This document shows, piece by piece, positions 1-64,000 of a stretch of 64,000 nucleotides of DNA (positions within the stretch are counted from its first letter, which is position 1; each line of letters starts with the position of its first letter). This stretch comes from an uncultured Candidatus Saccharibacteria bacterium. Its GTDB lineage: Bacteria > Patescibacteriota > Minisyncoccia > Phycocordibacterales > UBA6899. The stretch covers positions 93,164 to 157,163 of the forward strand of contig CAZERF010000002.1 of the NCBI GenBank assembly GCA_964515375.1, written 5' to 3'. The position numbers and the translations under genes are program-made. Under the pieces are notes generated by a model, which worked only from the letters and a program-made list of their open reading frames with translations, was not told the origin of the DNA and did not search any database.

Positions 1-1701
1 GTCTGTGCCCGAACGCGCTGTTCCGTTGGCTGTTGCATAATCTACTGTTGTACTTTTCGAGAGGTCGCCACTGCGTCGCACGGTGAGTGTGATGGAGGTA
101 CTTTCTTCTTTTGTTGTGTAGCTTGATGTGGCAAAAGAATATGCTGGAGCCGTAATGTTTGATTCGCTGAGACATTGCCCCTCACGGAGAAGTATTGCTC
201 CAGGGTGAAATATACTGTTTCCTTCGTCAAGATAGAGACCCCCCGTATAGTCGCCGTTAAACTTGATATTTAAATAGTAAATATCACGCGAAACATCAAT
301 GACACAACGAAGCGCTCCTGTCCCTATTGAAATGGTCGGATTTATTGTTCCTGAGGTTCCACAGCGTGGTAGATCGGGATTCATATCCCCCGGCGTTGGT
401 GTTAAGGTCATCTTGACACCCGCTCCGCCTATCGCTCCTCCGGTGAGACTCTTGAGGTTAAAGCCCCCCGCGTTTGTACTTAGTGTTTTTGAGTGATCCA
501 CAAAGTAGCGAATACTTAAGATGTGCCCCGGAGTATTCTTAATGCTCACCGTTTTTCCTTCAAAAGCTCCATTATAGACTCCAGAAACAACACACGGTTC
601 ATTGGTTGAATCGACTGACCCTCCATTTACACACCCGCTTACCGCTGTCCATGTTGCCGGTCTCCCATTGACCGTACTCTGGTCGACGACATAGATGGGC
701 GTGATCGCGTTGATGTCCGGACTCCATAATCCGAAACCTGGGTCACGCAGAAGGCAGGATTCTGATGCCCCCGCATTTCCATTTTGACTGTCGATCGTTC
801 GTGTCGCAAGTGTTGTTCCTTCCGTTGCTGTCCAGAAATTAAACGCACATGATGTTAAATCGGAACAGATTGTGTTAGTTGTTCCTTTCTCGATATTTGC
901 AATATTGATGTAGTAGCGAGTGTTGGGTTTGAGGATACAATATTCATCAGGATCTGATGTGTTGTCCATTGAGTATTTGATCACACTTGCCCCGTTGTTT
1001 TGCGCCACACAGGCTGGAGGTTTGGCAAATGCATTTGTGTCACCGGCGATCTCTGAAAGAATGATGAGTTTGCCGAGAGCTGTTGTGTCAGCAATGCTTG
1101 CATTGATAATGCCCTTGAATGCTCCTGAACCGGGAGAAGAGAAGCCAAAAGCGGTAACTTGCGTGGGGTCAGAAGAGAATGATTCCGGCGCTATTTGTTG
1201 GGTGGGAAATTCTGTCATAACACAACCCAACGTGTCTGATGCTGTGCATGAGAATCCGTCGTTCTTTTGATTTGGGACAAAGGTTGTGTTTGAGATCATT
1301 GCCTGTGTTGCACTAGGGGATGATGGTGGAGAAATTGCAATTTTTGCTTTATTCCCGACAAGTTGAGGGTTGATCGTGTTGAGAATGACCCATGAACCAA
1401 TAGCTAAAAGGAGTCCAAAAATAGCATTTGTGATACATTGTCGTGCCTCACTTTTTCCTTGCGCTTCGCCGCTTCCCATTAATTTTATCCCACAGATCAC
1501 AAGCATAAGGACCGCCAAGATTCCTGCGATTCCGATTATGGTGACATAAATCCCGTTCAAATATTGAGAAAGAGTTACCTTCCCTGAAAGTGTTCCAATT
1601 GGCGTGATGAGTTCATAGGTCGGGTCGCCTGCAATGGCAAGCATTGGTGGTGTGGCTAATGCGGCGAGAATGGACAGAATGAGAAAAAAAGAGCGGCGCA
1701 T
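1..1701 (-). CDS. Large secreted/membrane-anchored surface protein, partial (C-terminus runs off the window start). The N-terminus has signal peptide + two TM helices in a VirB2/TrbC-pilin-like topology, followed by a long Ser/Thr/Gly/Asn-rich extracellular region.
   Basis: Open minus-strand frame from ATG at 1701 to position 1 with no stop. Absent from the ORF track because it is incomplete. N-term reads MRRSFFLILSILAALATPPMLAIA...GIYVTIIGIAGILAVLMLVICGI...NAIFGLLLAIGSWVILNTI. Sits 25 nt downstream of the ruvA stop. Confidence 0.6.
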   Translation of the reverse strand, partial: MRRSFFLILSILAALATPPMLAIAGDPTYELITPIGTLSGKVTLSQYLNGIYVTIIGIAGILAVLMLVICGIKLMGSGEAQGKSEARQCITNAIFGLLLAIGSWVILNTINPQLVGNKAKIAISPPSSPSATQAMISNTTFVPNQKNDGFSCTASDTLGCVMTEFPTQQIAPESFSSDPTQVTAFGFSSPGSGAFKGIINASIADTTALGKLIILSEIAGDTNAFAKPPACVAQNNGASVIKYSMDNTSDPDEYCILKPNTRYYINIANIEKGTTNTICSDLTSCAFNFWTATEGTTLATRTIDSQNGNAGASESCLLRDPGFGLWSPDINAITPIYVVDQSTVNGRPATWTAVSGCVNGGSVDSTNEPCVVSGVYNGAFEGKTVSIKNTPGHILSIRYFVDHSKTLSTNAGGFNLKSLTGGAIGGAGVKMTLTPTPGDMNPDLPRCGTSGTINPTISIGTGALRCVIDVSRDIYYLNIKFNGDYTGGLYLDEGNSIFHPGAILLREGQCLSESNITAPAYSFATSSYTTKEESTSITLTVRRSGDLSKSTTVDYATANGTARSGTD

Positions 1702-1726
1702 GTTAAATGGGTTAATGATTGCTAAG

Positions 1727-2305
1727 TTAAGAGGGCTTACCCCCGAGCGCTTGAAGCGCTTTGCGAATAATGGTTTGCGTGGAGTCTCCTTCTTCGATGA
1801 TCGAGCGGACGAGTTCGCGGACGTCGCGTGGCGGATATCCAAGTGCCTCGAGTGCCTCGAGTGCCTCTGTTTCCGCTTCGTGTGTGACGGTTGCCGTGTG
1901 GGGGATAAGCACGGTCTTGTCTTTGAGTTCAAGGACGATCTTCTGGCCAAGCTTTTTCCCAATTCCCGATACTTTGGTGAGGTAGTCACCGTTGCCGCTG
2001 TCGATGGCGTGAAGTAGCGTTGCGACATCCGCGAGTGAGAGAATGTTGAGCGCGCTTTTGGGTCCGATACCCGACACGCTGATCAAGAGTCGAAAAAGTT
2101 CGAGCTCGTTACGCTCGGTAAATCCGTAGAGATCGAGCGCGTCCTCGCGTACGGCAAGATGGGTCCAGAATTGGTGGATCTCGCCGACCCCGGACGCAAG
2201 CGCGGTCTGGGTGGTCACAAAAACGGTATATCCGACACCGCCAACTTTCACGATAAGCGTTCGTTCATTGTTGTAGACGACCATTCCTTCAAGTGTTCCG
2301 ATCAT
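1727..2305 (-). CDS. ruvA: Holliday junction branch-migration protein RuvA
   Basis: MIGTLEGMVV...ERTLIVKVGGVGYTVFV...ELELFRLLISVSGIGPKSALNILS is the RuvA OB fold plus HhH motifs. The start was moved to the internal ATG at 2305, which is where RuvA homology begins. Confidence 0.85.
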   Translation of the reverse strand: MIGTLEGMVVYNNERTLIVKVGGVGYTVFVTTQTALASGVGEIHQFWTHLAVREDALDLYGFTERNELELFRLLISVSGIGPKSALNILSLADVATLLHAIDSGNGDYLTKVSGIGKKLGQKIVLELKDKTVLIPHTATVTHEAETEALEALEALGYPPRDVRELVRSIIEEGDSTQTIIRKALQALGGKPS

Positions 2306-2448
2306 AGCTTCCAGTATAGCGTATTTCAGGGAAACAGATATGCTGTGGCGTGGACAACAAGAGACGACGCCCTGCATCGCCCTCCCCTCACCGTTTGAGG
2401 GACCGGAGACTTGCTTTTTTTGTCTCAATACGCTAGGATTTCCCCATT

Positions 2449-2727
2449 ATGGCAATAACTTCATCAGCGAAACGAGCGATCCGAACTTCGGCGCGCCAAC
2501 GCGTCTATAACGTGCGTCGGCTTGATACGATGCGCGAGGGCGTGAAAGACATCAAGAAGCTCGCGACCGCGAAGAATTTCGCCGAAGCGGAGAAAGCGCT
2601 CCCCTTCGTCTACAAGGCGATCGACAAGGCGGCTAAGCGTGGAGTGATCAAAAAGAACACGGCCGCCCGAAAGAAATCTCGCATTGTCGCGTTCTTGCGC
2701 AAGAAGCAGGACAAGGCACAGGCCTAA
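2449..2727 (+). CDS. rpsT: 30S ribosomal protein S20
   Basis: 92 aa, basic and all-alpha. MAITSSAKRAIRTSARQRVYNVRRL... fits the S20 N-terminus. A terminator follows. Confidence 0.8.
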   Translation: MAITSSAKRAIRTSARQRVYNVRRLDTMREGVKDIKKLATAKNFAEAEKALPFVYKAIDKAAKRGVIKKNTAARKKSRIVAFLRKKQDKAQA

Positions 2728-2730
2728 CAA

Positions 2731-2763
2731 AAAAAGAACACCCGACGGGTGTTCTTTTTTTAT
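2731..2763. terminator. Bidirectional intrinsic terminator between rpsT (+) and the response regulator (-)
   Basis: Hairpin gaacacccg-acg-ggtgttc with an A-run before and a T-run after. Confidence 0.7.
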
Positions 2764-2796
2764 CGCAGAGAACAGAAGTGTTAAGTATAAAAAGAG

Positions 2797-3180
2797 TTAT
2801 TTTCCGTTCGCTTCGATCTGACTTTGAACCATCTCGGCGACCTCATGGGGAAGGATGTTGGATTTGATGAGATAGGAACAGGCTCCAAGCGAGACACCAC
2901 GTTCGATCTCGTCGCGCCCTCCCAGATTTGAGAGAATGATGACGGGAATGTCTTGCGTCGCGGGGTCCCCTTTGAGTTGTTCGAGGATCTCAAATCCGCC
3001 CATGTCGGGAAGCATGATGTCGAGAAGAATAAGATGCGGGTGTTCTTGTCGTGCCTTGGCGAGCCCATCGGCTCCGGTCCCTGCAGTGAGAACAGAGAAA
3101 CCGCTCTCGATCAGCTTGCCCGAGACAAGACTCGAAAGAAATGCATCATCTTCGATTGAAAGAACCATCTTTGTTTCCAT
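2797..3180 (-). CDS. Single-domain response regulator (CheY-like receiver)
   Basis: 127 aa. Contains DD...LILLDIMLPDMGGFEIL...IPVIILS...K, the receiver-domain acidic pocket, phospho-Asp and conserved Lys. Confidence 0.8.
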   Translation of the reverse strand: METKMVLSIEDDAFLSSLVSGKLIESGFSVLTAGTGADGLAKARQEHPHLILLDIMLPDMGGFEILEQLKGDPATQDIPVIILSNLGGRDEIERGVSLGACSYLIKSNILPHEVAEMVQSQIEANGK

Positions 3181-3504
3181 GGTAAGTATGTCCTTCAGTA
3201 TAGCGGGGAATCGTCACTCCTGCAAAGTCTCTGGGGTGGAGGCGATCAGACCGATTTGTTGTTGTCTGAGAAAAGAAATTTACTTTTAGAGAGCAATGAC
3301 CTTGTCGGAGGATCCAATGAGTTCAATAAGTTCGCTCATGTTGGAGATGGGATACATTACGCTTTCGGGGATTCCGTATAATGAGAGGTAATTTCCGCTC
3401 ATATTTTTGCCGGAAAACAATGCCTAATCCTTCGCTTCCTGGGGGTGCCATGCGGTGCTTTTTCGTATAAGAAAAAACTCGGAATTGCTTCCGAGTTCTC
3501 CTTG

Positions 3505-3576
3505 TCCCCTCGCTAGGAATCGAACCTAGATTTTGAGTTCCGCAAACTCATGTCCTATCCATTGAACGACGAGGAG
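3505..3576 (-). tRNA. tRNA-Arg (anticodon GCG, read by eye)
   Basis: Cloverleaf folded by hand. Acceptor CTCCTCG/CGAGGGG with one G-U pair; D-stem GTTC/GGAC; anticodon stem TGAGT/ACTCA with loop TTGCGGA; T-arm CTAGG-TTCGATT-CCTAG. A hairpin with a T-run follows downstream on the minus strand. Confidence 0.6.
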
Positions 3577-3662
3577 AGATATATCCGTATTGGTGATGCG
3601 GATAGGGACACACTACCATAACCGCTCTCTTCGGTCAAAGGAACGCGAAACAGAAAGACCGG

Positions 3663-4121
3663 CTAGAAGCCGATCTTTTCCATGAGGACTTGAACGAAGG
3701 ATTCGTGGAGTTCTTTCTCGGGAAGATATTGTGCGAGTTCTGCGCGGAGTTCTTCGGTATCAAGGTCGTCGGGGAGGTGGATGACGATGTGCGGCATCAG
3801 TTTTCTGTTCGAGTCGAGAATCAGACGGTTGTCATTCATGTAGTCAATGATCGCAAATCCTTCGAGGCTGCTGTAGGGGTAAAGTGATTTCCCGAATCGA
3901 ATACCGCTCTTGCGGATCTCTGCTGTCACAATATCCGGGCGACGGGCGGCGGTGAGAATGAAGGTGAGTGCTCCGATAAAGATGAGCGCCATCACAAGAT
4001 AACTGCGTGCCATGAACGCGACAACAAGGAGCGCTCCGGCGATGATGATGACCGAGGCATACCAGTCGTTCGTCTTTTCAAAATAGATGTGTTCGGGTGT
4101 TTCCCATTGCATAGTGGTCAT
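3663..4121 (-). CDS. Hypothetical small membrane protein (2 TM)
   Basis: 152-aa ORF with two hydrophobic helices. No recognisable domain. Confidence 0.45.
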   Translation of the reverse strand: MTTMQWETPEHIYFEKTNDWYASVIIIAGALLVVAFMARSYLVMALIFIGALTFILTAARRPDIVTAEIRKSGIRFGKSLYPYSSLEGFAIIDYMNDNRLILDSNRKLMPHIVIHLPDDLDTEELRAELAQYLPEKELHESFVQVLMEKIGF

Positions 4122-4216
4122 ATTGTATCACGCTTCAAATAGGGTAGGGAAGGAAAGTTGTGCAGTGTTTGCGGAATCCCGCGGTTTTTTGTAGCATGTG
4201 TGGATAGTTTGAGTAG

Positions 4217-4306
4217 GGAGGAGTGGCCGAGTGGTTTAAGGCAACGGACTTGAAATCCGTCGTTCGCGAAAGTGAACCGTGAGTTCGAATCTCACCTCCT
4301 CCGCCA
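4217..4306 (+). tRNA. tRNA-Ser (anticodon TGA)
   Basis: Acceptor GGAGGAG/CTCCTCC; anticodon stem ACGGA/TCCGT with loop CTTGAAA; long variable arm; T-arm GTGAG-TTCGAAT-CTCAC; CCA is encoded. Confidence 0.85.
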
Positions 4307-4441
4307 GTTGGGAAAATGCAAATTTGGAGAAGACGGCTCGCGGCGCGAGACGCGCCGCTCGCACAGAATTTGAAAGGGCTTTTTTGGCGAAAAGGAAAAG
4401 GATTTATCAAGAAGGGCAAAAGAAATTTTTTCATAAATGCG

Positions 4442-5599
4442 ATGCGAGTTACTAAAAAGAAATTTTTCATAAGTTTAGGAATTTTATTCCTACTTCTTTT
4501 AATCATTGGTTCTAAAGATAAATCGGAAAAATCGGTAATTCCAGAAAACACTGGAAATACTACCAAGGTTGAAGCAACAGCCAGGAAATTTTACATGGGT
4601 TTTACACCGTGGCCACCAGATTTTTCTGATCAAGCAGTTAAAGGTTCGTATAAATTTATTGATGATCATGCTGATATTATTGCTCATCATCTAGACAATG
4701 GTATACCTTGGCAAGAAAGTCTTGAAGGAAAAGAATTTTCTAAACATCTTCGTGACCAATGGGCGCTAAGAAAATCCAATACCACAAATGATCATAAGGT
4801 TTATCTTGCTATTACTCCCATTAATACCGATAGGAATGGTTTAGCTCCATACTGGGGAGAAACTGATAATATTCCCTTATCTGAACCTTGGAAATCATAT
4901 GGCTTCAATGATGAAAGAGTCAAAAAAGCTTATCTTAACTATGCAATTCGAGCGATAGATTATTTCAAACCGGACTATATTGCCACTGGTATCGAATCGA
5001 ACATTTTAATTTCCAAGGCTCTGAGTAAATGGAATGATTATTTGGAATTAAATGAATATATCTACAAAGAACTAAAGAAAAAATATCCTAAACTATTAAT
5101 TTTTAATACGATCCAATACGAACATTTAAGAGCAATCGAGAATGATGCAAAACCAAACAGACATTTACAAATTCCTGAAGTAAAAAAGTTAATGCAGAAT
5201 AGCGATCTATTTGCTATAAGCACTTATCACTTTGGAACCGCTCATAATCCAGCAAATTCAAATTACTTTGGGCCTGCTCTATCATTCGGCAAACCTTTAG
5301 CTGTAGGAGAAATGGGTGCGATGTCGAAAGATATAACTATCTTTGGCAACAAAATTCATGCTAACGAGCAAGACCAATCAGAATTTATTAATTTCATATT
5401 AAGTGAAGCTAATAAAAATAATTTTCTTTTCGTCATAAATTTCGTGAATATTGATTATGATAAATTGCTCGGAAAACTTCCAAACGAAGTCAAGGAAGTT
5501 GCAAAAGCTTGGGTTAATACCGGATTAGTCCGCTCGGACTATTCTCCTAAACCAGCTCTTTCGGTGTGGGACGCCTATTATCATCTTCCACGTCGTTAA
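4442..5599 (+). CDS. Secreted hypothetical protein, possibly a TIM-barrel glycoside-hydrolase-like enzyme. The gene is AT-rich.
   Basis: Signal peptide MRVTKKKFFISLGILFLLLLIIGS. GC content is far below that of the flanks. Lies immediately downstream of tRNA-Ser. The start was moved to the ATG at 4442. Confidence 0.55.
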   Translation: MRVTKKKFFISLGILFLLLLIIGSKDKSEKSVIPENTGNTTKVEATARKFYMGFTPWPPDFSDQAVKGSYKFIDDHADIIAHHLDNGIPWQESLEGKEFSKHLRDQWALRKSNTTNDHKVYLAITPINTDRNGLAPYWGETDNIPLSEPWKSYGFNDERVKKAYLNYAIRAIDYFKPDYIATGIESNILISKALSKWNDYLELNEYIYKELKKKYPKLLIFNTIQYEHLRAIENDAKPNRHLQIPEVKKLMQNSDLFAISTYHFGTAHNPANSNYFGPALSFGKPLAVGEMGAMSKDITIFGNKIHANEQDQSEFINFILSEANKNNFLFVINFVNIDYDKLLGKLPNEVKEVAKAWVNTGLVRSDYSPKPALSVWDAYYHLPRR

Positions 5600-5902
5600 G
5601 AGCGAGAATTTGCCATTTTTCGGTTGCACGACATCTTACTCCGGAACTTTTCCGTGACGCGTGGGATCATCTCTCGAACCTCCCGACTCCGGTGTTTCAT
5701 TCAACGTTTGATAACCTCACGTTGTGTGTCCTTGAGCATGAAGTGTGGAGACCAAAGCGCGCGTTTGTGTTACCTTCGTAGCGTCCGAGGAGTATCACGG
5801 AGTTACTCGAGATACCTTCACGTTATGTCGTAATTGTGGTACGGTGCATATGATGCGTGCATGTTTTGAGAACACACGGCGTTGTCGTAATTTCCCATTT
5901 TC

Positions 5903-8116
5903 ATGAAACGACGCGCCATTATATTCTCACTCCTCGTTGTTACACTCTTTGGAGGGATTTTTTATGTACAGACATTTTCTCGCGTCGAGCATGTGCGCCT
6001 GAATTTCTTTGCCGACCTATCGTATCGTTCGGATATCCTCTCGCAACAGATCATCGAGAAGATATCAGAAAAGGAGTCGGATATTTCCTTCATCGGACAG
6101 ATTCTCGAAAAGATCGCGCAATATGCCAAGGTCATTGATATTGCGTATTACGATCGCACGGGAGCACTTGCTGCGTACAAGAAAAACCCCCTTTTTGAAG
6201 GAACTGGTCATGTTCCTTCCGTCGAAGAGAACATGCTTCAGCAAGAGACCCTCCCCGTTGCGGAATTCGCAAAGGGGTATGCGCGATTTCTGTATCCTGT
6301 TTCGAATGAACGCGGTGAGATTTTTGGTTACCTGTTATTCACACAAGATACTACCTATATTGATGAGCACATTCGTGGTACGTGGCGTGACCGAAGTATC
6401 ATTTTCTTCTCACTTATCATCGGTCTCTTCGCCTTCGCCTACTTTCTTTTTTATGTTTATGTTATGCGATCGTCCTCGGTGGCGGTCGCTTTGCTTCGGG
6501 ATGTGAGAAAGAGTGTTGATCATTCCGGAGAGATTCCTCGAAATGTTTTCCCTTTTTCGCCTGAATTGAATAGTGAGATCGCGCTTACGGTGCAGAGTTT
6601 CTTGCGTGCGCGACAAGGCGCGCGAGAAGAAGCGGATCTGCGTTACAAGATCATTGACTCTCCTTGGACATTCTCGCGTTTGCAGCGCTTTTTTGCGAAC
6701 CGTATGCCAGAACGCAAATTGATCAATGTGTCGAATCGTCAACCTTATGTCCACACCGAGTCGGGAGGAAAGACTGTTGTCGTGCAGCCTGCGCACGGAC
6801 TCATTGCGTCGTTGGATGAGATGATGAAAGCCTGTGGTGGAACGTGGATCGCGCATGGTGCGGGGAGTAGGGATAAAGATGCGGTTGATCATGATGACAA
6901 GATCGCCGTCCCACCCGACGAGCCAAAATATTTTTTGAAGCGTGTCTGGCTTTCTGAAGATGAAGTGCGGGGTCATTATGTCGGTTTCTCAAACGAGGCG
7001 CTGTATCCTCTTTGTCTTATGACACACAACAGACCGATCTTTCGAACAGACGATTGGAATGCGTATAAGGCGGTCAATGAAAAGTTCGCGTCTGCTGTAA
7101 TTGCAGAGATCGCTGACGAGCGGGACCCGATCATTTTTATCCATGATCTCCATTTTGCTCTTTTGCCGCAGCTCATCAAGAAAGAACGTCCCGATGCGGG
7201 AGTGATTCTTTTTTGGCATCATCCGTGGCCGTCAGCGGAGCAGTTTAGCATCCTTCCTTGGAAGAAGGAGGTTTTGACCGGACTCTTGTCCGCGGACGTG
7301 CTTTGTTTCCATGTGCATCATTTTTGCAACAACTTCACCGAAACGGTCAAGAAGGAGCTTGAGGCAAAGATCGATACTGAGAATTCCGCAGTTTCTCTTG
7401 ATGGGAAAGAAACACTGGTGAAGCATTTTCCCATTTCGATTCCCTTCACGAATCTTCATTCTGATACACCACACGATCAGAAGAGAGTTGACCGTATTGC
7501 GGGGGAAGATCTAGGTGGCCTCCGCGTTATACTCGGTGTTGATCGAATGGATTACACAAAGGGGTTGATCGAACGTCTGAAGGGTGTCGAGCTTTTCTAC
7601 GAAACGTATCCTGAGTTCAAGAAGACCTCGGTATTTGTGCAGGTGGCGGCGCCAAGCAGAGAAGCTGTTTTGAAATATCGACAATACGCGGAACAGGTGC
7701 TTGCGGAAGTTGATCGCATTAACAAGAAGCTCCAGACCAACACGTGGAAACCAATCATCTTTTTGCACAAACAGGTTCCGCAACGTGACCTTGTTCACCT
7801 CTATCGCAAGGCCGAGATCTGTCTCGTGACCTCGCTTCATGATGGGATGAATCTTGTTGCAAAGGAATATGTTGCGCAGCATACCGATGAAGGAGTGCTC
7901 ATTTTGAGTGAGTTCACCGGAGCTGCTCGTGAGTTACATACGGCCATCAAGATCAATCCCTATTCGACATCTGACATTGTCGAGGCAATCCATTCAGCGT
8001 TTTTGATGGAAGGACATGAACGAAGGACACGATTGGATGCAATGCGTAGCAAGATCGCGCAGTATAATGTTTTTCGTTGGGCGGCGGATATCTTTGATGC
8101 GTTCTTAAATAAATAA
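5903..8116 (+). CDS. otsA: Alpha,alpha-trehalose-phosphate synthase (GT20, OtsA-like) fused to an N-terminal TM - periplasmic domain - TM - linker sensor-like module
   Basis: C-terminal ~480 aa carries GT20 motifs: VSNRQP, WIAHGAG, IIFIHDLHFALLP, ILFWHHPWPS, ILGVDRMDYTKGL, FVQVAAPSR, HDGMNLVAKEY, LILSEFTGAA, INPYS. N-terminal ~250 aa has TM helices at about residues 5-22 and 167-187, with a predicted periplasmic domain between them. Confidence 0.85.
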   Translation: MKRRAIIFSLLVVTLFGGIFYVQTFSRVEHVRLNFFADLSYRSDILSQQIIEKISEKESDISFIGQILEKIAQYAKVIDIAYYDRTGALAAYKKNPLFEGTGHVPSVEENMLQQETLPVAEFAKGYARFLYPVSNERGEIFGYLLFTQDTTYIDEHIRGTWRDRSIIFFSLIIGLFAFAYFLFYVYVMRSSSVAVALLRDVRKSVDHSGEIPRNVFPFSPELNSEIALTVQSFLRARQGAREEADLRYKIIDSPWTFSRLQRFFANRMPERKLINVSNRQPYVHTESGGKTVVVQPAHGLIASLDEMMKACGGTWIAHGAGSRDKDAVDHDDKIAVPPDEPKYFLKRVWLSEDEVRGHYVGFSNEALYPLCLMTHNRPIFRTDDWNAYKAVNEKFASAVIAEIADERDPIIFIHDLHFALLPQLIKKERPDAGVILFWHHPWPSAEQFSILPWKKEVLTGLLSADVLCFHVHHFCNNFTETVKKELEAKIDTENSAVSLDGKETLVKHFPISIPFTNLHSDTPHDQKRVDRIAGEDLGGLRVILGVDRMDYTKGLIERLKGVELFYETYPEFKKTSVFVQVAAPSREAVLKYRQYAEQVLAEVDRINKKLQTNTWKPIIFLHKQVPQRDLVHLYRKAEICLVTSLHDGMNLVAKEYVAQHTDEGVLILSEFTGAARELHTAIKINPYSTSDIVEAIHSAFLMEGHERRTRLDAMRSKIAQYNVFRWAADIFDAFLNK

Positions 8117-8117
8117 C

Positions 8118-9278
8118 ATGAAGATCTTTACGAATGCGCAAGATAAGGCGGTTGGAGGAATCGTAAGAATGATGCATACGTTCGTTTCGGGGGCACTGCG
8201 TTCCGATCCGTCACTTTCTTTTCACTTTGCGATCGTTTCAAGCAGTGCAGAGCTTCACGGAAAAGACGAGCAACGCTCTTTTGGTGTGCATGAGGGGTTT
8301 CCCGCCGATCGGATGATCTTGCCTAGTACTTATTATACAGAGGTTGTCACGCCCGCGAGTTCTCTCTTCGAGCTTTCCGACGGGATTGCGGGGTTGATCG
8401 ATTTCTATGCTGAAAGCATCCGCCGTGCGCGCCCTGACGTAGTGTTGATAAACGGAACATATTATCGACCGTGGGCACTGCTTCAGGCTGCACGGCGCAC
8501 GGCCACGCCTTATGTCGTCTTTGTGCATGGATCGGTCGTTGAGGAAGCAAAGGGTTCGCCCGAACCCTTGCTTAAACTTGTGAGCGCAATGGAGCGAGAT
8601 TTCTTCGATCCGTCCGCATCGTACATTTTTCCTTCACGAGTTGCTCTTGAGCGAACCTCGTTCGGAGAACAGGCTGACCAAGGGAGGTTCCATGTCATTA
8701 GTAATGCATTGGATGAGACATTTTTCATCTCGGGACATTCTCCGGTCGGAGACCCGATCCGTGTCGGCTTCGTGTTGCGCTGGGAAGAGGTAAAGAACAC
8801 GAAGTTCATTCTTGATTTTATTGATCATAATGAGCGCGCATCTCACTCGTACTCCGTTGTTGTGGTGTCGGATATTGATGCGTCTCGTGCTGATCAGTAT
8901 CGACGCTCTCATGCATTTTTTGCCCCGCCAAAGACAAAAGAGGAAATGGTGCGTTTTTATAAAGAAATCGATATCATCGTGAACCCTTCTTATTTTGAGA
9001 CGTTCGGATATGTGCCCGCTGAAGCGGTTGCAACAGGAACTCCGGCACTTGTCTCTCTTCGTCAGGGTATTTCAGAAGTGTTTCTGCGCTCTGGCTTGGA
9101 GCGTTTGGTTGTCGATCTTGACGAAGTGGCGCAAGTTTACGAGATCATCCCGCGCCTTGCGCGCGAGAGTGTGACTCCCGCGGAGATCGATCGGTTGCAT
9201 GCCGCACTCGACCCGCTCCACATCTCACAAGCGATCATTATGGTCTTGAAAGACGCATGCACAGAGTGTCAAGCATGA
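8118..9278 (+). CDS. Glycosyltransferase family 4 (GT-B fold)
   Basis: NPSYFETFGYVPAEAVATGTPALVS is the GT4 E-x7-E region. Start lies 2 nt after the otsA stop, indicating an operon. Confidence 0.7.
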   Translation: MKIFTNAQDKAVGGIVRMMHTFVSGALRSDPSLSFHFAIVSSSAELHGKDEQRSFGVHEGFPADRMILPSTYYTEVVTPASSLFELSDGIAGLIDFYAESIRRARPDVVLINGTYYRPWALLQAARRTATPYVVFVHGSVVEEAKGSPEPLLKLVSAMERDFFDPSASYIFPSRVALERTSFGEQADQGRFHVISNALDETFFISGHSPVGDPIRVGFVLRWEEVKNTKFILDFIDHNERASHSYSVVVVSDIDASRADQYRRSHAFFAPPKTKEEMVRFYKEIDIIVNPSYFETFGYVPAEAVATGTPALVSLRQGISEVFLRSGLERLVVDLDEVAQVYEIIPRLARESVTPAEIDRLHAALDPLHISQAIIMVLKDACTECQA

Positions 9279-9316
9279 CCTCTTCGTGTTAGTATGATGG
9301 ATACTTAAATTATTTT

Positions 9317-10159
9317 ATGCCCCCAAAATACCCTTCTCCTCGTCGCACGCTTCTTATTAGGATCATCGCTTTCGCGGGTTTTGTTTGGATCATCTTTTCT
9401 TTGTTGCGTGCGGAGGGTATTCTTCCTCCTTCCGACGGAGGGGTGGTCGCGTGTCCTGCGGATGTGATGATCTGCCCTGACGGTTCGGGAGTCGGACGTG
9501 TGGCTCCGTCGTGTGCGTTCGCGCCATGTCCCGCGGGAAGCAATGCGATCACTCCATTCAAAAACCCGCTCATTGCGAACGCGATCGAGCAATATCTCCT
9601 CACGCAAATTCGTTTCAGTTGGGAGACGCGTCCTGATAGTTATCGACAATGTGCCGTTTTCCCGCTTGATCATACTGAAGCACTGTTCCCGATCTCGGTC
9701 TGGGTGGTGTGCGGCGAATATGTGTTCGAGGGAGACACTGCACGTATGGTATCCGGCTCTTCCGGTCCGGCACTTGTCGCGTATCCGAACGAGCTTTCCT
9801 TTTATGACCCCGCGCGTTTTACTCACGAAGCCCCGCGAGACGGAGCATTCTACGACGAGGATATTGCGCGTATCTTTTCTCCTGTGGCACAAGAGGGAAT
9901 CGTGACGCTTGACCGCGCGTCCGTCACCGCGACGGCAGGGCTACGAGCGGAAGAAGCGTTCCGTGCGTGGAATGCGGTCGTTGTTGCGATCAAAAATTGC
10001 GAGGTTGAATCTGTGATGCAAGCGCATAGCAGGGAAGTGTCGGCGAGGCTCAAGGACGGGAGCACTCTTCGTGCGATCGAGCCTCGTATTGACGACATCA
10101 TAGACGTTGCGGATGTTGCTTCCGCTTCGTGCGGAAAGATCAGAATGGCGACGGAGTGA
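9317..10159 (+). CDS. Hypothetical membrane-anchored Cys-rich extracytoplasmic protein
   Basis: 280-aa ORF with N-terminal TM helix (IIAFAGFVWIIFSLL) followed by multiple Cys residues. Confidence 0.5.
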   Translation: MPPKYPSPRRTLLIRIIAFAGFVWIIFSLLRAEGILPPSDGGVVACPADVMICPDGSGVGRVAPSCAFAPCPAGSNAITPFKNPLIANAIEQYLLTQIRFSWETRPDSYRQCAVFPLDHTEALFPISVWVVCGEYVFEGDTARMVSGSSGPALVAYPNELSFYDPARFTHEAPRDGAFYDEDIARIFSPVAQEGIVTLDRASVTATAGLRAEEAFRAWNAVVVAIKNCEVESVMQAHSREVSARLKDGSTLRAIEPRIDDIIDVADVASASCGKIRMATE

Positions 10160-10264
10160 TCATCCTGAGTCTCGTTGCGCTTTTGTTCGCTTCGTGATAG
10201 TAGAACAGTACGTCATTTCTGACGGATTGTTCATTTTTGTTACAAAAAAGTAAGGAGAGATCAC

Positions 10265-10543
10265 ATGTGCGCTCCCGAATCCTATGTCAACGAACATCGT
10301 CCTTCGATCGAAGAAGCATTGGCGCTTGAAGGGAAGGAGACTGTTGCCGCCGCGATGCGCTCGCTCGAAGAGAAGGGGTACTTCACCCCGAAGCCTCGTC
10401 CGTGGTGTCTTGGGTTCTGTGAATGCGGTCGCGGTCATCGCTCCTACGCGATTCTCGATCACTTCGGCGATCTGGTCATGGAGGCCCCCGACAAGGCGAC
10501 CGCCGAACTCATCATCGCTGCGGTCAACGCGTACGCAGCGTAG
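10265..10543 (+). CDS. Hypothetical small protein
   Basis: 92-aa ORF with a good RBS (aaggagagatcacATG). A terminator follows at 10567-10592. Confidence 0.55.
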   Translation: MCAPESYVNEHRPSIEEALALEGKETVAAAMRSLEEKGYFTPKPRPWCLGFCECGRGHRSYAILDHFGDLVMEAPDKATAELIIAAVNAYAA

Positions 10544-10606
10544 CCACTCCTTCCTATTTCCCATCACCCGCCGCCACGGCGGGTTTTCTTTTCCTTCCCC
10601 ATCGTC

Positions 10607-11254
10607 ATGCTACAATACTCCCACATGGAACTGATCGACTTCATTATTCACATCGACGTGTATCTCGAGCGCATTGTCGCGTTCGCGGGGATGTGGACCT
10701 ATGTCGTTCTCTTTGCGATCATCTTTGTTGAGACGGGACTCGTGGTGATGCCGTTTTTGCCCGGGGACTCGCTCCTCTTTGCGGTCGGTGCGCTTGCGGG
10801 TAGTGGGTTCTTGGATGTGTGGATCGCGTATGTGACGATGCTTGCGGCGGCGATCTTGGGCGACACGGTCAATTATTCCATCGGACGCTTTGCTGGAATG
10901 AAACTTTTTGCGCGCTCCGACTCCCGTGTGTTCAATCGTACACACCTTGCCAAGACGGAAGCCTTTTACGCAAAGTACGGTGGCAAGACGATCATCATTG
11001 CACGCTTTGTGCCGATCGTGCGCACGTTCGCACCTTTTGTTGCAGGAATGGCCCACATGCGCTATTCGACCTTCATTCTTTTTAATATTACCGGGGCTTT
11101 TCTCTGGGTTACATCGTTGCTCTTCGCGGGATATTTCTTCGGTGGGCTCCCGTTTGTGCAGGAGAATTTTGAATATGTGGTCTTTGGGATCATTGGCGTC
11201 TCGGTCCTCCCGATGGTGTTCGAGTATGTGAAACATAAGCGCGCGCAACGATGA
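10607..11254 (+). CDS. DedA family membrane protein
   Basis: VETGLVVMPFLPGDSLLFAVGALAG...IIARFVPIVRTFAPFVAGM is the DedA/TVP38 signature. An alternative start is the ATG at 10625. Confidence 0.85.
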   Translation: MLQYSHMELIDFIIHIDVYLERIVAFAGMWTYVVLFAIIFVETGLVVMPFLPGDSLLFAVGALAGSGFLDVWIAYVTMLAAAILGDTVNYSIGRFAGMKLFARSDSRVFNRTHLAKTEAFYAKYGGKTIIIARFVPIVRTFAPFVAGMAHMRYSTFILFNITGAFLWVTSLLFAGYFFGGLPFVQENFEYVVFGIIGVSVLPMVFEYVKHKRAQR

Positions 11255-11679
11255 CAATTATTGAAGAAGTACGCACCCTCAATATTCCTCAGGGCCAGTA
11301 CTGCGTGATTGGAAGTGGTGTCATGTCGGCACATGGAATACGTGAACATCGTGATATTGATCTTCTTGTGACACGCAACCTCTTTGATGATCTCGTTGAA
11401 CGCGGGTGGAAGATTCGTCGTGTCAATTTGGCACTTGTGGTTGCTGAATGGGGGAGTGTTGAGGCAAGTCCGGACATGGTGACATTGCCGAATTATCAGC
11501 CCGACACTACCGCGATTATTGCTCGATCGAATATTTGTGACGGTATTGCATTTATGACTCTTTCCGACCTTATCGCATTTAAAACCGCATTGGGTCGCGC
11601 GAAGGACGTTAGCGACCTCGCGCTCATTGCCTCGCATCAGTTGTCTCCCTGCTCCATGTGCGGTAGTGTGAAGCAATGA
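11251..11679 (+). CDS. Putative minimal nucleotidyltransferase-fold protein
   Basis: GSGVMSAHGIREHRDIDLLV resembles the G[SG]...DxD NTase motif. Overlaps the dedA stop and the ruvX start by ATGA. Confidence 0.45.
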   Translation: MTIIEEVRTLNIPQGQYCVIGSGVMSAHGIREHRDIDLLVTRNLFDDLVERGWKIRRVNLALVVAEWGSVEASPDMVTLPNYQPDTTAIIARSNICDGIAFMTLSDLIAFKTALGRAKDVSDLALIASHQLSPCSMCGSVKQ

Positions 11680-12092
11680 AATATCTCGGTATTGATTATG
11701 GAACGAAGCGCGTGGGTATCGCCACCTCCGACGATAGTGGGCGGATGGCCTTTCCTTGCTGCGTCCTTCCAAACACAAAAACGCTCGTCGAAGATATTGC
11801 GGCACTTTGCGCGAAGGAGCGCATTCAGGCGATCGTGGTCGGGGATTCGCGTGATAATCGCAATCAGGCCAATCCGATCATGTCCGTTGTGATCCCTTTT
11901 TCCGAAGAGTTGAAGCGCGTGACCGGGCTCCCGCTTTCCTTCATGAACGAAGCATTCTCCTCGCGCGAAGCAATGCATGTGCAGGGCGACAACGCGCACA
12001 ACGATGCCTCCGCCGCCGCGATCGTCCTCCAAAGCTTTCTCGATCGCGTCAATCCGTCGACCTTCATCGACAACGATGACGAGACGCTCTGA
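11676..12092 (+). CDS. ruvX: Holliday junction resolvase-like RuvX/YqgF
   Basis: MKYLGIDYGTKRVGIATSD... is the YqgF RNase H-like N-terminal motif. Confidence 0.8.
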   Translation: MKYLGIDYGTKRVGIATSDDSGRMAFPCCVLPNTKTLVEDIAALCAKERIQAIVVGDSRDNRNQANPIMSVVIPFSEELKRVTGLPLSFMNEAFSSREAMHVQGDNAHNDASAAAIVLQSFLDRVNPSTFIDNDDETL

Positions 12093-12142
12093 TGTGCTAG
12101 AATGGTGGTGTTTCTTTACTCAAATTCCATTACATTACGCTT

Positions 12143-12556
12143 ATGATCACTGTTGATGAATTCCATGCTGTTGAAATGAAGGTCGGGACGATCCTTGTCG
12201 CCGAATATATCGAAGGTGCGGACAAGCTCCTTCGTCTTGAGGTGGACTTTGGTCCGAAGCCGCGTGCGGTCGACGTTGCTCAAGAACGTGTTGATCCCAC
12301 CGAAGAGACCACCCCTTCTGCTCAAGCGGACAATATTTCCGAAGAGCGTGATATTCGCCAGATCCTCTCGGGGATCCGCGCGTACTACGAACCCGTGGAC
12401 CTGATCGGCAAGCAATGCCCCTTTGTGGTGAACCTCGCTCCGCGAACGATGCGCGGACTCGAGAGTCACGGTATGATTCTTGCGGTTGGTGTCGGCCCCG
12501 AAGCAGTCCTCCTCCACCCCGACAAACCTGTCCCCCCGGGAAGCGCGTTGCGCTGA
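12143..12556 (+). CDS. tRNA-binding domain protein (CsaA/Trbp111/EMAP-like OB fold)
   Basis: VGTILVAEYIEGADKLLRLEVDFG...QILSGIRAYYEPVDLIGKQCPFVVNLAPRTMRGLESHGMIL. Carries a ~25-aa acidic insertion. Confidence 0.7.
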   Translation: MITVDEFHAVEMKVGTILVAEYIEGADKLLRLEVDFGPKPRAVDVAQERVDPTEETTPSAQADNISEERDIRQILSGIRAYYEPVDLIGKQCPFVVNLAPRTMRGLESHGMILAVGVGPEAVLLHPDKPVPPGSALR

Positions 12557-12632
12557 CTCTTTTTGTGATAGGTCTCGTGTTCTGTGCAGAACAGAGGTGC
12601 GCGTTCGGTGTTTTTTGCGTATACTAGAGGTG

Positions 12633-13700
12633 ATGTCCTTGTTTTCCGCACCGAAATTCCTTGCGATGCCCGCAATCGGGCTTGATATCTCGATGGACGC
12701 GATCCGCTTCATTGAGCTTGCCCACAAGGGTGACAAACTTATCGTCTCACGTTTTGCGGGGCGACAATTCCCCATGGGGACAGTCGCGGAAGGACGCTCG
12801 AGCGACAAGAAGAAACTCCAAGACGTGATCGGCTCCTTGGCCCACGAATTCAAACTTGGCTTTGCAAATGTCTCACTTCCTGAAGAGCAGGCTTATCTTG
12901 CGAATATGCAGGTCCCTCGTGTGTCCGGAGGAGAGCTTCGTGACGCGATCGAGCTTCACCTTGAGGAATATGTCCCCATCTCCGGACCCGATGCGATATT
13001 TGATTATGTGATCGTTGGAGACGGAGGTCGACGCAAGGATACGATCGATGTGGTCGTGTCGGTGATGCCACGCGCGATCATCGATGAGTATCTCGAGATC
13101 TTTCACGGAACCGGCGTAACCCCCAAGGCGTTCGAACTCGAATCACAAGCGATGGCGCGTTCGATCATTCCGCGTGGAGACAACGGTACGTTCCTTGTGG
13201 TCGATATTGGCAAGATGGTCACGGATATCTTTGTTGCCGCGCACGGGGTGGTGCAATTCTCCGCGTCGCTTGATGTGGGAGGACACAACTTCACTCAAGC
13301 GATCGCCAAAGCACTCGGGGTCACGTATGAAGAAGCAGAAGCACTCAAGGGAAAGCACGGACTGGTCGGGGGAGGGAAGGATGCGGATCTGCGTGCGGTG
13401 CTTGCTCCCGCCGTATCTGATTTTCGCACGCGTATCATGCAACACTATATGTACTGGCAAACACATCACGGCGAGAAGGTCGGAGGCAACATCGAGGCGG
13501 TTTACCTTACGGGTGGTGGCGCAAATCTCAAAGGCATCGCGGAATTCCTCGCGACGGGAGTGGACGTGCAGGTCAAGATCGCGAACCCGTGGGTGAACGT
13601 ATGCTCCTTCGAGGAATACATTCCTCCGCTTCCCATGCGACAGTCGCACGGATTTTCCGCGGCGATCGGACTTGCCTTGCGGGACTCCTTTTCCGCATAA
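12633..13700 (+). CDS. pilM: Type IV pilus assembly protein PilM (actin-like ATPase)
   Basis: MSLFSAP...AIGLDISMDAIRFIEL... Actin-fold ATPase with Gly-rich loops, located immediately upstream of pilN/pilO. The start was moved to the ATG at 12633, which has an agagg RBS. Confidence 0.75.
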   Translation: MSLFSAPKFLAMPAIGLDISMDAIRFIELAHKGDKLIVSRFAGRQFPMGTVAEGRSSDKKKLQDVIGSLAHEFKLGFANVSLPEEQAYLANMQVPRVSGGELRDAIELHLEEYVPISGPDAIFDYVIVGDGGRRKDTIDVVVSVMPRAIIDEYLEIFHGTGVTPKAFELESQAMARSIIPRGDNGTFLVVDIGKMVTDIFVAAHGVVQFSASLDVGGHNFTQAIAKALGVTYEEAEALKGKHGLVGGGKDADLRAVLAPAVSDFRTRIMQHYMYWQTHHGEKVGGNIEAVYLTGGGANLKGIAEFLATGVDVQVKIANPWVNVCSFEEYIPPLPMRQSHGFSAAIGLALRDSFSA

Positions 13701-13712
13701 TCAGAACAGATC

Positions 13713-14255
13713 ATGATCAACCTCCTCTCTCCATCCGAAAAAAAGAAGATCCTTCACGAGTACTATGTGCGTCTCGGCGTGCTTGTCGCGCTCGGCGTGT
13801 TCCTCATTGAGCTCGCTACATTTGCAATGTTGATTCCTTCGTACGCGGCGATCACGACCGAGGTCGACGCGCTTTCGACCGAGCTCAACGAACGCAAGAG
13901 CGCCGTGCTTCCGGGGGACGAAGAGGCGCAGCAAGAATTGAACACGATCAAGGAAAAGGTTGCCCTGCTCAAACCGTCCTCCGCCACCTCGGATCGAACT
14001 CCGTCGTCGGTACTTGCGGAGATGCTTCGCGACAAACCGCGCGGGCTTGATATCTCCTCCTTTACCTACGGTCGCTCCGGCGCCGAGGTGCTTCTTCAGG
14101 TGGGTGGGATCGCGCGCACGCGCGAAGATCTGCTCGCCTTTCAGCGCTCTCTGCTTCGGGAGGACAGCATCTTTACCGACGTGCGCTATTCCGAGAATTT
14201 CTTGACCAAAAAAGAAGACATTAATTTTCAGATCACAATAAAGCTCAAGCCGTAA
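13713..14255 (+). CDS. pilN: Type IV pilus assembly protein PilN
   Basis: N-terminal LLPSEKKK motif, a single TM helix, a coiled-coil and a C-terminal beta domain. Confidence 0.7.
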   Translation: MINLLSPSEKKKILHEYYVRLGVLVALGVFLIELATFAMLIPSYAAITTEVDALSTELNERKSAVLPGDEEAQQELNTIKEKVALLKPSSATSDRTPSSVLAEMLRDKPRGLDISSFTYGRSGAEVLLQVGGIARTREDLLAFQRSLLREDSIFTDVRYSENFLTKKEDINFQITIKLKP

Positions 14256-14265
14256 TCTTTTTATC

Positions 14266-14805
14266 ATGCGCCGCACACTACACATCCTCATACTGCTCGT
14301 TCTGCTCGACCTTCTCGGAGCGGGTGCGTTGTGGTACGGGTATTCCTTCATGCACGACAAGAAGACCGGCGCGGGAGGGCTCACTCAGGAGCTTGTTCTC
14401 GAGAAGCAGCGCGGGGAACGCCTCTCCGCTCTTCGTGGCGCGCTTGAGTCCTCCCGTGAAGACCACCTTGCGATCGAGGAATACTTGTTTGATCCGAGCG
14501 AAGAAAATCAGATCGCGTTCCTTTCGATATTGGAGGGGATGGGCACTCCGACCACCGGAGCGACTATCGCAGTGACCTCTTTCGAATTGACCAAGGATGC
14601 ACCACGCAAGATCCGTGCCGACATGACCGTCACCGGAACATGGGGGCAACAATTTCACGTACTTCGACTGATCGAAAGCCTTCCCACTCGCACGGCGGTC
14701 GAACGTTTTGGTATTCGCCGCGTGCAAACGACACCGAATGCCCCGGATGCGTGGCAGGGTAATATTGCGTTCGAGATATTAAGTATCGCGTCAACTCCCA
14801 ACTGA
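14266..14805 (+). CDS. pilO: Type IV pilus assembly protein PilO-like
   Basis: 179 aa with N-terminal TM helix and coiled-coil. Operon position follows pilN. Confidence 0.6.
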   Translation: MRRTLHILILLVLLDLLGAGALWYGYSFMHDKKTGAGGLTQELVLEKQRGERLSALRGALESSREDHLAIEEYLFDPSEENQIAFLSILEGMGTPTTGATIAVTSFELTKDAPRKIRADMTVTGTWGQQFHVLRLIESLPTRTAVERFGIRRVQTTPNAPDAWQGNIAFEILSIASTPN

Positions 14806-14806
14806 T

Positions 14807-15244
14807 ATGGAAGGCACACGTTTTACATTTTCAAAATTCCGTCTGCATTCCTCGTTCCGACTCTTTGACGGAACGAGTTCCGGTGCTCGTTCAGTGTGGC
14901 ACATGTATCTCATTCTCCTTGTCGCGGGAATGGTCGGGGTCGGCGTCTTTGCCTACCTCACGTACCTCTGGGCGATAACAGATGACTCTTTTGTCCCTCC
15001 CTCGTCTCCCTCTCGTGACACGCAGACTATCGCTGAGTTGCGTTCGGTTGTCGAGCTTTATGAGGATCGTGCACGAGAACATGCGGAGCTTCGCGCAAAG
15101 GCGCCCGCCGCACCACTCTATCTTCAGGGTACTGGTGCTTCTGTTCTCCCTGTTTCGGCGGGAGAGACGGCGCTCCCTGCTGAAGTTCCTCTCGTGGAGA
15201 CCTCAACAACAACAGGAACTACAACTTCTTCCGCTCGGGAATAG
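14807..15244 (+). CDS. Hypothetical membrane protein, possibly a pilus-assembly accessory component
   Basis: Translationally coupled to the pilO-like gene. One TM helix and a Thr-rich tail. A terminator follows. Confidence 0.45.
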   Translation: MEGTRFTFSKFRLHSSFRLFDGTSSGARSVWHMYLILLVAGMVGVGVFAYLTYLWAITDDSFVPPSSPSRDTQTIAELRSVVELYEDRAREHAELRAKAPAAPLYLQGTGASVLPVSAGETALPAEVPLVETSTTTGTTTSSARE

Positions 15245-15275
15245 TGAACTTTTGAACCTTCAATGTTTAACGTCA

Positions 15276-15299
15276 AAACCGCCCCTGGGCGGTTTTTTT
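15276..15299 (+). terminator. Intrinsic terminator after the pil cluster
   Basis: aaaaccgcccctgggcggttttttt. Confidence 0.7.
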
Positions 15300-15303
15300 G
15301 TAG

Positions 15304-15357
15304 TGGGCGATAGAGGACTCGAACCTCTGACCTTCGCAGTGTAAATGCGTTGCTCTA
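15304..15357 (-). repeat. Partial duplicate of tRNA-Val covering tRNA positions ~22-76 (the 3' 54 nt)
   Basis: Exact 54-nt identity with 15489-15542. Lies on the same strand 185 bp away from the complete gene. Confidence 0.8.
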
Positions 15358-15488
15358 TTCGAGATCGGCTTCGGAGTGAAACGAAGAAGGCGAGTGGTGA
15401 CCGGCGTCCGCGGCGGCGGACACCTTGTCGAAAAAGCCGGCCCGGTGCCGAGGCCTTGCGAGGACCGGCTTACCAACTGAGCTTGATG

Positions 15489-15561
15489 TGGGCGATAGAG
15501 GACTCGAACCTCTGACCTTCGCAGTGTAAATGCGTTGCTCTACCAACTGAGCTAATCGCCC
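15489..15561 (-). tRNA. tRNA-Val (anticodon TAC)
   Basis: Reverse complement reads GGGCGATTAGCTCAGTTGGTAGAGCAACGCATTTACACTGCGAAGGTCAGAGGTTCGAGTCCTCTATCGCCCA, a canonical cloverleaf. Confidence 0.9.
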
Positions 15562-15680
15562 TTCTTTTTTATCGCCCGCCAAACAACTCTTGACGCGCAA
15601 TGATCTGCATTCATTGAACCTTTCAAAGGATAGTCTATTTTTTGTGACTCCGCAATCGCGCATCCGGTACTCCAACCCGG

Positions 15681-15752
15681 TGCCCCCGCCAAGAATCGAA
15701 CTTGGATCCGCTGCTTAGAAGGCAGCTGTTCTATCCATTGAACTACGGGGAC
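15681..15752 (-). tRNA. tRNA-Arg (anticodon TCT)
   Basis: Acceptor GTCCCCG/CGGGGGC; D-arm GTTC-AATGGATA-GAAC; anticodon loop CTTCTAA; T-arm with TTCGATTC loop. Confidence 0.8.
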
Positions 15753-16063
15753 GATGACCCTCCGGCGTGCGAGAGACACTGCACAGCTTACCGCACTTTA
15801 TGGCGAAAAAAAAGTATGCTCACCGAGTAATGGTGAGCATGATGTTGGATGCGGCGTGACCCTGCCTTGGGCCCGGTGACGTTTCTGGTGCACCTCCCCT
15901 CCTTTGAAAGGGGGCTAAAAGCTGCTGCTCCGCCGCAATCATCACGCGCATATTCATGTGTGCGACGATCGCGGAAGAGCACTCATGCTTATACTTTTAT
16001 TATACTCCTCTTTTAATTTTTTGTCAATATGTTTCCGCAGTCTCCATCTTATACAATAGTGCA

Positions 16064-16342
16064 ATGAAAAAACGCCTCGAATGCAAGGTTTTTGGGCGGG
16101 TGCAAATGGTGATGTTTCGCGACTTCATTCAACGCAATGCGTCCGCGCTCGGTCTTGTGGGTGAGGTCAAAAATTGCGAGGACGGATCCGTCTCTTTCAT
16201 CGCTGAAGGAGAGGAGGATGCTCTTCGTGAGTTGCTCTCATTTGCGCGGAAAGGGTCACTCCTCTCGCATGTAGAGTCTGTCGAGGAGGTGTGGAGTGAG
16301 CCGTCGGGAGTGTATGAGAAATTCCGCATCGCGTATCGGTGA
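16064..16342 (+). CDS. acyP: Acylphosphatase
   Basis: VFGRVQMVMFRDFIQRNASALGLVGEVKNCEDGSVSFIAEGEE carries the AcyP V-x-G-x-V-Q-G-V-x-F-R and GxVxN motifs. The start was moved to the ATG at 16064. Confidence 0.8.
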   Translation: MKKRLECKVFGRVQMVMFRDFIQRNASALGLVGEVKNCEDGSVSFIAEGEEDALRELLSFARKGSLLSHVESVEEVWSEPSGVYEKFRIAYR

Positions 16343-16373
16343 CCTTTTTCTTTTAACCGCGTTATCAAAGAAC

Positions 16374-17060
16374 ATGACACAACACGAACTTCCTTATTCG
16401 ATCGGGATCATCATGGACGGCAACCGACGTTGGGCAAAAGAGCGCGGACTCCCGACATTCGAGGGTCATCGCAAGGGGTACGACAAATTGACCGAGGTGT
16501 TGGATTGGTGTCGAGAGATGGGGGTCAAAGAGCTCACTGTCTTCGCGTTTTCGACCGAAAATTGGAATCGGACACAAGAGGAGGTGGGCTATCTCATGGA
16601 TCTTTTCCGTACAATGATCGCAACCGTCGAGCGCGACGCGATTGCCAATGACACCCGCCTCATCTTTCTCGGCGAACGCTCGCGCTTTTCTTCCGATATT
16701 CTCACCGCGATCGAGCATGCGGAAGCGGTGACGGCATCGTGCGCGTCCTTTCGTTTTGGCATCGCGCTTTCGTATGGAGGGCGCGCGGAGATCGTGGATG
16801 CGATCCATCGTATTCCGCCCGAGCATCTCCCGGATATTACCGAAGAGGAATTCGCGGCGCTCTTGTGGTCGCATGAGTTGCGCGATCCCGACCTGATCAT
16901 TCGTACGAGCGGCGAGCAGCGTCTCTCCGGATTTCTCACATGGGGAAGTGTCTACAGCGAACTCGCTTTCACTGATACATATTGGCCGGCCTTTACAAAA
17001 GAAGAGTTCACCACCATGCTTGCTGATTATGCGGCGCGGGGGAGGCGCTTTGGAAAATAA
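16374..17060 (+). CDS. uppS: Undecaprenyl-diphosphate synthase (cis-isoprenyl transferase)
   Basis: IGIIMDGNRRWAKERGL...FSTENWNR...IRTSGEQRLSGFLTWG...YSELAFTDTYWPAF are the classic UppS motifs. Confidence 0.9.
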   Translation: MTQHELPYSIGIIMDGNRRWAKERGLPTFEGHRKGYDKLTEVLDWCREMGVKELTVFAFSTENWNRTQEEVGYLMDLFRTMIATVERDAIANDTRLIFLGERSRFSSDILTAIEHAEAVTASCASFRFGIALSYGGRAEIVDAIHRIPPEHLPDITEEEFAALLWSHELRDPDLIIRTSGEQRLSGFLTWGSVYSELAFTDTYWPAFTKEEFTTMLADYAARGRRFGK

Positions 17061-17063
17061 CGC

Positions 17064-17798
17064 TTGACGTGTATTGTAGGGAGAATGGAACCGATCATCC
17101 TCTATGAAGACAACGACATGCTCGTGCTCGACAAGCCGAGCGGTCTTGTGGTGCATTCCGATGGTCGCACTGAAGAACGCACGCTTTCTGAATGGGTCGC
17201 CGCACACTATCCGGTACTTCATGAAGTAGGAGGCCTTCACACACTCGATTCGGGGCGGTATGCGCCGCGTATGGGTATTGTGCATCGTCTCGATCGCGCG
17301 ACCTCCGGAATCGTTCTTGTCGCGAAGCATGACGACGCGTTCTACTTTCTTCAACGTCAATTTCTTGATCGCTCGATCGTGAAATCGTATCGCGCGTTCG
17401 TGCATGGGGTCCCCGAAGCGAAAGAGGGGGTCATTGATCGCGCGATCGGGCGCAGTCGGAGTGATTTTCGCAAATGGGCGACGGAAGAGGACGCGCGCGG
17501 GACACTCCGGCCCGCGATCTCCCACCATGAGACGCTCGAAGACAACGGACACTATGCTTTTCTCGCGCTTTCTCCCAAGACGGGGCGTACCCATCAATTG
17601 CGCGTCCATCTTTCGGCGATCGGGCACCCGATCCTCTGCGATGGGCGGTACGGGGGAGCATGCGGGCTTCGTCTGTCTCGCCTTGCGCTCCATGCGGACG
17701 CGCTGACGGTTCGCCTCCTGAACGGCGAAACACGCACTTTTGCTGCGCCGCTTCCCGAGGAGTTCGTCACGGCGCTTGCCCTTTTGCGTGAGGGGTAG
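17064..17798 (+). CDS. RluA-family pseudouridine synthase
   Basis: [15 protein letters not shown], the catalytic-Asp motif, plus a GRTHQLRVH region. Confidence 0.8.
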
Positions 17799-17825
17799 TG
17801 TGTTTCCGGAACAAAACCCTTTTTC

Positions 17826-17854
17826 TTGCAAAAAAACGGGGCGTGTGATAGATT
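17826..17854 (+). promoter_or_regulatory. Sigma70-like promoter upstream of rplS
   Basis: TTGCAA, then a 17-nt spacer, then TAGATT. Sits 12 nt upstream of the rplS ATG region. Confidence 0.5.
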
Positions 17855-17865
17855 GCGTGCTACCT

Positions 17866-18315
17866 ATGAACACGCAATTGATCAACAAATTCACGCTTTC
17901 TCCGGTGGACACGGAGGCGCGCAAGAAGCTTGGCGTCAGTACGGGCGATACGGTCCGTGTCTGGGTCAAGGTGCTCGAGGATGCCGAGAAGAAGAAGTTT
18001 CGTCTCCAGGCGTTCGAGGGTCTGGTCCTCGCGCGCAAGCACGGTTCCGAGCCGGGCGCGACCATTACGGTCCGCAAGGTTGCGAGCGGTGTCGGTGTTG
18101 AGCGTATCTTCCCGCTTTACTCGCCTATGATCGACAAGATCGAGATCGTCAAGAACTCGACCGTCCGCCGTGCGAAGCTCTACTACGTTCGCGAGCGTGC
18201 CGTGCGCGATGTGCGCCGCAAGATGAAGCAGACCCGAATGTCCGGTGCTTCGACCAAGGACTTCGAGTCGGCACCTGTCTCCGCCGAGGCGACTCCCGAG
18301 GTTGCGGCAGAATAA
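17866..18315 (+). CDS. rplS: 50S ribosomal protein L19 with a C-terminal extension
   Basis: [10 protein letters not shown]...[15 protein letters not shown]...[29 protein letters not shown]...[12 protein letters not shown]. An intrinsic terminator follows at 18334-18366. Confidence 0.85.
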
Positions 18316-18411
18316 TTCTCATGAATGTCCGAAACACCCGTCACCCCGACGGGTGTTTCTTTTTTGGGACTTGATAATTTTTCGTGGATTGACTATAGTA
18401 TGAACACTCAA

Positions 18412-18498
18412 GTCCGGGTGGCGAAATTGGTAGACGCACTACCTTGAGGTGGTAGCGCCCGTTAGGGCATGGAGGTTCAAGTCCTCTCCCGGACACCA
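18412..18498 (+). tRNA. tRNA-Leu (anticodon GAG)
   Basis: Acceptor GTCCGGG/CCCGGAC; anticodon loop TTGAGGT; long variable arm; T-arm GGAGG-TTCAAGT-CCTCT; CCA is encoded. A bidirectional terminator follows. Confidence 0.85.
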
Positions 18499-18640
18499 TA
18501 CAAAAAAAAGCGTCTTTGACGCTTTTTTTTGTATGGTGTCTGGAGCAAGACAACTGCTTGTCTTGCGCGAGAGGACTTGAAGACCCCGCCGTTGTTTCGG
18601 CTTTGCGAAACCGCCGGGGTGTACAGCGTCGGTAAGACGA

Positions 18641-18659
18641 AAGTCCTCTCCCGGACACC
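18641..18659 (+). repeat. 19-nt direct repeat of the tRNA-Leu(GAG) 3' end (att-core-like scar)
   Basis: aagtcctctcccggacacc is identical to 18479-18497. An inverted T-arm fragment cgagaggacttgaa lies at 18568-18581. Confidence 0.7.
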
Positions 18660-18755
18660 TATTGGCTTTTGTGAGCAATGCGAAGCAAAAGACTTAGTGA
18701 CTTGTGACCAAGTCCGTGGCACACAAAGACACCACGGTGAAGCGATAGTTTTGCC

Positions 18756-20174
18756 GTGGTTTTGTCTGTGTCACCTTTTCTCGCCATTCTTGTTATCAAG
18801 AGTACTATGCAACCATTACTTCATTCTCCCGGCGTGAAATTCATTGTCGTCGGCGTGCTCTCCCTTTTACTCATGATCCCGATGGGCTTTGTTTCTTCAC
18901 TCGTGAACGAGCGTGAATCTCGTTATCAGGAGGTGGAACGGTCGATCGCTGTCGAATGGGGTGCACGACAGTATTTTGCGGGACCCATGCTTCTGCTTCC
19001 GGTGACCGAGACTGTTCGGACGAAAGAGGGAAGCGAAGAGGTAGAGCGACTCCATGTCGTGCTCCCTGACACGTATCACGTTGATGTGAATCTTGACCCA
19101 ACGACCAAGCATCGAGGACTCTTTGCTGTCGGCGTGTACGCCGCGCAAGTCTCGGGGCGCGCGTCCTTTGCAACCGACGAGGCGCTTCGCGAGGCACGAG
19201 TTCCGCTTGCGCGGGTCGCATGGGATCGGGCACAACTCGTTTTTCCGATCGCGGATACTCGTTCGATCGCACCTTCGTCCGTACTTTCCGTGAACGGAGA
19301 GAGTATCGCCTTGCTTCCCGGGAATCCCGGACTTGTTGGTGGTACGGGTGTGCACGCGATGATTCCCGCCACGCGCGCCCATGCGCTTGATATCGATTTC
19401 TCCTTTGCGGTGAACGGTTCTTCGGGGCTTTCGCTCCTTCCTGTCGGCAATACGACCAACGCGACCATTGCGTCGTCCGCGCTCGCCCCATCCTTCGTGG
19501 GCGGATACCTTCCGAGCGCTTCGACCATGAGTGAGAAAGGTTTTCGCGGGGAATGGACCGTTTCCGCGTTGGGACGTTCATTTCCTCAGGTGGGGACAGA
19601 CCTTGGTATCATGAGTGCCAAGGATACCCCTGTCTATCAAGACAAGTTTGCTCCGTATGAAACAAAACTCGCAACAGAGGGCGGGCACGGCGTCGCGATC
19701 TTTGGTGTCTCGCTCGTGACGGCGACCGATTTCTATGCAAGTGTTGCGCGGTCGACCAAATACGCGCTCCTCTTCATTGGGCTCACCTTCCTTGCATTTC
19801 TCTTGATCGAGATCCTCATGCGCGCGCGGATACACCCTATTCAATATCTTTTGGTCGGTGCGGCGCTCGCACTCTTCTATCTACTCCTCCTTTCTCTTTC
19901 GGAGCATCTTGGCTTTGCGTGGGCGTATCTTCTCGCGACATTCATGATCGTCGGATTGGTGGGTGCGTATGTCCGCACAGTCTTTCGTTCGGGGCGCTTT
20001 GCACTCTTGATCGGGGCCTTGCTCGCGCTTCTCTACGGCTACCTCTACGCAGTGCTCCGCATGGATGATTACGCGCTCCTCTTTGGAACGATTCTCCTTT
20101 TCCTTGTGCTTGCGGGGGTCATGTTTGCGACCCGTCGCGTCGACTGGTATGCGCGCGACAAGGTGGGAGAGTGA
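18756..20174 (+). CDS. creD: Inner membrane protein CreD (cell envelope integrity / colicin E2 tolerance family)
   Basis: N-terminal TM helix, a large periplasmic domain, then four or five C-terminal TM helices. VNERESRYQEVERSIAVEWGARQYFAGPMLLLP fits CreD. The true start is possibly the ATG near 18807. Confidence 0.65.
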   Translation: MVLSVSPFLAILVIKSTMQPLLHSPGVKFIVVGVLSLLLMIPMGFVSSLVNERESRYQEVERSIAVEWGARQYFAGPMLLLPVTETVRTKEGSEEVERLHVVLPDTYHVDVNLDPTTKHRGLFAVGVYAAQVSGRASFATDEALREARVPLARVAWDRAQLVFPIADTRSIAPSSVLSVNGESIALLPGNPGLVGGTGVHAMIPATRAHALDIDFSFAVNGSSGLSLLPVGNTTNATIASSALAPSFVGGYLPSASTMSEKGFRGEWTVSALGRSFPQVGTDLGIMSAKDTPVYQDKFAPYETKLATEGGHGVAIFGVSLVTATDFYASVARSTKYALLFIGLTFLAFLLIEILMRARIHPIQYLLVGAALALFYLLLLSLSEHLGFAWAYLLATFMIVGLVGAYVRTVFRSGRFALLIGALLALLYGYLYAVLRMDDYALLFGTILLFLVLAGVMFATRRVDWYARDKVGE

Positions 20175-20271
20175 ACGCGGGAATCCCTCCCGTGGAGGGA
20201 CTCTCCTCACTAAGGAAAAAGCACAGGCCATTGCGACCTGTGCTTTTCTTTTGCCCTCATTCGAGGACTCA

Positions 20272-20408
20272 TGGTGGGCACGGGGAGACTTGAACATTAC
20301 ATGTTCCGTACAGGACCGCGCGTCGTACTCGTCTTCAGAAAGACTCCGTGCGACATGCTCGTCCTTTCAAGTTCTCCCACACAGGCAAGCAGTTGCCTGT
20401 TCGTGCCC
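20272..20408 (-). pseudogene. tRNA-like pseudo-element of 137 nt: an intact tRNA-Leu acceptor 5' strand and D-arm, ~80 nt of unrelated sequence, then a T-loop/acceptor 3' end with CCA
   Basis: Reverse complement begins GGGCACGAACAGGCAACTGCTTGCCTG and ends GTTCAAGTCTCCCCGTGCCCACCA. It cannot be folded as a cloverleaf. Shares its ends with the adjacent tRNA-Leu(CAG). Confidence 0.6.
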
Positions 20409-20423
20409 TCATTCGAGGACTCA

Positions 20424-20508
20424 TGGTGGGCACGGGGAGACTTGAACTCCCAAGGGTTTCCCCATACGCTTCTGAGACGTACGCGTATACCAGTTCCGCC
20501 ACGTGCCC
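20424..20508 (-). tRNA. tRNA-Leu (anticodon CAG)
   Basis: Reverse complement reads GGGCACGTGGCGGAACTGGTATACGCGTACGTCTCAGAAGCGTATGGGGAAACCCTTGGGAGTTCAAGTCTCCCCGTGCCCACCA. Acceptor, anticodon arm (loop CTCAGAA), long variable arm and T-arm all pair. Confidence 0.8.
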
Positions 20509-20910
20509 GTATAATAATATTTATAAAACTTCTGAGACGTACGCGACTGCATGTTTTTCGCAGTTCCGCTACGTGCCCTTTGTCTATTTTTTTACAGAAC
20601 CGTTGAGGTCGTGCGGGAGTTCATTATCTATCCAGCAGTTCCGCCACGCGCTCACTTGTTCCGTTGTTTGTTTGACCGTCCAAGTCTAGCAGACTTCCGA
20701 CCTTTTTTCTATATCCCGATCTCGTTTCTCTCGAGGATGGGGGGGCGAGGAGTTCAATACTCTAGAATACATTTGACAAAGTGTCAATCTTTACGACATT
20801 CTCTCGAATGCTAGTGTAAAAAAGGAAGTCTGTTGTTTGTCAGTAAGGGAAAGTATGCGTTTGTTACGCCCCGCTTTCCCTCCTCAACCCTCAACACAAG
20901 GAGGAACATC

Positions 20911-22833
20911 ATGTCCATCTTTCGTGCGTATCAAAATCGTTACGCGGAAGCTCAGGAAGAAGAGATGTCCGTTCAGGACTACCTCGAACTCTGCAAGAAG
21001 GATCCGCTCGCTTACGCGACGTCCGCCGAGCGTATGCTCGCGGCCATCGGCGAACCGGAATATGTTGACACTCGGGTTGACCCGCGTCTCTCGCGTATCT
21101 TTGCGAACAAGGTGCTCAAGGTCTACCCGGCCTTTCGTGATTTTTACGGCATGGAGGAAGCGATCGAGAACATCGTCGCGTACTTCCGTCACGCGGCGCA
21201 AGGTCTTGAAGAGAAGAAGCAAGTCCTCTACCTCCTCGGTCCTGTCGGCGGCGGCAAGTCGTCGCTCGCTGAAAAGCTGAAGAGCTTGATCGAGAAGAGG
21301 CCATTCTACGCGATCAAAGGTTCGCCGGTGCACGAGTCTCCGCTCGGACTGTTCAATGCCGCGGAAGACGGCGCGATTCTCGAAGAAGAATTCGGGATCC
21401 CCCGTCGCTACCTCACGACCATCATGAGCCCCTGGGCGGTGAAGCGTCTCCATGAATTTGGCGGCGACATCACCAGGTTCCGTGTCGTGAAGTTGAATCC
21501 GTCGGTGCTGCGCCAGGTCGCGGTCGCCAAGACCGAGCCGGGCGACGAGAACAACCAAGACATCTCGTCTTTGGTCGGCAAGATCGACATCCGCAAACTC
21601 GAGCAGTACTCACAGGACGATCCGGACGCGTATAGCTATGCCGGCGGCCTGTGTCTCGCGAACCGGGGCCTCCTCGAATTCGTCGAGATGTTCAAGGCGC
21701 CGATCAAGGTGCTCCATCCGCTACTCACTGCAACACAGGAGGGTAACTACAAGGGCACCGAAGGGTTCGGCGCTATTCCGTTCGACGGGGTCATCCTGGC
21801 GCACTCGAACGAGTCCGAATGGACTACGTTCAAGAGCAACAAGAACAACGAGGCCTTCCTCGACCGCATCTACACGGTCAAGGTCCCGTATTGTCTGCGC
21901 GTCTCCGACGAGATCCATATCTACGAGAAGCTTCTGGCGAACAGTTCGCTGTCGGAAGCGCCGTGTGCGCCTGATACACTCAAGATGCTGGCGCAGTTCG
22001 CGGTCCTGTCCCGAATGAAGGAGCCCGAAAATTCGAGCATCTTCTCCAAGATGCGCGTGTATGACGGCGAGAATCTGAAGGATACCGACCCGAAGGCCAA
22101 GAGTCACCAGGAGTACAGCGATTATGCGGGCGTTGACGAAGGGATGACCGGACTCTCGACCCGTTTCGCGTTCAAGGTGCTCTCCAAGGTGTTCAACTTT
22201 GACCACCGCGAGGTCGCCGCCAACCCGGTGCATCTCATGTATGTTCTCGAGCAGCAGATCGAGGCCGAGCAGTATCCGGCTGAAACCGAAGCGCGCTTCA
22301 TGGGGTACATCAAGGAGTACCTGGCGCCCAAGTATGCCGAGTTTATCGGCAAGGAGATCCAGACCGCGTACCTCGAAAGCTACAGTGAGTACGGTCAGAA
22401 CATTTTCGATCGTTATGTCACGTATGCCGACTTCTGGATCCAGGACCAGGAATTCCGCGACCCGAACACCGGCGAGATCCTCGACCGGAAGGCGCTCAAC
22501 GAGGAACTGGAGAAGATCGAGAAGCCGGCCGGAATCAGCAACCCGAAAGACTTCCGCAACGAGGTGGTCAACTTCGTACTCCGCGCTCGCGCGAGGCATG
22601 AAGGAGCGAATCCTCCGTGGACGTCCTACGAAAAGCTGCGCGCGGTGATCGAGAAGAAGATGTTCGCGAATACCGAGGACCTGCTGCCGGTTATCAGCTT
22701 CAATGCCAAGGCATCGGCCGATGAGCAGAAGAAGCACCAGGACTTCGTCGATCGCATGGGCGAAAAGGGCTACACCGAGAAACAAGTGCGACTCTTGTGC
22801 GAGTGGTATCTGCGCGTGCGCAAGTCGTCGTGA
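20911..22833 (+). CDS. prkA: PrkA family serine protein kinase (YeaG-like)
   Basis: 640 aa. Walker A LLGPVGGGKSSLAE. Near-collinear similarity to enterobacterial YeaG along its whole length. Strong RBS aaggagg. The start was moved to the ATG at 20911. Confidence 0.9.
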   Translation: MSIFRAYQNRYAEAQEEEMSVQDYLELCKKDPLAYATSAERMLAAIGEPEYVDTRVDPRLSRIFANKVLKVYPAFRDFYGMEEAIENIVAYFRHAAQGLEEKKQVLYLLGPVGGGKSSLAEKLKSLIEKRPFYAIKGSPVHESPLGLFNAAEDGAILEEEFGIPRRYLTTIMSPWAVKRLHEFGGDITRFRVVKLNPSVLRQVAVAKTEPGDENNQDISSLVGKIDIRKLEQYSQDDPDAYSYAGGLCLANRGLLEFVEMFKAPIKVLHPLLTATQEGNYKGTEGFGAIPFDGVILAHSNESEWTTFKSNKNNEAFLDRIYTVKVPYCLRVSDEIHIYEKLLANSSLSEAPCAPDTLKMLAQFAVLSRMKEPENSSIFSKMRVYDGENLKDTDPKAKSHQEYSDYAGVDEGMTGLSTRFAFKVLSKVFNFDHREVAANPVHLMYVLEQQIEAEQYPAETEARFMGYIKEYLAPKYAEFIGKEIQTAYLESYSEYGQNIFDRYVTYADFWIQDQEFRDPNTGEILDRKALNEELEKIEKPAGISNPKDFRNEVVNFVLRARARHEGANPPWTSYEKLRAVIEKKMFANTEDLLPVISFNAKASADEQKKHQDFVDRMGEKGYTEKQVRLLCEWYLRVRKSS

Positions 22834-22888
22834 TCATTTGAACCACAGGGGTGCGCAATCGCGCACCCCTTTCTTTTTGGAGAGTACC

Positions 22889-24163
22889 ATGTCCGTACGT
22901 ATCGTTGATCGACGGTTCGACAGCAAGGGAAAGAGTACGGTGAATCGTCAGCGCTTCATGCGTCGTTTCAAGACACAGATCAAGAAGGCGGTCGCGGACG
23001 CGATCTCCGGTCGATCGGTAAAAGACCTTGAGAGCGGTGAAAGTGTTTCTATTCCGGCTCGCGATCTCAATGAGCCCAATTTCCGACACGATAAAGGCGG
23101 TATCTGGGAGCAAGTTTTCACCGGGAATGATCGTTACACTCAGGGAGACGAGATCGGTCGTCCGAGCGGTGGAGGCGGTGGAGGCGGTGGTGGTCAAGCG
23201 AGTGATAGTGGAGAGCATGAGGATGATTTCACGTTCTCGCTCTCCCGAGAAGAGTTCATGGACCTGTTCTTTGAGGACATGGAACTTCCGCGTTTGATCC
23301 GCAAGCAACTCGGCAAGGCGAAAGAGTACAAGATGGAGCATGCGGGCATCGTCACCGACGGAACCCCGTCGAATCTTCGTTTGGTACGAACTCGCCAGGT
23401 GGGAATCGGGCGCAAGATCGGCATGACCGCGGAGAGTCGCAAGGCGCTTCAGGATGCGCAACATGAACTTGAGGTCGCGATCGAATGTGAAGGGGAGGAA
23501 AGCGATGATGTCGCGGCAATCCGCTTTGCGATCGATCAGCTTCGCGCCAAGATCGCTCGTGTACCGTTCATCGACACCTTCGACCTGCGCTTTAATGCGC
23601 ACAAGCAAGTCCCCAAGCCGACAACGCAAGCCGTCATGTTCTGTGTGATGGACGTGTCCGGTTCGATGGACGAGGAGCGCAAGGATATCGCAAAACGTTT
23701 CTTCATGTTGTTGTACCTCTTCCTCACTCGGCAGTATGAGAATGTCGAAGTGGTCTTTATCCGCCATCATACGGCAGCGAAGGAGGTCGACGAGGAAGAA
23801 TTCTTCCACTCGCGCGAGTCGGGTGGAACGGTTGTTTCAAGTGCGCTCGAACTCATGCGGACGATCATCAAGGAACGTTATGCCAACGGACAGTGGAACA
23901 TCTACGGCGCGCAGGCATCCGACGGAGACAACTGGGACAATGACTCGCCCGGTTGCAGGAAATTGCTTTCGGAAGCCGGAGGCATATTGAGCTGGTGTCA
24001 ATACTTCGCGTATATCGAGATCGCCGACACTCCTCAGGGTCTGTGGAAGAACTACGAACAGGTCGCCGAGGCATTCCAAGGAAAATTCGCGATGCGTCGC
24101 GTCAAAGAGCGTGCTGATGTCTATCCGGTGCTCCACGATCTTTTCAAGAAGGAGGCAGTATGA
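22889..24163 (+). CDS. yeaH: YeaH/YhbH family protein (DUF444, UPF0229)
   Basis: MSVRIVDRRFDSKGKSTVNRQRFMRRFKTQIKKAV...SGESVSIP...poly-Gly...DFTFSLSREEFMDLFFEDMELP matches YeaH. The start was moved to the ATG at 22889. Confidence 0.85.
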   Translation: MSVRIVDRRFDSKGKSTVNRQRFMRRFKTQIKKAVADAISGRSVKDLESGESVSIPARDLNEPNFRHDKGGIWEQVFTGNDRYTQGDEIGRPSGGGGGGGGGQASDSGEHEDDFTFSLSREEFMDLFFEDMELPRLIRKQLGKAKEYKMEHAGIVTDGTPSNLRLVRTRQVGIGRKIGMTAESRKALQDAQHELEVAIECEGEESDDVAAIRFAIDQLRAKIARVPFIDTFDLRFNAHKQVPKPTTQAVMFCVMDVSGSMDEERKDIAKRFFMLLYLFLTRQYENVEVVFIRHHTAAKEVDEEEFFHSRESGGTVVSSALELMRTIIKERYANGQWNIYGAQASDGDNWDNDSPGCRKLLSEAGGILSWCQYFAYIEIADTPQGLWKNYEQVAEAFQGKFAMRRVKERADVYPVLHDLFKKEAV

Positions 24164-25710
24164 ACGCAAGAAAACGTAGTGGAGTGTCGCGAGGAAGGAA
24201 AACTCGTGAGCTCCCTTGGACGCCTGATTGGACGTTTGATTCCATTGAGCGTTATCACGAGGAGATCGCGCGCGTCGCGCGAGGGTATGGTCTCGATACG
24301 TATCCGATACAGATCGAGGTCATCACCGCCGAGCAGATGATGGACGCCTACGCCTCTGTGGGCATGCCGGTCAACTACCATCATTGGTCGTTCGGGAAGC
24401 ACTTCCTTTCGACCGAGAAAGGGTATCGACGCGGTCAGATGGGCTTGGCCTACGAGATCGTCATCAATTCCGATCCGTGTATCGCCTACCTCATGGAGGA
24501 GAACACGCTCACAATGCAAGGACTCGTGATCGCGCATGCGGCCTACGGCCACAACAGCTTCTTCAAGGGCAACTACCTCTTCCGGCAGTGGACCCATGCG
24601 GACGCGATCATCGACTACCTCATCTTCGCCCGCAACTACATCACCAAGTGTGAGGAGAAGTATGGCGAGGAAGAGGTCGAGAAGCTCCTTGATTCCTGTC
24701 ACGCGCTCATGAACTTGGGAGTGGACAAGTATAAGCGTCCCTCCAAATTGAGCGCCGAGGACGAAAAACATCGTCAGCAGGAACGGCAGGAGTATCTACA
24801 ATCTCAGGTCAATGAACTATGGAGGAAAAGTGACGGATGGTTTGAGTCGTATGATGAAAAGGATTCGACCCAAGCTCGCTTCCCGGAAGAGCCGCAGGAG
24901 AACCTGCTGTACTTCATCGAGAAGAATGCTCCGCTCTTGGAACCCTGGCAGCGTGAGATCGTGCGGATCGTGCGTAAGATCGCGCAGTATTTCTTCCCCC
25001 AGCGTCAGACGCAAGTCATGAACGAAGGGTGGGCGACGTATTGGCACTATACGATCTTAAACACGCTTTACGACGAAGGGCTACTTGCGGACGGTTTCAT
25101 GCTCGAGTTTCTCCAGTCTCACACCGGAGTGGTCGCGCAACCGCCGTACAATAGTAGGTGGTACAACGGAGTCAATCCGTACGCACTCGGCTTCGCGATG
25201 TGGCGAGATATTCGTCGCATTTGCGAAAACCCCGACGACGAGGACCGAGAATGGTTCCCGGAGATCGCGGGGAGTGATTGGCGCGAGACGTTCGACTTCG
25301 CGATGCGCAACTTCAAGGATGAGAGCTTCATTGCGCAGTATCTGTCGCCCAAGGTCATGCGGGAATTTCGCATGTTTGCGATCCTCGACGATGACGAGGA
25401 GGCGAAACTCAAGGTCTCCGCGATCCACGACGGATCCGGATATCGAGATGTTCGGCGAGTGCTTTCCGAGCAATACAACCTCGGGAACCGCGAGCCTGAC
25501 ATTCAGGTCTGGAACGTCAACGTGAAGGGAAACCGGGCGCTCACCTTGCGCCACACGCAGTTCAATCGTCGTCCACTCCACGAATCCTCTCTTGAGGTCA
25601 TGAAGCATATCGCTCGGCTTTGGGGGTTTGCGGTTCGACTGGAGATGTGCGACGCGGACGGAAAGTGTTCGATCGTGCACGAGGAGCGCAAGGAAAAGCG
25701 CAATCCCTGA
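24160..25710 (+). CDS. spoVR: SpoVR family protein (YcgB-like)
   Basis: 516 aa. Third gene of the conserved prkA-yeaH-spoVR triad, overlapping the yeaH stop. WSFGKHF and GLVIAHAAYGHNSFFKGN regions are present. Confidence 0.8.
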   Translation: MNARKRSGVSRGRKTRELPWTPDWTFDSIERYHEEIARVARGYGLDTYPIQIEVITAEQMMDAYASVGMPVNYHHWSFGKHFLSTEKGYRRGQMGLAYEIVINSDPCIAYLMEENTLTMQGLVIAHAAYGHNSFFKGNYLFRQWTHADAIIDYLIFARNYITKCEEKYGEEEVEKLLDSCHALMNLGVDKYKRPSKLSAEDEKHRQQERQEYLQSQVNELWRKSDGWFESYDEKDSTQARFPEEPQENLLYFIEKNAPLLEPWQREIVRIVRKIAQYFFPQRQTQVMNEGWATYWHYTILNTLYDEGLLADGFMLEFLQSHTGVVAQPPYNSRWYNGVNPYALGFAMWRDIRRICENPDDEDREWFPEIAGSDWRETFDFAMRNFKDESFIAQYLSPKVMREFRMFAILDDDEEAKLKVSAIHDGSGYRDVRRVLSEQYNLGNREPDIQVWNVNVKGNRALTLRHTQFNRRPLHESSLEVMKHIARLWGFAVRLEMCDADGKCSIVHEERKEKRNP

Positions 25711-25794
25711 ATCAGTTCTTTGTTCGTTCTTTACTTGACCCCTCTTTGGAGGGGTCTTTTTTTGCACCGCAATACCCGTGTTATACTTTTTCGT

Positions 25795-26355
25795 ATGTTG
25801 TATACAGGAAAGGGTGACGACGGGAAGACAAAGCTTTTTGCGTGTGACCAGCGTATTGCAAAGAGTGCCGCGATCGCGGAGGCGCTCGGAACCGTCGACG
25901 AACTGAACGCACTTTTGGGTGCGCTCAAAATTGAAGGGGAAGAAACCTTTGCTGTCGGTGGTCTCTCGTATCACGATCTTCTTGCGGATGTGCAGCAGGA
26001 CCTCTTCATTATTCAGGCGGAGTTGGCCGGAGCGGACATGTCGATCGCACGGGATCGGGTCGTCAAATTGGAAACATGGGTGAACACGATCGAGCGCGAA
26101 CTTCCGCCGATCACGACATTCTTTGTCTCCGGTGGAACAAAGCTCGCGGCATGGTGCGATGTTGCTCGCACACTCGCGCGCCGCGCGGAGCGTCGAGTCG
26201 TCGTTAGTGTTGAAGAGGTCGCCGATGCTCCCTCTGGAGCAAGGGATAATGCGGCGCTCCTGGCGTATATGAACCGTCTCTCCTCACTCCTCTATGCGCT
26301 CGCACGCCTTGCGAATCATCGTGCTGGAGTCGTCGAAGAAAAACCTCACTATTGA
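25795..26355 (+). CDS. ATP:cob(I)alamin adenosyltransferase, PduO/MMAB type
   Basis: MLYTGKGDDGKTKLFACDQRIAKSAAIAEALGTVDELNALLG is the PduO N-terminal signature. Confidence 0.8.
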   Translation: MLYTGKGDDGKTKLFACDQRIAKSAAIAEALGTVDELNALLGALKIEGEETFAVGGLSYHDLLADVQQDLFIIQAELAGADMSIARDRVVKLETWVNTIERELPPITTFFVSGGTKLAAWCDVARTLARRAERRVVVSVEEVADAPSGARDNAALLAYMNRLSSLLYALARLANHRAGVVEEKPHY

Positions 26356-26399
26356 CTATTGCTTGACCCCCGCAAGTCAGATGTTAGATTGAAAGGGCT

Positions 26400-27041
26400 A
26401 TGCTGATAGACCCGAAAACCTCGGATATTCTGAAGAAGATCGAAGAACTGAACGATGCGCTTCGTCGCGAGCAGGCGCGGTTGGCGGAGAAGTACGGATT
26501 TTCCCTGCGCAAACACAAGGTCATTTTTCTCGACGTTTTCCGCGCGCGTAACAAGGCCTTTCGTATTCCCGCCTGGCGCTATGTCATTCCCAAGCGGTTG
26601 CGCCATCTTCTTTCGCTTCCATTCATTTACGCGATGCTGATCCCGACACTCATTCTTGATGTCTTTCTCTTTGTTTATCAGTCCGTCGCCTTCCCGCTCT
26701 ATGGGATCCCCAAGGTATGTCGTCGCGATTTTTTCGTCTACGATCGACGGTTTCTCGATTACCTGAATATCATACAGAAGGTGCACTGTTTGTATTGCAG
26801 TTATGTGAACGGTGTTTTTGGTTATGCGGTCGAGGTTGCCGCTCGTACCGAACGTTATTGGTGTCCCGTTAAGGCGGCAGCGCATCCCAAGTATTATCAC
26901 GGATGGTACAAGGAGTTCGCGGATTATGGTGATCCGGAAGGGTGGGGAGAGAAGTTCAATGATCATCATGCGTTTCGAAAAGCAGAGCTGAGTACGAAAG
27001 GCGAAGGAGAGGGTGTCTGTGACACGAGTCTTCGTGTGTAG
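26400..27041 (+). CDS. Hypothetical protein with a central TM region and Cys/His-rich C-terminus
   Basis: 213-aa ORF. No recognisable domain. Confidence 0.5.
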   Translation: MLIDPKTSDILKKIEELNDALRREQARLAEKYGFSLRKHKVIFLDVFRARNKAFRIPAWRYVIPKRLRHLLSLPFIYAMLIPTLILDVFLFVYQSVAFPLYGIPKVCRRDFFVYDRRFLDYLNIIQKVHCLYCSYVNGVFGYAVEVAARTERYWCPVKAAAHPKYYHGWYKEFADYGDPEGWGEKFNDHHAFRKAELSTKGEGEGVCDTSLRV

Positions 27042-27089
27042 AAAGGATAAAAAAATTGCCGGGATCAGTGAGATCCCGGCAGGGTACGG

Positions 27090-27410
27090 TCAACGAAGGT
27101 AGAGGTAGCCACTTCCTCCAATTGGTACGACCAATTGCACTGCACCGGGGTAGTAGTACCAGGGTGTTGGTTCGTAATACGATGGGTAGTATCGTGACTG
27201 GGGTATGTAGACGACACGCGGTGATATTGCGCGGGTTACATGCTGAGGCTGTGCCGTGTATGCACGATGCGTGACAGGCGACGGCGCGGGGCGGTGCGCT
27301 TTTGCAACGTGTGCGTGGTGGTGGTGCGGCCTGCCTATGTCATGGGCATTCGCACAACCGGCAGCAGTGAGCAGCAGTCCAGCAAGGACGGTGAGTAGTG
27401 CGGTCTTCAT
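27090..27410 (-). CDS. Small secreted lipoprotein-like protein, His-rich and Tyr/Pro-rich
   Basis: Signal peptide MKTALLTVLAGLLLTAAGC with an aggag RBS. Contains an HHHHAH run and a YYPSYYEPTPWYYYP C-terminal region. The start was moved to the ATG at 27410. Confidence 0.6.
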   Translation of the reverse strand: MKTALLTVLAGLLLTAAGCANAHDIGRPHHHHAHVAKAHRPAPSPVTHRAYTAQPQHVTRAISPRVVYIPQSRYYPSYYEPTPWYYYPGAVQLVVPIGGSGYLYLR

Positions 27411-27569
27411 CTCTTTCTCCTTCAAGGGACAACGCGGGAACCATTCCCGGATCTTTTGCATTCTGGCATTTTTTGACTCATTCGTCAATTCTTTGCCCGG
27501 TTGATTTTATTCTTTTTTCTGGTACTATTTCTTTATTGCACCACCGTGGTGCAATTTTGTTCGATATCA

Positions 27570-27643
27570 TGGTGCCTATGGTGTAATGGTTAGCACTGAG
27601 GTTTGTGGAACCTCCAGCCAGGGTTCGAATCCCTGTAGGCACC
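27570..27643 (+). tRNA. tRNA-His (anticodon GTG), with encoded G-1
   Basis: GGTGCCTATGGTGTAATGGTTAGCACTGAGGTTTGTGGAACCTCCAGCCAGGGTTCGAATCCCTGTAGGCACCC. Anticodon loop TTGTGGA. Confidence 0.85.
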
Positions 27644-27722
27644 CCCGACAGAGAGACCCAAGAGGCGACCGAGAAGGGTCGCTTTTTGGTAAAGAAAGTT
27701 CTAGACTCAGTAGGTCAAAAAC

Positions 27723-28703
27723 ATGAATATCGAGGAAAGAAAAATTCTCAAAGCACTCACTGATGATAGGAGGGGGTTACTGTCCCCAGCAGATTTCGTA
27801 AACGGAATTGCGCAACACGATCGGCGGGCAGTAGAAAACCTTGTCACGGGTGGCTATGTCGAGGAGGTACCACAAGATGTTAATGGAGGTCATCGGGGAA
27901 CATATTCTATAAATTTTTATAGAGCAACAGAAAAGGGTCGAAATGTCTTTTCTCCATGGAGACAAAAAGTTTGGTTTAATCTTAAGACGGAAACCTCACT
28001 TTGGGTAGGAATCTCCTCGATCATGATTGGAGTTCTTTCAATACTTATTTCTAGCGCCGTGGCTTTTGGTGTTCCTTGGTATCAAAATGTATCAAATGAA
28101 CAAAAAGAAATTGAGGCAATTTATAAAAATCTCATTACGAATGAGGATATTCTCATATCGAACTCAAATAATGCCAGATTTCTTTTAACTGCAACAAGTG
28201 TCACTGCATTGCCGGAGTCATACCTGGAAGATGAGATCAAAGGTGATATTGGAAAAATACTTCAGGATAAGTTTGGTTTAATTCAATACAGATTTTTCGT
28301 TTATTACTTGCAGCAGATTGAACTTTTCAACTTGGAAATAGAAGAAATGAGGAACGCACTCGTTGTCGGGGGTTCAACATCAACAGCATATCTAAGTGCC
28401 CAAAAGGCGTATCTTTCAACTGTAGACGAAATAAGCAAGGAGGGGATGGATGCAAGGTTTAGTCACATAAGAGATGTTGAATGCCTTACACATTTATTTG
28501 AGCGCAATTTTGAGTATTTATCTATTGATCCGCGCGGCAAAATAGAAAAATGTTCAAATGAATCCCTTAATCGAATTTATTATAATTTTGGCTTTCTCGA
28601 GGCGGCAACACCAAGGTGGATGCTACCAGCATACAGAGACGCGCTAAATGAAAGAAGGGCGGGTTTCGGTGACACAATAATTAACATCGCCGGAGGTTAT
28701 TAG
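27723..28703 (+). CDS. Hypothetical membrane protein with an N-terminal winged-helix-like domain. AT-rich island cargo.
   Basis: ILKALTDDRRGLLSPADFVNGIAQHDRRAVENLVTGGYVEEV (wHTH-like), then the TM helix LWVGISSIMIGVLSILISSAVAFGV, then a ~200-aa C-terminal domain. Confidence 0.55.
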   Translation: MNIEERKILKALTDDRRGLLSPADFVNGIAQHDRRAVENLVTGGYVEEVPQDVNGGHRGTYSINFYRATEKGRNVFSPWRQKVWFNLKTETSLWVGISSIMIGVLSILISSAVAFGVPWYQNVSNEQKEIEAIYKNLITNEDILISNSNNARFLLTATSVTALPESYLEDEIKGDIGKILQDKFGLIQYRFFVYYLQQIELFNLEIEEMRNALVVGGSTSTAYLSAQKAYLSTVDEISKEGMDARFSHIRDVECLTHLFERNFEYLSIDPRGKIEKCSNESLNRIYYNFGFLEAATPRWMLPAYRDALNERRAGFGDTIINIAGGY

Positions 28704-28711
28704 CTACTTTC

Positions 28712-29815
28712 ATGCCTCGCTTACATAAAGTAATTTCATGGCCAAGACGCAAGTTCATTGCTTTCGTCCTCCGAAAAAGAATCGGAAAAAATAAGTGGTC
28801 TGCTCACTTGATATTTGGCTTGCTCAGCATTTTAGATTTACTTGAATTTTTGTATATAAATACACAGGACACGGGAAATTACGACCACTATATTCCAAAA
28901 TTTCTTCTTCGCCGATTTCGAATTTCCGAAAAAGGCGCACACAGTAATTCACTGTTTACCTACACACTTAAATCAAAACTTGTAGAAAGGAAAAGCATCG
29001 ACGACGTTGCGGGGGAAATTGATTTTGACGTCTCAAAAGCTAGCGGCATTCCAAGTGACTTTGTAAACAAAAAAATATTTGCTGAATTTCTTGAGCCGAT
29101 AGCATCAAGAATAATAAAGCATATAAACACTGGAAATAATGATTTAACATATCTTGAGGCTAACACCCTTGCTGTTTATATGGGCCATCAAATCACCCGA
29201 GTGCCAGCATTCAGATCGTTGCTTCTAAAAATTTTCTCGATAGGAATAAGTGATGGGCGGATACTCTATTCTGAATTTGGAGATAAGAAAGCACTCCGCG
29301 AAAAAATCGCCTTCAATTCTATTCTAATTACTTATGATCAGATTTTACGCACCAAACCACCCATTAAAGTCGATGGAGGTAAGCCGCAAGCGATAATGAT
29401 TTCTCTGCTAATTGCGCCTATTATTTCGGAAAAAATATACCGAAATAATAGTATGCATGTTATCGATATTCCTCAGGATAGTGGCAAGGAGTTTGTCATT
29501 TCAGACAACCCAGTAGTATTTATTGATTTCGAAAGAGCGACAGTTCTTCCGTTTGTTCCTTGGTGGGAAATAGGAACCCGCGATTTTTTAATAGCAATGC
29601 CAGTCTCAAGGAACAAGGCAATCATATATAGCAGAGTTAGTAGAAAACCGACAGAAACCGAACAGAACTCAATTGCCGAATTAATAAACTTTGCGCAATA
29701 TGCCTGTTCGAGAAAAGAGGTCTATTCTAACAACGAGAAAACGATATTGCTCCACCTAAATAAATACAAAACAGAGCTCGAAAAATTTCGGTTAATGTTT
29801 AGTTCTGAAGACTGA
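28712..29815 (+). CDS. DUF4238-like protein (candidate single-gene anti-phage / abortive-infection-type protein)
   Basis: The N-terminal motif NYDHYIPKFLLRRF resembles the DUF4238 HYxPQFYLRxF signature. AT-rich. Lies within the island. Confidence 0.5.
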   Translation: MPRLHKVISWPRRKFIAFVLRKRIGKNKWSAHLIFGLLSILDLLEFLYINTQDTGNYDHYIPKFLLRRFRISEKGAHSNSLFTYTLKSKLVERKSIDDVAGEIDFDVSKASGIPSDFVNKKIFAEFLEPIASRIIKHINTGNNDLTYLEANTLAVYMGHQITRVPAFRSLLLKIFSIGISDGRILYSEFGDKKALREKIAFNSILITYDQILRTKPPIKVDGGKPQAIMISLLIAPIISEKIYRNNSMHVIDIPQDSGKEFVISDNPVVFIDFERATVLPFVPWWEIGTRDFLIAMPVSRNKAIIYSRVSRKPTETEQNSIAELINFAQYACSRKEVYSNNEKTILLHLNKYKTELEKFRLMFSSED

Positions 29816-30025
29816 TTTTCTTGTCTTTGAGCACTGTCTTGTTTTTTCATGCACCCAGGAAGCCATCGCTTCTCGAGCGTCATTCCTTTTTTGAGCATGT
29901 ACCCGCCATACGTGTGTACACATTACCAGAGGGGCTTGCAATATATAGATATATGTGTGATTATAGAATCACTTTTATTAACACCGTTTCTTTATTGGAG
30001 GAAGGGAGTAGCATTGAGATTACTT

Positions 30026-32593
30026 ATGGAAACCAAACTTTTTACGACTAAGTTCGTGCGCATATTTTTTATATTAATTAGTGGTGTTTTACTCTCCTCC
30101 CAGACAGCGCTTGCTGCCGTCAGTTATAGCCAAACGGTGACACTCCAGCCCGGATGGAATATCGTTTCAACCCCACGCATTCTTGAGTCGCATAACTTCT
30201 CCATGCCAGAGACGTCTACAAATCTCAGTGTGTTCATGCTGGACGCATCGGATCCAAGTGGGTGGGCACCAATGTCTGGTGAGTTTGCGCCACTCTACGG
30301 ATATTTCATCAATAACAAGACCGCAACATCGCAGACGCTCACCTTTAATTTCAAGGCAAGCACAACCCCGAACGAGCGACTGTTCGATCGGTCATTTGCT
30401 ACTTCCGGCTGGTACTCAATTGGCGTTGCAAATCCCACTTACGCAGATCGCCAAGGTGAGGCGAACGTAGACGAGAACAATCCCTCCCAAGTATTTGATT
30501 CTGTTATTGCTTCGACAGATTTAGTCGTGGACTTTACCGATGCAGACTCGGTATTTAGCCCTGCGAGTGTTGCACTTGCTGATCCTTGGGGAGCTGCGAT
30601 TGCCACTGACGTGAACACCCTTGCTGATATTCGTGACACCAAGGGTTATGCGATCTATATAAATACTTCCGGATCACATTACATTGGATTTCAGAACGAG
30701 AGTGACGATGGTGGCACGGGTTCGGTCCCAACATATACGCCAGGCACACTAAGCATCACCAAGGCAGCAGATTCTCCTTCAGGAAATGTTATCCAGAATG
30801 GCTCAGGGGTAACACTTGGAAAATTCACATTCCAGGCGCAAGGAGAGAGACTGAAGGTTGAAAACCTCAAAGTTGCGCTAACCTCATCCGACACATCTTG
30901 GGGGAGTATTCGCAACGGCGCACTGTTTGCGAATGGTGTACAGGTAGGATCGACGAACAATATTCTTACCGCAACAGGAACGCAGTTCAATCTTGGTAGC
31001 TCCCTCATCATTGATGCTGGTCAAAGTGTCACCATCGAAGTACGCGGTGATATTTATGACAATGATGGCACTAATGATTCTTCTTCCGGAGACACCATAA
31101 AAGTCCAGTTGCTTGCCGGAACATCCAATGTCTATCGACTTACAACACTTGATTATATTTCAAGCGAGAGTAAATCTGCCAACATCGTGACAGTAGCAGA
31201 AGCGACACTTGCCCTTGCGAAATATGCGAGCTATGCAAACCAGACCATCATTGTTCCACAAACCGCATTTAAGATCGGCGAATACCGCCTTACTGCCGGA
31301 GCAGACGAGGGGGTAAATCTCGATACAATCACGCTCGCACTTGGGGGGTCGGCGACAGTTACACACCTCACCAATCTTTACGTGGTGTATGGCTCAAAGA
31401 CCTCGACCGTAAAGGCAACAGGAGCAACATCTCAGCAGTGGTCCATCAATGAGGCACTGTCGGCGAATGGCACGATGAGCATTGCGGTCTATGCAGATAT
31501 GAGCGGAAGCATTTTAAGTGCCTCGACTACGATAACCACACTGACTCTTTCGGGTACCGGACAAGGTTCTGGTAGCCCAGTCACATCGCCCGCTGTTACT
31601 GGACAAACGATCACTGCTGGCGAAGGCGTGCTCACTGGAACAGTGGATTCCTCGACCCCCATTTCTGCACTCCTTGTGGGCAACTCAATGCCAAAGGTAG
31701 CATCATTTAAATTTACCGCATCAAATGATTCTTTCACGATTACCGAACTCGCAGTAACAGCGAAAAGCGTAGCTGATGCGAGTGCAGTTACTGAGCTAGT
31801 GTTCAAAGACGGAGCGACAGAGATCAGACGTGTTTCTTACAATGGAGCTGTTGCCACTGCCACTGGTCTTAGTGTCGTGGCACAGTTCAATGCGACTAAG
31901 GTTATTGATGTGTATGCGAATCTCGGTTCTATCGGCACAGGATTTGTGGACACAGGTGCCAATGTGGGAATTACACTCACGAGTTTCAAGGCGCAAAATT
32001 CAAACGGCGTAAACACGACTCACTCAGTTAGTCTTGCAAGCAACGATTTCTACGCACACAAGACAAAACCAACACTCACAAACGTTGCGCTTCCGACCTC
32101 CGTACTATCTTCGGGCACAGTGACGATTGCAAAGGTAAACGTTACAGCAGACGCAGGAGGTACACTCGCGTGGAGGAAAATAGTATGGAATGTCGCCACA
32201 TCTTCTCCTGGAACGTTTACCGTCGGTTCTCCTGCAGTCTACGATGCAGCAAATGAGTCAACACCGCTTGCCAATGTCACCACGTCGATTGATCCGAGCA
32301 CTGGTGTTATTACCGTTACCTCAACAGTCGACCAAGAGGTGAGTGGTTCAAAGACCTATGTGCTCAAGGCAACTATTGGCGGATCGGTTCAGACTGGTGC
32401 ATCTGTTTCTACGAGCATTGCAGGAGGAGTCACATCACACAGTGTGCCAACCACGTATGCAGGGGCAGCATCGAACTCGTCCTTTGTGTGGTCCGATGAA
32501 TCAGTTGTGGGACACAGTGATACAACCACTGACTGGATGGATAACTATCTCGTGAAAAATCTTCCAACAGATTCACAGACACTCACAAAATAA
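30026..32593 (+). CDS. Large secreted Thr/Ser/Gly-rich beta-repeat surface protein (adhesin or S-layer-like)
   Basis: Signal peptide METKLFTTKFVRIFFILISGVLLSSQTALAAV. 855 aa of low-complexity repeats. The start was moved to the ATG at 30026. Confidence 0.65.
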   Translation: METKLFTTKFVRIFFILISGVLLSSQTALAAVSYSQTVTLQPGWNIVSTPRILESHNFSMPETSTNLSVFMLDASDPSGWAPMSGEFAPLYGYFINNKTATSQTLTFNFKASTTPNERLFDRSFATSGWYSIGVANPTYADRQGEANVDENNPSQVFDSVIASTDLVVDFTDADSVFSPASVALADPWGAAIATDVNTLADIRDTKGYAIYINTSGSHYIGFQNESDDGGTGSVPTYTPGTLSITKAADSPSGNVIQNGSGVTLGKFTFQAQGERLKVENLKVALTSSDTSWGSIRNGALFANGVQVGSTNNILTATGTQFNLGSSLIIDAGQSVTIEVRGDIYDNDGTNDSSSGDTIKVQLLAGTSNVYRLTTLDYISSESKSANIVTVAEATLALAKYASYANQTIIVPQTAFKIGEYRLTAGADEGVNLDTITLALGGSATVTHLTNLYVVYGSKTSTVKATGATSQQWSINEALSANGTMSIAVYADMSGSILSASTTITTLTLSGTGQGSGSPVTSPAVTGQTITAGEGVLTGTVDSSTPISALLVGNSMPKVASFKFTASNDSFTITELAVTAKSVADASAVTELVFKDGATEIRRVSYNGAVATATGLSVVAQFNATKVIDVYANLGSIGTGFVDTGANVGITLTSFKAQNSNGVNTTHSVSLASNDFYAHKTKPTLTNVALPTSVLSSGTVTIAKVNVTADAGGTLAWRKIVWNVATSSPGTFTVGSPAVYDAANESTPLANVTTSIDPSTGVITVTSTVDQEVSGSKTYVLKATIGGSVQTGASVSTSIAGGVTSHSVPTTYAGAASNSSFVWSDESVVGHSDTTTDWMDNYLVKNLPTDSQTLTK

Positions 32594-32594
32594 T

Positions 32595-33590
32595 ATGAAA
32601 AAACTCATCCTCTCTATACTTCTCATCCTTCCGCTCAGTGCATTTGCCGCACTGCCAGCATTTCCGATGTCGTTTTATGGGACTGCAACGATTAATGGCA
32701 CCCCTGCACCAGTTGGGACAATCGTTCGTGCATATTACGGAACGACACTTGCGGGGCAGGTGAGTATGAGCGAGGTCGGCATCTATGGTTACGATAATCC
32801 CACCAAACAACAGCTTCTTATCGGCGAGGGTGCCACAGCGATCCGTTTTACTGTTCAATCAAGCACTATAAATAGTGGGACTGAAACTGAAGGAACAGCA
32901 TCGCAATCACACCCCTCGTTTGTATCAGGCGATGTAGTCTCAAAAAATCTCACCTTTACATGGAGTGCTCCTGTTCCAGCACCTACGCCTGCACCATCAG
33001 GTGGCGGGGGTGGAGGTGGTGGCGGAGGGGGAGGAGGGGGCGGTGGAGGTGGATCCGCAACACTGTACGGCTGTATGGATAAAAAAGCGGTAAATTATAG
33101 CCCCATTGCTACTGTCGATAATAAAGCATGCGTTTACCCATCTGGGGTGACTGCAAGTACGACAGCACCGACACCTGCTCCAGTCACGCAGACAAGCACA
33201 GTAAAACCCGTCGGAGAGGTTGCGGGTGCATCGACCTTTATGTTCACTCGTAATCTCAATGTGGGTTCAACGGGAAACGACGTAACCGAATTACAGAAGC
33301 GACTAACTGCGGAAGGATACTATGTTGGTCCAATTACTGGGTACTTCGGTCCGCTCACTGGTGCTGGGGTGAAGAAGTATCAATCAGCACACGGACTAGA
33401 GCAGGTGGGGAACGTTGGGCCAAAGACTCGATCAATACTGAATCAGGGTGGGAGTGTGCTTGGAGCAAGCACTGTATCAACATCGGTCACGGTATTAACA
33501 CCGGAGGCTCGTGCAACGCTCATCAAGCAATTGCTCGCAATGATCATTGAGCTTCAGAAGCAACTTGCAGCACTCAAGGCGCAACAATAG
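32595..33590 (+). CDS. Secreted protein with an 18-residue poly-Gly linker and a C-terminal peptidoglycan-binding domain (PG_binding_1)
   Basis: Signal peptide MKKLILSILLILPLSAFA. The stretch FTRNLNVGSTGNDVTELQKRLTAEGYYVGPITGYFGPLTGAGVKKYQ is a canonical PGBD1. Start lies 2 nt after the previous stop. Confidence 0.7.
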   Translation: MKKLILSILLILPLSAFAALPAFPMSFYGTATINGTPAPVGTIVRAYYGTTLAGQVSMSEVGIYGYDNPTKQQLLIGEGATAIRFTVQSSTINSGTETEGTASQSHPSFVSGDVVSKNLTFTWSAPVPAPTPAPSGGGGGGGGGGGGGGGGGGSATLYGCMDKKAVNYSPIATVDNKACVYPSGVTASTTAPTPAPVTQTSTVKPVGEVAGASTFMFTRNLNVGSTGNDVTELQKRLTAEGYYVGPITGYFGPLTGAGVKKYQSAHGLEQVGNVGPKTRSILNQGGSVLGASTVSTSVTVLTPEARATLIKQLLAMIIELQKQLAALKAQQ

Positions 33591-33605
33591 AGGAGTGGTT
33601 TGCCA

Positions 33606-34925
33606 TCATTTTTCTAACGTTATCGTTTTATCCTTCAGAACGATTCGGTTTTTTAGACACCCGAGGAGTTCACGCTTCTCAATCATCGTGCCTTCTTTGA
33701 GCATATATTTTGCGTAGTTGCGCACGTCGACATCGAGGGCTTTATCGTTCTCCTTTGCTCCAAGTAGCTTCGCGCGGATTTTGTTGTATCGCGCAACCTC
33801 TCTTTCGATAATGTGGCGTGTTCCGAGTTCATCGATATCAATCTTGTCGAAAATCTCGTCGATTTGCTTGAGTAATTCCTCTTCTCGAATGAATGGGTTC
33901 TTACAGAAGTGATCTTTGTTCCTTGTGCAGTTGTAGTAGATGTAACTCCGCACTGTGCCGTCTTTGAGATTCTTGTCTTTTTCCTGTGCCGTAATTCCTG
34001 ATCCGCAGTACCCACATAGCATGAGATTGGTGAAGGTGAATTCCTGATACTGCTTTTTCGAACGGAGTTCCTCGGTGAGCTTGAGTTGAACTTTCTCGAA
34101 CAATTCCTTCGAAACAAGTGCTTCATGTTGTCCTTTGTACCAGTTTCCACTTCCGCCGGGGTATTCGAATGTCCCTGAGTATAGCGGTTGCCGCAAGATA
34201 CGATAGATAGTACTGAGCGTTAGCGATTTCCTTCCTTTTCGTACGCTCGCAAATCTGCCTTCTTTTTCCATCCAGTGATAGACCTTCCGTCCGCTCCATC
34301 GTTCGTTGCCGACCTTTTCGAACATCTGTTTGATAATCGGCCCGCGCAGGGGGTCAACGAGAATGTATCCTGCACGCCCGGGCATGCGGTCGTTGATATA
34401 TCCGGTCGGTGCGACACACGGCCACAGTCCCATCTCAACTTTTGCCCGAAGCCCGCGCTTCACATTCACGCCCTTGTTATCATTCTCGAGTTTTGCCTGT
34501 GAACACAAAATCATGAGAAGAAATTTCTCGCTCGGGCTGTTGGTGAACTTTTGACCGAACGTTCGTACTTCAATCAGTCTATGCTCGTCCATTAGGTCAA
34601 CAATTGCTCCTAGGTCACCCGCATTTCTACTTAAGCGATCTGGGTGCCACGCAAGGATGGCATTGAATTTTCCTGCCTTGAGGTCGTTAATCAACTCATT
34701 GAAGACGGGTCGTTGCCCGGTACTTTTTGCCGAGTGTGACTCACGCTTGATGTCGACCACATCGAGCCCCTCCCGTTGTGCCAACTGTAGCATCTCTTTG
34801 GCTTGGGAATCGATTGAAAGGGCTTGCTGTTCGTCCGATTCCGACGATTTTCTAGCGTATAAACAGTATCTAATCTTTGGCTCGTCAGAGCCCTCTAGCG
34901 GGTTCGAATTTTTCATACACACCAA
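33606..34925 (-). CDS. Large serine recombinase (resolvase-type catalytic domain + recombinase domain + Zn-ribbon)
   Basis: IRYCLYARKSSESDEQQALSIDSQ carries the catalytic Ser. C-terminal CGYCGS...C...C Zn-ribbon. 439 aa. Confidence 0.85.
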   Translation of the reverse strand: MVCMKNSNPLEGSDEPKIRYCLYARKSSESDEQQALSIDSQAKEMLQLAQREGLDVVDIKRESHSAKSTGQRPVFNELINDLKAGKFNAILAWHPDRLSRNAGDLGAIVDLMDEHRLIEVRTFGQKFTNSPSEKFLLMILCSQAKLENDNKGVNVKRGLRAKVEMGLWPCVAPTGYINDRMPGRAGYILVDPLRGPIIKQMFEKVGNERWSGRKVYHWMEKEGRFASVRKGRKSLTLSTIYRILRQPLYSGTFEYPGGSGNWYKGQHEALVSKELFEKVQLKLTEELRSKKQYQEFTFTNLMLCGYCGSGITAQEKDKNLKDGTVRSYIYYNCTRNKDHFCKNPFIREEELLKQIDEIFDKIDIDELGTRHIIEREVARYNKIRAKLLGAKENDKALDVDVRNYAKYMLKEGTMIEKRELLGCLKNRIVLKDKTITLEK

Positions 34926-35065
34926 TGAATGACGCTACCCTCCCAGGGAGTCCAGGAATGGCAGATAGTACGCAATAAGGGTAAATATAGTCAAAAATAT
35001 CAATCCTTGCGTAAGGATTGACAATCCTTACATAGGAGAATAGTATTTACGCATAAACAAAAACC

Positions 35066-35284
35066 ATGAAACAAGAAGAAAAGCGCGAAAGATTTAAGAG
35101 GCTCGGGACGCAACGTACAAACGCGGTGCTCCAGAAGATCAAAGTGCTCAGCAATTGTGCGAATCGGAGCGCGTATGAGTATACGGAAGAGGAGGTGAAT
35201 AAGATTTTTTCAGAGATTGAACGGCGGGTACGCGAGGCGAAGGCGAAATTCCATTTCCCGAAGACGAAAGAATTTAAACTATAA
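35066..35284 (+). CDS. Small basic hypothetical protein, first gene of the GHKL/Type III operon
   Basis: 72 aa, Lys/Arg/Glu-rich helical protein. Lies 4 nt upstream of the GHKL ATPase gene. Confidence 0.45.
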   Translation: MKQEEKRERFKRLGTQRTNAVLQKIKVLSNCANRSAYEYTEEEVNKIFSEIERRVREAKAKFHFPKTKEFKL

Positions 35285-35288
35285 AAAT

Positions 35289-37043
35289 ATGTCCATCCAT
35301 CCCAAAATTTCCCCACGCATCATCAACTCCATTGCGACACTCTATAACGATGTGAACCGCATCTTCATGGAGTACATTGATAATGCAATTGATAGCGCAG
35401 ACCAGAATTGGTTTGATCGTCCCCGCAATGCATACTCCCGTCCTGTTGAGGTCACTGTCCATATCAAGGGGCACAGTCATAAAGACGCAGAAGTCGTCAT
35501 TACTGACAACTGCTTTGGCATCACAAATTTCACCAAAGTCGTAGAGAGTATCGGGGACTCAGACAAGAAAGCACAAGGATTCACTAATGGACAATTTGGT
35601 TTTGGTATCTATTCCTTTATGGCGGCGTGCTCGGATCTTGAGCTCACTTCAAAAGAAGAGGGAAAGAGCGCACTTCGTCTCGTGCTTAACCGTGAACAGT
35701 TTGATAAGAAGTCAGTTGAGGAGGTTAGCATCCCCAGCCCCAAAGAAACCAAGCATTTTCCTCATGATTCGGGCACCCAAATCCGGCTTCATGGGTTTGA
35801 TAAGGACGCATGGAAAAATGTTGTTGCCAAAACGCTCAAGGAGGAGATAGAAAAACACTTTGAGCTCATTCTTCGTCGCGGGAATCTCACGGTGAAAATT
35901 ATTGATGAAACGTCGGAGCAAGAAATACTCTGTGAAGCCTTTGATTATGACAATTTTGATGGGGAGGTATACGAGGACCACATTGAACACTTTGATCTTG
36001 AGAGCGGTCGTCGCCACAAGGTGACGGAAAAGTGGGAATTGAAAGACCCGGTGCATATATTCCTGAAAATGACGAAGGGTCAGGTACTCAACAAGCCCCC
36101 AGTGTTCGTCTCAAAAGGAAGACGAATTTGTGAGATCAAGGATGTGAAGTCATTCAAGTCAGCACACAAGAGCGACATCTGGGGACACGCAAATGTCACG
36201 GGGTACATTGACCTCAAGGATCTGCTCGGGCCAACAATTGCACGCAACGACTTCAAGAGCGACAAAAACTCACGCGCTCTTTTTGCGGAACTTGTAGAGC
36301 TCGAGGATCTGATTCTTGATTATGTGAGACGTGCAAATGAGCATACTGACGAAAAACATTATCAGCAGCTTGAAGACGCGCTCAATCGCGCCCTCTCAAA
36401 GCTTGCGCGCGTTGATGCAATGAATTTCCGTACCTCTTTTCTCAAGGGTGGCGAGAAGAATCTATCTGGTGGATCTGCCGGGACGGAGTATGTAGAGGGC
36501 GTTGGGGCGCATGATTTTGGTGATGGTGAAATTGAGAATCCAGGAGAAGGAGTTGGGGAGGACGAGGGTGAGGGACTCGGGACTCACGAGGGTGGCGACG
36601 ATCTTCCGGGCGGGGCAACCTCAGGCGAACAAGCAAAGAACGAAGAACTTTTTGCTGACAGTGAATTCAAGGGCAAAGAGCGCAAGAAGAGTGGTTTCAA
36701 TATTCACATTTCTGATGCAGAGCCCCAGGTGGATGCCGAGACGGGGAAGCAACTGCGCTCACTCCTTTCGGGTGAACAAATTGTGATCTTTAAGAAGCAC
36801 GCAGATTTCCAGGCTCGCTTGAGCCACACTCGCCAAGGTGGATCAAAGATCACCGACAGACTCCTTGCGTACATTGCGGGGGAGATCACCGTGCACTACA
36901 AAGATGAGTTCTACAACAAGCGCCAGAATGGTCAGCCAGAATACAGCAAGAATATGTTCGTGAGCATGGCAGAGTTCATTTATCAACTTGAGGATGCCCT
37001 TTCCGCGCTTTCCGGGAAGAACCTCTCAGAACTCTCCTCATGA
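35289..37043 (+). CDS. GHKL-superfamily ATPase, MORC/MutL-like (HATPase_c_3-like), with an acidic low-complexity C-terminal region
   Basis: N-terminal Bergerat-fold motifs: YIDNAIDSA (N-box), DNCFGI (G1-like) and GQFGFGIYSF (G2). 584 aa. Overlaps the next gene by ATGA. Confidence 0.65.
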   Translation: MSIHPKISPRIINSIATLYNDVNRIFMEYIDNAIDSADQNWFDRPRNAYSRPVEVTVHIKGHSHKDAEVVITDNCFGITNFTKVVESIGDSDKKAQGFTNGQFGFGIYSFMAACSDLELTSKEEGKSALRLVLNREQFDKKSVEEVSIPSPKETKHFPHDSGTQIRLHGFDKDAWKNVVAKTLKEEIEKHFELILRRGNLTVKIIDETSEQEILCEAFDYDNFDGEVYEDHIEHFDLESGRRHKVTEKWELKDPVHIFLKMTKGQVLNKPPVFVSKGRRICEIKDVKSFKSAHKSDIWGHANVTGYIDLKDLLGPTIARNDFKSDKNSRALFAELVELEDLILDYVRRANEHTDEKHYQQLEDALNRALSKLARVDAMNFRTSFLKGGEKNLSGGSAGTEYVEGVGAHDFGDGEIENPGEGVGEDEGEGLGTHEGGDDLPGGATSGEQAKNEELFADSEFKGKERKKSGFNIHISDAEPQVDAETGKQLRSLLSGEQIVIFKKHADFQARLSHTRQGGSKITDRLLAYIAGEITVHYKDEFYNKRQNGQPEYSKNMFVSMAEFIYQLEDALSALSGKNLSELSS

Positions 37044-37906
37044 GCACTCAAGTCCTCATAGAAGCCATCACGCCTTCATATAATGCCTACCAGAAGGGTC
37101 AGGGTACCCTCACGCCAACCGAGCTCATTATGCTCATGTGGGACATTGGCGCAGCGATTGAGAGGCATGTGAATGAACACAAAATCCCCCCACATGCGCT
37201 GTATCGCCAGGTATATGGCAAGAGTGAGGGTACGCAAAACATCAAACAGCGCAGTTATATTGCGCGTGAGTTTTTAAGTAGAAGCTATCGCGTGAAGCGC
37301 ATATTCAAGACGAAGAGTGAGATCAAAAAGCAACTTCCGAAACTTTCCGCGATCAATCACTTTCGTGAGGCGATGCCATTTTTTGATAATCCAAAGTATG
37401 TACTTGGGGCAAAAGAAAAGCAGGAGCTCCTTCGTGTGATCAATGGTCCGCTCTCCAACAAAGAGAAAGAGAACTACATCCAGAAACTTCAATCAAAGAA
37501 AATCGGGATCAAGAATCCGCGTACACAAAATCTGAATCTCCTTGATGAGGATAAGTTGGTGTTTGTGAAGCTCTATAACGATGTGTTCAACGCACTGAAG
37601 CTTGAGAACTATGACAAGGCAAAGAAAGCCCTCTCTCTCCCGTCACCAAAATTTCTTGCGATACTTTCACTCAACTGTGGAGCTATTTCTGCCGATGGGC
37701 TCATGATGGAAAAATTTGAACCGCCGAAGGATCTCAGTGCGAAGTGGAAGGCGTTTGTCGGGGTGATACAAAAGCTCATCAAAGATGAAAACCCGAAAGA
37801 ACGTAGACGCTTCCGGAGACTCATCCCACCAGAGCGCATGATCCGACTCTCCGAAATGCTCTACGCATTGACCACTCCGGAGAAATATAAGAGCTTCAAG
37901 ATATAA
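37040..37906 (+). CDS. Hypothetical all-alpha protein co-transcribed between the GHKL ATPase and Mod
   Basis: 288 aa with no recognisable domain. Translationally coupled upstream; 16-nt gap to mod. Confidence 0.5.
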   Translation: MSTQVLIEAITPSYNAYQKGQGTLTPTELIMLMWDIGAAIERHVNEHKIPPHALYRQVYGKSEGTQNIKQRSYIAREFLSRSYRVKRIFKTKSEIKKQLPKLSAINHFREAMPFFDNPKYVLGAKEKQELLRVINGPLSNKEKENYIQKLQSKKIGIKNPRTQNLNLLDEDKLVFVKLYNDVFNALKLENYDKAKKALSLPSPKFLAILSLNCGAISADGLMMEKFEPPKDLSAKWKAFVGVIQKLIKDENPKERRRFRRLIPPERMIRLSEMLYALTTPEKYKSFKI

Positions 37907-37922
37907 TCACAAGATAAACAGC

Positions 37923-39818
37923 ATGAACAAATTTGACCCCACATCACACAACATCACGGAGGAGCAGAGAGCCCAACTGAAGGAATCGTTTCCAGAAGCA
38001 TTTACTGAGCAGGGAATAGATTTTGAGTGTCTCAAGACACTTCTCGGGGAAACGGTTGAAACAGGACCCGAGCGCTATTCCTTCACCTGGCCAGGGAAGA
38101 CTGAGGCGATTCGTGCCGCACAAGCATCAAGTATGGGCACGCTCGTTCCAGACAAAGCATCGTCAGTGGATTGGGACACCACAGAGAATCTGTATCTTGA
38201 GGGAGACAACTTGGAGATTTTGAAGCTCCTTCAGAAGTCCTACGCCGGAAAAGTGAAGATGATCTATATTGACCCTCCATACAACACTGGAAAGGACTTT
38301 GTGTACCCCGACAAGTATGGTGAGGGCCTGAAGACATACCTGGAATATACGGGGCAAATAGATGGCGAGGGAAAGAAGCTGACGACAAACACCGAAACAG
38401 ACGGTCGCTACCACTCAAAGTGGCTTAACATGATGTACCCACGACTGATGCTCGCACGGAATCTGCTCAAGGATGATGGGGTGATCTTCGTCTCAATTGA
38501 TGATCATGAGGTCCACAATCTGCGGAAGATTATGGACGAGGTTTTTGGAGCAGAGAATTTTATAGCAGTATTTACATGGGTGCGCAAAAAGAAAGGTTCA
38601 TTCTTGTCTGACAAAACAAGAAAAATGACGGAATATATAGTCTGCTACCAAAAAAATATTTCTGAAAAATTGGAGTTTTATGGAGAGGATGCATACGCGG
38701 ACAAATGGCAGCCCATCGTGAAGCGTACAAATTCAGAAAAAGAACTATCAATCCCAGAAAATGTTGTTGAAACAACACTGGAAGATGGAGAATATGAGGG
38801 TGGATTCCGAGGCAACGAAGGAACCGGTATAAATTTTCAAAACAACTTTAAAGTTGAAGATGGTCTTGTAAAAAACAGGATTATCGTACGTGGAAACTTT
38901 GTTTGGACACAAGATTTTTTAGATCGCGAACTTGTTAGTGGCACCAGGATTTCTCTCTCAACAAAATTTGGTTTTAATGTCTTGAGGCACGATCAAGAAG
39001 AAAAAACAAAAACACCGTCAACCCTAATTAATAGTGACAATGATGTTGGAACGAATGAGGATGCCACCGCTGAGGTAATCAGCCTATTTGATGGAAAGAA
39101 AGTTTTTGATTATCCAAAACCCGTATCACTACTTTCTTATTTAGTGAAAATGGTTACTTCCGAAAATGATATTGTATTAGATTTCTTTTCCGGATCAGGA
39201 ACCACCGCACATGCGCTGATGGAAATAAATGCTAAAGATGGGGGAGGGAAAAAATTTATATTAACCCAGCTTCAGGAAACAGTACCTAACGATAGTGAAG
39301 CGCAAAAATCTGGATTCCAAAATATCTCAGAACTTGGACGCGAGAGAATCAAGCGCGCCGGAAAGAAAATTCGCGAGGAACTTGCCGAGAATATCACCAC
39401 AAGAGAAACCCCACTGGACACAGGATTTAAGGTATTTCGCCTTGCTCCAAGTACGTTCAATGTTTGGGATGTGAAAGGAGAAGATGATCTTCAAGTGAAA
39501 CTCGTTGACGCCACTTCCTTGATCAAGGGGGATGCAAAAGAGGAGGACATTCTCACTGAGCTCATTTTGAAGAGTGGCTACGGACTCACAGAGAAAGTTG
39601 AGCAGATCACACTCTCCGAGAAGAAGTTTTATTCGGTCGCAGGTGGGAAGCTCATTGTTTCGCTTGAGTCAGGACTTACGCTAGAGCATGTACGGGCAAT
39701 TGCCGAGAAGAAACCGGAACAGTTTGTTGCGCAGGAGCATGGCTTTGCAAGCAACGATGTGTTGACCAACACTGCGCAGATTATGAAAGATAAGGGAATT
39801 GATTTCCGCGTACTCTAG
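37923..39818 (+). CDS. mod: Type III restriction-modification methyltransferase (Mod), N6-adenine, beta class
   Basis: IYIDPPYNTG (motif IV, DPPY), then a central variable TRD, then VLDFFSGSGTTAHA (motif I FxGxG). 631 aa. Confidence 0.85.
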   Translation: MNKFDPTSHNITEEQRAQLKESFPEAFTEQGIDFECLKTLLGETVETGPERYSFTWPGKTEAIRAAQASSMGTLVPDKASSVDWDTTENLYLEGDNLEILKLLQKSYAGKVKMIYIDPPYNTGKDFVYPDKYGEGLKTYLEYTGQIDGEGKKLTTNTETDGRYHSKWLNMMYPRLMLARNLLKDDGVIFVSIDDHEVHNLRKIMDEVFGAENFIAVFTWVRKKKGSFLSDKTRKMTEYIVCYQKNISEKLEFYGEDAYADKWQPIVKRTNSEKELSIPENVVETTLEDGEYEGGFRGNEGTGINFQNNFKVEDGLVKNRIIVRGNFVWTQDFLDRELVSGTRISLSTKFGFNVLRHDQEEKTKTPSTLINSDNDVGTNEDATAEVISLFDGKKVFDYPKPVSLLSYLVKMVTSENDIVLDFFSGSGTTAHALMEINAKDGGGKKFILTQLQETVPNDSEAQKSGFQNISELGRERIKRAGKKIREELAENITTRETPLDTGFKVFRLAPSTFNVWDVKGEDDLQVKLVDATSLIKGDAKEEDILTELILKSGYGLTEKVEQITLSEKKFYSVAGGKLIVSLESGLTLEHVRAIAEKKPEQFVAQEHGFASNDVLTNTAQIMKDKGIDFRVL

Positions 39819-39820
39819 TC

Positions 39821-42766
39821 ATGAAGCTGCAATTTGATCCAAACCAGGAGTACCAGATGGATGCGGTTCGTGCATCGGTAGATCTCTTTGAGGGGCTACC
39901 GATTGAGGAGGACAGTTTTTCCGTTTCTGTGGCAAAAGAAAATTTGCCAGGGATGTTTGAGGCGCAAACTGAAGATGTGCTCGCATTTGGAAACCACACC
40001 ACTCTCCCCGACGATGAATTATTGAAGAATCTTCAGTCTGTGCAAGAACGAAATGGGATTGAGGTCACTGAGACACTTCAGAAAACAATGGGGTATCCGC
40101 AATTCTCTGTTGAGATGGAAACTGGGACAGGAAAGACCTATGTGTATCTACGCACGATCCACGAGCTCCATGCGAAGTATGGATACAGCAAGTTTGTGAT
40201 CGTGGTTCCCGGTAAGGCAATTCGCGAGGGAACACTCAAGAATTTGGAGATCACGGGAGATCACTTCCAGACTCTCTATGGAAACACGCCATTTTCGTAT
40301 GCAGTGTATGACTCAAAAAACATGAGTACTGTGCGTGACTTTGCTGTATCGCGCGGGCTCTCAATTTTGATCATCAACATTGAGGCATTTCGTAAGGATT
40401 TTGATGATGAGAATATGGATCCCGAGAGAGGTGTGCTTTTTCATCGTCCGAGCGAGAAGCTCTCCGGTCGTTCACCGCGCGAATTCTTGCAAGCAGTCCA
40501 TCCGATTGTGATTATTGATGAACCGCAGAGTGTAGACAATACTCCGATAGCAAAGAAGTCCATCTCACTCCTTAATCCTTTATTCACCCTCCGCTATTCT
40601 GCAACGCACCGTAATCCGTACAATCTCATTTATCGCCTAGATCCCATTCGTGCGTATGAGATGCGACTCGTGAAGAAGGTCGCTGTGGCCGAAGTTCTTG
40701 GATCACAAGAATCGGGGGCAGGTGCGTATATAAAACTCATTTCAGTTACCAATGATGGAGGAATTAAGGCACAGATTGAGATTGATGAGGATAACGAAAG
40801 CGGTCCGAAGCGAAAGAAGATCAAAGTGAAGGGTGGTGACGACTTGTTTGTGAAATCCAAACATAGAGATGCTTATCAGAATGGTTTTCTGGTCGGCGAG
40901 ATTGGCGCCGAACAAGGGAAGGAGTTTATTTCTTTTGAACCAAGTGGAATCACGCTCCATATTGGCGAGGCACTCGGTGGTGACGATGAGGCTATTAAGC
41001 GCCTCCAGATCAGGAAAACGATTGAAGAACATTTTGAAAAGGAACTAGAGCTTGAAGGGCGCGGAATCAAAGTGCTCTCGCTTTTCTTTCTGGATCGTGT
41101 AGCAAACTATCGTCTCTATCCCGAAGAAGGGGAAGCTGAGAAGGGTCAGTACGCCAAGTGGTTTGAGGAAGAGTATGAGCGTCTGCGTCAGACTGAGAAA
41201 TATAAGACACTGAAGCAGCCACCAGTTGAAAAGGTGCATGATGGTTATTTTGCTGAAGACAAGAGCGGCAAACTCAAAGATTCTCGCGGTGAGGGCGATA
41301 CCGCCGACGATGAATCTGCTTACAACAAGATCATGAAAGAGAAGGAGCGCCTGCTCTCTTTTGAGGAGCCCCTCAAGTTCATTTTCTCTCACTCAGCATT
41401 GCGTGAAGGATGGGACAATCCGAATGTGTTTCAGATTTGCACACTCAATCAGGCACATAACGCGATCAAAAAGCGCCAGGAAATTGGGCGTGGGATGCGC
41501 CTCCCCGTGGATCAGAGTGGGGTCCGCGTATTTGATGAGTCAATTAACAAACTCGTTGTTGTTGCGAATGAGAGTTATAAGGATTTTGCACGAAAACTCC
41601 AGACTGAATATGAAGAAGATTGTGGGGTAACATTCGGAAAGATTACTGAGAAGACATTTGTGGGACTCACATATGAAAAAGATGGCGCAGAGGTGTTGCT
41701 AAATGAAGCAACGATTGCGACAATCATCCAAACACTTCGGACATTAGGCATGATTGATGAGAATGGCAAACTCACGGATGCTTTTGATCCTACACAAGTA
41801 GGATTCACCCTGGGGCTCATGGGAGACTTGAAGGAGATTGAACTGGAGATCATTGATCGGATCAAAGAATACCAACTTGAGCGCCATATTGTGCGTCACC
41901 AAGCGAAAGGGCGCGTTAAGATCAACAAAGAAGTATTCTTGAGCCCCGATTTTGCTGAGTTGTGGAATCGTATTAAGGCAAGAACTACCTATGCGGTGAA
42001 GTTTTCCGACGACCTACTGATAACGACAATTTCGGATCGCCTGCGTGCAATGCCCGCGATCACGCTCCCTAAGGTGCAGTATGTGAAGGCTGAGTTCTCG
42101 CTGGATGATCGTGGGGTGACAACACGCGAGGTGCGAAATAGAACCGAGGAGGTGAAGCAGGACAATGCGCAGCTTCCGGACATCCTCTCGTATCTCCAAC
42201 GAGCAACGCATCTTCGGAGGAAGACGCTCGTAGATGTACTTACGCGCTCGGGGAGGCTCGCTGATTTCGCGAAAAACCCTCAAAAATTCATGGATGTGGT
42301 GGCCGAGACAATCCGCGCTGAGCTTCGCCGTCTTTCTGTTGAGGGTATTCAGTATGAGCGTGTGGCAGGCGAGGAGTATGAAATGACCCTTTTTGAGGAT
42401 CACGAGTTTTCTGCATATTTGAGCGATCTTCTCCCGTCTAAGAAGTCGGTGTACGAACGCGTTTCCTATGACTCTGATATTGAGCGTCGCTTCGCCTTGG
42501 AGTTAGAGAAGAAGGATCAGGTCAAACTCTATGTCAAACTTCCATCATGGTTTACCGTTGAGACTCCGGTGGGCAAATACAATCCCGATTGGGCGATAGT
42601 GAAGCACGGAGACGAGAAGGTGTACTTGGTCCGAGAGACGAAAGGTTCACTTGAAGCAAGCGCGCTCCGAATTTCAGAAGATCAGAAGATCAAGTGCGGC
42701 AAGAAGCACTTCGCCTCCATCGGCATGGACAACTTTGAGGTGGTAAAAGATGCGAGTGAGATATAG
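39821..42766 (+). CDS. res: Type III restriction enzyme Res subunit (SF2 helicase + C-terminal PD-(D/E)xK nuclease)
   Basis: METGTGKTYVYLRTI (Walker A), VIIDEPQ (motif II), QxxGRGxR-like region HNAIKKRQEIGRGMRL. 981 aa. Starts 3 nt after the mod stop. Confidence 0.85.
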   Translation: MKLQFDPNQEYQMDAVRASVDLFEGLPIEEDSFSVSVAKENLPGMFEAQTEDVLAFGNHTTLPDDELLKNLQSVQERNGIEVTETLQKTMGYPQFSVEMETGTGKTYVYLRTIHELHAKYGYSKFVIVVPGKAIREGTLKNLEITGDHFQTLYGNTPFSYAVYDSKNMSTVRDFAVSRGLSILIINIEAFRKDFDDENMDPERGVLFHRPSEKLSGRSPREFLQAVHPIVIIDEPQSVDNTPIAKKSISLLNPLFTLRYSATHRNPYNLIYRLDPIRAYEMRLVKKVAVAEVLGSQESGAGAYIKLISVTNDGGIKAQIEIDEDNESGPKRKKIKVKGGDDLFVKSKHRDAYQNGFLVGEIGAEQGKEFISFEPSGITLHIGEALGGDDEAIKRLQIRKTIEEHFEKELELEGRGIKVLSLFFLDRVANYRLYPEEGEAEKGQYAKWFEEEYERLRQTEKYKTLKQPPVEKVHDGYFAEDKSGKLKDSRGEGDTADDESAYNKIMKEKERLLSFEEPLKFIFSHSALREGWDNPNVFQICTLNQAHNAIKKRQEIGRGMRLPVDQSGVRVFDESINKLVVVANESYKDFARKLQTEYEEDCGVTFGKITEKTFVGLTYEKDGAEVLLNEATIATIIQTLRTLGMIDENGKLTDAFDPTQVGFTLGLMGDLKEIELEIIDRIKEYQLERHIVRHQAKGRVKINKEVFLSPDFAELWNRIKARTTYAVKFSDDLLITTISDRLRAMPAITLPKVQYVKAEFSLDDRGVTTREVRNRTEEVKQDNAQLPDILSYLQRATHLRRKTLVDVLTRSGRLADFAKNPQKFMDVVAETIRAELRRLSVEGIQYERVAGEEYEMTLFEDHEFSAYLSDLLPSKKSVYERVSYDSDIERRFALELEKKDQVKLYVKLPSWFTVETPVGKYNPDWAIVKHGDEKVYLVRETKGSLEASALRISEDQKIKCGKKHFASIGMDNFEVVKDASEI

Positions 42767-42782
42767 CACAACAACAAACACC

Positions 42783-43316
42783 CTACGTGGGGTGTTTGTT
42801 GTTCTCGCCACTCTTTTGTTTCGCCTCTTCACATTTTCTGATTTCCTCTTCCAACTTAAATACACCTGCGAGGCCGGCGTTGTGGAGCGCTCTTGATATC
42901 TCCTCCAACATATAGTCTGGAAGACGATTCTCCAGCGGGTTACTCTCATCAGTGTATCTCCATCGAGAATCGGCATAGGTGCCATGGTGATGCTTGAGCC
43001 AGAAGACAATTGCAGTCATTGCGCCATCTTTGATTTTCTTAATGAGTTGAGACTCGGCCATATCGTTGACGAGAGTTCGTCCTTCGCTGATCGCGACCGC
43101 GCTTTCCTCGGCGAAGTGCTTATCCGAATTCATCCACTTGTAGTATGTTGCACGGGCGACCCCAGCTCGCTCGCAAGCAAGCTGGATGATCGAACTCTTG
43201 CGCAGGTGCTCAAGTACTTCCTGCTTCATTTGTGCGGTGCGCTTCTCTGTCGCACCACTTGGTTGGGACACTACTTTCTTCGGTCCCCGCTTTGGTGTGT
43301 GCGGTGACCGGGTCAT
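42783..43316 (-). CDS. HTH DNA-binding protein (terminase-small-subunit / transposase-OrfA-like HTH)
   Basis: IIQLACERAGVARATYYKWMNSDKHFAE is a typical phage/IS HTH_23-type motif. Confidence 0.55.
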   Translation of the reverse strand: MTRSPHTPKRGPKKVVSQPSGATEKRTAQMKQEVLEHLRKSSIIQLACERAGVARATYYKWMNSDKHFAEESAVAISEGRTLVNDMAESQLIKKIKDGAMTAIVFWLKHHHGTYADSRWRYTDESNPLENRLPDYMLEEISRALHNAGLAGVFKLEEEIRKCEEAKQKSGENNKHPT

Positions 43317-43325
43317 ACGAGCGAA

Positions 43326-44666
43326 TTAGTTGATCTTCTTTGCCCGCACCCCGGCTGTTTTCTCCCACCGACGCAGAATCACCTCGGCATAGACGGGGGA
43401 CTTTTCCATGAGAAAGCACCGTCGTCCAAGCTTGAGTGAGGCGATGAGGGTACTTCCGCTTCCGCCAAAGGGCTCAAGAACGAGGTCTCCGCGTTTGGTG
43501 AGCACCTTGATGTATGGGATGAGGATCTCGGTCGGCTTTGTCCCAAAGATGACCCCTTGTCCTGATGACTTCTCGTCCGCGGCGATATACTCAACGAAGT
43601 CGGTCGGACAGACCTTCTTTCCTTTCTCGTACCCCTCCCACTGGGGTTTACCACTTGTCGCATAGAGGGCATTCTCGTATTCATTCTGGAAGAGACCTTC
43701 TTCTTCCTCGAGGTTGAGTCCGACATTTCCGATTGACCCCACCAATGCAATATCTTGCTTATTGAAGAACTTATACTTTGAACTAAAGCCCTGCATTCTA
43801 TTAGGGAGATGCCAAGTGATGGTATTGCGGTACTTCCAATGCTTCTCGAGCTCGTTCCATATAGTGCGGAGATTCTTTGGGTGCTCGAAGATCATGATTG
43901 AGAAATCCTCTTTCTGCACCTTCGCGACATTTGCCATCCATTTCTCGGTAAAGTCTGGTGGAAGGACGTCGGTCTCGAGGTATCGACGGTTCTTCTTCGC
44001 CCCGAATCCAGTTGTGACACCATCCTTCTGCTTCGTTTTGCCCTTTAAATAATCAAGGATATACGGAGGATCCGTCATGGTCATGTCCACTCGCTCATCG
44101 CCCATGAGGGTGAGCATGTTCGCTTCGATGGTCGAGTCCCCACACATGAGCCGGGAGCCGTTGCATTCATAGATGTCACCCTTCTGCACTTTCACTTCTG
44201 TAATCGAGAGTTTCTCGAGTTCTTTCTTGAGATCGAATTGTTCCGGCGCAGAATCAACATCGAAGATGCTATCGAGGTCTTCCGTGGTGAAGCCAATGTC
44301 TTTCAAGAAATCCTCTCCGAAATCTGCGAGCATCTTGAAGTCGAACTCCCCGAGATTCTTATTCAGTCGCACATTAAGCTCCTTCTCCTTCGCGAGGTCT
44401 GCAATCGTGATGTACACCACGGGGACTTGTTCAACGCCAAGCTCGGTCGCTGCCTTGAGTCGGAAGTGACCGCCAATGACGATGTTCTCTCGTCCGGGCG
44501 CATCGTTTGCCACGAGCGGATCTACAAAACCGAAACGCCTGATGCTCTCCTTGAGTGCGCTCATCTGCTCCGCATTCCACGTGCGCGGGTTGTATTCGCT
44601 TGGCTTGAGGCTGGTAATCGATACATAGCTGATAGATAACTTGTTCATAACAAAATAGCTAACCAT
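43326..44666 (-). CDS. ParB-like nuclease domain fused to a DNA methyltransferase (phage-type orphan N6/N4 MTase)
   Basis: N-terminal ParBc region ISITSLKPSEYNPRTWNAEQMSALKESIRRFGFVDPLV. MTase motifs DPPY (TMTDPPYILDY) and EPFGGSGSTLIA. Confidence 0.75.
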   Translation of the reverse strand: MVSYFVMNKLSISYVSITSLKPSEYNPRTWNAEQMSALKESIRRFGFVDPLVANDAPGRENIVIGGHFRLKAATELGVEQVPVVYITIADLAKEKELNVRLNKNLGEFDFKMLADFGEDFLKDIGFTTEDLDSIFDVDSAPEQFDLKKELEKLSITEVKVQKGDIYECNGSRLMCGDSTIEANMLTLMGDERVDMTMTDPPYILDYLKGKTKQKDGVTTGFGAKKNRRYLETDVLPPDFTEKWMANVAKVQKEDFSIMIFEHPKNLRTIWNELEKHWKYRNTITWHLPNRMQGFSSKYKFFNKQDIALVGSIGNVGLNLEEEEGLFQNEYENALYATSGKPQWEGYEKGKKVCPTDFVEYIAADEKSSGQGVIFGTKPTEILIPYIKVLTKRGDLVLEPFGGSGSTLIASLKLGRRCFLMEKSPVYAEVILRRWEKTAGVRAKKIN

Positions 44667-44940
44667 TAATCAATTTGGTTTCGATTTGGGGTTGAAGCGC
44701 AAACGCTATTTGGTGAGAAACAAAAAACTCCGCGACCGCGAATGACATTCTGTGCGAGCAATGCATTCGTTACTACTTGGGAGTTCTACTTAGTGAAAAA
44801 CCTATTTGGGATACTGTTTGGTTATCTTTATGGTATGCCTTTGACGCTTTTTCGCAATGGATAGTTATCCACTATTACGCTATTCGCACCGTTGTCGGTT
44901 GGAGTATGTGGAACAAGTATGTTGGCGGTACAATATAGTG

Positions 44941-45492
44941 ATGGAAGATTTACAAGCAGAATATAGAACTGCTTACCAAAACGGTGAGTATGAAAAGTGT
45001 CTCGAGCTAACAAACGTGGTACTTACCGACGATCCTATTAATTTTGACGCACTGGCTCAGAAGGGTGCGACATTAATGCGTTTAAATAGGAACAAAGATG
45101 CAATCGAAGTATTTTCCGAATCCATCAAGGTGAACAATACTGCTTACCATGTTTGGGTATTCAGGGGAGATTGTCATTACGCGTTGGCTGATTATGAAAA
45201 AGCCTTCAGTGATTATTGGGTTTCCTTACAACTTGAACCTGACAATGGTGCAGCAGTTGATAGATGTGCTCGCTGTTTGTTTCATATGGGGGACACAAAA
45301 GAAGCATTGAAATATATAAGGAAGGCAGCCGGAATAGCAGAGTCTTCAGAGCCAATGCTGGTAATGATTCACATGTTGAAACTAATGGGATTTCCAAGTT
45401 ACGCAAAGGAAGTCTATCGAATGGGTCTTAAGAAATTTCCTGAAGAAAGCGAGAGGTTCCGTGTATTTCTAGACAGAGAAATAGAAAAATAG
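44941..45492 (+). CDS. TPR-repeat protein
   Basis: Three or four TPR-like helical repeats (AYQNGEYEKCLE..., ALADYEKAFSDY...). The start was moved to the ATG at 44941. Confidence 0.5.
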   Translation: MEDLQAEYRTAYQNGEYEKCLELTNVVLTDDPINFDALAQKGATLMRLNRNKDAIEVFSESIKVNNTAYHVWVFRGDCHYALADYEKAFSDYWVSLQLEPDNGAAVDRCARCLFHMGDTKEALKYIRKAAGIAESSEPMLVMIHMLKLMGFPSYAKEVYRMGLKKFPEESERFRVFLDREIEK

Positions 45493-45823
45493 GCACAATG
45501 CGACGGTGTGTCTACTTTGTCTACTCAATTTGGTTCGAGTCCGAGTAGGGGGGGCTGATGAAGAGTCGAACTTTTTTATGAAACCCAGGTGGTGCTTGTG
45601 GGGTCTCATGAAGTGCGAGAATCGTCAGAATGAGGAGGCGGAGGCAAGAGAGGGGGTGATGATGGGGAAGTGATCTTTTGACCCCGACCGGATAGCCTCC
45701 TGTCTACTTGAAGAAGGAGCTCAAAGAACCTTGTCAGGGCCTCGCCCCCAAAGGTCGTGACTGGATTGGCACCCAACATCACAAAAGCAGAGCGTAAGCT
45801 CTGCTTTTGTTTTGATGTTGGAG

Positions 45824-45844
45824 TGCCTACAGGGATTCGAAAGA
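45824..45844 (-). repeat. Inverted copy of the tRNA-His 3'-end core (inverted att-core fragment)
   Basis: Reverse complement ctttcgaatccctgtaggcac has 19 nt matching tRNA-His 27622-27640. It sits 214 bp before attR. Confidence 0.7.
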
Positions 45845-46057
45845 CGGAGCCGGTACACAAGACGAGCGAAGCGAGTACTTGTCGGCGAGTCGGGGTCGAC
45901 AGCACTTATGAGCGAAGCGAATTAGTGACTGGTGACCGAATCCCCCTTGCATGTTTCCGTCAGGGATTCGAAGACCGCAGTGATGTTTCGTCAGCAGACG
46001 AAACCACGAGGGGCGGGCTGCGAGCTTGTCGCGCGGGGGCGAGACAAGACTTGTTGC

Positions 46058-46076
46058 CGAATCCCTGTAGGCACCC
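46058..46076 (+). repeat. attR: 19-bp direct repeat of the tRNA-His 3' end
   Basis: cgaatccctgtaggcaccc is identical to 27625-27643. Confidence 0.8.
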
Positions 46077-46137
46077 AAAATTGCACATATTTCTTAATAT
46101 GGTATACTTAAAAAATCACAATAAACCATATTAGGAT

Positions 46138-47079
46138 ATGTCAGTACTTGAAGCAAAACTCAAAAAAAGAATTGAACAAAAAAGAGAAGCACTGAACAAT
46201 CTCCGCCCACTTTCCACAACTGCGGTCAAAAAACTTCGAGAACAATTCGAGCTCGAAATGATCTATAACTCAAATGCGATCGAGGGGAATACGTTGACCC
46301 TAAAAGAAACATTCCTCGTATTATCTGAGGGCATTACCATAAAAGGAAAGCCGCTCAAGGATCACTTGGAGGCAAAGAATCACGCAGAAGCACTCACGTA
46401 CCTGTTTGACTTGGTAGACAAGGACAAGAAACATTCGTTTTCAGAGCATCTCATCCGCACTCTTCATCAGTTGGTTGTTCTGGATACAGAGAAAGAATCG
46501 GCCGGGAAATATCGCACGAGCGGCGTACTCATTACCGGCACCACTCATCGCCCCCCAGATGCTTTTGAGGTTCCGCAATTGATGCATGAACTCATTGGAT
46601 GGGTCCGTGCGCAAAGAACGAAACTATATCCAGTGGAGCTCGCGGCGATCCTGCACCACAAGATCGTTCATATCCATCCATTCTTCGATGGGAACGGGAG
46701 AACAGCGCGCCTCGCAATGAACGTCATTTTGCTCCAGGCGGGGTTTCCGTTGGTTGTCATTCTAAAAAATGATCGCAAAAAATATTATCGCGTACTTGCC
46801 CTTGCTGATAAAGGGAACTATACCCAGCTTGTGAAATTTGTAGTTCAGGCGGTTGAGCGGTCACTCGATATGTACGTGAAGGTACTTACTCCAAAAGAGA
46901 AAAAGAGTGAAAAATTTTTTACTCTCACAGAGTTAAGCAGAGGAACCTCATATTCCGCAAAATACCTCAATTTACTTGTTCGATCAGGAAAACTCGAGGC
47001 CCACAAAGAGGGGAGGAATTGGCTCGCTTCAAAAGAGGCACTGGCTAGATATATCTCTACCCGCGAAAGAAAAAGATAA
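46138..47079 (+). CDS. Fic family protein (AMPylator) with an N-terminal inhibitory helix motif and a C-terminal winged helix
   Basis: HPFFDGNGRTARL is the Fic motif HPFx[DE]GNGR. SNAIEGN matches the class II [ST]xxxE[GN] inhibitory motif. Confidence 0.85.
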   Translation: MSVLEAKLKKRIEQKREALNNLRPLSTTAVKKLREQFELEMIYNSNAIEGNTLTLKETFLVLSEGITIKGKPLKDHLEAKNHAEALTYLFDLVDKDKKHSFSEHLIRTLHQLVVLDTEKESAGKYRTSGVLITGTTHRPPDAFEVPQLMHELIGWVRAQRTKLYPVELAAILHHKIVHIHPFFDGNGRTARLAMNVILLQAGFPLVVILKNDRKKYYRVLALADKGNYTQLVKFVVQAVERSLDMYVKVLTPKEKKSEKFFTLTELSRGTSYSAKYLNLLVRSGKLEAHKEGRNWLASKEALARYISTRERKR

Positions 47080-47344
47080 TTTCTCCAAATCCCCCTTGAT
47101 CTGTGGCCAATCAAGGGTTCTGAATACGTCCCGATGGTGGCCCAGCGAGCTTCTTGAGAAAACCCCAAAAGGGGTTTTCCCTTTTTCGCTGGGTGCCTAA
47201 GCAAGGTAACTGTTTGCCTTTTAGGGATGGAGCACAAAGACAATACCTTCCTTCTTGAGACACCACTCCTGCGGGTGAAAAATGAATAAATGCAGAAATT
47301 GGTCGCCCTTTTGTGGCGCGAACTTTTTATGGGATAGTTGAAGT

Positions 47345-47896
47345 ATGAACTATCTTGCAACTCTAAAAGATAAAGATGTCTTTCCCAACAAAACTTTCCC
47401 TGAAGTACTCGAGTGGTCGGAGCGTAAGACCGTGAAGGTCATTTTGAGAAACGAGAAAGGAGAGATCGCACTTGTGACCAATCCTATCCATAAATGCCAC
47501 CTCCTCCCCGGGGGAGGTGTCGATGAGGGTGAAGACATACTGCATGCTGGCGACCGAGAGTGTCGCGAAGAGGTGAAATATTCGATTGGCGTGGTGGAAG
47601 AAATCGGCGTTATTGAAGAGTATCATGCTCGGGATGGGAAGCATTACGAAACGCATGGGCTCATTGCGAATGCAAAAGATCACATTCCCGAAGACTTAAG
47701 GACGGAAGATGAAAAGAAGAACGAGCTTTCGGTCGAGTGGCATGCGCCAAAAGATGCTCTGGCACTGTTTGAGGCACAGAGAAAACGCCTCGAAGCGGGA
47801 GAGGTAGACTTTTACAATACTGGATTCAACATCATCAGAGACAAGCTATTTTTTGACCGCACAGTGGAAGCAGGACATATCATTCTCGGTTCATGA
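47345..47896 (+). CDS. NUDIX hydrolase
   Basis: LPGGGVDEGEDILHAGDRECREEVKYSIG is the Nudix box GX5EX7REUXEEXGU. Confidence 0.8.
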   Translation: MNYLATLKDKDVFPNKTFPEVLEWSERKTVKVILRNEKGEIALVTNPIHKCHLLPGGGVDEGEDILHAGDRECREEVKYSIGVVEEIGVIEEYHARDGKHYETHGLIANAKDHIPEDLRTEDEKKNELSVEWHAPKDALALFEAQRKRLEAGEVDFYNTGFNIIRDKLFFDRTVEAGHIILGS

Positions 47897-48108
47897 CCGG
47901 ATTGGTTCGAATCCCCTTACTCCACCCGATGCAGAGACCCAAGAAGTGACCTGGAAGAGTTGTTTTTTTTGGTAAGAAAATTTCTAAACCCCAGACTGGT
48001 TCTGTTCTGTGAATGCTATCTTTCCATCATTTACAAACGTGGCGAGGCACATACGCACACGCGAAGCAGCGAATGTGTTCTTTAATTTGGAACTGGTATA
48101 CTTAAAAG

Positions 48109-48585
48109 ATGAGAAAACGAACTACCTTTTTGGCCCTGCTATTTTTGTTGCTGATCTTTGCTGTATATTCTGCCTCACCGAGTGGTCGTTTGTGGATAAA
48201 GAATTTAGGACAAGAACGAACGGAATACAATTTTATTTATGCTTATGATTGGGAGTGGAACAATACGGGGAATTCTCCGTACAAGATAGAAGGTAATAAA
48301 ATTTTATATACATCATCTAGTACGCCTAATCCCTATCTCTTTAATGTTGCAAAAGAGGTAGGCAAGAGTATACCTGTTGACGCGATTCAAAGTCTCCGGA
48401 TTTCCGAGGATCTCGTTTCTCCTGATGGGTTTGTATTTATTCGTGAATATTTGCCCTGCGATCAAAATGGACAGTGCCCTCATATTTATTTACGGAATGT
48501 AGCTTCGGGAAATCAGCGAGAAATAGATTTACCCCCTATTGAGTTTATTGGCGGACCACACTTTGTAGGGTGGATTATTCCATAA
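48109..48585 (+). CDS. Secreted hypothetical protein (AT-rich)
   Basis: Signal peptide MRKRTTFLALLFLLLIFAVYSASP. 158 aa. Confidence 0.5.
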   Translation: MRKRTTFLALLFLLLIFAVYSASPSGRLWIKNLGQERTEYNFIYAYDWEWNNTGNSPYKIEGNKILYTSSSTPNPYLFNVAKEVGKSIPVDAIQSLRISEDLVSPDGFVFIREYLPCDQNGQCPHIYLRNVASGNQREIDLPPIEFIGGPHFVGWIIP

Positions 48586-48662
48586 TTATCGGGCACCGTT
48601 TCAGCCTCGTCCTGGCAGGTACCCCTGATGCAGAGACCTAAGAGGCAACCCGGAAGAGCTGA

Positions 48663-50654
48663 ATGCTCTTGAAAATCAACATGAAAAGAGAATATTATTC
48701 TGATTCGATTGCTAGTTTTTTAAGAACAGAATCAGATGTGATTCTTGGTATTTTGGTTAGAAATAATGATTTTAATCTAGAGCAGACACAGCGAGATTCA
48801 TGGCTCGAGGAAATAGTGATTCTCAAGAAAGCACTCGAGTGTTTTGAGGGCTCAATATATTTTGAATATTCTATCCCAAGAATGGGGAAACGAATTGATG
48901 TTGTATTGATTGTTGGAACAGCCGTATTTGTTCTCGAGTTTAAAATTGGAGAAAAGGAATATACATCGTACGCGATAGATCAGGTTTGGGATTATGCTCT
49001 CGACTTAAAAAACTTTCATAGTTCAAGCCATAAGCACTATATTGCTCCAATACTTATTGCTACAAACGCAAAATCAACTATACAAATCCCCGTTCTAACT
49101 CCTCAAAATGACAAGGTCTTGTTTCCAATAAAGACAAACGCAGATGGAATAAAAAATTCCATAGATAATGTGCTTGCTTTTTTAGATGGCGAGAACATAA
49201 AAAATGAGGAATGGGAAAAGGGTAGGTATTGTCCAACCCCCACAATCGTGGAGGCAGCAATGGCACTTTATCGTGGTCACTCGGTTGAAAATATTTCTCG
49301 AAGCGATGCTGGGGCAATAAATCTGACACAAACATCAAAAGTTGTATCGGAAATAATCGAGTTGTCAAAACAAACTCACAAAAAATCAATTTGTTTTGTG
49401 ACTGGAGTTCCAGGTGCAGGAAAAACATTAGTTGGGCTTAATATTGCGAATAAGCATATTGATAAAGACAATGATTTATATAGTGTATTTCTTTCTGGAA
49501 ACGGACCACTTGTTGCTATATTGCGAGAGGCACTCACGCGCGACAAAGTTGCTCATGAAAAAGAAAAGGGAAACAAAATTACCAAAGGTGAGGCAATGCG
49601 TGATGTAAAGTTGTTTATTCAGAATGTTCACAATTTTCGTGATGAGTGCCTTAACGATGAAAAGCCACCGCTTGAACACGTTGCACTTTTTGACGAAGCA
49701 CAGCGAGCTTGGAACATAGAGCAGACAGCAAACTTTATGTTAAGAAAAAGGCATAGACCAGGGTTTAGTCAATCAGAACCAGAATTCTTGATCTCTTGCC
49801 TGGATAGACATAATGATTGGGCTGCCGTGGTTTGTCTTGTTGGTGGGGGCCAAGAGATAAATACGGGTGAGGCGGGGATCGGTGAATGGATAGAATGTCT
49901 AAATCGTTCGTTCCCTGATTGGAATATTTATATATCATCCCGTCTCACCGACAGTGAGTATGGAGCGGGAAGGGTTTTAGGAGAAATTGCATCTCGCAAA
50001 AATGTTTTTACAAGGGATGAATTGCATCTATCCGTATCAATGCGCTCGTTTCGAGCAGAACATGTTTCTTTGTTGGTAAAACAGATTTTGGACATGGATG
50101 TCACAGGGGCGAAAAGTACCCTGAAAAAAGTTGAGGCGAGGTATCCCATAGTAATTACTCGAGATGTTTCTAAGGCAAAAGAGTGGCTCAAGAACCAGGC
50201 ACGAGGCTCAGAGCGATATGGAATGATGGTGTCGTCGCAAGCAGAAAGATTAAAGCCTTATGCGATATTTGTAAAATCAACAACAGACCCAATCCATTTG
50301 TTTTTGGATGAAAAAGATGACGTTCGGTCATCGTACTATCTTGAAGATGTTGCTACTGAGTTTGATATACAAGGCCTCGAGTTAGACTGGTCGTGCGTTG
50401 TTTGGGATGCTGATTTTAGATACACAAAAGATGGATGGGAGCATCGCTCATTTGTGGGTAGTAAATGGAACAAAATAAATAAGGTTGAGCGACAAATGTA
50501 CCTCAAGAACGCTTATCGTGTTTTACTTACGCGCGCCAGGCAGGGAATGGTAATAGTTGTACCGCTGGGTGACAAGGAAGATTCGACACGCAACCCAGAC
50601 TTCTATGATCCGACATTTCGGTATCTCAAGGAAATTGGACTAACGGAAATATAA
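48663..50654 (+). CDS. DUF2075-like P-loop NTPase / helicase-like protein with an N-terminal nuclease-like domain (defence-associated family). AT-rich.
   Basis: Walker [16 protein letters not shown]-terminal [26 protein letters not shown] looks like a PD-(D/E)xK-like core. 663 aa. The true start may be the ATG at 48681, because the conserved motif overlaps 48663. Confidence 0.6.
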
Positions 50655-50835
50655 CAATGCAACGAAACTTAACACCGACCGAGAAGCCCTTCTGTTTACG
50701 ATAAGCAGGAGCGCAAAGAACCTTTTCGAGCCGATTATATTCCTCCAATAGCGAAGGATATGCTTTTTCTATTGGAACGAACTATTCATTGTGACCGGTG
50801 GTCGTGGTGGTTGAGCGTACCAGATCACAAAAAAA

Positions 50836-50866
50836 AGACCGCTAGAGCGGTCTTTTTTATGGCATT
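50836..50866. terminator. Bidirectional intrinsic terminator between the DUF2075 gene (+) and hcp (-)
   Basis: aaaaaaaagaccgctagagcggtcttttttat. Confidence 0.7.
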
Positions 50867-50873
50867 TGTTCTC

Positions 50874-51410
50874 TTAGCTAAAGAGTCCCTTCATGAAGTC
50901 GAGGACCGCACGGACGGCCTTCTCTCCTGTCGAGCTCGACGTGTACTCGACGGTCATCTTTGTGAAGTTGAGTGAAACACTCTCGGTCGGTTCGTCCCCA
51001 CCCGCGGAGACCTCATAGCTCGTGCAACGTACACCCTCGAGTTTGTATGTAAGGTATTGTTCCGCACGATCTCCACTCGTTCGGCGCATTGTGATCACGG
51101 CGTCCTTGATGTGCTCTCCCGAAGCGCAGCGCTTCATGAGGAGAGGGGAGGACTTGTCGTATCGTTTGGTAAAGGAAAGGTCCTGCACATTGACCTTCCC
51201 GGCCCCGCCTCCGCTTCCGGTCGACATGGAGCTCGAATTGCTCATGCCCCAGCTCCACGAGGAGATCTCGATCTCGCCTTTGTGTTGTTCGTGAGTAGAT
51301 TCGCCCTCCACTCCGTTCATCTTGAGGAAATAATCCGATGCCGCGAGTGCAAACATCGGCGTTGCGAATAATGCCGCTCCGGAGAGCGCTGCAATGATAG
51401 CGTTGCGCAT
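50874..51410 (-). CDS. hcp: Hcp family protein (type VI secretion tube protein fold) carrying an N-terminal Sec signal peptide
   Basis: EISSWSWGMSNSSSMSTGSGGGAGKVNVQDLSFTKRYDKSSPLLMKRCASG aligns closely with the canonical Hcp1 core AWSWGMSQSGSMHMGGGGGAGKVNVQDLSFTKYIDKSTPNLM. Preceded by MRNAIIAALSGAALFATPMFALAAS. Confidence 0.8.
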   Translation of the reverse strand: MRNAIIAALSGAALFATPMFALAASDYFLKMNGVEGESTHEQHKGEIEISSWSWGMSNSSSMSTGSGGGAGKVNVQDLSFTKRYDKSSPLLMKRCASGEHIKDAVITMRRTSGDRAEQYLTYKLEGVRCTSYEVSAGGDEPTESVSLNFTKMTVEYTSSSTGEKAVRAVLDFMKGLFS

Positions 51411-51561
51411 ATGATGATCTTCTAGAGATTCTAAATAATGAAAAACTTCGCGCGCCGAGCATGGCCCAGCCGTATATTCAGTATAGAACTGCCGAAAGTG
51501 GTGTCAATGTGGAATTTTTCATTGGTATTCCTTGTCTTCTGGGAATGGTATACTGACCCAT

Positions 51562-52287
51562 ATGCTCAATGTCACCCAACTTACCAAAACATTTGGAGCA
51601 AAGATCGCCGCGAGCGACGTTTCTTTCACGATCGCGCCGGGCGAGATCTTTGCGCTTATCGGCCCTAATAGCTCGGGAAAGACGACCATCGTGAAGTCGA
51701 TCCTCGGGATGCTTGCGTTTGAGAAAGGAACGATCACTGTCGACAATATCGACGTGGCCAAGAACCCTGTCGGAGCAAAGGCGCGAATCGGATATATTCC
51801 GGACGAACCTGTCGTGTGGAGCGGAATGACCGGGGAAGAATTCTTGCATTTCGTCAGTGCGCTTTATGATGTTTCACCGGCGACACGCGCCGAACGCATC
51901 GCGCGTATACTCCCCATCTTTCGTCTCGAAGGTATCGAAAAGGAATATTTTACCGCATACTCACGCGGTAATAAACAAAAATTCAGTATCCTTTCGGCGC
52001 TTGTCCATGAACCGAAACTTCTTCTTATTGACGAGCCGATCGTCGGACTTGACCCGGAAAGCGCGGCGATCGCGAAGGGCGAGTTTGTGCGCTTTGCGAA
52101 GGATGGAGGTGCTGTACTCCTCGTTACACACACGCTCTCCGTTGCAGAGGAGATCGCACATCGTATCGGTGTGCTCAAAGAAGGAAAACTTCTCGCGGTC
52201 GGAACATTCGCGGAGCTGCGCGATCTCGCCGGTCTTGGCACCAGCGCATCGCTTGAGGAGGTTTATACGCGTCTCACTACACGTTGA
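51562..52287 (+). CDS. ABC transporter ATP-binding protein
   Basis: Walker A GPNSSGKTT, ABC signature YSRGNKQKFSI and Walker B LLLIDEP. Confidence 0.85.
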   Translation: MLNVTQLTKTFGAKIAASDVSFTIAPGEIFALIGPNSSGKTTIVKSILGMLAFEKGTITVDNIDVAKNPVGAKARIGYIPDEPVVWSGMTGEEFLHFVSALYDVSPATRAERIARILPIFRLEGIEKEYFTAYSRGNKQKFSILSALVHEPKLLLIDEPIVGLDPESAAIAKGEFVRFAKDGGAVLLVTHTLSVAEEIAHRIGVLKEGKLLAVGTFAELRDLAGLGTSASLEEVYTRLTTR

Positions 52288-53936
52288 TCATGTTCTTTCG
52301 TGAATTTCTTTCATTTCGCGCGCGGGCGCTTCGACGCTCTTTTGCGGAGAACCGCACGGCGAAGATCCTCACGATCTTGGGGTTCGTCGGGGCGCTCGGC
52401 GTGCTGATGCGTATTGTCTACGAACTCTTTTGGTACGGTTTTCGCTATCTTGCCAAGGATCCGTTCTTCGGTGACGCGCTCACGCTCTATATCGTGGAGC
52501 TCTTTCTTCTTGTCTCCTTTGGTCTTGTGCTTCTTTCCGCGCTCGCAAGCGGTGCGTTCACGCTCTTTCGTGCTCCAGATGACGCGCTCATCATGGCTTC
52601 GCCCCATCACGCTTCTCGTGTCGGAATGGTGGCGGGACGTATGGTCCTCTCGTCGCTCTGGCCTTTGCTTGTAGTGATCATTCCCGCTCTGCTTGCGCTC
52701 GATCGCGTCTTCGGGATCTCGCTTGTTGGCTCTTTTCTTGCGCTCGCATCGGTCACGCTTCTCGTTGCGCTTGCGGTTGTCCTCGCGATTTTGTCGCTCT
52801 TTGTGGTCGGGATCTTGCTCGCGCGTATAGGACTCTTTTCATCACGTCGCGTTGCGTTCGCCACAGGGGGGCTCTTTGCCATCGCATCGCTTTTTGCGTG
52901 GGCACGGTTTCGCGCGCTTGACCTTGTGCAATTCTTTCAGGCGAGAATGATCGACCTTGCCGTTCCTGACCTTTCCCCGATCATACTCCAGTTTCGTGTC
53001 TTCCCTTCACATTTCACTGCGCAAACGATCATTGCGTCGATCGCTGAAGATCTTCCCGGCGCGCTCCTCCCGCTCTGCTTTCTCGCGCTCCTCTTCCTTG
53101 TGGCGTTTGTCGCGCTTACCCTCCTTCGTTCGCACTATCTGTCACTCTGGCAAAGAGGGGAGGAACGCAACTCGAACACTCGTTTTGCTTCGTTGCCCTT
53201 CGCGTCACTCATCCCCCTTGCACGCTCCGCTCGAGGCGCGCTCCTCAAGAAGGAAGTTGTCGCGTTCATTCGCAATACGCGCGGGATGTTGTGGTTCTGG
53301 TTCATTCTCTTTATTTGGCTCCTCCAGGTCGGGGCGAGTCGTGTCATGATCGCGGGCATTTCGAGTGAACCGGTCGCTGCGGGCGACATGCCTGCGATCG
53401 TCGGGGTGCTCCAGTTCATTTCCGTGCTCTACTTTGTCACAATGTTCGTTTTGCGTTTCGTCTTCCCGTCCTTCTCCGCGGAGCGTTCGACGTCCTGGAT
53501 CGCCGCAATGTCGCCGGTCGCCTTGCGCGAGATCTTTGTCGCGAAACTGGTCTTCTTTGGGGGCATCTTCACCTCCTTCGCGCTTTTCTTTGCACTCGTG
53601 AATGTGTGGGCGCTTGGACTTCCGCTCGAGGCTGATCTTCCTGTGCTCGCAATGATGATCATCGGAACACTCTTGATCACGACATTTGGACTGGCATTGT
53701 CGGCGATGTTTCCGAATACGGAGACTGATGATCCTGAACGCTTGAGCACAACACTTCCTGGTATCGGCTTCATGCTTGGCGCTCTTGTGCTGATCGGTGT
53801 CGGCGCCTTCTCTGTCCATCAGTATGTATCCGCCGTAAGTCCGCTCCCATACATCGCATTCCTCTTTGGAGGCATCGTTGCAATTCTTCTTTTGGTAGCA
53901 CGCGCGCGCGAGGCGCTTGATCGACCGATCATCTAG
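52284..53936 (+). CDS. ABC transporter permease (multi-TM, ABC-2/exporter type)
   Basis: 550 aa with at least 10 hydrophobic helices. Overlaps the ATPase stop by 4 nt. Confidence 0.7.
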   Translation: MIMFFREFLSFRARALRRSFAENRTAKILTILGFVGALGVLMRIVYELFWYGFRYLAKDPFFGDALTLYIVELFLLVSFGLVLLSALASGAFTLFRAPDDALIMASPHHASRVGMVAGRMVLSSLWPLLVVIIPALLALDRVFGISLVGSFLALASVTLLVALAVVLAILSLFVVGILLARIGLFSSRRVAFATGGLFAIASLFAWARFRALDLVQFFQARMIDLAVPDLSPIILQFRVFPSHFTAQTIIASIAEDLPGALLPLCFLALLFLVAFVALTLLRSHYLSLWQRGEERNSNTRFASLPFASLIPLARSARGALLKKEVVAFIRNTRGMLWFWFILFIWLLQVGASRVMIAGISSEPVAAGDMPAIVGVLQFISVLYFVTMFVLRFVFPSFSAERSTSWIAAMSPVALREIFVAKLVFFGGIFTSFALFFALVNVWALGLPLEADLPVLAMMIIGTLLITTFGLALSAMFPNTETDDPERLSTTLPGIGFMLGALVLIGVGAFSVHQYVSAVSPLPYIAFLFGGIVAILLLVARAREALDRPII

Positions 53937-53964
53937 TCCATTATTCTTTCATTCGTTCAATACC

Positions 53965-54771
53965 ATGAAAAAAGATATTGTGCTTGTTGGTTCATTTGGC
54001 GCATTGCTCATTGTTGCCGTTCTTGTTGCGGTATCGTGGGGTGGCTCGAATGCGCGCCCCGTTCCCCTCGCTCCTCTCGAGGAAGATCCGGCGCAAGCCC
54101 CCGGTGAGGTTATCGTGGACGACGGAAAGATGAGTCTTCCGCTCAGTAAGAGCGGTACTCTTGAGGGTATTACCCTCACCCCGATCTTGATCGAAGAAGA
54201 TAGTCGCTGTCCTTTGGGAGTGAATTGTATTCAGGCCGGAATCGTTCGCGTGCGCACTGTCGTCGAAGGCGCCTCAGGAGCGTATGAACATGTGTTTATG
54301 CTTGGTGAGCCGTTCATTGTGGAGGGCAGGGCGATCACACTGCTTGAAGTATCTCCCGAACCTCTCCCGGATAAGGGGATGATATTGAATGAGTATCGCT
54401 TTGTGTTTGGTGTCGAGTCACGCGCACTTTCGTATGAGAATGCGTCGGAGGACCTCATCAGGGTCTCGACTCCTACACCGGGCGCGGTGACCGGCAAGGA
54501 ATTTCTTGTGAAGGGTGAAGCGCGCGGAACGTGGTTCTTTGAAGCGTCGTTTCCCATCGAAGTGCTTGATCAGAACGGAGCGAGGATCGCGATCGCGATC
54601 GCGCAGGCGGAAGGGGATTGGATGACGACGGAGTTCGTGCCTTTTTCCGCGACAGTGCGCGTCCCTGAAACATATATTGGTCCCGCGATCATCGTTTTGC
54701 GCAAGGACAATCCTTCCGGACTTCCCGAACACGACGCCTCAGCATCCTCTCCGATCACGATCGAATACTAA
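53965..54771 (+). CDS. Gmad2 immunoglobulin-like domain protein (secreted, membrane-anchored)
   Basis: The C-terminal stretch VKGEARGTWFFEASFPIEVLDQNGARIAIAIAQAEGDWMTTEFVPFSATV matches the Gmad2/GerMN-type Ig-like domain. N-terminal TM anchor. A terminator follows at 54792-54818. Confidence 0.65.
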   Translation: MKKDIVLVGSFGALLIVAVLVAVSWGGSNARPVPLAPLEEDPAQAPGEVIVDDGKMSLPLSKSGTLEGITLTPILIEEDSRCPLGVNCIQAGIVRVRTVVEGASGAYEHVFMLGEPFIVEGRAITLLEVSPEPLPDKGMILNEYRFVFGVESRALSYENASEDLIRVSTPTPGAVTGKEFLVKGEARGTWFFEASFPIEVLDQNGARIAIAIAQAEGDWMTTEFVPFSATVRVPETYIGPAIIVLRKDNPSGLPEHDASASSPITIEY

Positions 54772-54893
54772 GACAACATTGGGCTCGCAAAAACACCCGC
54801 AGTCGCGGGTGTTTTTTTGTTCGAGCTTGTCACATAACCCATGATCCACTGCAATTTTATAGTTTCGTGAGGATCATGTTGTTGAACAGAATC

Positions 54894-55853
54894 TTAGAGC
54901 GTCTCGCGGGTGAGAAGGAGAATGAGGTAGAGTACATAGAGCGCGACCATGATCCCTCCTTGCCAGCGTTCGAGTTCAAAGCGTTTGCCGATGAACATGA
55001 TCGCGAAGAGAAGCGCCCCGGAGAGAAGGAGCATTCCTTCGTCCAAGAAGGATACCGTTCCGATGGGGATCGGTGCGATCAGTGCGGAGATTCCGAGCAC
55101 AAAGAAGACGTTGAATATATTCGATCCAATGATATTGCCGACCGCAATGTTGGCATTGCCACGATACGCTGCGACGCTTGAGGTGATGAGTTCGGGGAGC
55201 GACGTACCGATCGCGACAATAGTGAGACCAATGACGGTCTCGGAAAGTCCGAAGAGTTGCGCGACGTCAACTGCGCCACTGACAACAAGTTTGCCTCCGA
55301 GCACAAGCCCGACAAGTCCAAGGATGATCTCGATGATCGTTCTATTGAGCGGAAGTGTGTCGGAGAGCTCTCCTTCGGGAAATCCTGTTGTTTTGATCAT
55401 GGAAAAAACATACGAAAGAAAGATCGCAAAGAAGCAGAGCAGAACGATTCCGTCGACGCGATCGAGCATCGAGAATTCGTGACCGGAAAGTAGACGATCG
55501 CTCACCATTGCACTGAGCACTACACCAGCAAGAAATCCCATGGGAATCTCTTTCCAGACTGTTTGATGGGTGACCATGAGTGGTCGTATCATTGCGGAGA
55601 TTCCAAGGATGAGAAAGATGTTTGCGATATTCGATCCGACGATGTTGCCGAGGACGATCCCGGTATTGCCGGAGAATGAACCAAACACATTGACGGTGAG
55701 TTCCGGAAGAGAGGTTCCAAAGGCAACGACCGTGAGTCCGATCGCCATGTCGGAGATCTTGAGGCGTTTTCCAAGTGATGTCGCGCCGCGAATGAGCTTG
55801 TCCGCACCTTGAATGAGGAGGTAGAAACCTCCGATAATGAAAATGAATGGCAT
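54894..55853 (-). CDS. Ca2+/cation antiporter (CaCA family, YrbG-like)
   Basis: Two internal repeats, each with the GTSLPEL alpha-repeat motif. 319 aa and about 10 TM helices. Confidence 0.85.
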   Translation of the reverse strand: MPFIFIIGGFYLLIQGADKLIRGATSLGKRLKISDMAIGLTVVAFGTSLPELTVNVFGSFSGNTGIVLGNIVGSNIANIFLILGISAMIRPLMVTHQTVWKEIPMGFLAGVVLSAMVSDRLLSGHEFSMLDRVDGIVLLCFFAIFLSYVFSMIKTTGFPEGELSDTLPLNRTIIEIILGLVGLVLGGKLVVSGAVDVAQLFGLSETVIGLTIVAIGTSLPELITSSVAAYRGNANIAVGNIIGSNIFNVFFVLGISALIAPIPIGTVSFLDEGMLLLSGALLFAIMFIGKRFELERWQGGIMVALYVLYLILLLTRETL

Positions 55854-56011
55854 ACAGGGTTGAGTGTAGCATTTTTTACCCCTACTGCACGAGGTGTTTG
55901 AACAGGTCGGGAAGTGATGGACAAATATTCTATTTTGATGTATAATGTATATATAGATCGTTCTTCGTGTTTTTTACTCCTCCTCTTTGTATTTTTAATA
56001 ATTTCACTACC

Positions 56012-57127
56012 ATGCGTATGTTTTCACGCTTTTTGTTCGCGTTTCTTGCGACATTCATGTTTGTTGCGGCTCCCGCGTTCGCGCAGGTCGCCGAACCTGT
56101 GCCGCTTTTGGTATCCGTCACGGCGGATACCTCCTTCACTCGTTCGTATACATGGTCGATCGTGAAGGTGGTCACCCCTACCGCGCTCACTCTTTCTGTC
56201 GGCGAGACATGAGATGTTGAGTACGTTGTCACTGTTGACCGGGAGGACCAGGCGGAGACTTTGTTTGCAGTGAGCGGCACGGTGACGATCGTGAATCCAA
56301 ATCCGGTCGCGGCAAACGTAACCGCGATCACACTCACTCAGGGCACTCTTGTTTGCCCTGGGGAATTTTCGGACGGAACCGGATCTCTCGAACCGCAGGG
56401 AACGCTTGTGTGTACCTACACCGCAACCTTTTCTGACGCGACAACACAAACGATCCTTGCGAGCGTAATGACTCGTGGCGATATTACCGGAGCGAGCGGG
56501 TCGGCTACTGCCGTCTTTGGTCTACCGACAACGATCCGCAATGGGTCGGTTGCGGTCACCGATTCTCTCAAGGGTTTTTTGGGAACTGTTTCTGATGATC
56601 ATTCCTTCACGTATACATCTCAGGTCGGACCATATTTGTCCGCGGGAACATACCCGATCGACAACGTCGCGACATATACGACGAACACGAATGAGAAGAA
56701 GGGAAGCGCTTCCGCTCGCGTGACGGTGACGGTCGTCGCTCCCTCGGGACCGGGTTGCACGCTGACACAAGGGTACTGGAAGAATCATCTCACTCATTCC
56801 GCATGGAGTATGATCGGTCTTTCTCCGGCGTTCTATCAAAGCGGGCAGACCTCTCATGAAGTCATGCGCCCGCAAGGAAAGCAGGAGAGTGCGTACTACC
56901 AGCTTGCGCGGCAATACGTCGCCGCGCGATTGAATGAGGCGAGTGGCGCGGACGTGAGTGCTGTCGGCGGGACACTTGCCGATGCGCATGCGCTCTTCTC
57001 GCTCTATTCTCCGGCCACCTTTGTGAACAAAAAGGGAAGCGATCCGATTCGCGCGGAGTTTGTCACGCTTGCCGGCATCCTCGCATCGTGGAATGAAGGG
57101 GTGACCGGTCCCGGACACTGCGACTAA
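56012..57127 (+). pseudogene. Secreted protein gene interrupted by a single in-frame TGA at 56210-56212. It is a pseudogene, a recoded stop or a sequence error.
   Basis: Track ORFs 55967-56212 and 56261-57127 are in the same frame. The 48 nt between them are open in that frame. Signal peptide MRMFSRFLFAFLATFMFVAAPAFA. A terminator follows at 57146-57178. Confidence 0.6.
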
Positions 57128-57188
57128 TCGGTCCTTGTGCGCAAAAAACACACTCCCGTGGTGGAGTGTGTTTTTTTTGTGCTGAATT

Positions 57189-57560
57189 TTAGAGTGTGAA
57201 GTAGAGTGCGTAGGCCTCTTCGTCCGTGCTTGCGTGAGGAAGTTCGTCCGAAACACCTTCACCCCAGATGATCCCCTTGTCGGTGACCCACCAGTAGGCG
57301 TCTCCGATCGCGAATTTCCAAATGCGAATACCTTCATACGCGTTGCGTGTGAGCGAAAGCGTGTTGCCGTCTTCGAGAGAGAATTCCGATGCGGTCGCAG
57401 GGTCTTCTTCTGTCATGAGCGGGGCGGGGTGTTGCACACTCCGGATATTCTCATTCGTGAACTCGGTCGCAGCATACGCTGTCCCAGAGAGAAGGGAGCA
57501 GAACGCAAGTGTTGAACAAAATACCCCGAAGTGTCGGATGTGTTTTTGAAAATGGTCCAT
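57189..57560 (-). CDS. Small secreted hypothetical protein
   Basis: Signal peptide MDHFQKHIRHFGVFCSTLAFCSLLSGTAYA. The start was moved to the ATG at 57560. Confidence 0.5.
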   Translation of the reverse strand: MDHFQKHIRHFGVFCSTLAFCSLLSGTAYAATEFTNENIRSVQHPAPLMTEEDPATASEFSLEDGNTLSLTRNAYEGIRIWKFAIGDAYWWVTDKGIIWGEGVSDELPHASTDEEAYALYFTL

Positions 57561-57783
57561 GTTAACTATTTTTTGATAAAAGAGGAACAAGTGTTGTTTG
57601 TTCCGAGAAAAGAGGGACTTATTGCGGCCCCGTTGAGAGCATTGCTTTTCTTGTTCTACTCTTGTTTCACCGAAAGTCAAACAACGAAAACGCTTGCGTT
57701 GCGCTCTCTTTTTGGGCGAGATATAGTGAATGATAGTACTGCTCTCCCGTGTTTGGTTTGTTCTACTCGCTAACTATTTTCCT

Positions 57784-58239
57784 ATGGCAATGAAACTACG
57801 TGCATCAAAAGAGGTCGTTGTCGCCGCTCTTGTGACCGACAAGGAGGGGAGAGTGCTCATTGTGGAACCCGAGCATAAGGAAGGATGGATCTTTCCCGGC
57901 GGTAGTGTTGAACAAGGAGAGCCACCCTCCGAGGCGTGCGCGCGTGCGATCGAAGAAGAGTTGGGGGTGAGCATCGAGAGTCCAACACGCCTCCTGAGTG
58001 TCGACTATCGCGGATGCGACGGAGAGTACATCATGTTTATTTTCGATTGTGGTACGTTTGACGATGAGCTCGTCAAGACGATCACTCTTCCGGAGGGATT
58101 ACTCGCATATCGCTTTGCGACCGTTGATGAGGCGATGAAACTTCTTCGCCCCAACAGTGCGCGTCGCCTCAAGCCGACGCTCGCGGCGCGAAGCGGGATG
58201 AGTATCGCATATCTCGAACACCAAGAACTCTTTTCTTGA
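57784..58239 (+). CDS. NUDIX hydrolase
   Basis: FPGGSVEQGEPPSEACARAIEEELGV is the Nudix box. Confidence 0.75.
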   Translation: MAMKLRASKEVVVAALVTDKEGRVLIVEPEHKEGWIFPGGSVEQGEPPSEACARAIEEELGVSIESPTRLLSVDYRGCDGEYIMFIFDCGTFDDELVKTITLPEGLLAYRFATVDEAMKLLRPNSARRLKPTLAARSGMSIAYLEHQELFS

Positions 58240-58377
58240 ACTTTTTGCGAGAGAGGAGGAGGTCGGTCATTTGTTGTGCCCTGTCGCGGTGCATAACTCC
58301 TCTTTTCATGTGCGTCATAATATGTACAATGGTACCTTCCTTGCCGATTAGACGGGGAAGTCAAAAGAAGACATTTT

Positions 58378-59643
58378 ATGGCAACTATTGCGATCATTGT
58401 GTTCGTGCTCGGGTACATCCTGATCACGTTAGAACACCGTTTGAGTGTCAACAAATCGATCACTGCGACCGCCATTGGTGCGATCCTTTGGGTCATTATC
58501 GCGCTTAGCGGTGAACACGTTGAGGAAGCTATTCACGGTATTTCCGCAGAAACCTTCTCGCTTGTTGCGTTCTTGCTTGCGGCCATGACGCTGGTCGAGA
58601 TCCTTGTTCACTATCGTTTTTTTGATTATGTTCGTGTGCGACTCTATGAGCTGGGTCTCGATGATCGATCCCAGCTCTTTCTTATCTCCGGTATCGCTTT
58701 TACTCTCTCGGCGGTCATCGACAACCTGACCACAACGATCGTCATGATCCAGATCGCGCGGCGATTCTTCAAAGGAAAGAATCTGTTGATCGCCGGAGGG
58801 TCTATTGTTGTCGCCGCGAACGCGGGCGGAGCATTCTCTCCGATCGGAGATGTGACCACGATCATGATCTGGCTTGCGGGAAAGTTCACCGCGACGGAGA
58901 TCCTTCTTTGGGGATTCTTGCCCGCACTCGCATTGCTTGTTGTGAGCACCTTCCTTTTTGCACGACAACTTGAAGGGACAACGCCTGACGAGAAGCCGGC
59001 GACTTTTGAGGACCTGACCCTCTCTCGTTCAGAGAAAACGGTCATCACGCTTGCCTTTCTCTCTTTCTCCTTTCCGGTCATCGCGCACCTGATCGGACTA
59101 CCACCCTTCATGGGGCTTTTGCTTGGGGTCGGTATCGTCGGAGGGGTCATTGGGTTCTTTGCAAACGGTTTTTCAAAGCGTGAATCCCACCTTTCGCTCG
59201 ATATTCAAAAGATCATGGGCAAGGTCGACATCACGAGCCTCCTTTTCTTTATTGGTATTCTCTTTGCGGTCGGCGCGTTGGGGCATCTTGGCGTACTTGA
59301 GCGGATCTCTCACTCTCTCTTTGGTGCGGATCCTGAATCGTGGCGGCTCATTCTCGGAAGTATTTTCTTGGGCATGGTCTCGTCGGTGTTGGATAACATT
59401 CCTCTTACTGCGGCCGCGCTCGATATCTTGAAGACGACTGACCCGTCGATCTGGGTACTCTTGGCGCTCGCGGTCGGAACAGGGGGTTCGCTTCTCGTTA
59501 TTGGTTCGGCAGCCGGAGTCGTTGCGATGGGCATGGTCAAAGAACTGACCTTCAAAAATTATGTAACGATCGCGACCCTCCCCGCGCTCTCTGGTTATGT
59601 TGTGTGTATGCTGGTCTGGTATATACAGTACCTTATTTTCTGA
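58378..59643 (+). CDS. ArsB/NhaD-superfamily permease (NhaD-like Na+/H+ antiporter or anion permease)
   Basis: 421 aa with ~11 TM helices and two-fold internal repeat architecture. A terminator follows at 59665-59695. Confidence 0.7.
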   Translation: MATIAIIVFVLGYILITLEHRLSVNKSITATAIGAILWVIIALSGEHVEEAIHGISAETFSLVAFLLAAMTLVEILVHYRFFDYVRVRLYELGLDDRSQLFLISGIAFTLSAVIDNLTTTIVMIQIARRFFKGKNLLIAGGSIVVAANAGGAFSPIGDVTTIMIWLAGKFTATEILLWGFLPALALLVVSTFLFARQLEGTTPDEKPATFEDLTLSRSEKTVITLAFLSFSFPVIAHLIGLPPFMGLLLGVGIVGGVIGFFANGFSKRESHLSLDIQKIMGKVDITSLLFFIGILFAVGALGHLGVLERISHSLFGADPESWRLILGSIFLGMVSSVLDNIPLTAAALDILKTTDPSIWVLLALAVGTGGSLLVIGSAAGVVAMGMVKELTFKNYVTIATLPALSGYVVCMLVWYIQYLIF

Positions 59644-59703
59644 GTGAAATTTGTTGTGAGAGAAAAGAGTCGCCTTCCTCCGGCGACTCTTTTCTTTTGT
59701 TGG

Positions 59704-60153
59704 TCAACGAACAAGCGTCTTTCCCGATTTGGTCCACGCATTCGTTCCTCCATCCAACTCAACAATATTTTGAAATCTGAGCGCTCGCATTTCGTTCACC
59801 GCTGTCCTGCTCCTATTTCCGGAACGACAATAGACAAAATAGTATCCGTCCTTTGGGAGGGTCGCGATACGTGAGGTAAAGTCGGGAGCCGTTGCATCGA
59901 TCAGTGTCGCGCCCGCAATGTGCCCCTCCTTGAATTCTTCGGGCGTGCGAAGGTCGATGAGGGTTACATTGGAAGCATCGATATCCTTGCTCCACACAGA
60001 CACTGCCGCAAGATGAATCCCCGCTTTTGTATACAATTCATGAGAAGGGGAGTATCGCGCGAGAACGATGAGTAGTGCAATAAAGAGACCAGCAAGAATG
60101 ATCTTCTTTGCCGTAGAGAAGTGGAGCGTATGTTCCTTTGATCGTGTTGACAT
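59704..60153 (-). CDS. Membrane-anchored rhodanese-domain sulfurtransferase
   Basis: Active-site loop YCRSGNRS (CRxGxR). N-terminal TM helix. Confidence 0.8.
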   Translation of the reverse strand: MSTRSKEHTLHFSTAKKIILAGLFIALLIVLARYSPSHELYTKAGIHLAAVSVWSKDIDASNVTLIDLRTPEEFKEGHIAGATLIDATAPDFTSRIATLPKDGYYFVYCRSGNRSRTAVNEMRALRFQNIVELDGGTNAWTKSGKTLVR

Positions 60154-60595
60154 ATGAGAGGATGATACTCATTTGAAGTGGCTTCGACAAGCGTTTGACT
60201 TTGTTTTTGTATCGGCATAGAGTGTGAGCGGTTTGTTGCGAGTGTGTTTCATACGGAGGAAATAATGAGAAGCGCACATTTTGTCCTTTCCTTGCTACGC
60301 GCAAAGTTTTCTCGAGGAACCTTTCGTTCTCCTGTCGGAGAATTTATTGATCGTCTTTCCGATATGGTCAACGATTCGGCTCGGCTCAACCTCAAACAGG
60401 AGCAGATGCTTGCCGAGCAGATCGGTGCGATCGAGAACGACGGAGCGTTGACACCAATGAATATGACCATGCTTGCCGTATGGATAAATAGCTGCGGATA
60501 AGCAGCTCCTTCTTGGCCCGCGCACGTCAATCGCGCGGGTTTTGCTTATATTTCTCTTTTGTGTTATAATTAAAAAATAGTTTAATTTATTATCT

Positions 60596-60946
60596 ATGGA
60601 GCAGTTGAACAATGAGGAGCGATACGGACAAGCGCGAAACGCTGATCGTATGTATGGAGATGCCGGTGAGGAAGATCGGTCATATCAATATGAAGGGGGT
60701 ATTGATCCTTCTCCTGAACTAAAGGGTCCATATCAGGGTCTTTCTTCCTTTACAACAAATCTTGTTGTTGGCGAAAATTTGAAGACATCGACCGAGTCTA
60801 TTCTCGATCCTCATGAGCAGATGGCGCGTCTTTTGGAGATGAAAATTACCGCAACGTTGGAGGGTGACAAAGAGAGGGAGACGCAGCTCCAAAAGATGAT
60901 CGCTCTTCATGGGGAAAAGCACAATATTCCATATAATGATCGGTGA
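60596..60946 (+). CDS. Hypothetical acidic protein
   Basis: 116-aa ORF preceded by an AT-rich promoter-like region. No domain recognised. Confidence 0.4.
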   Translation: MEQLNNEERYGQARNADRMYGDAGEEDRSYQYEGGIDPSPELKGPYQGLSSFTTNLVVGENLKTSTESILDPHEQMARLLEMKITATLEGDKERETQLQKMIALHGEKHNIPYNDR

Positions 60947-61029
60947 TCTTGCCCCCCGTTTTGAGTGGCGTTGAGTGCCTCGTGATCACACCCTTAGGAT
61001 GCTTCTGTAACATTGAATCATTGTAAAAC

Positions 61030-61970
61030 TATCGTTTCATAGTCAACACCTTTGCATCACTTCCTGTGGTGTTTGATAATTGATTCCCATGTGTAATCGT
61101 TCCGTATTGTAATACGGAAGATATTTACTTATGGCGGCACGAAAGTCTTTCACGTTACGGGCAGTGTGATCCAGGCACTCTTCCTGAACTGTGCGATTAA
61201 ATCGCTCAACATGCGCATTGTCATTAGACTTCCGCACTCGAGAGTGTCGATGGGCGATCCCCATGGCAAGGAGTCGATGCGTGAAGCGGATGGTGAACTC
61301 CGGTCCGTTGCAACTCTGTACCATGACGAACGGAAAGGTCGTTTTTTTGTGCCGCATGCTTCAAGAACACTACACTTGCTTCCGCACCGATCTTCTCCAT
61401 CACCTCCGCATATGCCCATCGTGCATAGAGATCAATCAAGGTGTACAGGTATATCCGTGACCCGTCGGGAGCAAGGATGTGGATGGTGTCCACCTGTATC
61501 AGGGCTCCAGGAAAGGATGCTTCCGGTCTTGGAGCGGCATCATGTGGTCGTTTCCATGGACTACGTTTTTTGAGCAAGAAACTACGTTCCAGCGTGCGCT
61601 GTACTGAGGAAAGTGATACCTTCACACCATCGCGCAGAAGCAACTGATGGACCACTTGACCAGACCGATTGATCTCAGTGCGTTTCTTCACGATCGTCCG
61701 CACAATTTCCCGGAACAGGGCACGGGGACTCGTCTTCGGTCTCGAGGATCTGGTCGGAATCGCATCATATCCTCGTCGGGCCGCAATCTGTCCCCATCGT
61801 GCGATGGTACTTTGGTTGTATCCAAGATGTCGTGCCACATCTCTAGTACTCCATCCTTTTGCCAATAATACGACTGCATCACCCCTCCTCTTTGGCATCT
61901 TGGGGTTTGTGGTGTATGCCATATGTCTTCATGATAATCCACATGGTGATGCAAAGGTATTGAAACATTA
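61030..61970 (-). mobile_element. IS481-like insertion sequence (~940 bp) with a frameshifted, inactive transposase
   Basis: Imperfect terminal inverted repeats TCAACACCTTTGCATCAC (61043-61060) and GTGATGCAAAGGTATTGA (61946-61963). Minus-strand ORFs 61224-61922 (HTH + DDE start, IQVDTIHI...YLYTLIDLYARWAY) and 61043-61357 (DDE C-terminus, NGPEF...ERFNRT) overlap in different frames. Confidence 0.7.
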
Positions 61971-62039
61971 CGACTATTTGACTAGTACTCTATTTTTTGA
62001 TATAATGAAATAGGTCAGTACAAAGACAAGGAGATAGTC

Positions 62040-62576
62040 ATGGGTGATAATGCAAGACTCTTGTGCCTCGCGCAAAAAGAGAAGCCCCTGCTTTTGTCGA
62101 GGGGTGATTTTATTCCGAGGGCATGGAAGGTGTTGCGCCGGTTCTTCGCTGTGCATCATGATGAACCGGAGGTGATTTCGGCGCGTGAACGTGAAGGATA
62201 TTTTCTTCCTCGGGTCTTTGCCGGAACCACGATCCTTCTTTCATCGCTCCCTACCCTTCCAACCACACAGAGTGTTGTAACGACCGGATCGCTTTTTCTT
62301 TTAGAACCTGAACTACCGATCTTTTCGCTCGACGCGTCTTTTGCGTGGTTTCCTGAGGTGAGTTCTTTGGGGGGGTTGATCACGCGGGTCTATTCTGATA
62401 GGTCTCATTTCACTCAAGAGGGTATTCCTCCCGATGCGACGCGCGCGTTCACATTGCTCGCGCTCAATCATCCGGAGATCTTTGACGAGGAAGAGGAGTG
62501 GACTCCTCACGTGCTCTACTCTTTCTTGAGAATGTTGCAGAGGGACCGCGCGGCGCTTGAGGTGTTGGTGCGGTAA
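62040..62576 (+). CDS. Hypothetical protein
   Basis: 178-aa ORF with RBS aaggagatagtcATG. Confidence 0.5.
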   Translation: MGDNARLLCLAQKEKPLLLSRGDFIPRAWKVLRRFFAVHHDEPEVISAREREGYFLPRVFAGTTILLSSLPTLPTTQSVVTTGSLFLLEPELPIFSLDASFAWFPEVSSLGGLITRVYSDRSHFTQEGIPPDATRAFTLLALNHPEIFDEEEEWTPHVLYSFLRMLQRDRAALEVLVR

Positions 62577-62606
62577 TCTTGGATCTGTAAAATTTTGGAG
62601 GCACGA

Positions 62607-62852
62607 ATGAAGCAACATCTTGATCCGATCGAACCGGAGGGATTACGGCCGGGGTATGAAGGACTCGTTTCTTTCCCTCACTTTCAGGCGGAGACCACTC
62701 TTCCGGAGCCGTACAAGAAGAAGGGGCCGGAAGCGCTCCTTGCTCGGTTGCGTTCATCGCTTCTTGATGCGCGTGTCGAGGACAACACGGTCGAGATCTG
62801 TCGAATTGAGCGCATGATCGATCTCTTGTGTCGGCGTCACGGTCTTTCTTAG
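62607..62852 (+). CDS. Hypothetical small protein
   Basis: 81 aa. RBS ttggaggcacgaATG. A terminator follows at 62868-62896. Confidence 0.5.
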   Translation: MKQHLDPIEPEGLRPGYEGLVSFPHFQAETTLPEPYKKKGPEALLARLRSSLLDARVEDNTVEICRIERMIDLLCRRHGLS

Positions 62853-62914
62853 GTTTGAATATCCACGAACGGGGCAGATGCCCCGTTTTCTTTTTGTGTG
62901 TGTTGTGTATTCCC

Positions 62915-63397
62915 CTACTGCAGTTTTTTGTCTCGAACATCGCGAAAATTCACAAGAACATTCATTGAAAAATTCCACATGCCGGCCAAGAGCGCGATCG
63001 CGATGCGGGCGGTAAGGTAGTGGATCCCAAGTTTCTCAACCATAAAGTAAAGCCCTGCCGTGATGATCCCGAGTCCGACGAGCGCGATCAGGAGGAAGTA
63101 TGCGTACCCCGTCCATATTCCTCGTGTTGTCCCAAAAAAGACAAATCGTCTTGAGAGCATATAATTTCCGGTGATCGCAACAAGGAACGCGATGCTTGCG
63201 GAGAGGAGATAGTTGAGTCCGCCAAGTTCGGTAAGCAGAAAGAGGAGGAGAAGGTCAAGCGCGAAGGTTGCGGATGAGAATAAACTGTAACGCAAAAGTC
63301 TTCGGGAGAAAGATATTTCCGCGAGTCGTGTAATGATCCGCATACATAAAAAGTATAGCAAGAATAAAACACGGGACGAATGTCCCGTGTTTTCCAT
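62915..63397 (-). CDS. GtrA family membrane protein (polysaccharide-synthesis-associated)
   Basis: Four TM helices and the C-terminal NFSMNVLVNFRD motif typical of GtrA-like proteins. Confidence 0.65.
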   Translation of the reverse strand: MENTGHSSRVLFLLYFLCMRIITRLAEISFSRRLLRYSLFSSATFALDLLLLFLLTELGGLNYLLSASIAFLVAITGNYMLSRRFVFFGTTRGIWTGYAYFLLIALVGLGIITAGLYFMVEKLGIHYLTARIAIALLAGMWNFSMNVLVNFRDVRDKKLQ

Positions 63398-63415
63398 CCC
63401 ATGTTGGTGTTTGCG

Positions 63416-63997
63416 CTAGAAGGTCGGCGTGCACACGTAGATGAGTCTGTTTGTGTAGTCCGACGCCGCCGCTTGGAGTGCGGAGACCTGGATCTTGTAG
63501 CCTACGCGCGCCTTTCCGATGTTTTGTGTCGTTCCGTCCGCTGGTCCGGTATTTGAGAATACGGTGCGAGTTGTGGTTGCAAAGAAATTCCCGGCGTACT
63601 TGATAGCCGAACCCGAATAGAATTCGTTGCCATTCAAATCGGTATCGTTGCTCGTAAGGCCGATGTGTCCGTAAGTGGCGACATTGCCGAGGGTTGCACT
63701 TGGTGCTGCCCATGCGATCGGTGTGGCAACGCGCGCGCCGTCATTGAAAAGGTGAATGCGCGCACCGTTTCCGGACATGAGATCCTGGTCTTGGCGTACG
63801 GTTACGATGAAACCGTTTGCGGCATTCGTGGTGACCGAGAGATCCTGCGCCGCAAGGACCGGAGTTCCCGACGCGAGTGAACCGAAGCCGATCGCTGTCG
63901 CGGTGGTCGTGGTCGAGATCGTCTCGCCGTTGACGGTTTGCCCGCTTGCGACACCCGCGACGCTGAAGGTGAGTGTTGCGTCGACGGACGCGGTCAC
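63416..63997 (-). CDS. Thr/Ser/Gly/Ala-rich surface protein, C-terminal part (N-terminus at or beyond the window end)
   Basis: Open frame reaching the window edge. Low-complexity beta-rich composition similar to other surface proteins in the window. Confidence 0.5.
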   Translation of the reverse strand: MTASVDATLTFSVAGVASGQTVNGETISTTTTATAIGFGSLASGTPVLAAQDLSVTTNAANGFIVTVRQDQDLMSGNGARIHLFNDGARVATPIAWAAPSATLGNVATYGHIGLTSNDTDLNGNEFYSGSAIKYAGNFFATTTRTVFSNTGPADGTTQNIGKARVGYKIQVSALQAAASDYTNRLIYVCTPTF

Positions 63998-64000
63998 AGT

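Follow-up and report, generated by a model that had tools for sequence, protein, structure and literature searches.

A Nhi-like nuclease-helicase in a probable mosaic of conserved and accessory genes beside a tRNA-His integration hot spot

How much of the DNA to the right of a tRNA-His integration hot spot is mobile cargo, and what does the large NTPase gene within it encode? The question is raised by positions 46077-50860 of a 64,000-nucleotide stretch of a Candidatus Saccharibacteria contig (the whole stretch is referred to here as the window). An initial annotation, made from the sequence alone, had described this segment as cargo-like throughout, comprising genes for a Fic protein, a NUDIX hydrolase, a secreted protein, and a defense-type NTPase. 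All four open reading frames, their motifs, and a repeated end motif are present, in agreement with that annotation. We consider the segment to be, probably, a mosaic: a conserved part adjoining the hot spot, followed by accessory cassettes, with a Nhi-like nuclease-helicase among their contents. The region is thus real, if ordinary, in that a known defense family lies beside a tRNA-His hot spot. Its genes, junctions, and repeats lie on the plus strand.

The tRNA-His hot spot and the Fic gene

The hot spot is a tRNA-His gene called by ARAGORN at 27571-27646 (plus strand), with the crossover core GGCACCC at 27638-27644 located by overlap with an empty-site contig (L155). To its right lies a polymorphic 18.1-kb island (27645-45774), in which Pfam and PADLOC searches identified a type III restriction-modification (R-M) system (Mod at 37923-39818 and Res at 39821-42766), along with a TPR protein, a ParB-methyltransferase, and, on the minus strand at 33606-34925, a large serine recombinase. 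A conserved motif at 27644-27706 lies on the left end of the island. The island is absent from L155, which joins tRNA-His straight to window position 45768, and its two ends are joined in a second contig (L144), which diverges from the window exactly at 45768-45774. Nucleotides 93-99 of L155 are identical both to 27638-27644 and to 45768-45774 of the window. Because the empty site joins tRNA-His to 45768, the island ends at the GGCACCC core at 45768-45774 (attR, plus strand) and not at ∼46077, where an attR had been proposed; the 22-nt repeat of the tRNA-His 3' end at 46058-46079 is real but does not mark the island boundary. The intervening ∼300-nt spacer (45775-46079, plus strand) is kept in the island-free allele. 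Repeat and terminator scans found in it, besides that direct copy, a terminator hairpin (45781-45810) and the tRNA-His 3' end in inverted orientation (45818-45839), and we read the spacer as what is left of an earlier insertion.

Beyond the spacer, a gene at 46138-47079 encodes a class II FICD-like Fic protein (Pfam Fic, 1.6e-23; PADLOC SoFic, 1e-36; PDB FICD, 2e-41). The self-inhibitory SNAIEGN (46270-46290) and canonical HPFFDGNGR (46675-46701) motifs previously ascribed to it were both located, and its C terminus carries an excisionase/MerR-type helix-turn-helix (HTH) domain (aa 260-306; Pfam HTH_17, 2.5e-4). The gene has its own terminator (47158-47179). Its promoter region contains a conserved inverted repeat, the palindrome TTAATATGGTATA...TAAACCATATTAA (46089-46139), with many positions invariant in a five-sequence alignment of relatives; this palindrome may act as an operator. 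We read the protein as a class II AMPylase of the FICD type that is autoinhibited and joined to an HTH domain, which may bind the palindrome and so regulate its own gene.

The Nhi-like nuclease-helicase

The NTPase reading frame at 48663-50654 is real but is probably shorter than the 663 aa first assigned: because all 120 of its closest homologs are ∼657 aa long and start with MKREYY, the true start is probably M7 (48681), which gives a protein of 657 aa encoded at 48681-50654. The gene is AT-rich, as had been noted, with a GC content of 0.40 against 0.52 for flanking host DNA. Its product matches the PADLOC profile PDC-S41 (Millman SG141) over its full length (E 1e-286; aa 7-663 against positions 1-653 of 657), and Pfam SLFN-g3_helicase/DUF2075 (PF09848) matches aa 241-634 (3.3e-80). 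Nhi-like SG141, from Bacillus cereus, was verified as a defense system (Millman et al. 2022, 10.1101/2022.05.11.491447) and has been classed as PD-(D/E)XK plus SF1 helicase (10.1101/2025.07.10.664194). The best PADLOC model of the verified protein (Millman Table S17/file 11) is likewise PDC-S41 (8.8e-76). BLASTP aligns the window protein colinearly with the verified protein (26% identity, E 8e-40), with correspondence at E/D/ExK, GxPGAGKT, SGNGPLV, and FDEAQRAW, as well as with a full-length B. cereus plasmid homolog of that protein (27% identity, E 2e-61), which itself matches PDC-S41 at 1e-114. By profile and alignment, the NTPase is a member of the known, experimentally verified Nhi-like anti-phage family. 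Its description as a defense-type gene is thereby upheld; as a novel Schlafen-like candidate it does not qualify, since it already has a class (PDC-S41), in a family with a tested member.

The protein begins with a PD-(D/E)xK-like domain (aa 1 to ∼130; E62, D73, E86, and K88), followed by a conserved linker and an SF1/DUF2075 helicase with Walker A at 242-249, FDEAQRAW at 337-344, and an 11-residue motif at 612-622. In the DNA, Walker A (GVPGAGKT) lies at 49404-49427 and D73 and E86-x-K88 lie at 48891-48944. Homologs 37-49% identical to the query all retain E62, E86, and K88, and at least 90% of them retain D73. The N-terminal domain has no sequence match in Pfam or the PDB. Its AlphaFold model (pLDDT 78.6) has helices at 35-54 and 96-112 and strands at 57-64, 71-78, 81-88, and 120-127, a predicted arrangement that is the alpha-beta-beta-beta-alpha-beta topology of PD-(D/E)xK folds. 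In a Foldseek search of the PDB, four of the top 5 matches and six of the top 16 are what we take to be proteins with PD-(D/E)xK nuclease domains: VC1899, Cdn1 (two entries), McrC, DdmD, and EcoO109I. The nuclease-like N terminus suspected earlier is borne out by the invariant residues and the predicted topology, the fold search being only suggestive. A model of the full-length protein retrieved RecD, SLFN11, and Upf1.

Homologs 57-80% identical to the protein are spread over more than 12 phyla, in at least 598 species genomes. Their distribution is patchy, with no conserved partner or position; the gene is solitary in most genomes, and many of its immediate neighbors are housekeeping genes. 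Identity of 57-83% across phyla is unusually conservative for a defense gene. In the window, the gene is foreign in composition (GC3 of 0.339 versus 0.56-0.77 in most host genes sampled), and this, together with the wide spread of its homologs, makes horizontal acquisition probable. A W502* nonsense allele is present in one sample.

With no more than 26-27% identity between the two proteins, carrying function over from the verified one is an inference, and the window protein is a putative nuclease and helicase that may act against phages in this host and sense methylation. Its SF1/DUF2075 motor (K248 in Walker A; D338/E339 in Walker B) would load on and translocate along invading DNA, which the N-terminal domain of the same polypeptide would cut through E62, D73, E86, and K88. 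Phages escape the verified family member by losing a phage DNA methylase (10.1101/2022.08.27.505566), so phage DNA methylation probably sensitizes the target. Such methylation-sensitized action would complement the type III R-M system of the adjoining island.

Junction remnants and the history of the segment

Between the Fic and NTPase genes lie two further genes. The NUDIX assignment at 47345-47896 holds (Pfam, 1.1e-13; intact REx2EE Nudix box at 47513-47581). The tRNA-like fragment said to overlap its 3' end (GGTTCGAATCCCCTTACTCCACCC, ∼47904-47927) only abuts the stop codon (47894-47896), outside the coding sequence, and ARAGORN and Rfam both make no tRNA call at this position. The secreted-type protein is likewise present, as a 158-aa open reading frame (48109-48585; GC3 0.33) with a signal-peptide-like N terminus (MRKRTTFLALLFLLLIFAVYSASP). 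It is an ORFan that lacks matches in Pfam, NCBIfam, and PADLOC and retrieves only itself among 5.8 billion protein clusters.

The end motif occurs at 27650, 47931, and 48630 (0.00 copies expected by chance); the latter two copies substantiate the repeated element-end motif reported for the segment, and the motif is the left end of a tRNA-His-targeting island family. Repeat searches and alignment delimit two junctions around them. The first (47893-47989) consists of right-end-like GACCGGATTGG, tRNA-like TTCGAATCCCCTTACTCCACCC, and the island left-end motif with hairpin and T-run, and it is 77-81% identical to left ends in L145 and L144. The second (48602-48667) is attL-like: the left-end motif comes after a decayed 3' portion of tRNA-His (CAGCC..TCCTGGCAGGTACCCC). 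A decayed attP/attL-like copy of the island left end lies in front of each of the two genes, the ORFan and the Nhi-like gene, which makes it reasonable to view both genes as remnants of small related elements. A further remnant at 50673-50727 resembles the island right-end region (80% identity over 40 nt to 45696-45735), and a 27-kb contig (L152) ends at 50766. A hairpin at 50821-50868, found as an inverted repeat between the convergent Nhi-like and Hcp genes, may be a bidirectional terminator; a consensus terminator scan made no call on it. The host-like Hcp-family gene (50874-51410, minus strand; Pfam T6SS_HCP, 4.3e-45; GC3 0.68) marks the return to host composition.

Only the ORFan and the Nhi-like gene resemble cargo, given their GC3 of 0.33-0.34, the decayed left-end copy 5' of each, and the absence of both after Fic/NUDIX in the relatives examined. 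We suggest that two small decayed cassettes lie downstream of NUDIX, the first with the ORFan and the second with the horizontally acquired Nhi-like gene, each opening with a degenerate junction of the type that the serine-recombinase islands of this locus create, in which a tRNA-like 3' piece precedes the ∼65-nt left-end motif. Neither contains a recombinase or a convincing right-hand core. Gene order is the same in every contig that encodes the exact NUDIX or ORFan protein, and no allele free of the two cassettes was found.

That the entire segment, Fic and NUDIX included, is cargo of small integrated elements in tandem beyond the main island, as the initial annotation pictured it, is in our view unlikely. 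The 22-nt tRNA-His repeat directly 5' of Fic, the match to the SoFic defense model, the contigs of several samples that break just 5' of Fic, and the variation among relatives in the genes after Fic all speak for it, as do the GC3 of Fic and NUDIX (0.47-0.49, under that of most host genes) and the right-end-like GACCGGATTGG that overlaps the stop codon of NUDIX, as though marking the end of an element; these last two features would also fit Fic-NUDIX as old cargo. Fic, however, recurs at 76-77% protein identity in three related contexts (L145-L147, L148, and L149), where the gene and ∼60 nt of promoter are 70-72% identical in nucleotide sequence and homology begins in every case at the same boundary, exactly at 46077-46081, behind the degenerate tRNA-His fragment. 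In both contexts whose contigs reach tRNA-His, it lies 6-8 kb upstream of Fic; the island-free allele retains Fic, and no left-end motif follows the 46058-46079 fragment. All of these observations accord at least as well with tRNA-His and Fic having been neighbors ancestrally. Synteny in relatives, which the annotation itself had named as evidence against its reading, was therefore found for part of the segment. We do not read Fic as recent cargo, a status that could not be demonstrated, but as the conserved right-hand neighbor of the hot spot in related genomes. For NUDIX the case is less certain, with a 57% identical homolog 1.3 kb downstream of Fic in one relative (L149). Under the mosaic reading, Fic and perhaps NUDIX would be the lineage's conserved neighbors of tRNA-His, with islands inserting between the tRNA and Fic.

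Two functional alternatives carry little weight. Conservation of 57-83% over 657 aa across phyla, homolog neighbors that include GyrB, a tRNA synthetase, and TruB, and structural similarity to the nonimmune proteins RecD and Upf1 could indicate a housekeeping or repair nuclease-helicase (Dna2/RecD-like) whose location is incidental. We regard this as very improbable in view of the homology to a verified defense protein, the PADLOC candidate-defense profile, the patchy spread without conserved partner or position, the markedly foreign codon composition of the gene in the window, the junction remnants beside it, and the nonsense allele, unexpected in an essential gene. We give scarcely any credence to a single four-gene defense module with Fic and NUDIX as a functional pair (e.g., in AMPylation control or nucleotide-signal degradation), even though Fic and a NUDIX gene lie within 1.3-3 kb in L149 and L145 and 3 of 139 neighbor open reading frames of Nhi-like homologs contain Fic domains. 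A terminator follows Fic, the genes between Fic and NUDIX vary in relatives, the L145 NUDIX has no detectable similarity to that of the window, the 7 kb after Fic in L148 contain seven called genes, none of them a NUDIX, and the Nhi-like gene mostly stands alone.

Relation to known systems

The main island resembles tRNA-targeting islands with large serine recombinases in its recombinase and in the short common core GGCACCC at the tRNA-His 3' end, and it is also seen in metagenomes as an empty-site allele and a joined-ends sequence. The two cassettes differ in having decayed left junctions only, no recombinase, and no empty allele seen. The Fic protein shares the HPFxDGNGRxxR active site with FICD/HYPE-type class II AMPylases; its SNAIEGN is nearly identical to the TVAIEGN of FICD, whose structures are its best PDB matches (2e-41). 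It matches the PADLOC model of the SoFic defense system (Millman et al. 2022) at 1e-36 but is not a SoFic ortholog, because it scores 38 bits against the NCBIfam SoFic equivalog cutoff of 550. From both FICD and SoFic it differs by its C-terminal excisionase/MerR-like HTH and the conserved palindrome in front.

With group III Schlafens the NTPase has the C-terminal helicase domain (PF09848) in common (Foldseek, SLFN11 6e-5 and SLFN14 1.2e-3), whereas no Schlafen core (AlbA_2-type) was detected at its N terminus, which is PD-(D/E)xK-like and has no Pfam match. Nhi, the Staphylococcus epidermidis protein SERP2475 (Bari et al. 2022), is built along the same lines, as a single phage-restricting polypeptide in which a PD-(D/E)xK nuclease is joined to a DUF2075 SF1 helicase (10.1101/776245). 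PADLOC profiles for Nhi and AbiO match the window protein at the Walker A region only (21-25 bits) and gave no evidence of membership in that family. The verified Nhi-like SG141 protein of Bacillus cereus FSL H8-0482 (PADLOC candidate PDC-S41) is, like the window protein, one polypeptide of ∼610-660 aa with an N-terminal PD-(D/E)xK-type motif (E...D...ExK) followed by a DUF2075/SF1 helicase; SGNGPLV and FDEAQRAW are identical, the best PADLOC profile is the same, and the two are colinear over their whole length. The window protein is only 26-27% identical to it, however, and belongs to a far more conserved clade (57-83%) of environmental phyla that include the Patescibacteria.

The NTPase gene and its protein family

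Downstream of the main island, a serine-recombinase island that follows tRNA-His, the window encodes a Fic protein (46138-47079; Pfam Fic, 1.6e-23), a NUDIX protein (47345-47896; Pfam NUDIX, 1.1e-13), a 158-aa protein without a family whose N-terminus resembles a signal peptide (48109-48585), and a 663-aa NTPase (48663-50654). The initial annotation had called all of these open reading frames, and Pfam searches recovered them with the same domains; the motifs (SNAIEGN, HPFFDGNGR, the Nudix box, the Walker A motif GVPGAGKT, and an N-terminal D...ExK) likewise lie at the expected places. The NTPase matches more than 8,000 database clusters, the best 120 of which are 73 to 100% identical to it. 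Since these 120 closest homologs are ∼657 aa long and all begin with MKREYY, the true start of the gene is probably at 48681. The gene is AT rich, as had been noted, with a GC content of 0.40 against 0.52 in flanking host DNA and a GC3 of 0.34 against 0.56 to 0.77 in most host genes sampled. The gene for the 158-aa protein has a GC3 of 0.33, as low as that of the adjoining NTPase gene, and its product is an ORFan whose sole match in a search of 5.8 billion protein clusters was itself. Host composition returns at an Hcp-family (type VI secretion tube) gene. This gene (50874-51410, minus strand) has a signal-peptide-like N-terminus and host-like composition and lies beside an ABC transporter; it is solitary, with no other type VI secretion genes among the annotated neighboring ORFs at 50.9 to 54.8 kb.

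The PADLOC candidate family PDC-S41 covers the NTPase end to end (aa 7-663, 1e-286). The sequence and source of the verified Nhi-like protein (system SG141, Bacillus cereus FSL H8-0482, listed as "Verified") were taken from the supplementary tables of Millman et al. (2022), and its best PADLOC model is also PDC-S41 (8.8e-76). In BLASTP, the window protein is colinear with the verified protein over the latter's first 399 aa (26% identity; E = 8e-40), and E62, D73, E86-x-K88, the Walker A motif, SGNGPLV, and an identical FDEAQRAW are all in register. A full-length homolog from a B. cereus plasmid shows 27% identity to the window protein (E = 2e-61) and matches PDC-S41 at 1e-114. Full-length homology to the verified protein, together with the PDC-S41 profile, thus assigns the NTPase by sequence to Nhi-like, a known and experimentally validated defense family, and PDC-S41 and Nhi-like/SG141 are one family. 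The earlier description of the NTPase as a defense-type, DUF2075-like protein therefore stands with respect to defense, although the family was already known.

A DUF2075/SF1 helicase domain with Walker A and B motifs occupies aa 241-634 (PF09848, SLFN-g3_helicase/DUF2075; 3.3e-80), and two stretches of helicase motifs, of 16 and 11 residues, are invariant or >90% conserved among 51 aligned sequences. When the full-length AlphaFold model was searched with Foldseek, it retrieved SF1 helicases and their relatives, including RecD (4.5e-6), SLFN11 (6e-5), and Upf1. The N-terminal domain gave no meaningful match in Pfam (E ≤ 10), NCBIfam, or PDB sequences. The PDB searches, run with phmmer and with profiles for both the whole NTPase and the N-terminal domain, included a profile built from sequences 37 to 49% identical to the query, and the whole NTPase likewise drew no meaningful match. 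AlphaFold models (pLDDT of 72.6 for the full length and 78.6 for the N-terminal domain alone) show a canonical alpha-beta-beta-beta-alpha-beta core, composed of helix 35-54, strands 57-64, 71-78, and 81-88, helix 96-112, and strand 120-127. D73 opens the second strand, and E86-x-K88 falls within the third. In the diverse alignment of sequences 37 to 49% identical to the query, E62, E86, and K88 do not vary, and D73 reaches ≥90% conservation. The PD-(D/E)xK-like character that had been proposed for the N-terminus is thus suggested by modeled topology and residue conservation but not by any sequence-family match.

Related families were also considered. PADLOC models for Nhi (SERP2475) and AbiO score only 20.9 and 24.9 bits, respectively, and both matches are restricted to the P-loop region at aa 225-276, so membership in either was rejected. 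Schlafen group III proteins combine an N-terminal Schlafen core (AlbA_2) with a C-terminal PF09848 helicase; the NTPase has only the PF09848 half, and aa 1-232 lack any Pfam match even at E ≤ 10, so this assignment was rejected as well.

Distribution and neighbors of Nhi-like homologs

At least 598 species genomes, spread over more than 12 phyla that include Patescibacteria, Acidobacteriota, Bacteroidota, Planctomycetota, Chloroflexota, Proteobacteria, Verrucomicrobiota, and Nitrospirota, carry copies of the Nhi-like protein at 57 to 80% identity. Occurrences on plasmids (48 records, mostly Bacillus) and in phages (one full-length match) are few. Complete proteins among the N-domain matches are ∼650 to 830 aa long and carry the domain at the N-terminus; shorter matches are probably fragments, and the domain seems to be paired with the helicase nearly always. 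No similarity was found between the flanks of the window gene and those of homologs in 80 other genomes. In sample SRR30113340, a G50186A substitution (window 50184-50186; contig L153, position 4187) turns the TGG codon of the invariant W502 into a stop (TGA), leaving two parts of 501 and 143 aa; this represents either a population loss-of-function allele or an assembly error.

The immediate neighbors of the homologs are mixed and include, besides many housekeeping genes, some defense or mobile genes (GajB/UvrD, mad2, PDC-S02/S05, methylases, PIN, and Fic). In the five Paceibacterota contigs, which represent a single conserved locus, the gene ahead of the homolog is a small HTH_3 gene; in two further loci this place is taken by HTH-like ORFs, and in three more by AbrB-like genes. 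Where present, the HTH_3 (XRE) or AbrB/SpoVT-like gene lies 4 to 40 nt upstream of the homolog (positions 7775-7996 in contigs L003 to L007 and ∼7700-8000 in contigs L028, L056, and L057). In this subset of genomes, such genes may encode a regulator or a partner that resembles an antitoxin; the window lacks one. Nothing else recurs among the neighbors of the homologs, and a two-gene system was rejected, there being no recurrent partner beyond these subsets.

The tRNA-His island, its right flank, and the downstream cassettes

An 18-kb island follows tRNA-His (27571-27646) and holds a large serine recombinase (33606-34925), a DUF4238 protein (28712-29815), a ParB-N6/N4 methyltransferase fusion (43326-44666, minus strand), a TPR protein, and a complete type III restriction-modification (R-M) system (37923-42766; PADLOC models Mod, 5e-194, and Res, 6e-292). 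Two metagenomic contigs delimit this island. Contig L144, whose serine recombinase is 94.5% identical to that of the window and lies 2 kb from the junction, aligns (5340-5700, minus strand) with the window from ∼45500 to GACTGGATTGGCACCC (45775) and then continues into the ∼65-nt motif found at the left end of the island. This junction represents joined ends, arising either as attP in a circular form or between elements in tandem. The 3.4-kb contig L155 (1-3384; sample SRR35539484) matches window 27546-27644 and then 45768-49059 at 100% identity; the two segments overlap by GGCACCC, joining tRNA-His straight to window 45768. L155 is the empty site of the main island. Because of the joined ends and the empty site, the limits of the mobile island are known to the base: it spans 27645-45774 (18,130 bp), has an attR core at 45768-45774, and is polymorphic. 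Relatives carrying the ABC permease were not found in the species genomes searched, an exact look-up of the ABC ATPase returned no record, and contigs with the gene upstream of tRNA-His all end short of the tRNA.

The initial annotation had placed attR at ∼46077. A 22-nt tRNA-His repeat does exist there (46058-46079), but the junction in L155 rules it out as the boundary of the mobile island. Instead, tRNA-His and this repeat bracket a ∼300-nt remnant that persists in the allele without the island and carries both a terminator hairpin and the 3′ end of the tRNA in inverted orientation. In the island-free allele, window 27626-27644 and 45775-45839 are contiguous (L155 81-160) and form a near-palindrome of ∼80 nt, made up of the tRNA-His 3′ end, a hairpin with a 13-bp stem, and the inverted tRNA 3′ end. 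An Rfam scan of 44500-52000 (E ≤ 1) returned nothing, and the tRNA-like fragments were rejected as RNA genes.

The Fic gene had been regarded as cargo, a view that comparison with relatives, picked by synteny and the same tRNA set, makes less likely. In contigs L145 to L147 and in L148 (GCA_021733405.1), a Fic gene whose product is 76 to 77% identical lies downstream of tRNA-His with differing island content between them, and in L149 it stands at the very start of the contig. Nucleotide homology to all of these relatives begins at window 46077-46081, and a degenerate tRNA-His 3′ fragment sits immediately upstream of that point in each. A NUDIX homolog (57% identical) follows Fic by 1.3 kb in L149; L145 also encodes a NUDIX protein, 3 kb beyond Fic, but an unrelated one. 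Most economically, Fic, and perhaps NUDIX, can be read as the conserved flank to the right of the hot spot. That both are instead old cargo is unlikely, even if their intermediate GC3 (0.47 to 0.49) and a right-end-like GACCGGATTGG at the NUDIX stop codon speak for it. In L145, Fic is followed by a DUF2750 gene, and the 3′ end of that gene (10903-10936) matches window 47082-47115, just past the Fic stop codon; this suggests that a small gene between Fic and the next gene was deleted in the window or inserted in L145.

The flank proteins can be classified by motif. Fic carries the active-site motif HPFFDGNGRTAR (aa 180-191) and the inhibitory motif SNAIEGN (aa 45-51) in the same chain; its nearest solved structure is FICD (2e-41), whose TVAIEGN aligns with SNAIEGN. 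Class II Fic proteins are reportedly defined, after Engel and colleagues in 2012, by an HxFx(D/E)GNGRxxR active site with an inhibitory (S/T)xxxE(G/N) N-terminal to the core, and by these motifs the window protein is a class II Fic. Orthology to the Shewanella-type SoFic was rejected (NCBIfam equivalog NF046030, 38.1 bits against a cutoff of 550); a looser PADLOC SoFic profile matches at 1e-36. A palindrome, TTAATATGGTATA...TAAACCATATTAA (46089-46139), in the ∼60-nt Fic leader spans the promoter and start codon and shows strong conservation: many of its positions do not vary among five aligned related sequences. The C-terminal excisionase/MerR-type HTH of Fic itself probably uses it as an operator, and the two features together suggest autoregulation. 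A terminator follows Fic. The NUDIX product has a Nudix box, GGVDEGEDILHAGDRECREEVKY (aa 57-79), that fits GX5EX7REUXEEXGU apart from a K at the penultimate G, and on this basis belongs to the NUDIX hydrolases; NCBIfam offered no equivalog-level assignment.

The end motif had been described as repeated, and three copies were indeed found, at 27650, 47931, and 48630, against a chance expectation of 0.00. Copy 2 (47893-47989) consists in order of the right-end-like GACCGGATTGG, a tRNA-like 22-mer, and the left-end motif; copy 3 (48602-48667) consists of a decayed tRNA-His 3′ part followed by the left-end motif. In related metagenomic contigs with a recombinase 87 to 95% identical, the motif likewise follows tRNA-His or tRNA-like fragments. 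It is missing from the empty-site allele and is therefore part of the element family rather than of the chromosome. A metagenome scan for the motif gave 53 matches, 48 of them at chance level, and only 5 extend to real homology.

Copies 2 and 3 precede the ORFan gene and the Nhi-like gene, respectively, in a segment that the initial annotation had read as consistent with additional, smaller elements in tandem with the island. Significant left junction remnants, the composition, and the absence of both genes after Fic/NUDIX in relatives L145, L148, and L149 support that proposal, and from these we infer that the two cassettes (47.9-50.75 kb) are putative mobile elements. On the other hand, the cassettes have no recombinase of their own and an unconvincing right core, and a cassette-free allele was not found among contigs of this species with the exact NUDIX or ORFan protein, all of which share the same gene order. 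After the Nhi-like gene, 50673-50727 resembles the right-end region of the island (80% over 40 nt), and a 27-kb contig from another sample stops at 50766. Samples in which this organism is present are SRR35539484, SRR28045312, SRR30113339, SRR30113340, DRR784957, and JGI 3300049811. It is very unlikely that the tRNA-His-proximal array is an integron-like cassette system, in which single genes such as the ORFan and the Nhi-like gene, each bearing just the ∼65-nt left-end recombination site, would be acquired and arrayed in trans through the large serine recombinase of the neighboring island family. If true, such an array would offer tiny CPR genomes a route to swap single defense genes and could account for the 57 to 83% identity of the Nhi-like clade across phyla. 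Overall, what the initial annotation observed in this region was confirmed, and its interpretation was supported in part.

Predicted activity and comparison with known systems

Protection against phage by the single gene has been demonstrated for the B. cereus member alone (10.1101/2022.05.11.491447, Table S17, "Verified"). By homology, the Nhi-like protein of the window would act alone, its SF1 motor driving a putative PD-(D/E)xK nuclease on invading DNA. Loss of a phage DNA methylase is an escape route from the verified member (10.1101/2022.08.27.505566), which suggests methylated phage DNA as the target of Nhi-like; an attack of this kind would complement the adjoining type III R-M system. 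In the conserved clade to which the window gene belongs, this mechanism is a prediction by homology.

The locus documents Nhi-like, a verified single-protein nuclease-helicase immunity, in a probable Patescibacteria genome, where the gene adjoins a type III R-M island whose presence/absence polymorphism was caught at base-pair resolution. For annotation, the value lies in equating PDC-S41 with Nhi-like/SG141 and in fixing the true island boundary; the locus is also of use in defense surveys of ultra-small bacteria. A 2025 preprint places Nhi-like among the systems that combine PD-(D/E)XK with an SF1 helicase (10.1101/2025.07.10.664194). The region is an ordinary defense hot spot with no new mechanism.

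Follow-up and report, generated by a model that had tools for sequence, protein, structure and literature searches.

An Hcp homologue with a predicted Sec leader and no type VI secretion genes nearby, and its leader-bearing relatives

Known tube proteins and the Hcp homologue of the window

Hcp is the textbook case of a released protein that has no signal peptide, and finding it in supernatants or in genomes is regarded as a hallmark of an active type VI secretion system (T6SS). Hcp1 of Pseudomonas aeruginosa, for example, lacks a signal peptide; it is assembled in the cytoplasm within the TssB/C sheath and on the VgrG spike, and leaves the cell when the sheath contracts. The tube proteins of contractile phage tails and of eCIS (gp19, Afp1/Pvc1) belong to the same tube-fold class and follow the same hexameric-ring logic; they are also assembled in the cytoplasm and are released by lysis. 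HCP1 domains are moreover found at the N-terminus of polymorphic toxins, in proteins with C-terminal extensions of the Hcp-ET type (Zhang et al. 2012, PMC3482391). These specialised or 'evolved' Hcp-ET proteins are toxin-carrying T6SS substrates, again without a signal peptide.

The window, i.e. the whole 64,000-nucleotide stretch of DNA analysed here, contains one Hcp-related gene only, a complete open reading frame of 178 codons plus a TAA stop on the minus strand (positions 50874..51410). An earlier note, made from the sequence of the window, had described its product as an Hcp core with a Sec signal peptide fused in front, and both parts of this description were borne out, the core by profile and structure comparisons and the leader by rule-based reading and by its recurrence in relatives. 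The sole Pfam family matched is T6SS_HCP (PF05638; E 4.3e-45, 153.6 bits with a cut-off of 23.5), the profile being covered from position 1 to 129 of 129 by residues 28-156, and the NCBIfam model TIGR03344 (type VI secretion system tube protein TssD) is matched with 75.4 bits versus a cut-off of 58.9. The best sequence match in the PDB is P. aeruginosa Hcp1 (1y12, E 4.7e-37), where residue 24 of the query aligns with residue 5 of Hcp1 and the alignment runs onward from there, with a long identical run, GGGAGKVNVQDLSFTK, inside it. The motif WSWGMS is present, and a G-rich stretch at about residues 56-72 was read from the sequence. From an alignment of 118 sequences AlphaFold2 produced a model with a mean pLDDT of 82.4; in it residues 1-24 are without secondary structure (pLDDT 44-49), and the mature part forms the Hcp beta-barrel with a single helix at residues 88-97. 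In a Foldseek search against the PDB every one of the top 50 matches was an Hcp structure or a fusion construct of Hcp1, and 1y12 again came first (TM 0.86, rmsd 2.5). As the profile, PDB-sequence and structure matches agree, the Hcp identity is solid. A pilus-like role, considered on account of PDB entry 7fcf ('Fimbrial protein'), was rejected, the entry being titled merely as a T6SS Hcp crystal structure. The C-terminal 20 residues depart from the family consensus, so that the assembly properties may differ from those of Hcp1.

It is useful to compare the protein with the systems above. It resembles Hcp1/TssD (PA0085, 1Y12) in its equal length, in 42-55% identity over the whole domain and in its fold, as well as in the motifs WSWG and GGGGAGKVxxQD, and its predicted mature N-terminus falls at the position of the Hcp1 N-terminus. 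There are, however, clear differences. Firstly, the protein of the window carries a predicted Sec leader, T6SS genes are absent from its surroundings and the host lineage has no outer membrane. Secondly, it has the divergent C-terminal tail just mentioned and a cysteine, Cys129, that is specific to the leader-bearing clade. The likeness to Hcp-ET lies in the use of Hcp as an N-terminal module, which is seen in paralogues that belong to the leader-bearing clade and come from archaea and Akkermansia; unlike Hcp-ET, the leader-bearing proteins carry HYR, TSP_3, MopE and Ig-like domains of adhesion or surface type, and the protein of the window is free of any extension. From gp19 and Afp1/Pvc1 it differs in sequence family, and genes for a sheath, baseplate or spike were not found in the window. 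Because the leader is present and T6SS core genes are absent nearby, the protein ought not to be given a T6SS annotation. No account of Hcps with a Sec signal, or of archaeal or CPR Hcps, was found in that part of the full-text literature that was covered, PMC3482391 included, and a Sec-exported Hcp family is thus apparently undescribed.

The leader, MRNAIIAALSGAALFATPMFALA, was identified by direct reading of the sequence and occupies codons 1-23 (51342..51410, minus strand), while the mature Hcp domain, delimited by Pfam, the Hcp1 alignment and the AlphaFold2 model, corresponds to codons 24-178 (50877..51341, minus strand). According to the rule-based reading there is a charged n-region (M-R), a hydrophobic region about 18 residues long and an A-L-A end followed by A; in a finer parsing M-R is succeeded by NAIIAALSGAALFAT and then by P-M-F-A-L-A, with A-S on the far side of the predicted cleavage point, which places Pro at -6 and Ala at -3 and -1. 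Hydropathy reaches a 10-residue KD maximum of 2.26. The n-region, the h-region of 10-20 residues and the small residues at -3/-1 that are expected of a Sec/SPI leader are all seen on manual reading; neither a lipobox Cys nor a twin-arginine pair was found in the leader, there is no Cys within residues 1-94, and the L-x-x-C of bacterial lipoproteins (SPII) is lacking. The predicted mature N-terminus after A23, A-S-D-Y-F-L-K, may be compared with that of a leaderless Hcp without its Met, A-V-D-x-F-L-K. On these sequence features, and with the relatives described below, we consider export of the precursor through Sec highly probable.

Distribution and phylogeny of leader-bearing relatives

The leader is by no means confined to the window. 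In a set of 121 sequences, comprising the protein of the window and its 120 best database homologues, 35 have an N-terminal extension, and 33 of these extensions are strongly hydrophobic with a small-residue motif directly before (A)(S/V)DYFLK; one of the two exceptions (from SAR202) acquires a hydrophobic start if it is read from an upstream start codon. An exhaustive HMMER scan of 1.84 billion cluster representatives retrieved 12,105 relatives at E <= 1e-3, and leaders are again present in a large part of the best single-domain proteins among them. When the single-domain relatives were pooled, a hydrophobic leader was present in 87 of 195. The long leaders have K/R among their first eight residues in 82 of 89 cases, and K/R together with a hydrophobic core was found in 82-86 of the 89.

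The relatives come from distant hosts. Among contigs of GTDB species representatives, the closest match has 53% identity, and leader-bearing Hcps occur there in Nitrosopumilaceae archaea (three genomes; L020, L028 and L085), in Candidatus Saccharibacteria (L022), in Candidatus Komeilibacteria (L034), in Akkermansia (L045 and L071) and in an unclassified groundwater bacterium (L070). In the Saccharibacteria genome, the Hcp gene comes after an open reading frame of 3138 aa that has no annotated function. Two of the database homologues, P0009 and P0014, are encoded on contigs of archaea with Rpb4, L21e, DUF655 and archaeal flagellin as neighbours, and a third, P0030, belongs to a SAR202 Chloroflexota MAG. 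No conserved neighbourhood or partner gene was found across the lineages, save for the paralogous Hcp-domain genes of the archaea and Akkermansia, where the gene adjoins a second, longer leader-bearing Hcp-domain protein. In the Nitrosopumilaceae these longer paralogues consist of a leader and an Hcp domain fused to thrombospondin-type-3 (TSP_3), HYR, MopE and Ig-like domains, and they also have a repeated C-terminal 'WIKNNAKWW' motif. Fused domains of these kinds are characteristic of extracellular proteins, and the archaeal fusions thus provide independent support for an extracytoplasmic location of this branch of Hcps.

Cysteine usage points the same way. C95 is present in 94% of the leaderless (n=106) but in 46% of the leader-bearing (n=89) proteins, and C108 in 64% and 6%, respectively; proteins without any cysteine are rare in the leaderless group (2 of 106) and frequent in the leader-bearing one (39 of 89). 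C129, on the other hand, is absent from all 106 leaderless proteins and present in 16 of the 89 leader-bearing ones, always together with C95. The protein of the window is one of these 16, and it is a reasonable assumption that C95 and C129 may form a stabilising disulfide.

The earlier note had suggested a check of whether Hcp homologues with signal peptides form a clade. In neighbour-joining trees built on the Hcp domain alone, the leader state requires 7 parsimony changes for 118 sequences, versus about 30 when the states are shuffled, and 16 changes for 195 sequences, versus about 64 (15-25 across 30 bootstrap resamplings). The largest clade made up entirely of leader-bearing proteins has 25 members in the smaller tree and 52 in the larger one, and there are several small ones besides. 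The leader-bearing Hcps therefore cluster strongly in these trees and have a dominant clade, but strict monophyly is not supported by them. The clustering of the leader state indicates that the trait is strongly heritable and resides mostly in a single lineage, whose members include archaea as well as bacteria of distant phyla. The gene of the window would then be a member of a widespread Sec-exported Hcp lineage found in CPR, Chloroflexota, Verrucomicrobiota and Nitrosopumilaceae.

Location and assembly of the mature protein

We think it probable, on balance, that the protein is exported by Sec, cleaved by signal peptidase I and active outside the membrane, independently of any T6SS, as a ring-shaped scaffold or carrier. 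The precursor would pass the cytoplasmic membrane unfolded via SecYEG, and signal peptidase I would cut after A-L-A23, leaving a mature N-terminus, A-S-D-Y-F-L-K, that almost reproduces that of a cytoplasmic Hcp after removal of its Met. The mature protein would then fold outside the membrane of a CPR cell that has no outer membrane, where it probably forms hexameric rings like other Hcp1-type proteins. Such rings would need no sheath, baseplate or spike and would serve as a scaffold or carrier in the cell envelope or the extracellular space, where they might for instance present or bind other secreted proteins. The conserved Hcp1-type core and the relatives with fused domains suggest that the protein may assemble into rings and have a scaffold or carrier function.

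The ring as a unit outside the classical T6SS is also hinted at by the largest relatives. The top matches of the HMMER scan are proteins of 800-3600 aa; in 43 out of 63 the number of Hcp domains is exactly six, arranged in tandem with linkers of about 20 residues between them. Many of these large relatives start with a 'RRRLxxExLExRxLLA' motif, a putative secretion signal of Planctomycetes type. The AlphaFold2 model of one large relative (P0242, 1066 aa) has a pTM of 0.77, which is compatible with a fixed arrangement of the domains, e.g. a closed ring. On a reading that we hold to be nearly as likely as not, the Sec-exported Hcps are a large, ancient and so far undescribed T6SS-free branch that builds extracellular rings, either free, anchored to the surface by fused domains or made of a single six-domain chain, and that has spread between CPR, Chloroflexota, Verrucomicrobiota, Planctomycetota-like organisms and ammonia-oxidising archaea.

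The leader could in principle also be retained as an uncleaved signal anchor, in which case Hcp would be tethered at the outer face of the cytoplasmic membrane instead of being released. Many relatives would suit such a reading, as they have a TM-like segment followed by a linker of 9-40 residues (the gap is at least 9 residues in 59 of 89), a layout that resembles an anchor with a stalk. In the protein of the window, however, the hydrophobic region is only moderate (maximum KD 2.26) and leads directly into P-x-x-A-L-A and the A that follows it, and there is no linker before the first beta-strand; six subunits that each sit on an immediately adjoining TM helix would, moreover, be sterically awkward. 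We therefore consider a signal anchor unlikely in this protein.

Equally unlikely, in our opinion, is that the protein is exported by Sec and serves an epibiotic CPR cell in soluble form, as an effector, an adhesin or a factor for interaction with the host, without any structural ring or carrier function. CPR bacteria are mostly episymbionts, the Saccharibacteria gene comes after the 3138-aa unannotated reading frame, and adhesion-type domains are fused to the archaeal relatives, all of which could be accommodated by such a role. On the other hand, the Hcp1-type core is kept almost motif by motif, with 42-55% identity to ring-forming Hcps, the six-domain single chains argue that the hexamer is the selected unit, and no toxin domain was found by Pfam or PADLOC. 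The scaffold or carrier reading thus remains the one that we prefer for the mature protein.

Start codon, host and genomic setting

The host was placed by a single marker. The undecaprenyl-diphosphate synthase (UppS) of the window has its best named relatives in Candidatus Lloydbacteria (64-66% identity), which suggests a member of the Parcubacteria group of CPR/Patescibacteria; the window also encodes PilM, ribosomal protein L19, RuvX and seven tRNA genes. CPR bacteria have no outer membrane, and T6SS is known from diderm bacteria only; none is known in CPR. The absence of TssB/C, VgrG and ClpV from the neighbourhood, as claimed in the earlier note, agrees with the Pfam scan of about 50 reading frames of the 64-kb window, including every one of at least 400 aa, among which no T6SS, phage-tail or eCIS family was found; two large reading frames (427 and 914 aa) gave no Pfam match at all. 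There is likewise no T6SS cluster within up to 10 kb on each side of the homologues P0009, P0014, P0030, P0120 and P0007. The scan covered 64 kb, and a T6SS elsewhere in the genome is argued against by what is known of the lineage. The suggestion of the earlier note that an Hcp had been repurposed for Sec export in an organism without T6SS is thus in keeping with the family-wide leader, the predicted CPR host, the T6SS-free window and the archaeal fusions.

The start codon deserves a closer look, as an internal start at M19 would yield a cytoplasmic Hcp, which might then serve a T6SS encoded elsewhere in the genome; the earlier note had named this start as what would undo its reading. The annotated start is an ATG and is the furthest upstream start located 3' of the previous in-frame stop. 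Met19 is kept in a 95%-identical orthologue, and the sequence from about -45 to codon 19 is identical between the two genes (90% identity at the nucleotide level), so that codons 1-19 hold no substitutions able to prove coding and this pair is uninformative on the coding constraint of the leader. Several observations nevertheless speak against M19. Dozens of relatives have equivalent leaders in which this position is not a Met, and most homologues lack a Met there. Leaderless Hcps begin 3-5 residues ahead of the conserved D, with MAV or MAAV preceding D-x-F-L-K in 64 of 84 leaderless neighbours, whereas M19 would be 7 residues ahead. A purine-rich AGAAGA is found 7-12 nt before M1, but no comparable Shine-Dalgarno-like purine run precedes M19. 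Finally, the predicted host is a CPR bacterium, a group in which no T6SS is known, and no T6SS gene was found in the window. We therefore reject M19 as the start and regard this reading as very improbable.

The regulatory signals fit the annotated gene. A promoter-like sequence, TTGACA-16 nt-TATACT (51480..51507, minus strand), matches the sigma-70 consensus at 11 of 12 positions about 70 nt upstream of the ATG, and both hexamers are kept in the three orthologous contigs compared (L003-L005). The perfectly conserved 5' region of the gene matched no Rfam family at threshold and had a fold z-score of +0.42, i.e. no regulatory RNA was detected there. Downstream, a terminator-like hairpin, A7 GACCGC-TAGA-GCGGTC T6, was read from the sequence at 50829..50858; it is bidirectional, lies 16 nt past the Hcp stop and is common to the convergent helicase gene. 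Weak Rfam matches of leader or terminator type fall on this hairpin. It is absent from the output of the scan that found the promoter, and A-T pairs that lengthen the stem into the T-run could possibly explain why the scan missed it.

The gene is under strong purifying selection and is functional. The gene of the window and its L003 orthologue differ by 46 synonymous and 9 non-synonymous changes, which gives a dN/dS of 0.041 at a dS of 0.53. An identical copy of the gene is present in the samples SRR35539484 and JGI 3300049811. Its GC content (0.56) is like that of the flanking ABC operon (0.53-0.56), UppS (0.54) and PrkA (0.57), and the genes on the opposite side of Hcp have lower values (helicase 0.40, Fic 0.45, restriction genes 0.48). 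By GC and dN/dS, Hcp looks like a core-genome gene, and recent acquisition as a horizontally transferred orphan, which the earlier note had offered as an option, finds no support. A functionless, decaying remnant of an acquired T6SS gene, which might be suspected from a sole Hcp-related gene at the edge of a mobile island, is scarcely credible for an intact reading frame with this dN/dS over this dS, a core-like GC content (versus 0.40-0.48 in the island), a conserved promoter and an ABC-operon synteny that is kept in four other contigs.

The two neighbours to which the earlier note had pointed, a DUF2075 gene and an ABC exporter, are both present. Hcp is divergent from an operon of an ABC ATPase, an ABC_tran_2 permease (together at 51532-53936, plus strand, by Pfam) and a Gmad2-domain protein, and this is the arrangement kept in the four other contigs. 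ABC genes are ubiquitous; ABC exporters also lie near the Hcp genes of SAR202 and Komeilibacteria, but they are of a different type. The DUF2075 gene, now assigned by Pfam to the SLFN-g3 helicases (48663-50654, plus strand), tells us nothing about Hcp. It is part of a mobile defence island (33.6-50.7 kb, from Pfam and PADLOC) which further comprises a serine recombinase, a GHKL ATPase, a type III-like methylase and restriction enzyme, a ParB-methylase, SoFic and a NUDIX protein, and its presence next to Hcp is thus an accident of insertion. PADLOC identifies the helicase as PDC-S41 (E 1e-286); the matches among the neighbours, PDC-S41 and SoFic, are both in the island, and Hcp itself has no defence-system match. 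A functional link between Hcp and the helicase was rejected, since PDC-S41 lies in the low-GC island and synteny with the orthologous contig stops just past the terminator hairpin of Hcp.

If the proposed reading is true, a conserved and selected lineage of Sec-exported Hcps would mean exaptation of the Hcp ring to an extracellular role that is independent of T6SS, and the T6SS tube protein would have a second, independent life as a secreted building block. Leader-bearing Hcps occur in organisms that have no outer membrane, such as CPR and SAR202, and even in archaea. NCBI and JGI protein names as well as TIGR03344 label such proteins as T6SS tube proteins, so that T6SS would be overcalled in these lineages, and Hcp homologues would fail as T6SS markers. 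As for applications, a naturally secretable and self-assembling 40-Å ring, provided that the ring does assemble as we expect, would be on offer for nanobiotechnology. For the organisms themselves, the cell-cell interface of CPR episymbionts is poorly understood, and a ring protein that is secreted would be a candidate for one of its components.

Sequence features of the window Hcp

Two regions of the window Hcp deserve discussion. Around its start codon, a stretch of about 100 nt (window about 51354-51455, minus strand, from -45 to codon 19) is 100% identical to that of the 90%-nt orthologue on contig L003, and the remainder of the gene shows a dS of 0.63 between the two. The conserved stretch matches no family in Rfam, and its predicted RNA structure is not better than those of shuffled sequences (z +0.42). 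A constraint on translation initiation and local recombination are both possible sources of this identity.

The second region concerns the cysteines Cys95 (codon at about 51126-51128) and Cys129 (about 51024-51026), both encoded on the minus (gene) strand. Cys129 is found only in Hcps that carry the N-terminal signal peptide (leader), i.e. in 16 of 89 as opposed to 0 of 106 leaderless proteins, and every Hcp with Cys129 also has Cys95; the leaderless proteins have C95 and C108 instead. Cys95 and Cys129 may form a disulfide specific to the exported forms.

Genomic surroundings

The Hcp terminator directly adjoins a mobile defence island of low GC content (0.38-0.48) at 33606-50654, at which the sister-strain metagenome contigs break. 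Its genes encode a serine recombinase, a GHKL ATPase, a ParB-methylase, a TPR protein, SoFic, a NUDIX protein, an N6/N4 methylase with a ResIII/endonuclease (type III-like restriction-modification), and an SLFN/DUF2075 helicase that corresponds to PADLOC PDC-S41 (E 1e-286). The island possibly starts as early as about 27700. A low-GC stretch adjoining tRNA-His (27571-27646), a possible integration site, holds a 914-aa ORF without Pfam match (29849-32593), behind it the gene of a protein that has both a signal peptide and a peptidoglycan-binding domain (32595-33590), and, just upstream, a DUF4238 gene and a 326-aa ORF without assignment.

ABC transporter genes lie 0.2-2 kb from the leader-bearing Hcp in the window (51532-53936), SAR202 (locus L010, 5894-9456) and Komeilibacteria (locus L034, 4828-6594). 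This proximity may be a coincidence, since the transporter type differs among the three. Elsewhere in the window (18756-25710), this apparent CPR genome carries CreD and an operon of the stress or sporulation-associated trio PrkA / DUF444 (YeaH) / SpoVR, which is, to our knowledge, unusual for such reduced genomes.

Giant, leaderless and archaeal relatives

The top-scoring relatives in the HMMER profile scan are giant proteins (P0241-P0247, P0256, P0264, P0266, P0273 and others, one of them at L093 2212-5412). Exactly six tandem Hcp domains, joined by linkers of about 20 aa, are present in 43 of the 63 large relatives. Many giants begin with a 'RRRLxxExLExRxLLA' motif, which we take to be a Planctomycetes-type secretion signal; others have no leader but carry C-terminal extensions of 400-600 aa. 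The AF2 model of P0242 reached a pTM of 0.77, and its 7.4-kb contig contains no T6SS genes. The six-domain proteins may be single-chain pseudo-hexameric Hcp rings.

Close homologues without any leader (N-termini MAI, MAF or MAAV) occur in MAGs of Actinomycetota, which are monoderms (L029, L033, L035, L039, L048, L056, L080). They could be contaminants, parts of eCIS-like systems, or Hcps put to some other use that is independent of a T6SS.

In the archaeal Nitrosopumilaceae, leader-bearing Hcp is paired with leader-bearing fusions of the Hcp domain to TSP_3, HYR, MopE or Ig-like domains, with C-terminal 'P(D/S)WIKNNAKWWxxGQIxDxDF...GII' repeats. Leader-bearing Hcp-domain proteins are encoded at L006 9166-9915 (-), L008 10571-11746 (+), L020 382-1137 (-), L028 9106-9852 (-) and L085 2846-5146 (+). 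A 340-aa protein located 9 kb off in L008, at 19063-20085 (-), combines a signal peptide, the WIKNNAKWW motif and a Phage_GPD (VgrG-like) fragment. Given these fusions and the Phage_GPD protein, archaea appear to possess several modules that derive from the T6SS and are exported through Sec.
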